From contig NMRA01000001.1 in assembly GCA_002633005.1 (NCBI GenBank), forward strand, positions 314,625-378,624: a DNA stretch of 64,000 bases. Direction: 5' to 3'. The DNA is from Phoronis australis. Lineage: Eukaryota > Animalia > Phoronida. Under the pieces are notes generated by a model, which had not been told where the DNA came from, searched no databases, and saw only the letters and a list, made by a program, of their open reading frames with translations. Below are positions 1-64,000 of the stretch, in pieces. The stretch's first letter is position 1. Each line of letters opens with the position of its first letter. Made by a program: the position numbers and the translations under genes.

Positions 1-1520
1 GTTCGCAGTCTACAGGTCGCAATTTTCGTCCGATTTTCACGAAATTTGCACACAACGTGTAGATCAGAAAGTCCTAGAAGCCTATTGTTTTTGGTCATGA
101 TCTGATACAAAATGGCAGACGTGGTGGCCATTTTGTATCCGATTTCACAGTCAAATAATCATAGAGGCCGCATTTTTCGACGTACATGGTTGAAAATCGG
201 TACGAATTCACTAGAACGCATGTGCTACAACTTTGCAGAAAATCGTTGACTTCCGGTTAAAGATGACGGAAATATTGGACATGGCGCATGCGCACCCCGA
301 AATATGGCTAAAAACGTTTTCTCCTGTAGGGGGCGCATTTGCAAACCAATCACTTTCAAACTGGTCACGTGTTTGTTGAGTTTAATAAACTTTTATAAAA
401 AATTATTGAACCTGAAGTCACTTTCAAGATGGCGGCTGTGGGGCATGTTCACACGGTTTCAATCGCTCTGGTGTCGCATTTTTAACGGGAAGAGTAAATG
501 ACGTGAATTTTTGCATGTGGATTCCTTGAAGTATGGCCTTTCAAAAAGTCTGCGAGAGCGTATTTCTCAGACTTACCGTTTTCGAGTTATTTGAATTTGA
601 ATTTCAAAAAACGGCAAATTTTCAATTTTCTCAAAAAAATTTTTGGATTTTTTTCAAACTACCACTTTAGATAGAGTTTTGAACAGGCTTTCAGAAGATA
701 TTTTCCATTTTGCGCTACAACGTCTGCTTTTTGACTTATTCGAGATTTTCGGATACCGTTGTTCCTTCATTTTGTTTGTTCGCACGATACAGGTCACAAT
801 TTTCATCCGATCATCATGAAATTTACGCATAACACGTAGTTCTGGAAGTACTGGAAGCATAATGTTTTTTGTCAAAATCAGATCCAAGATGGCGGTTGTG
901 GCGGCCATTTTGTTTTCATTTTAAGATTCAAAGGCTTCTAGAGGCTACAATTGTTTAAGTACACAGCTGAAAATCAGCACAATTAATGAACTGGATGTGC
1001 TCTATATCTATACCAGAAATTGTCCACTTCCGTTCAAAGATGGCGGAAATATTGGCACTCGTGCATGCGCACCTCAATTTCGGGAAAAAACATTTTCTCC
1101 TGTAGAGGGTGCATTGTAGGGCCAATTCCTTTGAATTTTTTCGGATATTAGTTTTTTATGACATGCTATTATAAAAAACGGAAGTTACTTTCAAGATGGC
1201 GGATCTGGCGCATGTTGACCCATTTTCAGTCGTGCTAGAGTGTAATTTTAAACGGGAAGAGAGAATGACGTGAATTTTTGCATGTGGATTCTTTGAAGTA
1301 TACCCTTTCAAATGACCTGTAACAATTTTTTCTTACACTTACCGTTTTCGAGTTATTTGACTTTGAATTTCTTTAAAAAATGCAAATTTTTTCAAAAAAT
1401 TTACGGAATTGTGTGATACTAAAAATTTAGGTAGAGTTTTGAATGGGCTTTTTTTCAGAAGATGTTTTCCATTTTTCACTAGGACGTCTACTTTTTGAGT
1501 TATTTGAGATTTTCTGATAG
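1..1520 (+). mobile_element. HINE-like element with large internal tandem repeats (about 780-bp period)
   Basis: 1-770 and 778-1520 are diverged copies, both starting GTTCGCA...TACAGGTC.CAATTTTC; same family as 4281-4570. Confidence 0.7.
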
Positions 1521-1904
1521 TGCTGTTCCTTTGTTGAGTGCTGTTGCTGCATTGATGTTGGTTTATCTTCTATTGAACAAGACTGTAGCCTATTTCTTAT
1601 TGATTTATGACATCTAAGTTCGTCATATAAATGTTATGATGTTGTTCATCATCGCCACCTTCATCATCACAATCATCATGGCCATTAATTTTGCCTATTG
1701 TCGCTCAAGACTGTAGGTAGCACTGAACAGTCAGGACGCGGCCACGGAGCATTTACTAGTCCCTAGTATTTATGTTGAGGGCGTGTGTCAGGTTTGGCGG
1801 GTGGTTTGAGGAAATTGATGACAAGTGCCAGGAAACTTATTTCCTTGTGTTTTTGAATGAAAAAAGCCTAGTTTTACCTACTTTTGATGCAAACTGCGAG
1901 TCAA

Positions 1905-2310
1905 GTGATGTCACTGAATATGATTAAGTAGCTGTCTCAGAATGATGTCATCGAACACTGTTTGTCAGCTGGCTGGAAATGACGTCTTCGGACACGGTAA
2001 ATCAACTGTCTGGGAGTGATGTCAGTCAGTGTTAACGGTTAAGCAACTGACGGTCTCGCAATGATGTCATCAGACACTTAGTCTGCTGTTTGGGAATGAG
2101 GTCATCGGACACTGTTAGTCAGTTGTCTGGAAACGATGTCATCAGACAGGGTTAATCAACTGTCTGGGAGTGATGTCAGTCATTGGACAATACAGCTGTC
2201 CAGGAGTGATATCATCGTACACTGTTAATCAGCTTTCTGGGAGTGACGTCATCGGACAGTGCTATTCAGCGGTCTGAAAGTGATGTCATTGGACACTGTT
2301 AGTCAGCTTT
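1905..2310. repeat. Diverged minisatellite, unit about 37 bp
   Basis: About 10 copies of TGATGTCATCGGACACTGTTAGTCAGCTGTCTGGGAG. Confidence 0.85.
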
Positions 2311-2418
2311 TGCTCTTATGAAAAATATTTCCAGTTAACAAAACTTGTCAAATATTATTGTATTTCTTAATGTTAACCTTGGTAATATACCTTTAAAGGC
2401 TGCATGTTTAATTTTTAG

Positions 2419-2498
2419 GTGGGCGTGGAGCTGGGCTGTCCTTTGAAGAGGAACTGAAAAAGAAGTTGGCGAGCCATTTTATCTATGAATCAACATAA
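2419..2498 (+). CDS. Possible terminal coding exon of a gene upstream of the window
   Basis: Acceptor TTTTTAG, then GRGAGLSFEEELKKKLASHFIYEST*, then long AT-rich UTR-like sequence. No upstream exon is visible. Confidence 0.3.
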
Positions 2499-3644
2499 AC
2501 ACCGAGAGCTCACAAGCAAATACAACCATAGCTCTATAACAAAGATTATTGTCCACCATGAGGTTCAGGGCTTGGAATATTCTCTTTTTTGTTGGCGGTC
2601 TCCTTTTATTTAAATTCCAGTTTCCTATTTTTGTATCTTTTTATCATTCTTTTGACTTTATTCATATAAAAACGTTTATTTTAGTTAAAATTTTACAGCA
2701 CTGACGAAAAAACATTTCTTTCACACAACCCTATTTATTTGCGGAGCAATAATTGACCTGGAAATTTTTCCTCTTTTTGTCATTGGTCATTCCAAGCCTC
2801 TGATGTTACAGTAAAGTGCCTTTATACTGTTTTGACTGCCTTCTGTCAAGGAAGCATGGAGGTAATTATATCAGTGTTGAATGATGGCTTAGATCATGTA
2901 CGGAGATCATATTTGTCAGAGCTCTGTCATGAAGGTTTAAGACTTTGACTGACAACTTATAGTGATATGTAAAATCTTGCCAATTCCGTAGAAGAATTTA
3001 TAAATTTACCTTTTAATTTTTCAAAGGTTCCTAATTATTTTGTTATGAGTTCCTACATTTTCTGTCCTGGTTATTTATTGTGCACAGAATAAGGTTGAAT
3101 ATATCCTGTATTTACAGTCATTGTGGTAAAAATAACAAATAATTCTTTTGTCACCCATTTAGAGTCCTAAACTGGTGAAAATTTGTCTTGTACACTTTGA
3201 TATCGTCTTGATCATTGAGTCTCTTTGGATTGTCTCCCTTGCAACTTGTGATGACTTGACCCTTGACCCCATCTGGCAATCACCCAGTAATGGGTGGTTG
3301 AATTCTCATGACACTCTTAGACACTGTGCTTAAGCAATGTTTTATAAAATGCTATTAGTAATTGTTTTTGAAATGCTGCATCTTTGCATAAGGAGCTATC
3401 AGAATGGGGCTTCCACGATTTTCTGTTCATGAAGGGACTCAAAAGTTTCATAAAATGAAAATAAATGTGTAATTTAAGAAGCTGTAACAGCATTTTTGAG
3501 ATTTCACCTTGAAAATTTAAATCAACAAAATTTGGTCTTCTTATTGATACCTTAATTTTTCTTTGTATGTACTTTTTGTTGCGTTATTTTACTAAAAAAC
3601 GTGGTCAAGAGACCTTAATATTGTCGGATTATCAAAAAGTCAAA

Positions 3645-5270
3645 AATTATAAACGCTTTCTATGTTTAGAAAGTGTATTTACTAGTGTTTCTGTTTCTGT
3701 GGTGATGTCAGAGGGTAGGCACCGGGATAGTCTCTGGTCCTCCTCTTTCCAGTATCGCACGCATTGTAAATTTGGAGATGCAACCAAGTTCGTGGTGGTT
3801 GCACACCCTTCGATCTTTTCCCCTGATACGAGTTTTTGGTGCATCTCCGTATTGCCATCCTCACTCTATGAGGCGCTTTGTTGCCCATCTCTCCTGCTCT
3901 TGTACAATCTCAGCATCTGTAAGCGATGTATCAAAACCAATTCAACAAAGAGATCTTAAGTTTGACTTAAGTGTTTGACAAGTTCTGTCTTAACTTTGAC
4001 TAAAGTACCCAACTGATACGGAAGTTTCAAAGTCTGGAAGTTAAGTCAAAAATGAACCTATTAAGTCAGTTTCTTGAAACAGGCCTCTGTTACCCCCAGC
4101 ACGTGTATGTGTGTGCTGTAAACTTTGTCCCTTAAATTTTGATTATTTTGTTTGTACAAAAGTTAACTTCTTTGATGGATATAATGTAACTAGTATACAT
4201 TGACTGCGTCTGTTTTGACAGTATGAAGGTTTTGTGATAATCCCTTGAAACATTCCAGGTAGTGCTTGGAGGGAACCTGAATTTTTACTTGGCGGAATTC
4301 TTTGAATTCCGTCAAGTATGTTGGTCTGACAGCAAGTTTTTTTTTTTTTGTTCGCACTCTACAGGTCGCAATTTTCATCTGATTTTCACAAAATTTGCAC
4401 ACAACGTTTAGATCGTAAAGTCCTAGAAGCCTATTGTTTTTGGTCATGATCGGATACAAAATGGCGGACGTGGCGGCCACTTTGTATCCGATTTCACAGT
4501 CAAATGCTCGTAGAAGTCGCATTTTTCGACGTACAAAGCTGAAAATCGATACGAATTTACTAGAACGCATAGACCCTATTCACGCCGACAGGAGGCGCGT
4601 TCCAAAACGAGGCTCGCTACGATAGCNAATTATAAAGGCTTTCTATGTTTAGAAAGTGTATTTACTTAGACTAAGTGTTTCTGTTTCTGTGGTGATGTCA
4701 GAGGGTAGGCACCGGGATAGTCTCTGGTCCTCCTCTTTCCAGTATCACACACATTGTAAATTTGGAGATGCAACCAAGTTCGTGCTGGTTGCACACCTTT
4801 CGATCTTTTCCCCTGATACAAGTTTTTGCTGCATCTCCGTATTGCCATCCTCTCTCTATGAGGCGCTTTGTTGCCCATCTCTCCTGCTCTTGTACAATCT
4901 CGGCATCTGTAAGTGATGTATCAAAACCAATTCAACAAACAGATCTTAAGTTTGACTTAAGTGTTTGACAAGTTCTGCCTTAACTTTGACTAAAGTACCC
5001 AACTGATACGGAAGTTTCAAAGTCTGGAAGTTAAGTCAAAAATGAACCTTTTAAGTCAGTTTCTTGAAACAGGCCTCTGTTTCCCCAGCACGTGTATGTG
5101 TGTGCTGTAAACTCTGTCCTTTAAATTTTGTTTGTACAAAAGTTAATTCTTTGATGGATATAATGTAACTAGTATACATTGACTGCGTCTGTTTTGACAG
5201 TATGAAAGTTTTGTGATAATCCCTTGAAACATTCCAGGTAGTGCTTGGAGGGAACCTGAATTTTTCTCTG
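3645..5270. other. Duplication of about 640 bp across an N (probable haplotype or assembly artefact)
   Basis: 3645-4285 is repeated at 4628-5265; the second copy starts immediately after N4627. Confidence 0.75.
4281..4570 (+). mobile_element. 5' end of a HINE-like element inserted in a T-run
   Basis: TTTTTACTTGGCGGAATTC-TTT-GAATTCCGTCAAGTA hairpin followed by sequence homologous to 1-220. The matching site in the duplicate copy (about 5260) is empty. Confidence 0.7.
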
Positions 5271-6539
5271 TTTTGATGATTTGAGACTTGATGTCCAAAA
5301 ACAAGGTTGTGCTTATCTATATGTATGAAGGTCCTCATATTTTGTTCTGTGCTGCTCAATTACTATGAAACCGTCCGTGGGAGTTAGGGTCCCATGTATC
5401 AAGACCCATTGTTGAATAGCGCCATCTGGTGTGGCTAATATATATAGTGCTTAATTTTGATGACTTCCATCTTAAATGTGTTGTGATTTTACTTTTTATG
5501 CAGATTTGAAATTGACGTTGTGGTTAATTATAAGGTCAGTGGTAATTGGAAAACATATTTTGTAGAATTTTAAGAATCTTTAAGCATATACTTGATAATT
5601 AATAATTTTATTTATACAAGTCAATATATAAGTTGTGTGCTTTAAATTCCCATGATATACTTTATAAAGCATTATTTTATTCTTACAATAAAATGATATT
5701 GTATTATTTTGATTATTTATTCTGACTTTGATTTTAACTAGAAATTTAGCATTTAGAAATATATAACAATGCTTACATCTTTGTTTTAATTTCCTATTCT
5801 GCTGTGAGTCGTTGCCTGGAACAGAGACACAGGTGTTGTTTTCAAGTTAGCGTTTCAATGATTTATGGTTTATGGCATACTATAGAGAACCTAGTAACTT
5901 ATCACTTTGCTTGAGTAATTTGTCCAAGAAATTACTGTAAAGGTACCTTCCTCAAGTGAGTGAAGTACAGTCAACCTGGGTGAATGGTATCGGTTATGCA
6001 AGGTACTTCAGGTAAATAAAAATGTTTCTTTTTTTCAATGCAACTCTCTTTAGTGCTGTTCGATCATCACCGTTGTTGAACATTTTTTTTTTTTTGTTTT
6101 TTTAGGGTTTTGAATGGTTTTGAGTTCAAACGGTGGTTAACTCATAGCAGAATACTAAACCCTGTTTTGTTGATTTCAACCAGTCCTGGTTCTGTCACCT
6201 GCTAATGCATCATTGGCGTCAGTCTTGAACGATAAAAGCAGGAATCAACTAAACACTAACACTCCCTTATTTCCCAAATTGGACATTCTGGTCCTTGGTG
6301 AGTTGTCTTTTAAACAGTTGCCATTTAATTCTCTAAAAGCTCTGGCCTCCAAAATGCATACGTAATAATAATCCAAAGAAAAAATAACTGAGCAGCACAA
6401 ACAGAATGTTAATTTTGTTAATGAGTGCTCGTTTTTCATAGGTTATGCATAGAAACTAGAGCGGGTTTAAAACCCATATTCCAAATGCAAGACCGACTGC
6501 AGGTCACATTTGATTTAGGCCAGAACAGAAGCACGAACT

Positions 6540-7290
6540 TTAAATTAGCGCGTAAGTAAATAACGACATATTTATCCAATCCATCGTTTCGGTTTATTTC
6601 ATTAAACCATTCTCAAGGTAACAGTTACAAACACAAAACAAGCGACACAGGTAGAGAAGAGACTACAGGTACACATCAAAATGCTGGGGGAGAGACCACT
6701 AGAAAGCAAAACAGTTGGAGCTCAAATGAACCAATGTTTCTATTGAGGTAGCACTCATCATGGTTCAACCGATTATGCATAGCCTCCTTTATGAGGAGCC
6801 TGAGGGTGACATTATCCTTGTCTAAGATCTGAACACAAGAGCAATCTACAGTGTGACCAGTTGTCAAGGAATGATTGAGAACAGCACTGTGTGTGTCTTT
6901 ACAGTGTTCTTTTACTCTTATGCTAAGAATCCTGTTTGTCATTCCAATGTAAACCTGTTCACAGTCACTGCAGTTGAGTTTGTACACAACATGACTTGTT
7001 TGAGAAATACTCAACGGTGTTTTAAGTCTCGACAAAGACAAAAGTCTGTTTACAGATTTGAAGATAGTAACGAGTTGCAAACATGGAGCAATAGCTCCAA
7101 GTATTCTCTTGATCTGCCTCTCGACTACACAACTACTATTACCTAAATAGGGGATATTGAGAAATACTTTCTTCAATTCAGGCCCATGATAAACATCCGA
7201 AGGTGTCCTGGACGGATGTTTATCATGGGCCTGAACTGAAGAAAGTCTCTCAATATCCCCTATTTAGGTAATAGTAGTAGTGTAGTAGGG
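6540..7290 (-). mobile_element. 5'-truncated Penelope-like retroelement (GIY-YIG endonuclease) with fold-back 5' end
   Basis: ORF 6676-7176 contains VVYKLNCSDCEQVYIGMTNRILSIRVKEH and LLIKEAMH...LNRNIG. Inverted repeat about 7124-7199 / 7213-7287. Hammerhead-like motif at 6585-6617. Confidence 0.85.
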
Positions 7291-8105
7291 ATTGGCGCCG
7301 GGCGAGTTTATTATTCTGCGTTCTGTTTCAAAATGAATTATTCTCATGCTAACCAATGGTTATATGAAACTGAAACAATTTGTAATGTCTTGGGTGCTCG
7401 TGAGCAGTGCAAATATTTTGAGAAGCCAGCAATGAATAAACCACTGCGTTACCCGCTTTTGATGCCGGCAACAAAGGCACCGAGGCCACGTGAGCGCATG
7501 GTATATTCACTGTTTACTGACAGAAAGCTGTTGTTAAACAATTACTTGATTTTATATTCTATGGTCACATGTTAGGGGAATCTTTATTTAGAAATACATT
7601 TTTCAAATCATTGTTACTGTACAACCTTTGCCCTCACGGTCTGTAGAAGGGGAACCCGGCTTCGCGGTCCCCGACAAGTAAGTATTTTCACATAAATAAT
7701 TACGGGCACATTTATTTCTTTGGCTCACTATTATAGTCTTTTCGTGACTGGAGGTTTAGTTTCCAACTGAAGCTGGTTTATGTTCGTGCCAGTCCCGGAG
7801 GCCACGACGGGCCTGGCACGAACATAAACGCAAATCTAGGTTCTCCTGTCTGTATTTCACGGAAGAATACTTCGATTTTATCTCCGAACAGAATCCAAAC
7901 TCCCGTGCTACGGACCTTGGTAAATTGGCCTGCCGAACTAATTGTAGGCTTTGATTTGTCCAGTTAATCCGTAACAGCGAAATAAAACAACACGTTTTTA
8001 TAAGAACTCTGTGTATTTTTAAGGGTTTTACATCGAAGTTTGATGATTTATTGGTGTTAAACGATGAATTCAAGCGATAAGCTGACACCACTAACCTGTT
8101 GTGAA

Positions 8106-11100
8106 TAGTCCAGTCATTCTACGGATAACCCGGAAAAAATTGCAACCGAAGGTTTTATTGCATAAATCGTATCCTTTCACACCCCTTAGTGGGAAAAAAA
8201 AGTACCGGAATCAGAGTGGCGGAAGTTGGTTTTTCAAGAAAGCGGACAAAATGGCCGCCAGATTTTCTGATGCTCACTATAACTCAAGAGTGGAATGTGA
8301 TAGAGTAAAAATTCGAAAAGGTTTACCTATGTTTTGTTGGTCAACAAATACATTGGAAATGGTTTTGCATGGCTGTGGTGATACCGCACTCCGCCATTTT
8401 CCAAGATGGCCGCCAAATCTACTAATTGAGTCGCACAAATTTCGCACGAACAGATTTATAGTGTGTCGTCTTGCTTCAAACGTCGCATCATCGGTTTTCT
8501 GGGTCGACTAATCCACTTAGACTCTTTGCGTTTGGCTCTAATTATTACTTCCACCATTTCTGTCAAACATGGTTTAGGGATGTTTATAATCAATTATAAA
8601 ATCAATTACATTTATTNTTTTCATTACACCATATCTTATATGTCAATTGTCATTTCGTGTTTGATTTTACTTTATTTCTGTTTTTGTTGATAAAGGAAGT
8701 TGTTACCTCCGAAAATTTCAAATTTCAGTTGATCCATTCTTGTTGTTTAATTTACCGATTTATATTCTTCATTTCACGAAACAATAGTATCCTTGGGAGG
8801 ATCTGGATCGCCTTATTTAGTTTCAGATATATTTTCTACGTTTGGAACTTAACAGATGTATGTATCGTGTAGAACTCAGTTTGATTAAATATATCGAAGC
8901 ATTAAGACGCTCTCTATCAGCTCTCTGCTCAGCACATCGAGCCACCTCATCTAGTTAACCCGCTAATACCCCACATTTTGGATCCCACAATTTCTAAGAT
9001 GGCCACCAAATAGTTGCTTCGTGTAAGAACTTCCGATTCCAGAGACACGCCATATCCTGAGTTTTTTAGGTCAACACGTCCATTACGATAAATCTTGTCT
9101 GGCTCTTGATCATTACGGCTACCATTTTCAAGATGGTTTAACAAACAACTTATTTGGTTCAAAAACATCAGGTTTGCCTGGATTGAAGGATCATTCTCCT
9201 CCTGAAAAAATGTACTGTATTTAAAATAACTCTCTGCAATTAATTCAGTGATCTACTATCCACACTGTCTCTGTCACTTCCAGTTAGTTGTAAATGCTAG
9301 TGAATCTCTACACAATCAACCAGTATTTACACAACCAATCTCTGTCAACTGAGAATGAATTGCTGCAGCTAAAACCACGGCATTCTCCACATTCAACCGA
9401 GTACAGCAATCCTAACTTCTTGCAAGTACATCTCTTGGAACTGCAGTTGGTCTTACATGAGCATCTCACTACTTTCAGCAGACTCTCTGGTGCTGCTGAC
9501 TGGTCCGTCGTCGTGGGAATGAATTTTCCACGTGCCAGCATCCATCCCCAATACAGCGAGTCTAGGCCACTGCCACGGAAACTTGACCGATCTTGCTCTT
9601 GATAATATGTCCCGGCAGCATGGAATTTAGTGACTGAAGAAAGTTGGTGATAATGACTGTATTTGGACTGTGGCTAGTCTGATACCTCATCCACAAATCG
9701 CCTGTATCTCAAGTCATCCAAATTTCCAGAGCCAGTGCTGCCATGAAGCACAGATTCAACTCTTACCAGCTTCAAATATGTCTTGCTTCAGCAGCATGTG
9801 TCTAGTCAATACTCTTACTAGAGTTTTTGCAGAATTCTCGATCTTGCAGTTTCTTCAATGGGAGAGCCTTTGCTAATACCGAACAGCTGTAATGTTGTGT
9901 TGCAACCACCTATTGCATGCGCAAATGGCACAACTGCGCAAGTTTCGGCACCAAGAGGCAACTGTAGTTCCTTGATGTCCCAGACTCTCCTCTTGCTTTG
10001 CTGCCTCTTGTCAAGTTTCATGAACATTGGAATTTGTTGTGAAGTACCATGGTAACACAAAAGAACCAACAAGTCTGTATCGTCTGCAATAAGGGTAGTT
10101 GGACCTTGTGCTGCGTTCTCTAATGCTGTTTCTACAATTAAAACATGTGCGTCAACTTGAGCTTGCACCACTGTGCAACCATCATTTCCTAGCAAACTTG
10201 ACAAGAAGTGAATGAATCGTTTGTTTTTGCTCTTTGCCAAAAATGTTCCTTTTTTACTTGATCACCATGTCACAATTGAAGTGAACTTCAGTTCCAACCA
10301 CCCCACCCAGTTTTCGTACATGAGAGAAATCTTTAGTTGATGGTCCATCTCTGTAACCATCAAAAACAACAGTAGGCTGGTGTAATCCACATAAGCTCTA
10401 CCAAATGACTGAAACGTTGCAACTCTAGGCCATGGAATACGGTGAAGGAGAGAACCGGTTTCAATTACATGCATCACCGTGTTTTCTGGAAATTGAAATC
10501 CTCCTCCAGTAGTCCCCTATGGACCAGAGTGCATCAGCTCATATTGATTTATTAGTGATTCTGGGAAGACCAGATGTTCCAAAAAGAGCAGGGGAACCAA
10601 CACACAGTTCAAACTTCAAAAGGCGTGATCAACTGTCACTGTTGTCTTTTGCAGCTGTCAGGTAAAGTTACTATTAGCAGCATGAACTGATTGACTAGTC
10701 ATTGCCACAACCATGTCTTTCTTTCTGAATGTGAAGTCTTTCACACTTGATCCCTCCATAGACAAGTGAACCGCTTTCCCCACTTCTCTGGCATTTTCGG
10801 CACTGACGCATGTGCCTGCAGTCACACCAGTTTCGATGTTCTGTAATGTTTCTCTTTAAAATGGGTTACTGTTGTGGAGGAATTCAACAAGGCTGCGGAT
10901 GTCTTGCCTGGGTACATTCTTTATGCTGCTGACTTGTTTCACAACTCAAGTTTGTCACAGTATGCATGGCACCATTTATACTTGAGCATGCCGGCAAGGA
11001 AAGCAGCCATGGTGCACTCTGTGTATCTCCCATTTCGCAACCTCTAGTTAAACCTCCTGTTGTTTTAATACCTTTCATGAGGGTTTGTTCAATTACAAGA

Positions 11101-13324
11101 TCATATCTCATTATGACAAGCCTGCCCAATATCTGTCACTTTGTCTTTTTGTGTGTTGGCCATAGATATCTGGACGGGTGTCTTTGAGTTGCTAGGTCTG
11201 CTGCAAGTATATGTATGAGGATTTTGCATAAGAGTTGTGACCAGCAGCTGCAAAGTAAGGCAGCATTTCAGAAACTGCTTTTAAGTGAAGCTCCAATTCT
11301 GACGTTATTTCTGCTTTTAAAAAGTCGAAGGATGTCAGTCATCTTCATATACTGTAGGCAAAGATTAATGATTCGACTTTACAAAGACAAGTCTGATCTA
11401 TGTGCTTCCATTTTTATGGATACTCACAAGACACTCCGACGAGCATACATCGTCGCACACAGACGACATGCCAGCAATAAGATCATCATACCGCTTCAGA
11501 CCAGCTTTCAAATCATCATGAAGAATATCATTGGCCATTGATTCTTCTGACGAGCTATTCTCTGTCACTGCGAATTCTGAAGACCTATACTCCTGATTCA
11601 GCCGTGTTTGAATATACCAATGGCAGTAGGTCGGAAGCCAGAAGTGAACTCTCGTGGGGGCATTCCACTGTAATCCAAGGTTCAGAATCGGAAGACACTG
11701 GCTGGGCATGGCATGCCCCAGAGTACACATCTTTTTATGTGATCAGTTAGGATGTCTGGGATGTCTGAAGAATCTGTCTCCATATTCTGATGAGCCAAAA
11801 TTTGTCTACAAGCATTGAACTGCTCCACCTCTTGGCATGGAATCTGTTTGTTCTGTGTTGGTGACATTCCAGACTGCTGGATTTTCTGAGGAACCTGAAT
11901 TTCTTTCTTCATTGGTTTTGGATTGGCGTTTCCTGATCTGTCAATATTTGGAAGTGGGATGTTGAATGTTCTGGCTTTTATGATGGCATTCAGTGCTGAG
12001 TCTACCAACATATGCCCCCTCAGTGCTCTATCCACACTTTTTCCATTTAAAATAAGGATCACACTGTTTGATGCATGCACCGTCTCAAGAAGTTCTTGAA
12101 GCCATGTGCCAGACATTACGTATCCGATAGATCCCAGAAAGCTCATCTCAGTATGAAATCTTCCAAGCCTGGCTAAGAACAAGTGACTGCACATCACTGT
12201 CGTTTTGTTTGCTGGCACTAATTTTTTCTAAAATCAGTTACATATGTTTATAAAAAGCATGCATATTAAACAAATTGTGAGTCCTAACTATTAAAATTTA
12301 ATTAATAATTTTTTGTTACACAACCCTTTTTGTTTTTCATCAAATTCAGGCGAAATCAGCAGCCAAATTCTCAATACATGCCAGCAGCAGACGAAATCGA
12401 TGCTTGGGAACAACTCATAATACCTCCAATAGCAGAGAAAAGGCCACTTCCTGCCCAATTTTATTAAGGGTTTGTGTAATGAATAAGCCAATAACTCCAC
12501 CAGAATAACATATTTTTCTAACACATATTATTTTTGATACCTTAAATGAATATATTTTACAGAAAAATAATTGAGTTTGTGAAATTTATTATGAAAATTT
12601 AACTAAAGCCTTTTCTGAAAAACACACCAACTTTTATGTTATATAATCTAAGATGTGATTATAATTCCACATTTAGTATCTAAATCTTAAAAACAAATTA
12701 TAGAAACAATCCACTCATTAACCCTGACTGCAGATTGTAAAATGTTTTTGTGTAAATGCGTGTCAGGTTACAAACAAAGTTTGCAGAACGTAAATGGGGT
12801 AAATTGGGGTTCGTGAATTGGCAGCCATTTTGGCGGCCATTTTGTCAACCTTTTTGATTTTTTTCGCAAACCAGTGACCAACTGTAAGGTCCAGATATTT
12901 TCAATTGTCTAGCATACAAAAGAATAAAACTTTTGCCATTTTCAGGGCAAAATATTAAAAGAAATCTTGCAACATGTACCAAATTGCCGTTGCGGCCGCT
13001 TTTTTGTCGGCCATATTGGTTTTATTTTACGGAAAACTGGCATCTTTTGATTGGTATGCCTGTTATGAAAAGTATATAATCAATGACAAACTTAATTGTT
13101 TTATTTTTAGCTGTTACATAAGAGTAATATGCCAGAAAACAGTAAAAAGTAGTTTTGTCGGCCATTTTTTCCGCCGTCTAGAAAAACCGACTTCCGCCAC
13201 TCCGATTTCGGTAGATTTTTTTTCTGACACCAAGGGATGATTGAAGATGCCATTTATGCAAAAAAACCTTCTGTTGCAATTTTTTCTAGGTTGGGCCCTC
13301 TGGAGCCCTAGAATGACTGGACTA
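8106..13324 (-). mobile_element. Degenerate AcademX-type DNA transposon (transposase + XPG-like nuclease + Cys8 finger)
   Basis: Imperfect TIRs of about 150 bp, from TAGTCCAGTCATTCTA (8106) to TAGAATGACTGGACTA (13324). Frameshifted minus-strand fragments: RLGRFHTEMSFLGSIG...RALRGHMLVD, DLVIEQTLMKGIKTTGGLTRG, GSLLHRIPW, ADDTDLLVLL, HAIGGCNTT..LFGISKG (XPG/H3TH-like) and RCSCKTNCSSKRCTCKK...CGECRG..C. Confidence 0.85.
9308..12218 (-). pseudogene. Fragmented Academ transposase/XPG/Cys8 reading frame
   Basis: Collinear ORF fragments 11682-12218, 11398-11730, 10884-11129, 10262-10477, 9818-10240 and 9308-9541, separated by frameshifts and stops. Confidence 0.85.
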
Positions 13325-13794
13325 AAATTGCTGAACAGACTGCGTGTGAAACCTATTACGTCATTGGATAATTTCAACACCTCTGTCTGCCGTCAGGTGT
13401 CAGGTAACGCAACCGAACGTGCCGTTATCGAGAAGAGATACTCGATCTGAATTGATACAAAATGGGTTGTTTTTTGGGTGGCATGGTCCTTTAATTTCTC
13501 ATTGCCTTCACCTATGGTGAAGCCTTATTGACGTCAGGCGCGCGTTAGCCAATAAGAATGAACATTGGAAAAACATTTTTTACAAAAATACTAAAGTAAA
13601 ACAAAGATGTGATTTATGCCAATCTAAGGACTTCGTTCATAAACTAAATTACATTAAAAATCAGGTTTTTGTACTTCAAGAACCTGTTAATCATGGCCTG
13701 ATGAATGTTATAACGGTGACGTAGGTGTAAGGCTTAGCCTACCCATGCAGCTATGAGGGCTTTTGCATTTACCTTGGCGTTTGTCGTTCCTTAA

Positions 13795-15177
13795 TTAGCA
13801 ACGAAAGTATGGAAATATTGCAAAAACGAAGGTTACAGTAGCAAGACAGGGGGAAGGTGACGGCAACATGGCTGCCGAGCCTTCACTTCCACCATGAGGG
13901 ATAGTGACGCTTGTTTTTTCTGGGCCGGCCTTCGCAGAAGTTGTTGAGACTATAGTTTTTGCTTCAATCGATTCGGCTCTGGACGTTTCACTTGATACAA
14001 CTTGACCGGTGGCAGCAGTGGAAGTCGCTGACCTTTGGGATGCTCTTGTAGCGGATCTAGTCTCGGGGGCTGACGTTTGTGGTGATGCAGCCGTGACTGT
14101 GGACTGGACGGTAGCCGCCGTAGTTGAAGTGTGAGAAGCTGGGGTGGATGTAGAAGATTTTACAACTTGACCAGCTGCAGCAGGGGAAGTTGCGGACCTT
14201 TGAGATGCTTGTGTAGCGGATCTAGGCTCGGGCGCTGACGATTGCGGTGACTCAGCCGTGACCCCAGATTGGACGGTAGCCACCGTAGCTGAAAGATGGG
14301 AAGCTGGGGTCGATGTAGAAGATTGTCTTTGGTTGGTTCGTGTAGTCATTTTAGTAGCGATTGAAATTTGCAAAGCAGCAGTTGTATGCTTTGGATTGCA
14401 AGTTGGAGTAGGTGGGTTAAACACGCCAGTTGAGGAACACGTACTCAAACTAGATGACTTCCTTCCGTTCTCCATCTGAAATCCTTGTTTGCAAGAAAAT
14501 AGGACTTTCTCGCCTCGAGAAACCGTTGGATACCCCAACTTGTTGGTGACTAAGGGCGAATTAGTAACGTCCGGTACAGCACATTGTTTTATTTTGGATC
14601 TCGAAGCACGAAACTGAAAACTCGCCTTGATACTAGCTCCTGTAAACCTATTGAAATTCATGAATGATTTTACATCAAAACGACCTCTTTGAGTACCCCG
14701 AAAACTAACAACTTGCCGCCGTTCTTGCTGGAAGAGAAAAAATTGATATCTGTGAATATCTCCGTCATAGGGAGGAGATGGGCCTCTATAGGACATTATA
14801 GAATCACCGCCATTATCGTTGGCACTCTCGTCTGTCAGAGTAGATCCGTTCACGTTCCGAAGTATCCAATGAAGCCAGTATCTCATCGTTGGTTGGTCTG
14901 GCGAAGGTGCGTCGGGGTCTACCATAAGAATTGAATACAGCTCCTCGTTATTAGCGTTTTGCCACTTTACGACGGGTTTATAAGTAGCCTTGCTCTTTGG
15001 ATAAATGTACTCGTTACATTTCGGAACATACATGTTCACAGTGTTCGAGAGATAGGACACTTTCAGAGTGGATGATGAGTTGATGCAAAATGAGTGTCTG
15101 TATTCATCAACTGTTTCTATCTGTACAAAAACAGTGAAAAACAATAAGACTGTGATTAAACAAAGTGCCGATGCCAT
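13795..15177 (-). CDS. Intronless cell-surface/secreted PEBP-family protein with Sushi (CCP) domain, mucin-like stalk and GPI-type C-terminal signal
   Basis: 460-aa ORF. Hydrophobic N-terminal signal (MASALCLITVLLFFTVFVQI). PEBP motifs MVDPDAPS, YWLHW, YRGPSPP, HRYQFFLFQQ. Four-Cys Sushi pattern (CAVP...VLFSCKQGF...STCSSTGVFNPPTPTC). S/T/A-rich stalk. Ends GGSEGSAA + spacer + hydrophobic tail. Confidence 0.9.
   Translation of the reverse strand: MASALCLITVLLFFTVFVQIETVDEYRHSFCINSSSTLKVSYLSNTVNMYVPKCNEYIYPKSKATYKPVVKWQNANNEELYSILMVDPDAPSPDQPTMRYWLHWILRNVNGSTLTDESANDNGGDSIMSYRGPSPPYDGDIHRYQFFLFQQERRQVVSFRGTQRGRFDVKSFMNFNRFTGASIKASFQFRASRSKIKQCAVPDVTNSPLVTNKLGYPTVSRGEKVLFSCKQGFQMENGRKSSSLSTCSSTGVFNPPTPTCNPKHTTAALQISIATKMTTRTNQRQSSTSTPASHLSATVATVQSGVTAESPQSSAPEPRSATQASQRSATSPAAAGQVVKSSTSTPASHTSTTAATVQSTVTAASPQTSAPETRSATRASQRSATSTAATGQVVSSETSRAESIEAKTIVSTTSAKAGPEKTSVTIPHGGSEGSAAMLPSPSPCLATVTFVFAIFPYFRC
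13994..14323 (-). repeat. Two tandem 165-bp (55-aa) coding repeats in the stalk
   Basis: SSTSTPASHLSATVATVQSGVTAESPQSSAPEPRSATQASQRSATSPAAAGQVVK followed by SSTSTPASHTSTTAATVQSTVTAASPQTSAPETRSATRASQRSATSTAATGQVVS. Confidence 0.9.
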
Positions 15178-16022
15178 GGGAATTTTTCGAACGTGGAAAC
15201 TGAAACGTTACACGCGACATAAAAATCAAATCAGAATCACGAGACCCAATGCACAAAAATGTAGCGTTCATTGGCCCTTCGTGTCTGTGTCAGAAATGGT
15301 CTTTGAAAATGTTTGTAAGTCGTACTATACATGAATATAATTCACCGTTTATCGGTGACCTGTGTAAGTTTCAGAAAGACGTCTTGTGCAAAGGGCAAGG
15401 GTTGAGAAATGCGGATTTGAAAAAATCTAAGCCCAGTAAAATGTACCGATCATGGACCATTTGTGTCGATTTCAAAGTGCTGATATGAAAAATCCCCAGA
15501 AATACATTGTTTATCGGCCATTACTGTCGGTTTCATCGAGACGTCTTCTTCAAAAGGCAGGGATAGCCACTCAAAACTTGCCGTTGGACCGTAAATAATG
15601 AGGCAACCTCGGCAACCATACATCCCGAACTCGAAATAAGCGTAAGCTGGCAGGTGTAGCGAGACTCTCGCGTGACCGCTTCGTGATAATCCATGTCCCG
15701 CGGCTGTAGTGTGCGGATTGCAAAACATGTTCAAATTCTTGAAATGAGCCGTTTGTCGGCCATTTGTGTCGGTTGCAAGCATGTTATTAGCAGCAACACA
15801 TCCGACAATAGTTTTGTCATTTTCCCCTCGTCGTGAACACAAACTTGTCGTAACTGAAAAAGGTACGGATCTTTTTATGATGATCACCAAAACGCTAGAA
15901 TACGTTACATATGGCTAACGTTGTCATATAATAAACGTGTTTCGATTTTTTCTCTCTTGACGTCATCTAACTCTGAACAAATTTTTGAAAATGTTTCTAC
16001 TTGAAAGTGATCGTCCCGCATA

Positions 16023-17090
16023 TTTTTATGCGCCCACATATTTATATGTGGACGCATTATGCCGTCATCTGTGTCCGTCCGTCCGTCCGTCCGTCCGTCC
16101 GGGCGGCGTCCGTCCGGCGTCCGCTGCTCTATCTCCAAAACCCTTTGGCATACGTTCATGAAATTTGGCACATATGTTCCATTCATGAATGGGACGGCAT
16201 GTGCGAACTTTCGGACGGATCCGCCTACCGGTGTGCCCCCTAGTGGCAATTTTAGTTTTTTACGCTTACCTTTGTATCTTCAAAAGTCCTGAACGGATTT
16301 TCATGAAATTTGGTATGTAGGCACCTATTAGTGCGATGACGCTATCCTCCCGTTTTCGGATGGATTCGACCTAGTTTGCGACACCCAGTGGCCATTTTTA
16401 CTGTTTTTTAGTCTGTTTTTTGGCGTCCACCCCTCTATCAACCAAACCGCTATAAGTATGATTGTAAAAATTGGCATGTATGTTCTTACTATGAAGAGGA
16501 CGGTTGACGCTGAATTTCCCATGACTTTGGTTACTGTGGCGCCTCCTAGTGGCAGTTTTTTTTGCGCCCATGGCTGTATCTCCCAAACCGTTTGCAGGAT
16601 CTTTACTAAATTTAGCAAGTGTATTCATGTGATATTGACAACGGACGATGACGTTTAGGATGATTCTGACTACCGGTATGCCTCTAGTGGCAATTTTAGT
16701 ATTTTACATTGACCTCTGTATTTTCATAGGTCTTCAGGTGTATACTTTGTGTTACTTCGTGACTATGAAGGAAAAGTTCCAAGTAGAAATTTGTTTCTGG
16801 CATTCTAATGCTGTGCTAATCTCGTATGTTGGTAAATTTATTTTTAATTCTATGTTTCTGTGGTGCTTTAAGCAACTGATGTATAGGATGTGCTTGTATT
16901 ATGAAGATTACTCACATTTGCCCGTGGCCTATTGAGGAGACAATGACCATGCCTTTCCATTTTGCAAAGTACAACATACTACATATATGCCCTCTACTGG
17001 CCACTTCATGGTACCAATAAACAACCCTAGAAGGATACCGTATGCGGTTGCAATTGTGGGCGCATTTCAACGCTCTGCGTTGCTCTTGTT
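16023..17090 (+). mobile_element. Helentron-associated non-autonomous element (HINE/DINE-1-like)
   Basis: 5' subTIR ATGCGCCCACA with adjacent inverted copy TGTGGACGCAT, (GTCC)n microsatellite at 16073-16100, internal tandem units, 3' subTIR TGTGGGCGCAT, hairpin CAACGC-TCT-GCGTTG, T-rich insertion site. Confidence 0.85.
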
Positions 17091-17639
17091 CGTGATGTCG
17101 TCGATAATTATCAGTATTTCGTCAAAATCTTGGTCCGGCATAAACTCAGAACCCCTGTCTGTGGTTATTATATTCACCTCACCATCGCTGTGAATCTTAC
17201 TTTTAAGAGAATGTCGGATTTCCTTTCGGAAGTCTGCAAAACGTCAAACGTGTTTAATGGTACATGTAGACATCAGAGCGATAAGGTCCAGCCCAATGAG
17301 ATATATAACTAGTGTATATAGCTCATTGGTCCAGCCCCAGCCTATCCGTGAAAGTTAGGAAATAGATGAACAACAAAAACAGCAACAAAATCATCGTAGC
17401 TACTGGTACTACTAATTATAATGACAACTAATTTAGTAGTAAGTTTGAAATTGCTACTGATTCAAAGCGCTTCACTTAGTGATCTGGCCGTATCCGTCCC
17501 AACTTTGCCCGAGTGGCGTTTTCGCAGATGACAGGATCGTGCAGACGATTAGAGGAGGCATTCCATCATTCATTGAAATTGAATGTGCGTGCTTGCTACA
17601 TCATTATCGTCGACATTATTCTTGGCGTTAAATTATCTA

Positions 17640-17900
17640 GTTGAAGGCGTAAAGTAATTATTTGCAAAGTTACGTAATTATTTGCGGTTTAAAGTAATTA
17701 TTTAAGACGTAGCTGATTATTTGCGGCGTAAAGTAATTCTGTATGGCGTAAAGTAATTAATTGTGTTATCAAGTAATTATTTGAGGCGTAAAGTAATTAT
17801 TTGCGGCGCTAAAAGTTACTTTACGCCGTAAATATTTACTTTACGAAGAAAATAATTACTTTACGCCGTAAATAATCGCTTTACGGAGAAAATAATTTCC
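17640..17900. repeat. 20-bp minisatellite that switches orientation
   Basis: GGCGTAAAGTAATTATTTGC units to about 17810, then reverse-complement units TACTTTACGCCGTAAATA. Confidence 0.8.
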
Positions 17901-18879
17901 AATGCAAATAATAAGAATTTTCTTACGCTTGTAATTTAACAGCGTAACGTTTACTCATTTGGCCAACGGTACATCATACGGTAACAAGAGAGTCTACAAG
18001 TATTTGTGTATGACTACCTTAGCTGTAAAGTAGCGAAACAGCTCCCAAAAGGTAGTGTGGTGTGAATGCCTTGACCATGAAACAAAACAGCAGAAATATG
18101 CTTGTTATCTGCTATTTTGGTATACTTGCTAGCATAGTATGAGAAGGTGCACTCAATTTCGAATTGACGGTGATCCTCAAATGAATGTTGTTTATCCAGT
18201 GTCTATTTTGAATGCTGATTGGTGGATTGACATGAACGCGCGTGTACGCGTGTGTGCGTTTCCATTCTTTTAAATCCAGTACACGCTGACGGTAAGTTCA
18301 CTATAGGCAGTCCTCCGTCGTTGCTCAAGCAAAAACCAGACATCGAACTACCGTGTGTTCTTGCACTGAGAAATCCCCGACGAGCTTGTTCACAGTATTA
18401 GGGAAAAATAGGTCTATATCTAATAAAAACTTTGGCTAATGAAGAAAACATTCTCTTGTCAATCAGTGTCAATGGTAAACAGTCTCGCACACTTCACGCC
18501 AGCAACAGATTTGATTGAAAATATCTCCAGAGTTAGGTGTGACTATTCCGAAGGCTCACCACTCAGAAAGTCCAGTACTCCGAAGGTTCACTATTGAGAA
18601 ACCAAAACTCCGACAGTTTATTACTTTTATTACTCTGATAGTCTGCTAAAGAGTCGTAACTGGCATGGATTAAAGTATTGTATTTGTGTCCATCATGCAG
18701 TAACCATTAAAGGATGTGGAAGAGTTGAATAGTCTTAAAACATTGGTTATATTGTTTACAAATGAGCTCAGTTCCCAGTGGTGGATTTAGGCCATGCCCC
18801 CCGGCCCCCTAACATTCTCCCAGATTCTATTAGGCAGCTCTAACACCTGCCAATGCACCGCTTGTGTCAATACTCCAAG

Positions 18880-19287
18880 TTAAAAGTATACCACACCCGG
18901 TTTTGGCCTATTGACTAAAAACGACTTTCCTATCCAGTTCTTTAAACAAAGTAATGCTCTGTAACGGCTTGACAACCCTCAAAAGTTTGAGGAAAATAAG
19001 AATACTCCTTTCAAAGTATGCTAAAAGGGGTAAGTATGACGTACGCTTTCAGCGAGTTACACTGCATCTGTGGGAAAAGACCACCCACCAAGCCAATAAC
19101 GTGAGATAGTGGGTATGAATTCTAAGTTGCCCGTTTAGCAAACTTTTAAAGGAGTTTTAAAAAATTTCAGCAAATTTTTAAGGGTTGTGAGAGGTTATAA
19201 AGTATAATTTTGTTTCGGAGAACTGGATGGGAAAGTAATTTTTAGTATTTGTCAATAAGCCAAAACCCGGGTTTGGTTTCCTTTCAA
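18880..19287. mobile_element. Kolobok-like palindromic MITE
   Basis: TTAA-AAGTATACCACACCCGGTTTTGGCCTATTGAC versus GTCAATAAGCCAAAACCCGGGTTTGGTTTCCTTT; inverted similarity continues through most of the element. Confidence 0.6.
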
Positions 19288-21476
19288 AAATGCAAGAACT
19301 TGCTCATTTTTCCGTATTCGTAAGACATGCGGGCAATTTCGTAAGCGCATGAAATCAACAGTACCCGGATGTTGTTCTCGGTGTAGCTACAACACTCAGT
19401 GCATCTAACAACCGAACTATGGCTTACTTTTGCATGTAAAAATATAAAAAATAAACCAGAGTTCAAAATTTTAGATATTTTCAGAGTAGTGAACTTTCGG
19501 AATTGTTAACCTCCTGTTTCCATTTCCATCGGTGTAAGTAACACGCAACAATACATTCAACCAGATAAAAAATTTCGTCAAACCATTCTCAGACTAAAAA
19601 ATTCCTTTTTCTGGACCACAATAAATATCCGAATTTGAGTCCCATTCTTTACGAGCAACCGTCACGGCATCCACAATTCAGTTTCATGACAGGAACATAA
19701 AGAGCTGAGAGTCATCGTTGTGTATACAGATTTTCCTTCCCCTTATTAAGCTGCGTCAAGGGCCTTACTAAAAAATCTACAATGTCAACTTTTGCAAAAC
19801 TTCAATCGTCCACTGTTGTAGAAATTCGAACCACCCTCCGCGCAATGCTGGCTACGGGCCTGAGCTATAACAACTTCGGTTCAAGCCGAATGCAAATTTC
19901 TGTGTGGTACTTTCGTGAAATAGCTGGCAATCCAAAGTTTGCCATCGGGAAAAATTTCGTCGGGCGAATCATGCATCTAGCAAACTTTTTTTTATCCGGC
20001 GGATACATTAGTCATTCAATTGAATAATTTGAGAAATTGTAATATTCGTAAACGTGAAGAAATTTTGTAATAGAATTCGACGATTTAGAGTTGATCGACA
20101 TTTCATCCATCACATTTTGTCCGCCTTCAAATGATTCGTCAGCCGAACACCTTTTTGTACTCGTCAGACGCGTGATACCTTACCCAAAACTACACTGTAC
20201 GTGTGAATACAAACCAAACAGGGAGCGTGCATAAGAGGCCACACGTTCACAGAATTCTTCAGTTGAGGTGTACGTCTGGTTATTTAAATAAATATTCCCT
20301 TTTTTATAGCTGGGAAAACGTAGTGTCGAAAATTATGGGAAAATGTAGAAAAAAAAATGGATTCGAAAACTAATTTTTCCGTGAACTCTCATTTCGTACC
20401 TTTCAAAAATTTCAACATCAACGTCGCATATCACATCTGACGCAGCCAAGTCAAGTTATTTTTTGAAATTCATCCTGGTACGGGAATTGGGGATAGTTAG
20501 GCCTATAAAAGATCTTTAACCCAGCCCCAGAGCGTCTAAAGCCGCGCACCGTACCAGTGACTGCTGGCAACTCATCGGGACTCAACTTTAACATCCTTCG
20601 CCGCAGAGATAACAACTCTTGGGCTGTCTCCGGTGAGTCCATTCTTTGTTGAATGATGTTTAGATAAAGAGACAGCATAGTGACAGGTAAGCTCGTGCAC
20701 AGATATCGACTGATTCCGGAAAGTAAATCGAAAAGATTTGATGAGCAATGTTGGAAACGAGAAATTAATCTTTTATTGCTGCAAGCGAACTGCCAGCTTA
20801 ATTTTTCCGTGAACTCTCATTTCGTACCTTTCAAAAATTGTAAAATACGGCACAGGCTGTATTCCATCCACTGACTGTACAAACAATAGAAAAACTCCAA
20901 TACCCCAGTACCGCTCAAAGGCTCAAAAGAGACCAATTTTGGATAGATTAGCTTAACACACTTGAACCCAATGGACTGAACATCCTTCACTTTTTTCCGC
21001 AACAATGTATCGTGTTCATTACGCCATATAACGTATGTCATTTGTCATATGGTGTTTGGTAATTATTTTACTTTATTTCTGTTTGTTGACAAAGTATGTT
21101 ATTATGTCCGAAAATTTCAGTTGATGCATTATTGTTTTATTTGCGTATATATATATTCTACATTTCGTCAAACAATAGTATCCTTGAGAGGATCTGGATC
21201 GCCTCATTTAGTTTCAGATTAATTTTCTACGATATTTGTAGTTTTAAAGAAATGTTAGATCGCCCTGAAAATCTTATAGAATATAGAGATACTTCCGAGT
21301 TTATTCAAAATAAGGCATATTATATGAAATATTCTATGGGTGAAACAATTCCATCAAAAGAAAAAAAAAAGAGTGCAGGTGGTGACATTTTTTGCCGTAC
21401 GTCAGACGTGGGCAGCCCACATGGTTGGCCGGAAATACTGAGCAACTACTCACGAGAGCACTCTTGTCCATGAACC

Positions 21477-21631
21477 AGGCGTGCGTTCAGTAGAGGCTGG
21501 GACCTACGCTAGGACCTAGCTGAAACCTAGTCAAAGTCACGTGTTCTCATTTAAAATGCACGGCAATATCTCACGTAATCTCGCGAAGTCTTGCTTTTTA
21601 GCGAGGTCCTAGCGTTACTGAACGGGAGCCA
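21477..21631 (+). mobile_element. MITE of about 150 bp, copy 1
   Basis: TIR GGCGTGCGTTCAGTA / TACTGAACGGGAGCC; near-identical copy at 62197-62350 and inverted diverged copy at 27790-27927. Confidence 0.75.
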
Positions 21632-21634
21632 GCT

Positions 21635-21860
21635 CTTGGTGAAAGAAGTTTTCAAGTCTGTCTCCTTCGGGGAAAACGGACAGACATTTTCATTTGTTGC
21701 CATGCACTACATGTTGTAGGCATGTAGCAGTGCCATCCAGTAGCGTCCTGCTTAGTCTATAAGAAGCTGGGCAAGACTCTACCAGATGTTCAGGGATTTC
21801 AACGCTAATACCACACTCGGGAAACACTGGGCACCCCAGTGATGTGCCCGGCCTGAGTCA
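21635..21860 (-). mobile_element. Decayed non-LTR retrotransposon 3' end (CCHC knuckle)
   Basis: Minus strand translates CPVFPECGISVEIPEHLVESCPASYRLSRTLL, which resembles LINE ORF2 C-terminal zinc knuckles. Confidence 0.4.
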
Positions 21861-22172
21861 GCTACATGTACGTTACCATGACCCTTCAAAATGTGAATGA
21901 CGTGTCTTATGCCGCAATCTGTCAAGATTCAGATTTTTTTTAGTTAACTGGCTTGGGAAATTTTTCCTTGTTTCTCGTCTGCAGGAGTTAAGCGATGCCC
22001 ACTGGGCTGCAGACAGGCTGGGTATGTACCAGTTGCGTATTCTGCAGCATCCCTACGATATCGGGATAGGAGGTTCAGGTATACAGTACAGAACGCTGGC
22101 CCCCTAGCTTGGAGAGTGCGCATTTTCATTGTCATCAATTCCTACATGGGCCCTGACCAGCGTCAAAAGAAC

Positions 22173-22420
22173 TGGAGTCCGTTCCAAGAAACTTAAGTTC
22201 AGTTTTGACTTAAGTCTAAGATTTGTCTTAACTTCCAAACTTTGAAACTGCCACATGCAGTAAGACATTCAAAATTAAGACAAAACTTTTATCAAAAACA
22301 TAACTCAAACTTACGATCTCTTTCTTGAAGCAATCTTGAGACAAATTTAAGTTATGTGTTAAAATTTACTAAAAGTTAAGATTTGTCTTAGCTAAGTCAG
22401 TTTTGTTGGAACAGACCCCT
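22173..22420. mobile_element. Harbinger-like MITE (CTTAAG-rich family)
   Basis: TIR GGAGTCCGTTCCAAGAAAC / GTTTTGTTGGAACAGACCCC; related copies at about 3920-4085, 4915-5075 and 62520-62690. Confidence 0.55.
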
Positions 22421-22769
22421 GAACTTCTTGAAAAATCTGCAGGATATAATAACAAAACGGGTTGTTAACAGTGTTGCGAAAACATGTGTGTGGAGTAAAA
22501 CCAACAATGTGAGCCTCATTTTTTACTTTACCATTGTACCTTAGAATGAGACAGAGTTACGATGAAAACATCATGTTCAGTAATTCTTCATGATCAACAT
22601 AACACATCACGTGCATGAAGACAGTCCCTTGTTGAATTCACGTACAACAGTTAGTAATACACTTCACAATTTAGTACACAACGACGTTCATCTCCCGTTA
22701 AATGCACTGATAGGGGCCTTAATACATCTTTAAGGAAACAATTACTACTTTTTGAGATTAGACAAAGCA

Positions 22770-23085
22770 TTGCACTATTTTCGGAAAACAAGGGAACTTG
22801 TTGTTCAGGTCCCTAAAAGCTCTAATTAGGTCAAGTCGAAAGGGAAATGGAACAAATCAAGTTAGTGATGGCAACTCTCTCATTGAAGCCATCCGTGAAC
22901 TTCATTGGTGCATGGTTCTGTCACGTGAATTTAAGAAAGCTAATTCAGTGGATGAAAGAACCAAAATTATGAGATCCTCGTCAAAACAGGAGCAAAAAGG
23001 ATCACGATTTTCAAAGACAGTGTTACGTCTGTTTTATGATCTTTGAATCTCTGGCCCGAAGTGAAATCGGCAGCTGGTTTGTATC
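22770..23085 (-). mobile_element. Highly decayed LINE reverse-transcriptase fragment in the UBA6 3'UTR region
   Basis: Minus strand NQLPISLRARDSKIIK resembles the RT motif NYRPISLL..DxKI; many stops downstream. Confidence 0.35.
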
Positions 23086-23126
23086 CAATCAAGATGTGTC
23101 ACTCACTAATTGCTGGCATCTGGTGG

Positions 23127-26100
23127 TCATCCAAGGAAGTAGCGTACGGGCGGACCTTCCACTTCCTCCCTCTTGTCGTTTTCAAATGAGACCACAAGGT
23201 CAACGTACTCTTGACCAGGAGTCACTTTGAGCAGTTTGGACATCCTGCAAACAATCACAAATGACCATCTTAATATTTAGAACTTCAAATAAATGGTTTC
23301 GTCTACAAACAAGCAGGGGAGAACACATGAACAAAATTCATTACTTCCGTATGAAAACAAAATCTTTTAAATTGTTTTAAGACCTTTATCACAATAATTC
23401 AAACACATTAACATACTTCGCCTTTTCCCAAAAAGGAGAAAATACAATGTTTTAAATAAATTTACAGTTCACAGCAGGGGATTACGACTTTTCATAAAAT
23501 TATTGTCGTGTTTTGATGAGACAAACCATACCTCTTTTCAATAGCAAATAAAAGCAAATGAATAAATAACATATTAACAAGTATTCAAACAAAAACTTCC
23601 ATGGCCACTTATATCAAGGGAAATGCGCAAGTGGCACATGTATTTGCAAACCCAAAACTATCTTCACTATATCATCATACAAGCAAGAGTACTTACGGTT
23701 GGTTCAACCTCTTTTTGTGGCTAGCCATAACGAGGGGAACATAGACCATACGAACGCCCTGAACCACCATGGTGGCCGTCAGGTCATGATTCGCCTGTAA
23801 CACAGTTTGACATTTAGACAACTGTAGCATTCGCCATACTTGTCTAAATACAGCACGTGACCAGTAACATAACTCTTGATTGTTTAACAGGACTTGGAAT
23901 GACCAGTAAACCTCCAAGGGTTGGAATGACCGATGACAAAAAAGAGGAAAATTTTCCAGGTGATGTATCCATTACACATCGAGTAAATAGGCTTGTGTGA
24001 TAGAATTTTTTTGTGTAGTAAAGTTTAAGTGAAATAGACACTTTTGCATGTATAAAGTCAAAACAATGACAAAAAAGAGACTGGAAATCAAATAAGAGGA
24101 AATCGAAACCAAAAAAGAGCAAATCCTCTAGGAAGAGGAAAATTCAAAGCTCTCGTTTAAATTCAGACAGAAAACAATGACAAAAAATAGACTGGAAATC
24201 AAATAAGAGGAAATCGAAACCAAAAAAGAGCAAATCCTCTAGGAAGAGGAAAATTCAAAGCTCTCGTTTAAATTCAGACAGAAAACAATCTGCAGTTACA
24301 GCTACAACTTGCTTGGCCCAACTGTCCAAAATTCATATTTTCATCACAAAATAAATGTTGAGGGTAAGTCGACCAAGTTGGTCATCCTCATTCGGTCACC
24401 CTCATTCGGTCACCCTCATTCGGTCATCCTCATTCGGTCATCCTCATTCGGTCATCCTCATTCGGTCATCCTCATTCGGTCATCCTCATTCGGTCATCCT
24501 CATTCATCGTATAATTCCAAGAGTTCGTACGATTCTTTTGGAATTGTAACTGGACAGTTCCAACACTTTGCACCAATATTTGACGCACCTTAGGTGGTTA
24601 ACAGATACCGGGGAACTTTTTGTCCAAAAACCGTGCAGTTAGAAATATTATACAGACTCAAAGTATAACAAATGCTTTAACAAAAAGTTACCTGGGTGTT
24701 CTCAATGACTAGAAGTAGATTATGAGTAAAAACTAAACAAACCACAAGACTCAGAAGGACACCAAGCCTGAAAGAAGTCACCCCTGCATGTTGGAAGTGA
24801 CTGACATTGTCATTTCTTCTTGTTGTTTGCAGCTGCGGTATTTTATTTAAATTGTAGTTTTTGGTGACTGTACCCACGATAAAGTGACTTTTCCACTTTT
24901 GCCACTAACCTTGAAGTGATCCAGGAAGTGTTTCATTGTAAAGTCCTTATTGCCATGTACAGCCCACTTGTCCCAAAGGGTGATAGACACGCCCTCCCTG
25001 CAACAGACATGTCAATACAAAGTATGTCATTGTAAAGTCCTTATTGCCATGTACAACCCACTTGTCAATCCAGAACATGCCAAATTTCAGGAAAATACAA
25101 TAAAAACTTCAAATTGCAATATACACTACGGCCATTTGCAAACGTAGCTTCTGAAGGTTTTGTTGAACATTGCAAATTACAGGCAACTGACATACGCTAC
25201 AGCCTTTTGCAAGAACACCTTTCTGAAAGTTAGGTCAAAATCACCAGAGAAATGTAGTACACACACTTACCTGCGTGAAAATTCAGGCAAATATGGTCGA
25301 ATGGCAAACTGCAGAGAAGTACTATGCCACTTCATAAGCATACTTTTTTGAAAGTTTGATGGAAATTCCCCTTGAAAAGTAGGAGTAAGAGCATTTCTCC
25401 AGGCAATTGCACAACAATCACGAACGAGGTGATAATTATGAAAATATGCCTGGTCAAAATGCCGATGATCTACACTAGTACGTCTGCTGTTTTGATAATT
25501 TGATTGAAATCGGTTTCAAAATGTAGGAGTTGTGCCATTTCTTTACATCGACAGGCAAAAATCAAAAATGGGTCAAAATCCTGGAAAGAATGGTCGACTC
25601 CCAAAATACCAATAAAACGTGTCATGGAATTTCGTAAGCATTAATAATTTGTTATAAATTTGATCAAAAACTCATCTGAAATGGCAAGGGAGTTGCACAC
25701 AGAAGTGTCTCATTCTCTATACACACATACAAGTAGAACCACGACACTTTTCGACTGTAGTGGGGCATAAAAATGGTGATCACAATATTTTAAGAGATGT
25801 CTACCTCTCGTCAAATTGTAATTAACTGCACCTTAGTAGGTTAGCGCCACCTACTTGATTTCCGTCTTAGGTGCTGCCGCAGGCTCGGAGAAGACGAGGA
25901 CGGGCAACGCTAAGTTGAGGAAGCAGTTCTTGTATTGTTCTAATGGCGTCTGCTTGACTAGCTTCACCAGCTCAACCGTCACCTAGGCAATAGGAAGAAG
26001 ACGGATCAACACGGTGACATCTTAAGAGCAAGTCTTTGTCAATAACACAATGTTTTCTACGTGTGCGCAGAAATACTGTTGTCGTGGAAACAGACTTAAC

Positions 26101-29100
26101 TTCTTTTTGAAGGAATATAGCAACATTTTGAATACTTAACTGCAATACATTATCCTGTAGAAAGCAACCTATGTAACGAGAAATGCTGTGACAAAAACAT
26201 GAAAATTTTTGAAGCCAGTAAACACAATAAAAAAGACTAGTGACGTTCAAGCCAACTTTAAATAACAGACANGAGAGCGGAGGGTGAGGGAGAGAGAGCA
26301 CAAAATATATATTTGCACCATCCTGTAGACCAATGTATTAAAAGCTGAATCAGAATAAATATTCAAAAGATGACTACTTGGTTGATTTTCTTCAAACCGT
26401 ATCAATGTTAACCTCGTTTGTTAGTGTTGCATATTCATGTCAGTCGTACAACTTATAGCATCCATGCATCACCTTATTGAATACATTGTTATGTTGTACA
26501 ATTATACTAATCTCATTTTGAATGGGCAANCAAAAACATGAAAATTTTTGAAGCCAGTAAACACAATAAGAAAGCCAACTTTAAATAACAGACACTAAAC
26601 ATGTCACGCGAGAGAGAGAGGGGGGGAGGGGGACGGAGAGGGAGCAGGGAGAGCAGAGGGTGAGGGAGAGAGAGCACAAAATATGTTTATATTTGCACCA
26701 TCCTGTAGATCAATGTATTAAAAGCTGAATTAGAATAAATATTCAAAAGATGACTACTTGGTTGATTTTCTTCAAACCGTATCAATGTTAACCTCGTTTG
26801 TTAGTGTTGCATATTCATGTCAGTCGTACAACTTATAGCATCCATACATCAACTTATTGAATACATTGTTATTAATCTCATTTTGAATGGGCAAGCACTT
26901 TAATTAAATGTAAAACAATTAATAAGCTGATAACTGACTCGGGGCCAATCCAATGTGACCTTACCAGGCCGGCAACAGCTGCGGTTGTCGTGGCGATTGC
27001 TGGCACTATTCGGCCAGCTACCTTCTTGGTTGTTAGGCGGTCTGCAGGTTCTATGCTGTACATGGCCGCCCGTAGATTCTAGAAAGCATACCACAAGATT
27101 GACATACATCCAAAAGAAAATTATTTGTCGCGTTTACACCAAATAACACATCGAGTTCCTGATCAAGTGCACTCTGGCGTGTGAGAACAAAAAGTCTGAA
27201 AAAATGTCCAGTTCCATTCTCCTAAAAATGGAGACACTAACACGATATCATTCAAGTCTGAATGTTAACCATCTTTAAAAAAAAATACCACTATACAGTT
27301 TAGCTCTCAAACATTTAGTCAAAATATCTGGAGAAACTGTAGACAATATGTAACGGACAGGTTAAGGTGGTTGGATTACAAGCCATCTCGCTGGACAATC
27401 ACACGCCCCACAACCCACCACCCACTGTTTTCTAGATGTGTCTACCCCCATCGCCCCCTAGTGAATGGAATATTCAATGAACTGCACTGTATGTAACACC
27501 ATGCCTGAAACTGATGGCCATCAGATACCAAAATGAAGTCTGATGTGATACATTCAATTGGGCTGTGCTAAGATTGCATCAATGTTGAGCTTATTATTGT
27601 CAAATGGTTGTTCCCATATCAGAGGTCAACTCTTAGCATAAGGTCAGCTCGCCAAATGCAATATTACCAGGTTGTCAAATGGGAACTGAGGTCACCAAAC
27701 CTCGTTGGTATGCGTCGAACATGAAATTAACTTGAAATTCCTGTGAAAATCCCGCAAACACTATCCGCATGTGTGCATGGCTAAAACCCGCCTCACGTTC
27801 AGTAATGCTAGGACCTGGCTAAAAAGTAAGACTTCGCGTGACATATTGCCAGATGTATTATAAATGAGATCACCTGACTTTAGCTAGGTCCTAGCGTAGG
27901 TACTAGCATTATTGAATGCACGTCTGGCATGATCTTTGCCAAATGATTCCAAATTCTGTCTGTTTACTTCCTGTATAATACTTTGAGTTTGTGCACAGAT
28001 GTAAGTAAGGAGACTCCTCAGTGATTAGAGATTTTTACCAAGTTGTCAAAGAAAATATGGGGTCACATTGGCGGCCTGAAAGTCACCACATCAAGCCCTG
28101 CATATTGATACAATCTTTACATGCAACAGCATGGCAGCTGACTTTTGTGACTGTCACAACACAATAGACTACCGTACATGGACCCCCAACAATGTATACT
28201 ACATGGACCACCATCCATGTATACTACATGGACCACCAACAATGTATATTTTCAGAGGACAAAATTTGTGATCTTGCATACAAGCCAGCATCATAGGCAG
28301 CACAATCACTATTCACTAGCGGCGCCTGGTGTGAGTTGCGCGTTTACTTCCAGAAAGTGGCGCCTCCTCAGGGAATTCTATTAGAGAATATAGGGGTTGC
28401 AAGCCTATCCATCATTTATGATCTCGTCCGCCTAAAGTCAAAAACTTTCCGAAAATGCCACCAATCATTTGTAAAATTCTGCAGACCCCAAATTAAACAT
28501 TCTGAAATAATATATGAAACTGACCGAGGCTGCTGTGATGAAGTCAATATGGCTGTTGTCATCAACGTCTTTTTCAAATGTGAGAGGAGACAGTTCGGCA
28601 AATGCTGCAACAGACATCGCACGACAACGTGAGTGCTAGCAATACAGTAATGAACAAAAACATGAAGGATATAGGGAGATCGGTAACTCAATGACAAGTG
28701 ACCAATCAGAACACAGAGGCTATGTATCAGATATAATACGTGAAATGTGTGATTTGTGGATTGTGGCCATACTTGAAAGAAATGAACAATTTGAATGTCA
28801 TTTTTGCAGCTCAGGTAAAATCTTCCTCGATCAGATTCTCGTACTAGACTATCACTCCTAGCTGTTGCTATAGCGACTGCAAAGTAAGGAAGCGTGATTT
28901 TACCACTTTCAAAAGGACATTGTCGCATTAACCGCCAAAAAACACAATGTCATTTTCAAGAATATTTTTAGATATGGAAGACTTCTTGAAGTTATTAACA
29001 TTGACCAGAGCTAATCTGTTGTTATTACAAATCACCAATTCCTGTCGTTGTCTGCTGGCCATTCGCCGAAATAAAAGCCTATGACTGTACAAGTTTGATA

Positions 29101-32100
29101 ACCATTATTTATTAAGTGAAGTTTAGCTCAAGCAGCAGAACAATCGACTGCGGTCACAGGGGTTGCAGCAGCCGAGGGGGTTACAGTGGCCATGGGGATT
29201 GCTGCAGCTATGGGTGTTGATGTGGCTCTGGGGGGTGCTGCGGCTCTGGGGGGTTTCAGCGGACGTGGGGTTTGCTGGAGCCGTGGGGGTTGCAGCGGCT
29301 CTTAAGATTGCTATGGTCGTGGAGGTTACAACAGCCGTGGGGGTTGCTGTGACCGTGGGGCCTGCAACGGCTGTGGGGATACAGTGGCTATGGGGGTTGT
29401 TGCTGATGGCCGTGGTTTCAGCGGTCATAGAGTTGCAGCGGACGTGAGGGTTTGCTGNGCAATGGCTGTGGGGATACAGTGGCTATGGGGGTTGTTGCTG
29501 ATGGCCGTGGTTTCAGCGGTCATAGAGTTGCAGCGGACGTGAGGGTTTGCTGCCGCCGTGGGGGGTGCTATGACCATGGGGGGTGCAGTTAAGTCTGTAC
29601 TGGAGCCAACCTAATAAAATCAATTTTCTCAACAACACTGTCCATTTAACCTAGTCAAATCAATTGATAAGTGAGACATACATGTAGCCGCATTGTGCTA
29701 GTCTGCGTCACTGTGAGAAAACAGCAAACAACAAAGGCAACCTAGTTTTGAACATTTGCTGTTATCAATGTTAGAAGTATGCATCTGCCGCGGGTAGTGT
29801 ATACTGAATAGAGCATCAATGGATGACGCTGTTGCTTGCAGCTGCTTGAATTAACTGAATGTAACCACGGTGACTTACATGTTGATGAAAGTCCGGCAAT
29901 AAGCCATTAACCGTTCATTGCATTTCGCAATTTATGACCTTAGTGTGAACAACGTGAATGCCTTTAAAATGTTGAAGGAAGAAGATTCACATGGTTGTGT
30001 TACCGTTCATGGTAGGCTTTAAACCTGCTAATCTCCAATTAATAACAGCGACACCTAGTGTTCAGTCACGGAATTAACCCAAGTCAAATCTAAAATTAAT
30101 ACAGATTTAAACGATACAGGAGATGCTCTTTCCTAAATAGTAAACATCCTTACTGTTAACAAAAGTCATACACTCCTCATTCCATCTTCCAAAAGTCACA
30201 CATTCTATCCAAACAGACATGACATTAGGCAAATGCTGGTCAAGTAAGAAGATTGCGTAATAAACAACTGAGTAGTATCGTCATCTATGAAAATCCCAAG
30301 GTACTGTAGCTGGGTGTGCAAATAATGAAGCTGTTACCAGTAACACACATGTCAAGGGCCTGCCTTCATACTTTCTCCCAACAGTGCATCTCAAGCACGA
30401 TACTGACCTCCGTCTCTTGTCTGCGCCTCTTGGATCCACCTCCCCGCCATCTCCAATTCATCCTCCGCGACATTTGTCTGAGTCTCCGCCTCTTCTCGCT
30501 TCACTGTCTCGTCTGTCACTATCACCTGGCAACAAATCAGCAGACGTCTGTCATTCACACTCAACAACCACCCAATCACATTGGCTGGCATTTGGGTCAC
30601 CACATGACATCATTAAGTCAAACACTAAGATGGCAGACGATTCGATTCCTCGTTGCTAGAGAAAGGTAAATAGAGGTGAAATATGATTGGTAAGACCATT
30701 TGCAGTTTTCGAAACATGTCAAGGGAGTTTGATTGGGTTATTACTAACACACTGAACAAGCACTTTCCTCCCATTCTTTTGACCAAGTGGTGAAAAGCCC
30801 TCCGGTGGACTTTCAGCACTGTTTAAGAGCTGAGTATTGGCTAGCGACTAATGTACACTTACCTTTGTGGAAGGCTTGAACCCTGGAACTTGCACACCCT
30901 TGAGCAACTGCAGAACATTGTCTGCTTCGAGGTCACCAGAGCAGACGTGAATGCCATGTACGTCTGCTATTAGTCTGGCCGTGTGGATAATGAAAGACAC
31001 GTGTCTGAAGAAAAAAAGATAAAAGTTACGATGAAAAATGGTGACACAGGAAGACTGGTTCTATGGCAGCAGATGTGTGTAAGAAAGGTGTGCCACAATA
31101 TATCTGGGCCCAAAACTGGTTCTATGGCAGCAGACGTGTGTAAGAAATGTGTGCCACAATATATCTGGGCCCAAAACTGGTTGTACGGCAACAGACGTGT
31201 GTATGAAAGGTGTGCCACCATACATCTGAGCCCAAAAACGCCACAATTTCCTCCGTTTTATGCAATCACAGCTTTTCCATAAAACCTAAAAGTTTTGATA
31301 GCCGCTCACAAATAAGCGACACAATTTAAAACAATTCCTACAAGTATTTTAAAGAACAGTACATACAGCTGGACGTTTTATATGAATTTGTTATTAAGCT
31401 ACTTCAGAGATATGATGTTCTGCAGTTAGCCAAAGTTGGACATTTTTCTGGGGTCCTTTCATTATTAAGAATTTAATGAGCACTGCTCATTGTTGACATA
31501 TCAATGTCATTTGTAACAACAAAAACATAATTTGAGGTGAACATTTTTTCATAGTAAATCATAAACTCAATACATTAAGAATGTTTGCATATTTGATGTT
31601 TTCATTTCAATAATGCCATGGCCGAAATTGATATTCATTAAACTAATTGCTTAGCTCTCAGTGCAGTGTTAACATTAGACACAATCGGCAAATTTTTTTA
31701 TAGATTTGCTGACCCTGCTTAATAACAAAATGATATCTTACACTGAATCTGTGGAATCAAACACCACGGGGGTAGGAGGTCTTTTGGGCGACTGCCAAAA
31801 CAATGCTGTAAAATGAAGATAACAATATTTTCTGAAAAATAATCTAACTGCTGTTTTTTCAGAATGTAAGAACTTCAAAGGTCAGAAAAAGTAAACAATG
31901 AGAAACAGTGCACGGTTGACTTCAGGCATAGCAATAACATAAAACATACAGATATGAGATTGATAAGCAATTTCCTCATCCACTTGCACAAAAATCACCA
32001 CTGACTAAAAGCCCCTGCATGATAGATAGAGATGTCTGATTTTATTTGTTTTCAGGAACACGAAAATTTAATGTAAATTCCTAAGTTTCGTGTTTCGTGA

Positions 32101-35100
32101 TCAGCATCATTCTGCTACGTTCTTACAACAGATCACATTTTATTTTCAATTTAATACCAAACATACTCTAAAATACATCTAAAATTTAGTGAATCATCCT
32201 TTGCTTGGCCTACGACAGAAATGGTAAGGTATTCCTGCCGGAAATGATCACGTGGTCTTGTTGTCATGAAAGCATAACGTCAAAAATTTCAGATACCAAC
32301 TTACTGCCATCTGGTAACTTCCTGTCTAGAGGGAACGCATGAAGAAGCTGTTTAGCCTGCAACACCAGATATCAAGGTTAAATATCAAGGACAAATATCA
32401 AGAACCAATTGAAGTTCAAATATTAAGGTCGAATATTGAGTTTGAATATCAAGGTCAAATATCAAGGTCAAATATCAAGGTCAAATATTAGGCTAGCATA
32501 AAATCAAGGTCTTCAAATAAAAAACAAATAATTTGGTTATACATTACAAACTAAGAAACAACTCTTCACAAATTCAGTGCACTGAAAACATGAAATGGAT
32601 GTTCTAGAGTTTGACTCAAAGGGTTGCACTGGTTGAATGCAAAGTAACATGTAGGAAAGTGCTCACTTTTTTCAACATGCTACACAGAGGATGATTCCTT
32701 CATTATGAACAGGACAGAGCATCATTGATTCTCTGTTGCATAATATTGGCAGAAAATGAGAAAAATATATTTCATTAATATTATGCCTTATTTGCAAAAT
32801 AAAAGAAACACTAATTAAAGTGTTGCAAACTACTTACTGGTTGTAAACTAGTAAGAGGGCATTGAGATGTGAAATTATAGATAAATGAGACTTGTCTCCC
32901 CTGTTTGCTGACTGTATGTTACAAGCTCATATGTCACAGAAAACAATGCTGCAGTCCACCACTGTCAGCTGGCACAGTGTAGGCTTCTCATGATGTGACA
33001 GATCAGGTGTCAAATTGCCAAAAATGTTTTATCTCAAATTAACATGACTACCATGCAGCCTAAAATTTAGTTTTTAATTAAAATTCATTTTATTTAAAAA
33101 TTATAATTAATTGTAAATATTTTTGACACCGAAGAGACATCACTTCCTAATTTAAGACCATGAGCAAAAGAAAAATCAACCAGCACAACAGACTTGAAAC
33201 AGATTTCATCAAAACATTAAGAAATTCAAATCAATACCTTGTGATTGAAATTCTTCTCAAACCTAATCCTAGCCAATCTTACACAGTCACAAAAGGATGT
33301 CGGACGACACGTTAGAAGTTTACTGGCCTGTAGAGCGCCATCTATGGAGCAGCCGCTGGAGAGTTTCTGAGATAGAAATAGCAATTTTCTTTTCAACTGA
33401 CAAAATTAATGTGAATTGAGTGCTTGGTCCACATATTAATTTCAAATAATTCCAAACCACGTACACAGATCACAAAGTTATCAAATTATGTTAAATGCAC
33501 TGGACTCTCAGTCCAATTTTACACAAAAAGTTTCAAGTACTTACTAAAATTGCAATTTTCAAGTTGACATCATCGACATAAATGCACATAGATGCTATTG
33601 AAAGTCACTAATTGACACTTTCTAAACAATAATCCAAACCTCCCCAGTCCTCCCTACCTCAAGTTGCCCAGTCACCCAGTCACATGTCAGTTGAACCCTG
33701 TTTTGTGAGTGTCTGAACAAAGTGTAGTTTTTTGGATAAGACTTTTGAAGTTTACCCTTACTTGCAGAATGCCATACAAACCTTTCGTGAATAATGAAAC
33801 TTGATAAAACATCAACACTACTCAGTTATTGAACAAAATGTACAGCGTCAAACATCCCATATCAGTTTGAATTAATTATGCAAATCAAAATTAAAGAACA
33901 AATCAGATTGCACAAGATGAAGATGCCATTTTGAATTGATTAGATAAATTTGAAAAAATTAACCAATCAGATTCACAAATTATAGCAACATCATTTCAAA
34001 GTAATCATGCTTGACTACCAACCTCTGCGACCTCTTCATGCTGTGGGTGTTCAGACCAAAATTTGTTGAATGCTTCTGGCTTTTGGGTGAATGAGCTCAG
34101 AAACTGAAACAACACGGTTTAATAGAAACTTTCACCACTTAAATTATCTTGAAAAATGGACTGCTTGTCTGACCAGACTATATCTTTAACTGCAATCAAA
34201 TTTGAATATTCATTTATGAAGCAGATCGGAAATTTCCAATCTGTTTAACACCCACCTCAAAGCTACGGGTAACACTTATGTGCGCATGTTATCAGACTTG
34301 AAGTGTTTACTATGAGAATTTAGTTATCATCTCAGTCAAGAAAGTATAATTCTAGTTTACTCAATAATATTGAAAGCTAACAAAACAATGGATACATGCT
34401 AACAGTATTCAGACAACACGACACAAAGTACCCATCGTAACAGCTGGGAAGACGTTGAATTCATGAGAGTACCCTTATCAAATGTCTGAGAAAGAAGGGA
34501 ATTCAACAGGAACCTTAACAGAGTGATGGCCATTTTGTAATTAGATTTTTTTGCAGTTCACAGAATGAGCCATCAACACAGGGGAACTGTATTACATCAG
34601 ACAGATTTTGTCGTAGATTTGTAAGTCTTCAAGATAATCTAAGGTTGATATTAAAAATGATTACGCATGAAGGTGATTCAGAAACAAATCTTTGTACTTT
34701 TGGTCAAAATTAGCAGTAGTTACATTGTTAGTTAGTAACTAGTTGCACTACAGTTAGTATTTTTAGTAAATAGTTACTAAATAATTACCTTTTCTCTGGC
34801 CCACTGTATACAATGTTGAATGGTGGCCGGGAAAGACTTGAGCGTACAGTAAGGAATGTCTTCATCCACCGGATCTTGCTATAGTTGGAGAAAGTAAACA
34901 GGGTCGTGTGATTCACAGAACGTGACAATTTTTGTCCTAATTGATGAATTAAGAAGGAATATGGGAGACTGGTCATAGAAGTCACAAATACAATTTATGA
35001 AGATGGGCTTTCAACTTGAGTAATGGTCGGGACATGCCCGCATTTTGAGAACCAGTTTCCTCCACAGAATAATGGACATCGAACTGGTTCTGAAAAGATG

Positions 35101-38100
35101 AGACGTTTCACACTTACTAACATTGCAACTTCCATTTTGCATCATCCTGCCTCCATCCATCCTACCCTGGACCTACATGTTGCTAAATATGACCTCTGAT
35201 AAAACAGGCCCCAGAAGGTCAACACCTGCAGAATTTAAACAGACCTGACTTGTGTATGACTCTGTCAAGTGTGGCACAATAACTTGCACATGACCTTTGG
35301 CCCCCATTGTTCCTGACTCCAGCAGAGGCTTCTGATTGGACACACAGCGCCTGCAAAATGGCCAATCACAACAGGATAGTTTATGTTCTGTCAGTTAGCT
35401 GTTATTTAGAAATATCCACAAGCTTGAAACCAGAGCAGCAATACACTGAAAAGAAAACAGTACTCAGTTTCATGTCAGTTCCCCTATCACATAACTATAA
35501 TTGTGCCCGCGGACTAACCTCTGTACTACAAACTTGACTCAAAAACGGACCAATGGTATGGCAAGCATGCTTAGGCTAAACTTACAAATTTGTACTCGAA
35601 AACTGCAGCGTAACTAAATCTCCTTAGAGTACGAGTCAATCCTGAGTTTGGAGATAAGACACTGGTACCTGATTTCAAAAATTCCATTAAAATTCGTCGT
35701 AAATCACCATAAGTTGACAAAACAAAATTTTAGAATTCCTTTATTGCTCTTTTAGCCACCAAGTTTGTCCAGGATTTTCTATGAACGTCTCTTCTTACAA
35801 GAATTTGTAGCAAGTTAAAGACTCAGTAAAACTACTGGAAGTTTTTATGATAGCATTAGTTATCTGGTTAACTTTTGTCAGTAACTAAATGATCAAAATT
35901 TGTAAGTCATGTGCTATAGAGGAAATTACAGTGAGACCTGCAAAGATCACACTTCTAGCAAAAATCTAGTCACAAAATGTATTTCTGCAATCATCAAGGA
36001 GTTTAAAAATAAGATTCCATGTATTTAAAAGACATAATTGAAGAATTTCCTTGGCACCAAGAGAAGGTATTTTAAAATTCATCCTTTTACGCACAAAAGA
36101 CGACGGTGAAAATTTACTCTCAACAAATTAAACTAAAACAAAAATTCACAGACAATGACAACTGTGTCATACCTGTCCATATATCTTCTGGCTTGAACAT
36201 TATCCAGAGCGTTCACCGCAACATCTATTCCTTCAAAGAATCTATCTGGATATGCTGTGGATTCTGTTTGAGGGCACACTGTGAGTAAAGTATTGCACAA
36301 TGAATAGCACAGCATGTTGGTGGCGGCAATAGGATACGTGGGACCACCGACTCTTACTGCCACCTGGCTGTACCAGGAATAACTACTTTTTTACAGGTGG
36401 CATGGGGGAACGTGCTGACTTCATGAAAAGACCCGTTGGCAGCGCATGTGATTCGACGGGATGCAACATCATGCAACAAGCAAACTTAAAAGATCAGTGT
36501 ATTTAGATTTGTTTTATGCAAAACAGCCCCAGAGGAAATTCACTAGAAACAATTGCTTTGAAATTTTGCACATTTTGAGAAAAGAAATATTGACTGTCAA
36601 GAGAACTCGGTTTGGGAAATTAATAATCACAGTAAATATCATCATGATGATGTCTTTACCATCGACTATGATTACCATTAACACTTACTATATACCATTA
36701 CCATAACTGTGTACCATAACTGTGTACCATAAATACTGTACCAATACCATAACTGTGTACCACAACTGTGCACCATTAACATTAAGTGTTTACGCTTACC
36801 ATTTACCAGTATCAAGTCTATAACCTGAAGGTCACCATACCTAGGTGTTGTTGAGCCTCTATGTTAAGTTCTTTGTTTATCTCCAGTATCGCCATGGCAG
36901 CCGTTTTACTCTTGGGTTGTTGAATATGTTGGGAACGGAACAGAAACTGCCTGTTGAGGTTGGACTTCTCAATCAGGTCATTGTCAGTGACCGTGACCTA
37001 GTTAGCAAGATAAAGAACAAATAAAGTGCCATTCAGAATGATATGCGTACATAAAAGCTTTCAAGCACAGCAAACAATACTGCAGTCTGATTGGAGGCAA
37101 CAACCATCACATAGACCTTGTCTAATAACATACATTCAATGAAATAATATAAAAATGCAAATAAACGGCATTATATTGATGGTCACTTTTTTATCATCTT
37201 TATTTATTGTTACAAAATAGCATGACTTCTAAATCATATCTTAACCAGAAATAGTGATTATTACGGTGAGTTGACAAATGAAACAAAAAGTGGGGGTTAG
37301 GGCAGTGAGCAAGGGTTAGGGAAGTGGGCAAGTTAGGGCAGTGGGCAGGGGTTAGGGCAAAGAGTAAAAGTTTCTCAATTTAACTTTAATTTGAAACCTA
37401 TTCTTAATCATTAAGGTCAAAAAGGTGATTGGTGCTGAGTTCCAAATTCATTTACCGTATTCACCTAATAAGCACCCAGGGCGCTTAGAAAAATTCGCTT
37501 CAGGAAGGGGGGGGCACCTATTATAGCCCAAAGTGGTTGAAACCCGGTCTCCGAAACAGGTGAAATCGTAAGCTAGAATTGATCAAATTTACACTCTGTG
37601 ATGCATCTGTAACCTATGACAGAGTTTCTACAAAATTGCAGTGCATTGCTATCAGACTTTGCTGTTAAATTACAAGCATTTTTCAGAAAATCCCAGTGCG
37701 AAAACAGGCTGACTGATGCGCCGCTGCCTCGCAATCGCCGACAGGTCAACTTGAATTCTTTATTAAAAATACAGTTTCGACTCAACAAATTACCCGAAGT
37801 CCTTCTTAAGTCTTCAAAATAGCGTCACTAACATTTCTAAGTTCCTCTTGAGTCGGGATTAAGTACATATTAAGTACAAATCGGCGCTAGATCGTACTTT
37901 GCCACACGAGAAAAATCTCTGGACGAACACGCGTTGTTGTCACGTGATGTTTGTTTTAAAGTTCGTCTGCGTGACTGTAAATGAGTGAGCGTGTGCGTGT
38001 CATTTGCCTGAGGGTAAACACGAAGTAACGATCTGGGTGTGCATTGTAACTAAAAAAAAATAACAAAAGAAGTAAAAACAGAACGTGTTTTATTTAGCAC

Positions 38101-41100
38101 TTGTTGATCTCATCTGCTAAAAAACGTTCGAGAGTTGTCTTGGTAAGGCCGATATTGAGTCACCGGGTGACTGGATGCGTGACAGTCTAACAGACTTATT
38201 TTTCGGGAGATTCGGGGGTGTAAGGGTGCTGAAGTGTTCACTATCAGTGGGTCATTTTAACTTAACACCAATTACGATTAATTTAATAATTCCTCCTAAA
38301 AATAATGCAAAGTTAACATTTTTTATGGTATTAGAAACTTTCAGAAATAAGTGTCAGTATTCATTTCTTGCCGATGCTATGCTACCCGTTTCATGAATAG
38401 ATAGTTCCCGATGACTAATCTTCAATGACAGGTACTTGTATGTAGTGTGCACTTCCTCGCCACGTGCTTTTAACAAAGGTCAAGTTTTTATTAGTCTTTG
38501 ATTCGCGGTTTTCAAGTATATTTGGATTCCTGTTGAGGGCGAAGATCTGTACAGGAAAGATACAATACAATCCTTTGACAAGTACGCTGCGTCTGTTTTG
38601 AAAGGCAAGACCATAATAGGACACGTCCCTCGCATTATTTTTGAAGCACGACAGAAGTTAGAAGTGTACAGTCACGGCTAAAATACCGGCATAGTAGCGA
38701 GGCTCGTGGTCCACAAATTCCGCTCACAATGATTTTTTCAGGACTGTCGGATCTTATTGATAAATTGAAGACATTACTGTAGAGTTTTAGAAATGTAGGT
38801 GAAGCATTTTTCACATATACACGGCGATCATGGAATGGGCGCTTATTTTTAGCAAAGTCTGAAAACGCGTGGGGGATGCTTACAGGGGCATGGGCGCTTA
38901 TTAGGTCAAATGCAGAAGTTCACAAAATCTACTTTAGGCATAATTGAAAAAGAGAACTTCACATCGCTAAAAATAATAAGGGGGTGTTATTTAATTTTCC
39001 TTTTAACAGTCAGAATTAATCAGGCATTGAACACAATATTTTTTAGCCTAACAAGACAACTTTCCTGGCAGAAATTACTAAAGGCCCATTCACACAGCCG
39101 ATCATGCATGAATCACTCATACAACACGCACAAATTCAAATTGACCAAATTTTCCGGGTGTAGAGGTTAGAAATCACTGACAAATAACTGACGAATCACC
39201 TATGGCCCACGCACATATCACTTACAATCACTGATGAATCACTGACATATCGCGCATATCGATGCATACAAACCAAAATGATATGTTTGTCAGTGGATGT
39301 CAGTGGAATGAACGTCATATATGCGTATTTCATGCGTGATATGAAGGTGGGGCGTCAGTGGACGGACGTGGACGTGCGTGATTTCGAACCAGTTCTGACG
39401 CATAAGCACTGATAGCAAACGCGTGTCCAGCGCATAATCACGCATACTCGACGCATAAACTACGCACGTCAACTCACGAATTACGCGCACCGACGCAGAG
39501 TTGTGCGTTGGAAAATTTTTGAACCGTTCAAAACTCAAAATTGCGCACAAACCCCCCTCGATGCACATCCACATTGGTTCCACCGACCAATTATGCATAC
39601 GACGCAAGCTTCACGCATAAGCGAAAATCTGTGCGTAATTCATGCGTAATCGGCTGTGTGACTGGGCCTTAACAAAACACTCGACTTTCACTCAACATGC
39701 GATTTAAAGTGATCTGGTGTGATGTTGCTACAACTTCCAAGATTGTTTTACAAAAAGCACTCCCAGTGTATCTTGGAAAGCAACAAGCCACCTGACGACT
39801 TTTAAGGAGACAAAAGTCGAACCGTTTACGACTTCAGTGCAGACATAGTAGAGAAATCATGTAGCTTACCTTTCCACCAGCAGATGATATCCCCAACATG
39901 GCATAATTCTTCAACATTTCACAGCCAATAGCACCACATCCAACCTTCAAATGTCAAAAAGACACAATAGTCAAACACAAGCACTGGCCAAATGATGAGC
40001 AATTGTGACAATTGTGAATTTCATATTTTTGTTGCATGAGGATTTTGTAATGTCGAAATTTGCAGCCCATCCCAACAGAACATTTTTGGTGGCATCAGTG
40101 AGACATTCTATTCAATACACACAGTGCATGTCCTGAATATTTTGCCTTTGGAAACCTGTTTTTAATCAACTAAGGTTCCCGGGTTGCTTTAATAAACTTA
40201 CAATAGAAATATATGGCTTTGTTTACTTAATTAAAAAAACATGAAATTTGCTAAAGGTGTAGTGGGTCGGCAATTTTTTTATGGCGCGCACGTTTCAAAT
40301 TAAGTTAGGCACATAATAGAACCACTTGAGGCAGCCATATCTTGCCGAATGCACATCGGGTGGCAGCACTGGCTAACATGGTCGCATTGTTGGCTGTGCT
40401 CGACTGATACAAGATTTCTGACAGTTATGTAATATATAACAGAAACACTTAAGTTAAAAGACGAAAAAAATACAGAAACAATTCCCCATGATCCCAGAAA
40501 CTGTAACAGTACTCACCATGAATAGATTCAGATCTGCCAACTGTCTACATACTGAGTCTCCCACACATATCCTCAGAGGGTCATAGCGGTCATTTCTGCA
40601 ACAAGAACACTGTTTCAAACTGATGCTTAGTGCCACGACCTATGCCTGGATTTCTTGAAAGTGCCACACTATGTAATTAGCAATTGTTAGGGAAATTAAC
40701 ATTTGTGTTTCATGTGGGCTGTGGCTGGCTATGTGCTGGCAGCTGGGAAGTGAAATAAATCAGTCGCGTCCAGGATTGCGGTGTATTTCTCACTTAATTT
40801 CTATTCTGAAATTAAGGATCAAAGGAATTCACTTTTACACAATCAGTGAGCTTCATTTCTTCCAGTGCTATCATGTAAAATGAGAAACCCAAACTCGCCA
40901 TATTCAAGAGCCAAATGAAGGGGTTCTACCCATTGGCAAAAACATGTTCTAAGACACAGATTTTCACATTTACCAAGTCGATCAACATTCAGTGCCATTT
41001 TTTTTCAATTTTGGTCTTATTTAGCGCTGTTTGCCGGTTCAATATTCATCAAAAAAATCTCTTTTTTTCTCAGCAACCATGTCGCATCAAGCGAAGATTT

Positions 41101-44100
41101 CAAAACTTAACAGTCACAAAAATTCTTCAACCTGAGGCAAAACAATGCGCAAGTGGCGTTTTTCTTATTTTTCACATGCAGCATACTACAATGCGCCATA
41201 TGGTCGATTTTATTCTAAATAACCTTCGGCTTGCATCAAAATATATTGGAAACTTTCACAAAGAAATGCAACTTACTTCATTCTAAACTGCTATAAAGTT
41301 GGCAGTAAGTCAATGTCAAGCTTTTACAACTTTCTTGGAGAAGAATGTCAAATCAGTACAGTAAATGCCAAAAGTATTCCAACAAAATGACCCACAATTC
41401 CCTGCCATGATGGCTGAGCGAAGGAGGAATTCCTGAATGACCAAGAATGAAGGAGAATCAGAAAAGGGGCCGAGTCATTCTGTAATTGTAATTTTGCCCT
41501 CGTATTAGCCATTACTAATCATTTTTTATGTTAACAGAATAAGTCGTCATGACGGAAAAACAATAGTTTTGTATGATTGCTTTTGTCTTACAAGAGTACT
41601 GTATGTATCTGATCAGGGCACTGTGACAACGGAGTGGATTGACTTACTTGGCACTGAAACTTTCATCAAATGAACACAGAACTTCTGTGGCATCAAAATA
41701 CAGCTGAAACATAAGTAAACAAGGAATGTAATCGAAGCCATGACTATGTATACAATTAAGACGCAAGATACGCTTAAAACATTGAATACAATAAGGAGAC
41801 AGATACAATTCCAAAATAATCCATGAAGAGAGTTGCCAGTCGAGATTTATAAACTGAGATTTAAAAATTTGGTGTTGGGGTATTCCACCAGAAAATTATG
41901 AAATTTTAGTCACACTGAAGCCCACTATTAAGATTTTCCTCTCACAATTAGACTACCAATCAAGTATGTAATTTAAATTTTAAGACTAAGCCCCAAAATA
42001 TTAATCTAACTTTTCTGATACCAAAGAACAACATAGCTTCCACGACCAGTGAAACAAAATTGCCATCTACAGGAATAAAGGAAACCGTCTGACAGAGGGA
42101 CAATCCAAGAACAACACTGTGGACTTCAGAGGTTATTTCAGCAGAATGATCCTTGCGTTCAAATAGATACTTACCCACTGGTTGAGGGGTGTAAACTTTC
42201 CTGTCAGCGCCTTGAGTACCTCCTGGGCCACGATGCCCCCCAAGGCAGCGCAGAGGGGGGCAAAGCAGCCCCTACAGGTGTACGCCAGATGGCGGATAAG
42301 GGATTCATCCAGGGCACACTGGAACAAGATTGAAAATGCTAGATAGTGATAGTGTGTTGACCTAACCAGTCAGTTAATAAAAATACCACATACTATAATT
42401 TGTGGGCTCTGAGTCTACTCTCTGAACTCATACTCAACAAGGACTTGAAACATGAAAACAAATATCGTAAAATGAATCGGGTCAAATTTGACAGCTTACT
42501 CAAAGCGTGCCACGCTACTGGTCTATTTTTGAGTTATATCAGACCCTGAGTCCTGGTGTCTCAAATAGGTATGATTTGGAAGATAAGTATGTTATCATTG
42601 CTTGCGTGCAAGCAGTTAAATCAAAATACCGAGGACGGATTATGACAATTTTTTTTTCAGTCTTAAGAGTCTGTGCATGATTGATTTGGCAAAGGTGTCA
42701 TAATGAAAAAACGATTAAATCTTGTGAAGTATTCAAGTGGTTTTATTGTTTGACGCCGGTTTTAATTAAAGCACAACTATGACAAAATCACTTTTCTATG
42801 TAATACACCAATGAAATGTATTTAAGACAACACATAGCTGCGCCAAAGTTCTTGATGTACAAAAGTGAAACAAAAAGTAAACTGCTTTAATAGAGAACGT
42901 ATCCTTCAAAAGCTTTTTAGTTGCTGGGTCGACGTTTCACAGAGAATAGATCCCGACCCTGATTATGAAAGCAACACAGTTGGCCAAGTAAGCTGGTTCC
43001 GAGACTGAATACTTAATGAAGCAATAATGGTTATGGAGTTTTGATACGTATCTAAATCAAATACAACCCTTCCCCCAGTTCCTCATATTTTGTTACCTCA
43101 AACTGGAACTCTTTTTGAACCTCCTTTGCCAGTTGAAGCAGACGATCAGCGTCCTCTCGGCACCACACTTTGGGTTTGGCTGACATCTGTTGACAAAAAC
43201 GATCCAACGCCAACAGCGCGATGTGGATGTTTAGCGGAGCCTAGTGGAGAAAATACGACAAATAAACATATTAAAGAGGCAAACTAACAAGTTATGATAA
43301 TGACACGCCAGTCAGAAACACAGCGTTAGCATTGTACGACTTGATCACAGTACCACACTTCCTGTTAAAAGAATTTATCATTTTTTTATAAAAATAAACA
43401 CAAGTCAGTTAAAAATAAGTAGTCCAAATTGACCAAAATGCAATCATAAAAGGTGAAAACCCTCATCAGATGACTCACCTCCAGTTTGGCTAGGTCAGGT
43501 GTGAGCAAAGATGGCTCAGCTGTCTGTTCTTTCAGGGATTTCTGAAAAAGTCATGATTGCTCACAATTATCGAGCATTAAATGCTTTATAACTCTCTCAT
43601 TCAGTTGCTCTTACAGACAAGAGTGGTCATGGTGAAATGTTCACTAAGATCTCGCTCCAATATGGACTGGCCAGCACAGGTCATAGTTCATAATCATAGT
43701 TTGCACTCATAACAGGCATGCCAACTATCAACCACGTTGAACTAAATTTTGAGGAAATTCTTAACAAAGGTTCTCATGTATAGTTTATTGCAAGACACAG
43801 TGGATGGAAGAGTTATCTTGTTTTACTTACAAAGGAATGATGAGTAGACATCTTCACTTGTGTACAGATGCCTCCGTGTTGGTACTGTGTGAACTGGCTG
43901 GTGTCACAGATGGTGAATGTGTATGGCGTCAATACTGGAAGGTAAGGTTAAGCTAGAGAAAACAGTGAACAAGGCAAAACGCGTCATCAAAGGACAATTT
44001 ACAATCACCGGCACATTCGATACAAATACAAAGTACACATCATTCCCTCACCTGAAGTTGTAGTTCAGAAAATTTCTTGTGACTTAGAACATCTATAACC

Positions 44101-47100
44101 ACAATAGCAGTTCTTCTAATAGTGTATACATTCCAATGATTCTTACAAATTGCTATGCTTATCACGAGACCTTCAGATAGCACAACATACTGACCTTTAA
44201 CCTGACATAATGACCTTTAACCTGGCATACTGACCTTTAACCTGACACGTGTATCCATTCAGTTCAGTCATTCCATTAATCTCTTTAAATGTCACAGTCT
44301 GTCCATCTTCCAGTCCGTGCATTCTGTTCTCAAGCGTTGTGACAACACCAGGCGTATCCTAGGCAACACATCACACACACAGTTTATGTTACCATGACGA
44401 CTTCACAGCAATTGCGCACAGTATACTACATTATGGTGGAAATATGAAACCATATTTGGTTACATTCTCAATTTGCCCACCAGGGGTAGCTGTAATCATA
44501 GTTATTGACAAAAACTGTTCTGGTGCCTCACCATTTAAAACTAACATCAAATCAAAAATTTAAAAATATTAAACAGTTTTCAACATTTGTAACAAATTAA
44601 ATAAACATGCCACAAAAAGACAAAGCACTAGTTCAAGCCTACATCTTTTCATAATCATGACAATTGTTAGCTACCAAGACAGACAAAAATGACATAACGG
44701 GTGCAGCACTTACATCTGTGTTAAAATTTTCACGAAATGTGCCAATCACCTTTCTAAAGAAATTTGAGTAAAAATGACACAGAAATCAATTTTAGTAATT
44801 ACAATGTTGTGGCCAATTGTGGGGATGTACTAGACTTTGTGTATGTGTGTGTGCGTGCGTGTGTGTGTGTGCGTGCGTGCGTGTGTGTGCGTGCGTGCGC
44901 GTGCATGTGAAGGGGAGCACAGACATCACAAAATGAAAACTAAATAATGGCCATAGACCAAGTCCTACATAAACTGATAAGGACACTTTACCTTGGTGAT
45001 ATTTGAAATGAACGCCTCCTTGACCTCTTCCCCTGTATCATCCATTACTTCGAACTGGTCGCCAAAGTCACAGAACATCGAGCAGAAAACACCTTTGACG
45101 TCAGCCGAGATGAACTGGAATCCATACATTTACTAGTGACACCAGGGGGAGTGGTCAATAACACTAGTCGTATTCTTAAATACGACACTGTCTCACACTT
45201 AATGCAAGATCTTCGTTTGGCTCATATCATGGTAACCAGAGAGCATTGTGTACCAACAGTACTTCTCCACCACTTGATACAACGGATGGAAAAACTTTCC
45301 AGTCACTGTCAGTTATAGACATTTTGCAAGTATTCGTCTTAATATAGCAATCAATCTCTTCACAAGGAATGTTAGAGCCACACCATAGTAGACAAAACTT
45401 AATGAAAGCACCACTCCAACATTACGATACATCATTCTGTTATTACATTTGATATACAGTGTATTCACCACAGTTCAACTTGAAATCTACAACACAAAGA
45501 CATTGAGCTTCAGTCTGAATTTTTTAAAATAACATAGCATCCTCTGACTACCTGATGCCTACACCATGCCCTATACTCCCACCTACCACACCTCTGACTA
45601 CCTACACATATAGGAGGATCCTGAGTGCGGCAGTACTCATCCACAGCCATTTGCGTCTGGAAGTCTTGCTCCGTGAGAACTATGCACTGGAAGTGAAGCC
45701 AACAACATAGAAAATATATAGACGCTGAGGTTGGCCAGTAGTGAAATATATCAAATAAACACAGAAAAATCAGGAACCCCAACTGGGAATCGAATCACAG
45801 GTCTCTAAATTGCCAGTCTAGTGCTCTCACCACTGAGCTACTGAGGACCCGATATCTGTGCAATTACTGTTTTCAGCCAATTGTTAAGTCATACATCGCA
45901 TGAGCGGCGTTTCGCCTTTTTCACACGGGATTTAGACAATTATATATACAATCAGATGAAACGCCACTCATGGGATGTACGACTTAACAGTTGGCTGAAA
46001 ACAGTAATTGCACAGATATCAACAACATAGAGCGATGGAAACAAGTGAGAGGTGAAGAAAGATATCAATGGAATCTTTCATAGCAGGAAAATTTTGCAAA
46101 GCATCTGTAAACTTTGTTTATTCTTCTTGGCGCACAACCTGTCATAAAGAGCAGACACACAGCCCCTCATAAAGGGATGACATACACACCGTCTTATAAA
46201 GGACAGACCCACACCCCCTCATCAAAAGTATTTCATAGAAATGTAATTGAGGGGATACAATTCACTGGGTTTTTTTCTGGTCATAATATTTGTGTGACAT
46301 TGAAAAAAGCTTCAACGAGTTTGCTTATGAAGATAATAAAATTGCATAGATGTTAAAAAAATGCATTCAAATCATTAATATGATATTCGTCAGCTAGATA
46401 CCTGGTAACCTTGCAGCCAGCTCCAGCCTTCGTCTGGACATCTAGAGAATGGCTCATGCCGTCCTTTCACAGTAACATAAGGATTGAGCTCGGCCAGATG
46501 AGGAAGGCTTGCTTCACAGCTGAAAGAAAACAAATGAAAAACGTCTCAATATCATCCTTTAAAGGAATATACCCCAACTTTTATGACCATTATAAATGCT
46601 AATTAAATCCATGCAACTTTCGTTGGCATCAAAAGCACATTCCACCAACTTCTCATTTCCATTGTCCATCATTACGCTAATATTGCACAAGTTGCTGACA
46701 TCAAACACCGACTAAGCTGTAGATAATCCCATATAAGAGTCGATTTGATGAATGCGTGCCACTCTATGGCCAACACAGTGTTTAGATAAGTCAAAAATAA
46801 AAATAGCAGCCAGAAAATGGGCAAGAAATGTGATGAAAAGATGGTTTAGCCATTTTTGTTACAGGGAAACAATGACTCGAGCAGAGATTCAGCATTTCGA
46901 GATGGAAGAAATATTAGGTGTGCCACATGGAGTGCAGACTGAAATGACCGCTAATTATGCTGTTCACTAACATTTTCAATTTGTTTTTTATAATTTTTTG
47001 TGTTCTTCACGAACACAAATTAAAGTTACCTTGCGCCACCCTGCGTTTATTATTGGTCAAATAATAAAAAATATAGAGGTCAAAAAGCAGGATGTTTTTG

Positions 47101-49130
47101 GGACGGCTGATACCATGATTAAACGTGGAATCCAATTAATATTACCTGTGTTGACAAAGATGAACAAACACTGAGTGAGGTGCATCAATATTACAGGTGC
47201 AGCTTGCATTCTCCTCAATAGGGAACCGTCAGACATTTATAAAAAGGCTGCAAGGATGAATCCGTGATGAAAGACGTTATGGTTTTGGTATCCATCTCCA
47301 GAAAAACTAGGAAAGTCATAGGATTCAATCTGGCCCATTTTTCCATAATATACAACCTAGGCATAGCGTTCTTTCTAGAATTAAAGTTGAGCGTGATGGA
47401 AACGATGGGTACGCTGTCAATCACAGTGTTCAGCTGGTAATTAAGGGGAGACTACTACTAACTTTTGTTCTTTGTGATGGAAATGATGGGTACGCTGTCA
47501 ATCACAGTGTTCAGCTGGTAATTAAGGGGAGACTACTACTAACTTTTGTTCTTTGTTACATTGTTTGTGAAGAATTAGGTCATAATTAGGTAATAATTTT
47601 GACAATGAATACTAGAGTGAAGAATGCAGCTAACATATTACAGGCTCAGACCACTTAAAAGAACAAATGGTATCAATCAGAAGTTGAGAACGAGGGATCA
47701 AAATTTTAGAGTGGTGGTCATATTTGAAGAGTCTGGTGAGAATGCAGGCATATGTTTCGAACGTTTTGTTGAATCCCCTGACTGGGGTTATGATTTAGAA
47801 TCAGTGAGCACCACAAGACTTGCAAGAGTGTTTACCGTTTCTTCGTACCCACGTCTTCTGGTCTGAGAAAGAATTGTGTGCCCAGGTCATCGAGTTTGGT
47901 AACCATACCATCCTGCACTGTGAGACACTTGACGCCAGCCAGAACAATATTTTTAGCTGAAATAAGCAACAAGCACTTGAAACCAACACTCAGTCACAAC
48001 AACAGATCAAGCACAAACTGACAAACTGAAATCTCCTCTTACACACTGAGGTACAAAAACACATTGTTTGATAAACCTAGTTTCCAAAGCATTTGGAAAA
48101 GAGAGATGCAATGCGAGAACTGTTTTTCAGTCACCCAGTGTCAGCAATGCAGAAGACAAAGCAAAAGAAAATCTTTGCTGGAATGAGAACAACGTTGATG
48201 AAATTTAGACAAGGAATAAAAACCACGGCGACAGTGGTGATGATAGATAGCTTGCATTGTGAGTAAATATCACCGAATATCAACTAGCGAATTTTTAATT
48301 CAGTACGTCCCATTTCAATGTAGGAATGGTAAAATATAATGTGTTGTACAATGGCGATAGGATGGAGATTAAAAAGCAGAGGGATTTGACCACACCACAT
48401 ACTACAAGCGTACCTCACATGCTCTACACTTGGCAGTTTGTCCAACAACTACTTAATAAGTTTTCATTTGTTTTCATGAAACAAAGTAGCACCAAAACAA
48501 CTACTTTCATTTAAAATCGAATTTCAAAATATGTTTTTTAATTTTGTTTGTCCGAAGTGGATGAGATTTCACCATGTCTGAGTTCCGATTTCATCAATGG
48601 TTGCTTCACTGAGTGCCATAATAAAGGCCTCAGAGCCATGTCTACCTATTTCAATGCCAAGACCGCCCAGTCCCACCAACAGAACACTAGATCCAGCCAT
48701 CCTCTTCATGGCGCTGTCACCGAGGACATAGCGCTGTCGACTGAAAATAAAGAAATACCTCGAGTAATTCTTGTTGATTAACTGCACAACAATCTAATCT
48801 GTTTAGCACCCGACACATTTTGAAACAATAGAAAAGTGGGCCCTTACAAGGGAATCGAAGAAAAATCGAACTTCAATTGGTTGCAAATTTTTCAGTCTTA
48901 TGGAGATCTTGCGGAACATGATTTTCTCACCCAAATTTGAAGTTTACTGTCATCGCGATTAACATATAGATTTGTTATGTTATGTTTACATTAGAACAGT
49001 AGTTTAGTGTTAGCGATGCAATAAACATATGTTCTACGAATGATCACAACAAGATTGAAATTATAATGTGTGGTCAAAAATCTAACCTGTATAAAGAATC
49101 ATCAATCTCCACGTTAGTGTTGAGCGACAT
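23127..49130 (-). CDS. UBA6: Ubiquitin-like modifier-activating enzyme 6 (E1), 30 coding exons, about 1013 aa
   Basis: Manually spliced GT-AG exons, all phase-compatible, total 3042 nt: 49087-49130, 48646-48740, 47836-47956, 46402-46519, 45606-45686, 44992-45114, 44235-44358, 43831-43934, 43479-43541, 43097-43240, 42175-42318, 41648-41703, 40517-40595, 39870-39944, 36841-36997, 36173-36278, 35245-35350, 34789-34878, 34023-34103, 33238-33366, 32305-32356, 31742-31805, 30863-31004, 30408-30525, 28525-28604, 26965-27078, 25855-25982, 24910-24997, 23697-23794, 23127-23244. Motifs: [77 protein letters not shown] and C-terminal GPPVRYFLG*. From my knowledge of the family these match UBA6 better than UBA1. 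Confidence 0.95.
24060..24288. repeat. 111-bp tandem duplication
   Basis: AAACAATGACAAAAAA...TTCAGACAG twice, nearly identical. Confidence 0.9.
24380..24505. repeat. 14-bp minisatellite (GGTCATCCTCATTC)n
   Basis: About 9 tandem copies. Confidence 0.95.
25070..25773 (-). mobile_element. HINE-like repeat fragment in a UBA6 intron
   Basis: Terminus ...GTAGTGGGGCATAAAAA preceded by a short CA-rich tract; internal AAATTT / GGAGTTG-type motifs typical of these elements. Confidence 0.45.
26190..26895. other. Duplication of about 340 bp across Ns (probable artefact)
   Basis: 26192-26529 is repeated from 26531; Ns at 26272 and 26530. Confidence 0.75.
27790..27927 (-). mobile_element. MITE of about 150 bp, inverted diverged copy
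   Basis: Reverse complement matches 21477-21631 (AGCTAGGTCCTAGCGTAGG, TGAGATCACCTGACTTT). Confidence 0.65.
29150..29590. repeat. Degenerate 18-21-bp G-rich minisatellite
   Basis: GCCGTGGGGGTTGC(T/A)G-like units; explains the spurious ORFs 29123-29428 and 29163-29447. Confidence 0.75.
31053..31236. repeat. Tandem repeat of about 61 bp, 3 copies
   Basis: ACTGGTTCTATGGCAGCAGA.GTGTGTAAGAAA.GTGTGCCACAATATATCTGGGCCCAAA. Confidence 0.85.
32368..32512. repeat. 13-bp minisatellite AAATATCAAGGTC
   Basis: Multiple perfect and diverged copies beside a UBA6 acceptor. Confidence 0.8.
34789..34878 (-). CDS. UBA6: UBA6 exon carrying the catalytic cysteine
   Basis: Encodes [30 protein letters not shown]; Cys codon at 34846-34848; flanked by AG and GT on the minus strand. 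Confidence 0.95.
36690..36780. repeat. 13-bp minisatellite TACCATAACTGTG
   Basis: Several tandem copies inside the intron. Confidence 0.7.
37453..38915 (+). mobile_element. TACCGTA-terminated (Tc1/Mariner-like) element carrying a decayed HIRAN-like coding remnant
   Basis: TIR TACCGTATTCACCTAATAAGCACCC versus GGGCGCTTATTAGGTCAAATGCAG. Region 38495-38635 translates with frameshifts as [34 protein letters not shown]. Confidence 0.6.
39082..39669. mobile_element. PIF/Harbinger-type MITE in a UBA6 intron
   Basis: TIR AGGCCCATTCACACAGCCGAT / ATCGGCTGTGTGACTGGGCCT, with TAA TSD on both sides. Confidence 0.85.
44835..44908. repeat. (GT/GC) microsatellite
   Basis: GTGTGTGCGTGC runs. Confidence 0.85.
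45701..46031 (-). mobile_element. Composite retroposon: long hairpin + tRNA-derived segment + tail, with 11-bp TSD
   Basis: AACAACATAGA at 45701-45711 and 46021-46031. 63-bp inverted arms at 45851-45913 / 45958-46020. tRNA-like segment 45775-45850 on the minus strand with A box TAGCTCAGTGG and B-box-like GATTCGATTCC. Confidence 0.75.
47392..47556. repeat. Tandem duplication of about 81 bp
   Basis: GATGGGTACGCTGTCAATCACAGTG...CTTTTGTTCTTTGT twice. Confidence 0.9.
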
Positions 49131-49803
49131 TTTGGTCTTCTTTCGAGGTGACTCCACTGTACTCTGAAATGAATGGTCAAGAAGTAACATTAAATATCTG
49201 ACAGTTAAAGTTGTATCGTCAAGTGATAATAAATCTGTCTTCCATCACATACCTCAGATTTTGTTTTAGTGATCTGGTAAAAATCCCACGTCACCACTAA
49301 AACACGGATCAAAGTATAACAGGAATTAAATAAACGGGAGTGAAAATTGCTTTGTAAAACCCGATAGGGCACGACCATGATGCACATGCAAACAATCTAT
49401 TCTGATCACCTGTTTTTTTGGTAGGGGGCCAACAGAGAGCGAAATGACCATTGATTGCAAACTCAATACCAACAGCAGTTTTTTCATCAGATGCCACGTG
49501 CCTTAACACACAAAGATTCTGCATTTAGGATAATGGGGAAATAGTTATAACACCTATCATCTACATACACGATGGTGATGCCAGAAATACAGTGGACAAA
49601 ATATGCAGCCCCACGTGAACACAATGACAATGAATGACATAACTATATGTCTATGGCTTCCTAAGGTGTCCCTCTATGTGCAAAAGGTACTTATAATAAC
49701 ATGAATTGATGGCTTAATCAGTGTGAGACATAATTTGCAAAAAAGCTTCTGGTGTATGAAGGTCCTATGGCCTATGGTAGCATCACCGTCTCTACTGGCA
49801 CTG

Positions 49804-50739
49804 TAGGCAATGACCATCGCCTCTGTTGGCTCGAACCAGAGGCGATGTAGAGGCTATAGGCGCTCTGTACGCCGGAAGCTTTTCGGCGAATTATGCCTCG
49901 CACCGACTAAATCATCAAAGCCACGTTGTTATAACTACCTTTTGCGCATAGACGAACACCTTAGGAGGTTGTCGATGTGTTTAAGTTCTTCCAACTCGAA
50001 CAAATACTCCCGTTATGAAACTTTTTCTTCGAGCAGTCCCTATTTCAGTTCCCAAAATCGTGAAATCAAAATTTTCATTTTTTTAACCAGGCCGAAGGTC
50101 AGAAGTTGCGATCCTACCAGCGAACTTTGAAAGCTGAAGTTCCCGCCCTTTGCGTACGTGCTGCCGGGAACCAGCCGTGCATTTGCCGTGTTGTTAAACA
50201 TTAAAATGTCAAATATGTGCACAAAGACTTTTAAATGTCATATCAACAGCATTTATTTTTATCAAATACAAACAATAATTCATTGAAATACAAACAGTTT
50301 CAAGTAACGCCAATTAAAGACAAGTATAAGTGATGGCATTTTGGAAACGAACATTTGACTGACAAGACCGCAATGGCTCACCTTTGGCCTATTTAAAAAT
50401 TAATGAGGTTATGAAGTCACATCACCTAGCGAGCGCGGTAAAAGTTGGAGCGTGCGCAGTACAAAAATTTTGATTTCACGATTTTGGGAACTGAAATAGG
50501 GACTGCTCAAAGAAAAAGTTTCATAACGGGAGTATTTGTTCGAGTTGGAAGAACTTAAACACATCGACAACCTCCTAAGGTGTTCGTCTATGCGCAAAAG
50601 GTATACAGTTATAACAACGTGACTTTGATGGTTTAGTCGGTGCGAGGCATAATTCGCCGAAAAGCTTCCGGCGTACAGAGCGCCTATAGCCTCTACATCG
50701 CCTCTGGTTCGGGCCAACAGAGGCGATGGTCATTGCCTA
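49804..50739. mobile_element. Non-autonomous TIR element (AcademH-like or MULE-like) with TIRs of about 270 bp and a 9-bp TSD
   Basis: Termini TAGGCAATGACC...GGTCATTGCCTA; near-identical arms 49804-50075 / 50466-50739; perfect TSD CTGGCACTG at 49795-49803 and 50740-50748. Confidence 0.9.
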
Positions 50740-50889
50740 CTGGCACTGCTAAGTACTAGGGAACTAGTCTAGCTGGCAGTGTCAACCGTGATGCCGGCTG
50801 CGGTCAGCTCTCCGCTCCGGTACATTTAATCCACTGTCGATTGTCAACCCGCGTGTAAATTAATCCCACAAACTTCGTTTTGTTTCTTA

Positions 50890-51010
50890 GTGTTGTTGTT
50901 CACCTTTTCTCTCTTACTTTTCTAGACACCGGCACAATTCGTTGAAATTTCTCGTAGAAACAGAAAACTCCTCCAAAACAGGAAGTCAGTCCGGATATGA
51001 GCAAAATGTC
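50890..51010 (-). promoter_or_regulatory. Likely UBA6 promoter and non-coding first exon, possibly bidirectional
   Basis: The ATG exon has its own acceptor at 49164-49165, so a 5'UTR exon is needed. Minus-strand donor candidate GTAAGA near 50912-50917; ETS-like CAGGAAGT and CCGGAT at about 50979-50996. Confidence 0.4.
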
Positions 51011-52499
51011 AGGGGAAAAAGATAATTTCGAACAATACGCTTTTACACCCAGTAAAGGTAAAACGCAAAAAAAAACGCAAAAAAAACATTATCACAAGTG
51101 TTACTTACCAGTATGATAATTCGTAGAATAAGACAGGTACATGTAGACCGAGTGGTTGCATTCAAGCTCTAAAACTTGTGAACATCTGCAGTTACTGAGT
51201 TTAAAGCCCGGCAAAGTTCGACAACATCGGTATAATTTTGACACTAATCGCTTTCAGGAGAAGTCGTGACCAAAAACTTGTCAATTTAAGCATAAACTAT
51301 AGTAAAGGTTGAGATTGTCACAACGCCCCAATTTAACACTGTAGTGTATGATGTGTCACAGGATATAGGGCCTAGGCTACTTGCTGAATGTTCCGAAACG
51401 CCGGGGCACGCAACTGGCGCTTTTCATTTAGTTTTCGGCCTCGAGTCAGTACTGACACTAGACTGAAAGCAGGGTATTTGCAATGAAATCTTCTCTTATG
51501 CGAGATTTTTTTTTAAATAGTCGTGTAGTTAGTTTAGAGACAATACGTTTTAACAAGCTAGAGAATTGTTTGCTTGAGCGGCCACACGCTTACTCAGTGC
51601 ACTAAACCATTTGCCATTGATCATATTAGTTTGCAATCAAACAGCTGTCTTTATTAGATAATTCTCATATAATTGGCGTAAAAATAATACTGACCCCTTG
51701 TATAAAACGTCCTACTTTCATTTATTTGTGAACGTGTCCTCCAATGGCCCTATGCATGCATTCCAATAACAAAGTTTGCAGGTAGGGCATAGTTACAAAA
51801 CAGTAATCTTTGCTACAAAGGTTGGTGATATAGTGAGATCCTATGGCCAGAGGTTGTAATATGTTAAGTGCTGGAGCATGTGCTTATTAAATCTCAGTGA
51901 CTTTGGTCTTCCTCAAATATGTGTAGGCCTATATTCTTAGAAATCGTACGTCCTGAGGTTTGTACAATACTTATCTGATGAATATTTGGTCGGTATTTGA
52001 AAATCCCCCTCTTGGGGTCGAGCAAAAACGTGCTTTTGCAAATTTCATTCCTTATGGTAACAACTACTAAAATTTAAATTATTTATTTGTTTTTCCTTCT
52101 TTGCACAGCAGAATAAATTCTATGAAGATATAAAGTACTGAACAAATCAAAATCTATGAGCATACAACATCAAAGAGTTGTGGACTGATACCTCGCCCTA
52201 TCAAGATCATTGTCACGGCGTGACAATAACGGACTCTGCGCGTGCGTATTACTGGAATTATTATGGGAAGTTACTGACAGCAACCCGTTTACCAATATGA
52301 AAAGCAATTCTTTAAAATTGTAAGAGAAATTACAAATTAATTTTTTGATGACCTTTCCACCCATTAACCTCTTCCGGTGCATTATGAGCCCCGATGAGGG
52401 AGTAATTGTTAACTCGATTAAAAGTGTGGTTAATGCTAATAATCACAGATGTTTTATTTTAAGCACTTCAGAATACAAGATGAATGAAGCGGTCAAACT

Positions 52500-53444
52500 T
52501 TCAGACGAAAAATGCACCTAATGACCCCATGGGTGCACCAAATGACCTGAAAATTTAGAATTCATACTCAATCGTACTTAGTAAACAGATACGTAATTCT
52601 GAAGTCTCTAGCTCAAAATTTTAGTTTGCACTCAATGACCTTTGACCTATTTTTTCTGATTGGTTTGGCCTATTGCGAAGTAAAGTAGGGTATTCACTTG
52701 GCATGTTGACTTACACCAGTGTGCTGAAATTGAAAAGAATTCCTTGAAAAACGTAAGAGATATAACATTTTGAACGTTACATGACCTTTGCACTAATTGA
52801 CCTTATCCGGTGCATTTTAGGCATCTTTAGGAAAATTATTGCAAAGCCCATGGAAAATGTGTTTAACCCTGAGAATCACAGTTGTCTAACGGTTGACATA
52901 TCAGAATACTTGCTGATTGAAAAGGTCAAATTTTCACAAGAAAAATGCACCTAATGACCCCATGCTTGCACTAAATGACCTGAAACTTTGGATTCCGATT
53001 TAATTTACCTGTGGGTATTAGACCTATCAATTTGAAGTGTCTAGCTCAAAATTTTTGTTTGCACCTAATGACCTTTGACCTAATTCACCTGATTGGATGA
53101 CCCGATTACTTAGAAAGTAATTTTTTAAATTGTCATGTTGACTTATACCTGTGCACCGAATTTGAGAAAGATAGCTTTAAAATTGAAGGAGGAGTAGGAT
53201 TTTGTAAATTACATGACCTTTGCACCAAACGACCTCTTCGAGTGCAATATGGAATATGATTATATAACCAATCAAAATTTATATACTGTCAAAAGTCATA
53301 TGCTGAATTTAAAGACCCTACCTGCACCCAATTGAAGTTATTAAGCCTCAAAGTTGGTCGGATGAAGAATAAGAATAAGAAGAAGAATAAAATTGAAGAA
53401 AACCCAGGAACAACAGTACTCTGCGCTGAAACGCGCAGAGTAAT
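52500..53444 (-). mobile_element. HINE-like element with internal tandem duplication of about 430 bp
   Basis: AAAAATGCACCTAATGACCCCATG at about 52508 and 52941; (GAA/GAATAA)n microsatellite and terminal hairpin TACTCTGCGC-TGAAAC-GCGCAGAGTA at 53365-53442. Confidence 0.7.
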
Positions 53445-54685
53445 TAACCAACTGAAGAAGTCGTTGACAAAACTTCCCTGTAGAACGGACTAGGTATTAA
53501 CTCAGATCTTTCAGAACGCCATGTAGCCTAACAGGTAAGTTCGGTTCATAAGATTTCTCCCTCTACCGCATTAGAGGAGGTAGCCATGCGAGAAAACAAA
53601 CCATTGATCTGGGCTTCTCATAGCCTGTCATCTCATTTAAAACTTTTTTCTTGCCTTTCTTCTCTAACCTCATTTCATTAGCCACGACTGGAGGGGTACA
53701 CTTTACACTAGTTCTGTCTAGAACTCTTTCACGTCATGGGAAAATCTGGAACGCCGTTTGCTTTTGTGTAGTCACAGTGCCCACCTAGACTCAATTCCAT
53801 TCAAAGTGTACAGTAGCCAAACGAATTAAAACATAAACAGTAATATAATTTAGTGATATACGTTAACATTGGTATATGATGAATTGAGATGCATCAATGC
53901 AAATAGTGGTTTAATGGTTTTTGTTCAGATTTTATAAGACTTTTATTCAACCTTGAACATGGCTAATTATCTGAAAACGAATAGAGACAAAGTTTGGACG
54001 AATTGCGTTTTTTTCACTATTTTTTGATTTTTGTCTTAGTGACGCAACACATTTTCATTTTTGGAGTTTGGTCAACCCAAAAGATAATACAAGTCAGCAA
54101 TTTCAAAATTCGAGACGAGTCACGTTCCCACTTTAGAACTTCATGTCTCTGAAATATCTGATCGAATCAAATGAAACTTTCAGATACTACGATTTATGTT
54201 CTTTCTTCAATAGGCTTTATGAAAGTGATCCACTTCTGAACGAGGAGCTATCAAAAAAAAGAATTTAATGACTTCCAGGACCGGAAGCACAATCACATTT
54301 TATAAAAATAATATCGTTTCTGATATCTCATCTTGAACGTTTACATTACATAAAATTTGATCATGTTATTGATACATGTCAAAAGTTTTGCTATCGAAGT
54401 ACGTGATTTTTTGCTTAAATCTTTCTAAAAAGACATGGTAACGTGTCAAAATTAGTGGAACTTTTTGTGAGCAGTGAATCGAGTTTTATAGTTTTTAATA
54501 AAAAAGTATAGTTTTTCTGAGTTGTAGGCTAAAGTTATGAACACAGTCTTAGTTATAATTTCCTGCATGAAATTAAATCGCGTTTAACCTCGTTCGTGTT
54601 TTGGCATCTTATACCAGCAGAAATTAAGCTCTAGAGAGCTCTTTCTGAAAAATAAACAAGTATTTTTTGACATCCCAAAGGTTGT

Positions 54686-54762
54686 TATAAAGAGGACTAT
54701 TGGTCAAACCACCATAAACTTTGTCATAAAGAGGGCTATTGGTCAAACCACCATAAACTTTA
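54686..54762. repeat. 40-bp tandem duplication
   Basis: ATAAAGAGG(A/G)CTATTGGTCAAACCACCATAAACTTT twice. Confidence 0.85.
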
Positions 54763-55208
54763 TTACAGAAACATACTAAAAACTCTTTTTGATGGAAAGT
54801 AGAAGTAACTATACAAAAATTTCAATATTTAGGCCTTAAATACTGGTATACACACCTTTCCGAAAAAATCCATGACATGATTAGGCCTACATTCCCATGC
54901 CGACTACCGAGCGACAAATTGTAGGAAAATATCACGGATAAAACGGGGAAAATGAGGATCAACAAGCTAGTTGCATCTACGAGCTTATGCTTACTAACGT
55001 TTACTGTAAGTTCAACTCATATGAGTGAGTATGCTAGTATTTTGCATCTATGTGCGTTGCGCTTACGCCATCTATTGTTTAGCAGAGTAGGCAGGAAGCA
55101 GTAAATCTGGGAATACGCCGAAAAATTGCGTCACGACATATTGTTCTACGTCACAAACACTAGAAAATTTTAATTGATTTCTGTGAGTAAACGGAACAGG
55201 ACGAAAAT

Positions 55209-58200
55209 ATGATTGAAATAGAAGAATTAGGGGAAATCCTGAAGGAAAAATTTGAAGATATCGCTTCTCGAATGAGGTGAGTTATGAGAGTATATCATGC
55301 TTTATTTACACGAAGTTTGTTTGTTAAATTATTATATTTTTTCACGAAAATATTTCCTATAGCAGTTTTAAAATTTACTCTTGCATAACAATTTGGTTGA
55401 GGCTTCAATTGATATTATAAGTATGTAGTTTTATCACTAAGAATCGAATTATAATACCACAGTTAGTTAATCGGAACCATAAGTCTCAAAAATAACATAT
55501 CGATTTTCAAAAATGTACCAGCTTTACTTGACATTATCCTTTCTTGAGCGCGAGCTTCATAATTCTCTTTTTCAATACTTACATGACTTACAATATCAAC
55601 TGATCAGTGTGTAAAAAGTTTCAAGACACAACAAAGCATAAAATACATGGCCATAGGTCTAAGAAATATTTGGAGGAGACAAAGAGAATTCATCATTGTT
55701 TTCTCCATCCATATCCTCATTCATCGTATTCAATCCTTCATCATTACCATCATCATTATGACCATCAGCATCATCAGCCTCATCACCATCGTCTTCTTCT
55801 TCTTCTTCTTCATCATCATCATCATCATCTCTTTTTCTAGTTATTCTTATCCTCGTTTCCCTTCCCCTTGTCTTTACCAATTACAAAACCATTCCCATCC
55901 TCACCGCTACCACCGTCTTCCCTTTGAACCAATTTCGCCGGGTATCTTTCTCTAGACATCTTCCATCAGTTTTCACCCGCGCCACTCAATTAACTACCAA
56001 GGACCACTTTATTTCCGATAGGTTCCTGGAGGGACTAAAGGACGCATTAGAGATAAAAGCGCGTGCAGAGAAGCACTTTGGTATGCAGCTAGAACAAGCC
56101 GCAGCGAGAATCTTTCGTCTGCAGGACCACGCACCGTCAGTCGCGAAAGAGGTCATAAGCCTCCTGACCAGCGACATGATATACAGTTCTGTGGCCCATC
56201 AGAGGAGCAGCGATAAAACACTGGATTCAGTTGTTTGCAACCTAGACAGGTAAAGGCGGACATGCATACTGCATGCGTAGTTCAAGTGTTCGTAATCTAG
56301 TCACTCTTGATCGTTCAAATCAAAATAGTCCTCATAGGTGTTATTCTCCATAATTTTCGTGAAACTACTCTCAACTGGAGACTGGAAATCTGTCTACACG
56401 TTTCTCAGACGGAATCGCAGTCAGACCTGAGTCCGAAACTGCTACACTACACCAAAAGTGTTTTGACAATTAACCAATCCATCATTTGAAGTTTAAATTG
56501 GTCAGATTTCGAGGACAGTCACGGATTTTCTAAATTTCCACGTGAAAATTCGACCACTTAACCTAACAAAATTGACTTCAAAGTTTCCCCTACCACGATA
56601 AACCTTTATTTCCGTGACTACGAAAAACATTTCTATCAACAAGTAAAAATGTTTTAAAAAACGGGATCGCATATGACAAAAATGTAATTATCGCTTAATT
56701 TTTGGTTCTTGAGAGGACTGTTATAATATTTGAGATTTGGCACGTCTCTGAATGTCTCTCGACAGTAGCTGGAAGCTGAATGATACGGTAAAAGCGAACT
56801 TCAGTCTTACAGCATACTTCTAAACCAGCGCTGCATTCTTCAATGCAAGTTTCGGAAAGACTCCACACTTTTCCCAAAAGCGCTTCGGCGGCTGTTTGAA
56901 AGCAAATCACTTAGTGAAAAACAATGTATCCGAATGGAGACTTTTTCAGAAGTCCCCGATCTTGCTAAGGTTGACGGGTGACTTTACAAACGTAAATGTA
57001 GTGACTGCTTTCGTCAACGTACCCTCACGAATTAGACAAAAATTATTTCCTATTATTGTGGTACATGTACGCTATTTTGTTTATAGATTTCTTGAGGGTG
57101 TTAATTTGAAGCGCCTAAAGAAAAGGACGAAAAAGTTGATGGTTAAGAACAGAAGGAACGTTGAAAAACAAACTAAACTTGAGTCAGAGGTAAGCACTGT
57201 TTTTAAATGTAAATAAACACCCTGAACTTGACACTTGAGGTAAATTGTAATGACTAGTCTACCATTTTCACCCGAAATGAAGCCAATACAATAACATATT
57301 ACAGTTGTCCAATATTAGATACGAATCACCTACCACCCAGGATCACCTAACACGGTACACAAGCCCGGGACTTGTTTCTCGAGGGGAGACTATTGGCTTT
57401 TTTTGGCTGAAAACCAGTTTATTTGTGTCTTAGTTTATTTCACCAAAATCAGGCTAATGCTGAAAGTCAGAAACTCTGTCTTGGACTAGAAGTAAAAAAA
57501 AACAAGAATTTGTACTTGAGAAATGCAAAACACAGTCTCTACGAGAAACAGGTGTCGAGTCCGGGCACGTGCTTGGCGGTCGGATATCTTTGTGTGAATG
57601 GGTGAGCTGCAGGTTTTGCTTGGTAAGCCGTGTGGCTTTGGTATTTGTATTACAATAAAAGTATGAGACGTCTGACACGACTGAGCGAGTCGGTGAACTC
57701 GGAGCTCGCTGTGCTCGTGAGCTGTGTTTTGAACGTGATAAACTAGCTGTACATTCATTGGTGTATCACTCACATGTTGTATCCAGTCTTTAACATTTCT
57801 GTAACCGTTTACTTATGTTTTCAAAGGCGAATTGCAGAGACATAAAACACACCAAATTCGACTGCCATTGCCTTTAATTTCTAAACGTTCCACTGAATTG
57901 TTGACGTTCAATAACCGTGACTGCATGGCTAATGTAATCACGCAGTTGGATTCGGTGTTAGAATGAATATGAAAATGTCTTTTTCTCTGAATACAGCTCT
58001 TCAAACTTGTATTATGCTACCAGCATCCTGTGTGTGAACGTAGTCACAACTGATTTTTTTGTTCCAATAGGATCTTCGCAATCACTTTGCTAATCTTGAA
58101 AGCATCGGCGATGGCTACCAGAAAACACTCATTGAGGCGCTGGACAAAGCAACGAGTGACGCAAAACAGCTGTCCAGCCATATGTAAGTTGTTGAAATCG

Positions 58201-59403
58201 AATTCACACCTTATATTGTTGTATAATACACTGATGGGCACGTTATCTGGCAGTACAGTAACGACTATTCGAAGAACCGTAACTCACTGATTACAGCCGA
58301 AGAAATTGTCAGCAAATCAGAATACTCATACATTGGGTATGTTTTTGGTGAGAAGACTATTTCACTTGTATAATGGTTCTTGCGAATGTCAAGAGACTAT
58401 AACCATGTAATGTCCTTTACAAGCCAATGTGAAAAAACGGTTCGGACAGGTCGGGTGAACTCCTCTCCTGCCAAGAGTAAAGTCTCGCCATGGCATGCTC
58501 GTCTTGCCCGTAATTACACTGATATGTCTACATCTGTCGATTTGTTATTGGTTTAGGTGGAGAATAAGCAAAACGTACAAAAGAACTGAGTCCTTGCTGC
58601 AACAAATGCGTAGCGAAGTGAACGATTTTGCTTCGGTGTCTGTGGACTTGGAAGCAGAACCATTGGCGAGAGATGCTGGCCTGTCTCCTAAAAGGATGTC
58701 TGCAAGCTGTAAATTACAATCAAATGTCACATTAAACGAATCTGTAGATGGCGTAGTTGAGGAGAAAGAGAGTCGCAGGATACTGGACGAGAGTGCCTCT
58801 GAGTCTTCAACTGGCACTCAAATAAGTGTAGCTTCCACCAATATCACGGTGGCCGCTGCCACCGCTTCCGCCGCCGCTGCACCTAGTGCAGACTCTCGCG
58901 ATAATGGGATCGCTGCTGTAGGCGTCGTCAGTGCTGCTAACGCTGGCAAGGATGAATTGAATAACGGAGATTGTACGGAGGAAACAGAAAGCGTGAAGAG
59001 TGAATATGCTATGGATGACTTAACACTTCAGAGTGACATTGCATTAGGTAGCAGCATCCACGACCAGACGAAGGATGACAAGGTTGCGAAGGAAGCAACA
59101 TGCGAGTGTCAAAACGATGATTTTGATGAATTACCCGCAGATGAAGTAGACGCAGGAAGTGGATGCGAAGAATACTTTGACGCAACTTCGGTTATGGATG
59201 GATCAGGCTGTGACTGGGAGACAGCCTCTGCTTTGGAAGAACCGCAGCCCAATGACCAGACACTGTCAGCCATCGAAGCTTCTGGAAGTGGCTGTGAGGA
59301 ATTCTCTACTCATAACCAGGCATCCTTGGTTTCTGGAACTCCAGAGAACGACGCACGTGCTTGCACAATGATAGGCGAACTGATGGCAGAAGATGTCGAT
59401 TAG
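55209..59403 (+). CDS. Uncharacterised 6-exon gene (about 485 aa): helical, possibly F-BAR/FCH-like N-terminus plus acidic low-complexity tail
   Basis: Exons 55209-55276, 56022-56249, 57087-57189, 57453-57551, 58071-58183 and 58557-59403 are GT-AG with phases 2,2,0,0,2 and join without stops (1458 nt) into the 58495-59403 ORF frame. FLEGLKDALEIKARAEKHFGMQLEQ resembles the FCH helix. The true start may lie further upstream. Confidence 0.7.
55690..55860. repeat. (CAT)n/(CTT)n microsatellite region
   Basis: Intronic trinucleotide runs that generate spurious poly-His and poly-Asp/Glu ORFs. Confidence 0.85.
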
Positions 59404-60820
59404 AAAACGGACGTTGGATTTCAGATAATCAAAAACTCTCGGTCATGAAATTAGGCCTCAAATTGGGATGAACCGGAACCCCATAACCAGAGAAACTCGG
59501 TTTGAAAAAGCTAGAGGATGACGTGCCTAGAGTTTTAAGGACAATATGGACCTGATTAGATGTTGATAAATCAAATTTCGATTTAAATTTCGTTTTGAAT
59601 TGAAATTTAGGATTATGTAGGACTTTATAAACAAGTGCTCAAGATGAGATGTCAAAAGTGCTGTTTATGAAATATCACTTCGTTTTGTTTTCTGGAACTT
59701 TAGATTATATTATTAAAGACAATAAAAAGTAATCTTTTTGATACCCTTCGTGAAAAAGTTGATCAATTCAGACCAAATTCTAACATTGTTTTGTGAAAAG
59801 TGCACGTAGCTCAGTATCCAATCAACTAAATTTGAAAATTTTCTAGGATCCTACATATCCTAAATTAAATTAAATATTGACTTGTAAATTAATGTTTTTA
59901 ATTAAATATTTATCTTCGAATTTTGAAGTGTTTTTTTCTGTCTTAGAAGGATAGTTAAGCAAGTAACACACGCAATGGAAGAAGTAAGGACGATTTACAT
60001 ACATGTATTATTGAAGTCTACATTGTGCGGAGTTGGGTCNCAGCCATCGAAGCTTCTGGAAGTGGCTGTGAGGAATTCTCTACTCATAACCAGGCATCCT
60101 CGGTTTCTGGAACTCCAGAGAACGACGCACGTGCTTGCACAATGATAGGCGAACTGATGGCAGAAGATGTCGATTAGAAAACGGACGTTGGATTTCAGAT
60201 AATCAAAAACTCTGGGTCATGAAATTAGGCCTCAAATTGGGATGAACCGGAACCCCATAACCAGAGAAACTCGGTTTGAAAAAGCTAGAGGATGACGTGC
60301 CTAGAGTTTTAAGGACAATATGGACCTGATTAGATGTTGATAAATCAAATTTCGATTTAAATTTCGTTTTGAATTGAAATTTAGGATTATGTAGGACTTT
60401 ATAAACAAGTGTTCAAGGTGAGATGTCAAAAGTGTTGTTATAGGTTTATGAAATATCACTTCGTTTTGTTTTCTGGAACTTTAGATTATATTATTAAAGA
60501 CAATAAAAAGTAATCTTTTTGATACCCTTCGTGAAAAAGTTGATCAATTCAGAACAAATTCTAACATTGTTTTGTGAAAAGTGCACGTAGCTCAGTATCC
60601 AATCAACTAAATTTGAAAATTTTCTAGGGTCCTACATATCCTAAATTAAATTAAATATTGACTTGTAAATTGATGTTTTTAATTAAATATTTATCTTCGA
60701 ATTTTGAAGTGTTTTTTTCTGTCTTAGAAGGATAGTTAAGCAAGTAACACACACAATGGAAGAAGTAAGGACGATTTACATACATGTATTATTGAAGTCT
60801 ACATTGTGCGGAGTTGGGTC
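59267..60820. other. Duplication of about 775 bp across an N, covering the orphan gene's 3' end (probable artefact)
   Basis: 59267-60039 is repeated at 60041-60820 with a few SNPs and one small indel; the junction is exactly N60040. Confidence 0.8.
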
Positions 60821-61378
60821 CCCTGTATTGCGTGTTTGGATTCGCCATGATCAGTGTGGACACTTTGACGCAAAGTTAAACTATTCGACTTAAAACGACC
60901 CTGAAGGATAGTGGAAACAATAGTACCACGTATTAAGAGCTGGAGACAGGGACGGCTTATTACTAGCAGCGCGTTGCACGGACTCAGGCTAACTCTCACT
61001 GACATTTGCAGACAACCAGCTCTCGCAGTTGCTGGGGATTAATTGCGGTATACAGGTGACCGAAAGCGAAAGGAAAATCATTTTTATGACAAGAATATAC
61101 ATACATGCACACATATAGATGGAAAAAACGAAATTTTTATTCAAGTAGTAAGTATTAAGTGCCTCACATTTGCAGACTCTTGCAAAGGAGATTTATTTTA
61201 AGTTTGTCACATGTCAAATGTCAAGAGATACATTCCTGGGATTTTTAGTGTCATTTTCTGTGATTCTGCAGAATATGTTGCTGATTTAATTATGATTGTT
61301 GGCGTGCTTATGTTGTCCCTGGGACATTTGCAAGTGGGTAGAAAAAGACCGCAATTTGGAGGTAGGCCTTTATAAAAC

Positions 61379-61617
61379 CAGAGGCAGATCTACGTTTCAG
61401 TAAGGGGGGAATTTAGGATTCGAGCGAATCCGAGGCGACGTAACGCCGAGCGGAAGGAGGGTCGGAAGGGGGTTCCCCCTCCCGTGTTAGATTTCTTTGT
61501 GGTTTTTAGTATTTTATTTCGTTTTCTGGCGATTTTTTTCAATTTTTATTTTTGATCTTGTTCCGACGGGGGGGGGGTTGAACCCCCTGAACCCCGCCCC
61601 CTGTAGATCCGCCTCTG
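61379..61617. mobile_element. GC-rich MITE with CAGAGGC(A/G)GATCTAC termini
   Basis: CAGAGGCAGATCTAC ... GTAGATCCGCCTCTG; flanked by AAAAC on both sides. Confidence 0.65.
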
Positions 61618-62196
61618 AAAACTAAATAGTATATATAGATAAATCCATATTTACAAGCACCTTAGTGACGTGCTAAGGTGTATTACACCGCTGCAAGTAT
61701 GCGTGATATCGCCAATGACTTGTTATTTGATTTGAACAAAAACTAATGAAACAGGGGAATTCCGGGCTGTGCCTTTCGCCTGAAGTGTCGCCCTTTCTCC
61801 GGTGCCGTCGTTTTTGGACCTGATTGGTGCCCCTTATCACCAACGGCTGAATACTCTAAAACACCCGCGTTACGCACGAGTATTCTCTAAAAGAACCCCG
61901 TTCACGGATCTATGTTTTACGACTTTGGATTATACCACCCAGAAAAATTTATTTGAGAGACCAGCGAAAACGCACATTATATTTTCATGCATAAAGAGCC
62001 ACGATTCTGGGTTTAGCAATCCGTGACTGGATATAAGTTTATTACAGAGAGATTCTATGGAAACAGTGCCCAAACTTTTTGCTGATATCTAATTGAGTTT
62101 GCTTGGGAAACGAAACTTTGAATAGGCCTGCTCAATTTTATCGCGAGTGAACGCTGCAGCACGCGTTGCGAATAAAGATTATTCAAAGTGGCTTAC

Positions 62197-62350
62197 CAGG
62201 CGTGCGTTCAGTAAATTCTAGGACCTATGTTAGTACCTAGCTAAAACCTAATCAAAGTCACGTGTTCTCATTTAAAATGCATGGCAATATCTCACGTAAT
62301 CTCGCGAAGTCTTGCTTTTTAGCGAGGTGCTAGCGTTACTGAACGGGAGG
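62197..62350 (+). mobile_element. MITE of about 150 bp, copy 2
   Basis: Near-identical to 21477-21631. Confidence 0.75.
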
Positions 62351-64000
62351 CAGGTTATTTCGTAGAACAGCACGGTTTTCAATTTGAAAAGGCGCATCGA
62401 GTTGTGGTTGCTATAAATTCTGATAGGGGCATTTCCAGCACCTGCTGTAAAAGTGTTTGAATTCATTGTTGAAAGGCTTTCCTTTCAATTAGACTTTCTT
62501 TTAAGCTCAAACAGACCACGGGTACTTTCCAAGACGACACCAACTTGAATTCATTTTTCACTTAAGATTTGTCTCAACCTCCAAGCTTTGAAACTTCTAA
62601 ATCCTATCAATTTTCTTGGACACGACTTACACATCTTAAAATTGACTTAGGTTTGTCATAGCTTAGTTAGCTGTTCATGGAACGGGCGCCATCTTAACAA
62701 GCATTATTTCACGCTTCCTTGTACTTCACAGGACTTAATTCCAAACGAGCAGGCGGCGGAAAAACGGCTGGCACGCAGCCGAAAACGCTAGCATCAAAAA
62801 TAACAAACCCAACATCAGCACAAGCTCAAAACATAAAATTGACAGTTTTCAAATTTGAAGTTCCTGCCGCTCTTGGAAAAATATTAGCAGTTGTAAGATT
62901 GGGGCTTCAGTTTCGGGAGCATCCGCGCACCCTGCCTAACATGAAAAGAATGGGCTTGAATTTTTGAGAATGTGGACCATTTAATGAGATTCACGGGGTA
63001 CGTTCAGAGCTATGAATTGTGTATTCGCCGAATTTTGGTATTACTGTCTTTTTAGTGGACTTTTTTCTCGTTCTGTTCTCGTTTCTGTTTCTCTGAGGCG
63101 CACCTTTTGCCCACTAAATTTCGCCAAGTGGGGAGCTCGTTCTAGACCCGGCGTCCTCCGAGCCCTCCTGGGTGCGCGTATGGGGAGAATCATTCTGTAT
63201 GGGTGATTCTGTTTTTAAGCATGAGTAGAGCTTACTGTTAAGTAAAACCATTTATGTCAAACTAGCGATCATGCATACCGTATAATCACGAAGCGGCGTA
63301 CTGTGATAATTCCAATTTACCAAATCCCAGATACAAGCCACTGAACTCTAGGTGAAATAATCAATTCATTTTTTTGGAGTCAGACCTTTTTAAAGTGTAA
63401 CGATTATCAATATATATATCAATTCGCCTCGCCCCCGTTCATCATTCCCAACCAGGCGAGAAGTTATACGGAACCGTGGTATATACGTCCGTAACAAGGC
63501 ACAGAAATAGTGTCCCTGATAGAAATATTGTACGCGAGATGGAGAATTCTGTGTTCCCTGTACCTGAATAAGTGTGTAGCGTATTTTCACAAGATTTTTC
63601 TTCTTAAATGTCCCACATGCAAGCCCATGCGCCTTACCTCAGCAATTATGAGCATCTCCAAAATTAGGCGCATGCACAATATTGCGGGGATTTACGGCAA
63701 AAGACCTATTTTTACAAATGCTATCGTGTAGGCTATGGATTATCCAGGGTGCAAAATGAAATATCGATTCATAATGTTAGCCATATATTCATGTTCTTTC
63801 GAATTGCCGACTGCTCTTACTGTTGAGCTTAGTCTTGCGTATTTGGGCCTGCAGCACTGACTCAAATTGTCACAGTTTTGAAGTTGTGACAATTTGGCTC
63901 CGTCTTTGCATCATTCAGTACCGCTGAGTGAATTTGTCTTTAGTGTAAACAAACACTCATCATTCAAAAACACATCTCCTAATAAACAAACACTAAACTG

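What the first reader, a model, noticed from the sequence alone, without database searches (positions are those of the whole stretch)
13795..15177. PEBP domain on a Sushi + mucin stalk + GPI-type anchor: candidate new class of cell-surface PEBP protein
Seen: one intact ORF with signal peptide, a PEBP domain retaining the ligand-pocket motifs (DPDAP, WLHW, GPSPP, HRY), a four-Cys Sushi module (Phe at the usual Trp position), a stalk of about 165 aa and a GPI-like tail. Established: PEBP/RKIP/FT proteins are mostly single-domain and cytosolic, PEBP4 is secreted, and Sushi + S/T stalk + GPI is the layout of the complement regulator CD55/DAF. I know of no described PEBP-Sushi fusion, but I could not search. 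Inference: an anion/phospholipid-binding or serine-protease-inhibiting head displayed above the glycocalyx, perhaps in invertebrate innate immunity or gamete surface recognition.
Basis: partly seen in the sequence, partly recalled or inferred. Interest (0 to 1): 0.85.

Follow-up and report, generated by a model that had tools for sequence, protein, structure and literature searches.

The report
Stalked surface PEBP with Sushi module
An expressed invertebrate gene joins a lipid-head-binding (PEBP4-like) domain to a Sushi module, a mucin-like stalk and a likely lipid-anchor signal, a combination not found in the databases searched, so it would likely hold a ligand-binding pocket out from the cell surface, and most of its RNA comes from what is likely a second copy with a changed pocket loop.

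Summary
13795-15177 (minus strand) is an intact 460-codon ORF. It has a hydrophobic N-terminus, PEBP (Pfam 62.1 bits), Sushi (26.5 bits, cut-off 20.7), a 171-residue stalk that is 39% Ser/Thr, and a GPI-like tail. A predicted model matches PEBP1/RKIP (Z 18.6) and C1s CCP1 (Z 9.1). Stranded RNA covers the ORF with no intron-type joint listed. About 95% of reads come from a diverged copy that keeps the PEBP-Sushi linker in frame but has a different pocket-rim loop. The PEBP is of the secreted PEBP4 type, not cytosolic RKIP. No other PEBP-Sushi protein turned up in any search. The claim of a new class is too strong: leech and starfish database proteins already have signal + PEBP + GPI-like tail without Sushi, and Toxocara TES-26 already joins PEBP to small ShK/SXC modules. 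CD55-like complement regulation is unsupported. Best reading: a lineage-restricted, membrane-tethered PEBP4 variant that recognises phosphate-bearing head groups, with diverging copies. GPI anchoring and function are untested.

The parts
13795..15177 (-). Whole ORF, 460 aa, no intron needed
   Evidence: RNA depth in every bin from 13709 to 15220 on one strand, no intron-type joint listed
15112..15177 (-). Predicted signal peptide, aa 1-22 (cleavage site uncertain)
   Evidence: hydropathy; no SignalP available
14590..15111 (-). PEBP4-type PEBP domain, aa 23-196, with the Cys31/Cys54 pair and no C-terminal helix
   Evidence: Pfam PF01161; model pLDDT 87; VIA-align to PEBP1 residues 9-176, Z 18.5-18.6; Cys conservation
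14755..14805 (-). Pocket-rim loop, aa 125-141, so different in the abundant second copy that reads stop aligning here
   Evidence: loose ends at 14754 and 14807 in X1 (90, 106 reads) and X2 (68, 61 reads), translated by hand
14584..14607 (-). Linker, aa 191-198, between PEBP and the first Sushi Cys; same length and in frame in the second copy
   Evidence: loose end at 14579 (64 and 62 reads), translated by hand
14398..14583 (-). Sushi/CCP module, aa 199-260, four Cys
   Evidence: Pfam PF00084; VIA-align to C1s CCP1, Z 9.1, rmsd 1.8, 65 aligned; PDB sequence hits to CR1, CR2, factor H
13882..14394 (-). Ser/Thr-rich mucin-like stalk, aa 262-432
   Evidence: composition
13996..14324 (.). 165-bp tandem duplication inside the stalk; stalk length differs in the second copy
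   Evidence: joints 14147>14354 and 14280>14354
13798..13881 (-). GPI-like signal, aa 433-460 (small residues, spacer, 15-residue hydrophobic tail)
   Evidence: crude rule; small-residue site and tail kept in the second copy
15200..15205 (-). TTTCAG, an acceptor-like site 22 bases before the ATG, near where RNA depth ends; may mark a 5' UTR intron or a trans-splice site
   Evidence: sequence; depth falls to 0 beyond 15220; no joint or loose end listed there

Best explanation
The gene encodes a PEBP4-type domain, one Sushi module, a Ser/Thr stalk and a hydrophobic tail in one expressed frame; the protein is likely secreted, likely GPI-anchored, and would likely act as a tethered receptor that binds phosphate-bearing head groups, such as exposed phosphatidylethanolamine, on membranes it meets. 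Shown: frame, domains, pocket residues, transcription, and a second sequence type in the RNA with the same layout. Predicted: the folds; the Sushi starting where PEBP1's C-terminal helix starts, so it would lie near the open side of the pocket; a Cys31-Cys54 disulfide (inferred from conservation). Inferred: signal cleavage, GPI transfer near G433/S434, O-glycosylation that stiffens the stalk, the ligand class, and that the two sequence types are paralogues whose altered pocket rims bind different ligands. The architecture is about 0.95 sure, GPI anchoring about 0.7, head-group recognition as the job about 0.45.
For: Both domains pass the Pfam cut-offs and fold as such. Human PEBP1's pocket has 16 residues (list in PMC3338619, passages read). 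Mapped by motif spacing, 10 of the 13 core ones are identical here (D87, A90, P91, W101, H103, G132, P135, P136, H142, Y144). Y81, V107 and G110 are replaced by M98, R131 and S134. L180, Y181 and L184 have no counterpart, as the structural match ends at PEBP1 residue 176. That pocket holds phosphorylethanolamine, phosphate, phosphotyrosine and short-chain PE, PS, PG and PA (same paper). The nearest named relatives are PEBP4 or PEBP4-like. Cys31 and Cys54 are in 48 and 47 of the 51 rows of that clade against 14 and 19 of 87 outside. Human PEBP4 is secreted and glycosylated, and is reported to move to the membrane and protect against TNF and complement-dependent damage through its PE-binding domain (PMC6755245, section 4 read). 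The second copy keeps the linker frame, Cys199, the small-residue site and the hydrophobic tail while changing many neighbouring residues.
Against: No ligand, localisation or function data. The GPI call rests on a crude rule that also passes 2 proteins that do not look like GPI proteins (P0027, P0098) among 5 of 138 and misses P0117. The signal peptide lacks basic residues and a clear cleavage site. Only about 3-5% of reads (42 of 1284, 46 of 995) match the window's own copy at 99% or more. The pocket is conserved across nearly all PEBPs, including those with protein ligands, so it does not name a ligand. In the abundant copy the G132 position reads Ser and the loop is at least 3 residues longer, which could weaken or abolish head-group binding. 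The IQ-TREE run gives the window's domain no starred small clade, and its bootstrap had not settled.
Confidence: 0.45

Rival explanations
1. It is a self/non-self or gamete recognition receptor: the PEBP head is a variable protein-binding domain and the Sushi a spacer, as with the Ig + Sushi fester receptors of Botryllus.
For: Divergence between the two sequence types is patchy, strongest at aa 60-69, 125-141, 175-178 and 191-197 plus a 15-base deletion near aa 44-49. Of 28 codons hit by the 32 coding differences shown, 22 change the residue. Expression is uneven: 1284, 995 and 17 reads in three runs of similar size. Fester-family receptors place one Sushi under a variable head (PMC12582321, passages read).
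Against: No cytoplasmic tail. Only two sequence types are seen. 22 of 28 is about what neutral change gives; the shown differences are 40 of 272 rows and lie mostly in stalk and tail. Tissues are not known.
Confidence: 0.2
2. It is a tethered protease inhibitor guarding the cell surface.
For: The yeast PEBP carboxypeptidase Y inhibitor is a structural match (1wpx, Z 17.0). Serine-protease inhibition by mammalian PEBP1 is recalled, not read.
Against: The match reflects the shared fold, and 19 PEBP entries rank above 1wpx. A search for PEBP with serine protease and pocket terms gave one unrelated paper.
Confidence: 0.12
3. It is a CD55/DAF-like regulator of an invertebrate complement system.
For: Sushi + Ser/Thr stalk + GPI-like tail; the Sushi matches CR1, CR2, factor H, CD46 and CD55 modules by sequence. 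PEBP4 is reported to protect against complement-dependent killing.
Against: One Sushi only; known regulators use three or four in a row (recalled). The matches are generic: in the CR1 and CR2 alignments shown the best single modules reach only 11-12 bits, and the CD55 entries score 17-19 bits.
Confidence: 0.08
4. The window's copy is a young, weakly expressed duplicate or retrocopy on its way out; the working gene is the other copy.
For: The ORF has no intron although it joins modules that are usually separate exons (recalled). Own-copy reads are 3-5%. Likeness to the abundant RNA stops 66 bases after the stop codon (loose end at 13729). The gene lies among repeats.
Against: The frame is open for 460 codons despite well over 10% divergence from the other copy. 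It keeps the family's pocket loop better than the abundant copy does. No poly(A) remnant lies at 13729.
Confidence: 0.1
5. The two sequence types are alleles or come from cryptic species rather than paralogues, and the tail is a short anchor or is shed, giving a secreted mucin-like PEBP4.
For: No genome or DNA run was available to place the second type. The hydrophobic tail is only about 15 residues.
Against: Both types occur in both X1 and X2 with the same strong bias, with almost nothing at 95-99% identity (2 and 1 reads), and the 3' UTRs become unrelated.
Confidence: 0.1

Closest known systems
Vertebrate PEBP4 and invertebrate PEBP4-like proteins (Mytilus A0A6J8E1K6, Octopus, Saccostrea, Lingula)
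   Same: Hydrophobic N-terminus, Cys31/Cys54 pair, pocket core, domain ends just after the last strand; 38-41% identity to the Mytilus protein.
   Different: Those are mostly single-domain proteins of about 180-240 aa; this one adds Sushi, stalk and tail. One-to-one orthology is not shown.
Helobdella robusta T1F6Q8 and Acanthaster planci A0A8B7XZA2 (uncharacterised database proteins)
   Same: Hydrophobic N-terminus (clear in the leech protein, short in the starfish model) + PEBP4-type domain + GPI-like tail; the leech protein has a Pro/Thr repeat stalk too.
   Different: No Sushi; 26-31% identity; not grouped with the window in either tree, so the tails may be independent gains.
Toxocara canis TES-26
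   Same: Secreted PEBP joined to small ShK/SXC modules (PMC13747963, PMC8398310; passages read; that these are six-cysteine modules is recalled).
   Different: Two ShK/SXC modules rather than Sushi; found in secretions, and no stalk or anchor is mentioned in the passages read.
PEBP1/RKIP (PDB 1bd9, 1beh, 2qyq) and plant FT/Hd3a/TFL1
   Same: Fold (Z 18.2-18.6) and 10 of 13 core pocket residues.
   Different: PEBP1 is cytosolic and has a C-terminal segment bearing pocket residues L180, Y181 and L184, which is replaced here by linker + Sushi.
CD55/DAF
   Same: Sushi + Ser/Thr stalk + GPI layout (layout recalled).
   Different: One Sushi instead of four (recalled), a PEBP head, and only generic sequence likeness.
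Botryllus fester/FF receptors
   Same: A variable N-terminal head on a single Sushi in a duplicated gene family (PMC12582321, passages read).
   Different: Ig head, three transmembrane helices, multi-exon genes; no homology beyond Sushi was tested.

Membership tests
PEBP family (PF01161) | Pfam score above cut-off | tested here: met
   62.1 bits against 24
PEBP family (PF01161) | PEBP fold | tested here: met
   model pLDDT 87; Foldseek E 7.5e-13; VIA Z 18.6, rmsd 2.9, 158 aligned
PEBP family (PF01161) | Anion-binding pocket residues | tested here: met
   10 of 13 core residues of the list in PMC3338619, mapped by motif spacing
PEBP family (PF01161) | Binding of phospho-ligands | not testable with these tools
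   needs a binding assay
PEBP4-type secreted subfamily | N-terminal Cys pair | tested here: met
   Cys31 48 of 51 and Cys54 47 of 51 in the clade, 14 and 19 of 87 outside; invariant in the 18 rows of A1
PEBP4-type secreted subfamily | Groups with PEBP4 in a tree | tested here: inconclusive
   FastTree: starred 51-row clade with vertebrate PEBP4 (96). IQ-TREE on 42 rows: on the PEBP4 side of a 97/98 branch, but in no starred small clade, bootstrap unsettled
PEBP4-type secreted subfamily | Cleaved signal peptide | tested here: inconclusive
   hydrophobic aa 2-20; no SignalP; cleavage site unclear
PEBP1/RKIP type | Cytosolic, with the C-terminal segment carrying L180, Y181, L184 | tested here: not met
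   structural match ends at PEBP1 residue 176 and the Sushi starts next; hydrophobic N-terminus
Sushi/CCP module (PF00084) | Four Cys, Pfam cut-off, CCP fold | tested here: met
   26.5 bits against 20.7; C1s CCP1 Z 9.1, rmsd 1.8, 65 aligned; the fold used an alignment with 8 Sushi rows, so it is not independent of them
GPI-anchored proteins | Small-residue omega site, spacer, terminal hydrophobic stretch | tested here: inconclusive
   passes a crude rule; 69 of 5000 shuffles and 5 of 138 family rows pass; NetGPI not available
GPI-anchored proteins | Release by PI-PLC | not testable with these tools
   experiment
CD55/DAF-type complement regulators | Tandem array of three or four Sushi modules (recalled) | tested here: not met
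   one Sushi stretch; no other match in the window by tblastn
CD55/DAF-type complement regulators | Decay of C3 convertase | not testable with these tools
   experiment

The most novel reading that the evidence does not exclude
PEBP has been recruited as the variable recognition head of a small family of GPI-anchored surface receptors. The Sushi module takes the place of PEBP1's C-terminal helix beside the pocket, duplicated copies rebuild the pocket-rim loop to see different phospho-ligands on microbes, damaged cells or gametes, and related anchored PEBP4-type proteins in leech and starfish mark an overlooked surface role of the family across invertebrates.
Probability: 0.2. Interest if true: 0.75.

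Novelty: new variant of a known kind. Interest (0 to 1): 0.45.

Why it matters
Secreted PEBP4 is known mostly from cancer studies and its extracellular ligand is unsettled. A natural version tethered on a stalk, with two copies that differ in the pocket rim, gives a direct way to ask what extracellular PEBPs bind: express both heads and compare. If the copies see different ligands, PEBP joins Ig, lectin and LRR folds as a recognition scaffold in invertebrates. If not, it is one more lineage-specific domain shuffle of modest weight.

Tried and rejected
No whole genome is held, so paralogues and the parent locus could not be placed. Run search: no RNA holder listed; four same-label runs were offered. 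Single-sequence fold: pLDDT 35.9, unusable. Word-based homologue search with aa 20-265: 0 of 297 candidates. Profile search of longer proteins: 1 of 7972, a fungal Zn2-C6 fusion without Sushi; weak evidence by the tool's own note. ESM Atlas, whole and aa 25-265: no usable hit; this shows neither absence nor novelty. Metagenome scans: 0 of 130 stretches; 154 of 237 with the alignment, best 80 kept. L024, L025 and L034 seemed to span both domains (query 56-234) but are PEBP + low-complexity tail without the Sushi Cys, and no locus of 80 matched the Sushi (best E 0.66). The exact protein is not in the 15-billion collection. Alignment A2 misplaced the Sushi rows and was not used. He et al. 2016 on PEBP4 secretion was not held and is cited only through a review. 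Paper searches gave nothing to the point. Earlier findings by sequence, nearby place and relatives: none. Rejected: assembly chimera (reads continue in frame across the linker); hidden intron at the depth dip 14314-14514 (the dip fills at 80% likeness, and the two joints have AT..TA and CA..TA ends with replaced letters); Phe for Trp as a defect. No complex was predicted, as no partner is known. Supplementary files were not opened; large tables there could list such an architecture.

Full report
Observation. Window 13795-15177 on the minus strand is one open frame of 460 codons, the longest of 7 frames of 150 aa or more in the 64 kb. Pfam finds PBP at aa 62-172 (62.1 bits, cut-off 24) and Sushi at aa 199-260 (26.5 bits, cut-off 20.7). 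Aa 2-20 are hydrophobic. Aa 262-432 are 39% Ser/Thr without Cys and hold a 55-aa duplication. The last 28 residues read small residues, spacer, 15 hydrophobic residues, end. tblastn finds no second copy in the window.

Structure. Folded alone the protein gave a useless model. Folded as aa 21-264 with 30 PEBP rows, 8 Sushi rows and a part of itself, it gave mean pLDDT 87.0 and pTM 0.76. Model residues 4-176 align with PEBP1 residues 9-176 (Z 18.5-18.6, rmsd 2.9, 158 aligned). Model residues 177-244 align with C1s CCP1 (Z 9.1, rmsd 1.8, 65 aligned). The Sushi therefore begins where PEBP1's last segment begins. PMC3338619 (passages read) lists 16 pocket residues of human PEBP1. By motif spacing, 10 of the 13 in the core are identical here, three differ (M98, R131, S134), and the three from the C-terminal segment (L180, Y181, L184) have no counterpart. 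I could not see coordinates, so the position of Sushi relative to the pocket and the disulfides are inferred.

Family. The closest named relatives of the PEBP part are PEBP4 or PEBP4-like proteins of Mytilus, Monodelphis, Tiliqua, Eptesicus, Octopus and Saccostrea, at 41% identity or less. A FastTree of 138 domains (rows scoring 40 bits or less, or under 120 aa, left out) puts the window in a starred clade of 51 rows with vertebrate PEBP4. An IQ-TREE run on 42 chosen rows puts it on the PEBP4 side of a 97/98 branch but in no starred small clade, with unsettled bootstrap. Cys31 and Cys54 are in 48 and 47 of the 51 clade rows and in 14 and 19 of 87 others. A hydrophobic N-terminus is in 31 of 51 against 37 of 87, so that trait separates the groups poorly in this set. 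Human PEBP4 is secreted and glycosylated (PMC6755245, section 4 read). The host is an invertebrate animal by these relatives; the lineage was not fixed. The top hit is a Styela protein with 58 Sushi repeats, whose rank comes from repeat number and says little about lineage.

Transcription and a second copy. Three raw RNA runs and one contig set under the same species label were laid on the gene. At 80% likeness X1, X2, X3 and X4 gave 1284, 995, 17 and 1 records. In X1 and X2 depth is continuous from 13709 to 15220 with all first mates on the plus strand, which in most stranded libraries means minus-strand RNA. Identity is bimodal: 42 and 46 reads at 99% or more, 2 and 1 at 95-99%, the rest below 95%. 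At several listed sites in X1, 4 to 8 reads carry the window's letter (for example 4 of 102 at 13743, 5 of 109 at 14533, 8 of 144 at 14934), while at the listed stalk sites none do; in X2 they are seen at the stalk sites only. So the window's own copy is weakly expressed and about 95% of the RNA comes from a diverged type. That type shows no intron-like joint, and its listed coding indels sum to whole codons (12 of 30 rows shown). Two joints in the stalk indicate another stalk length. Its 3' UTR becomes unrelated 66 bases after the stop. I translated the loose-end lines by hand. The linker reads T-S-N-Q-Y-V-V-Q-C in frame into Cys199 (64 and 62 reads), which rules out an assembly chimera. Near the tail it reads I-P-D-G-G-E-G-S-T, keeping the small-residue site. 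After G124 it reads N-D-M-D-F-Y-E-S-P, and before H142 it reads R-P-D-G-V-R-N-D-A-I. The pocket-rim loop is thus changed and at least 3 residues longer; that both pieces come from one transcript, and that the gap between them keeps frame, is inferred. Of 28 codons hit by the 32 coding differences shown (40 of 272 rows were printed), 22 change the residue. This is about the neutral share and mostly stalk and tail, so it is no proof of positive selection. Paralogy is more likely than allelism but was not shown, as no genome is held.

Is the architecture elsewhere? phmmer of aa 20-265 against 1.84 billion representatives gave 2135 hits at E 0.001 or better. Of the best 150 listed, plus P0003, none carries both domains. 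A fused relative should score on both parts and rank above the 66.9 bits of the last row unless very diverged. The other searches were also blank. A paper search for 'phosphatidylethanolamine-binding protein' with 'sushi' gave 13 papers, none on such a protein by title and abstract start (listing only). 'PEBP, GPI, signal peptide, invertebrate' gave one, on secreted mealybug PEBPs (passages read). The library lacks most subscription papers. Against the idea of a new class: Helobdella T1F6Q8 has signal, PEBP, Pro/Thr stalk and GPI-like tail, and Acanthaster A0A8B7XZA2 has PEBP and a GPI-like tail. Unnamed P0117, P0102 and loci L012, L030 and L031 (fungal-looking, inferred) end in similar hydrophobic tails (P0117 failed my rule, the others were not run through it). 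Toxocara TES-26 joins PEBP to two ShK/SXC modules (PMC13747963, PMC8398310; passages read). What is new is the Sushi insertion and the diverged pair.

Mechanism. I commit to a GPI-tethered head-group receptor (0.45). The signal peptide sends the chain into the secretory path. The tail is likely exchanged for GPI near G433/S434. The Ser/Thr stalk is likely O-glycosylated and extended. The Sushi likely acts as a rigid spacer or side wall at the open face of the pocket. The pocket likely binds phosphoethanolamine-type or other phosphate-bearing head groups on neighbouring, damaged or microbial membranes. The known ligands of the pocket and the reported membrane-protective, PE-domain-dependent action of PEBP4 are the basis. 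Rivals: variable self/non-self or gamete receptor (0.2; compare fester, PMC12582321, passages read), tethered protease inhibitor (0.12), decaying duplicate (0.1), alleles or shed mucin (0.1), CD55-like regulator (0.08).

Context. The gene sits among repeats. 137 of the other frames of 70 aa or more, plus the 6 long ones, were scanned in Pfam; the only hits at E 0.001 were three E1 ubiquitin-activating-enzyme pieces at 30.9-42.4 kb. Nothing in the neighbourhood points to a function. Earlier AI notes on PEBP heads on phage fibres and on a collagen stalk are analogies only and were not checked.

Verdict. A real, expressed, apparently undescribed domain combination: a new variant of the secreted PEBP4 type, not a new class. 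Interest 0.45; 0.75 if the copies prove to be a diversifying recognition family (probability 0.2).

Noticed in passing
P0066 (Helobdella T1F6Q8), P0152 (Acanthaster A0A8B7XZA2), P0117, P0102, L012:1845-2687, L030:1218-1886, L031:794-1462: PEBP proteins ending in GPI-like hydrophobic tails without Sushi, in leech, starfish and fungal-looking sequences; I found no paper describing anchored PEBPs.
   Followed up: partly
window 30851-42369, minus strand: Exon pieces of a UBA6/UBA1-type E1 enzyme gene (Pfam UBA_E1_SCCH and ThiF; best PDB match UBA6).
   Followed up: partly
window 15922-17127 and 13309-13509: Repeat-like stretches with very deep RNA cover (800-2100-fold, mostly one strand, for the first) and many joints and loose ends in all runs.
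   Followed up: no
window 15200-15205, minus strand: Acceptor-like TTTCAG 22 bases before the ATG, close to the end of RNA cover; a 5' UTR intron or trans-splicing is possible.
   Followed up: partly
window 6676-7263, minus strand: GIY-YIG-like frame below the Pfam cut-off (16.8 bits), likely a Penelope-type retroelement remnant (label recalled).
   Followed up: no
window 9308-12227, minus strand: Broken frames with a Cys-rich motif, likely a degraded DNA transposon (recalled; no Pfam hit at E 0.001).
   Followed up: no
window 58459-59403, plus strand: 314-aa frame with a hydrophobic start and an acidic low-complexity body, no Pfam hit, ending in a 780-bp tandem duplication (59267-60820, 98%).
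   Followed up: no
window 45775-45847, minus strand: tRNA-like match (Rfam RF00005, 50 bits) inside a region with an inverted repeat at 45851-46020.
   Followed up: no
P0027, P0042, P0069, P0086, P0110, P0112, P0106: Other PEBP fusions among the hits: PH + two PEBP (5 proteins), PEBP + SVWC, GYF_2 + PEBP.
   Followed up: no
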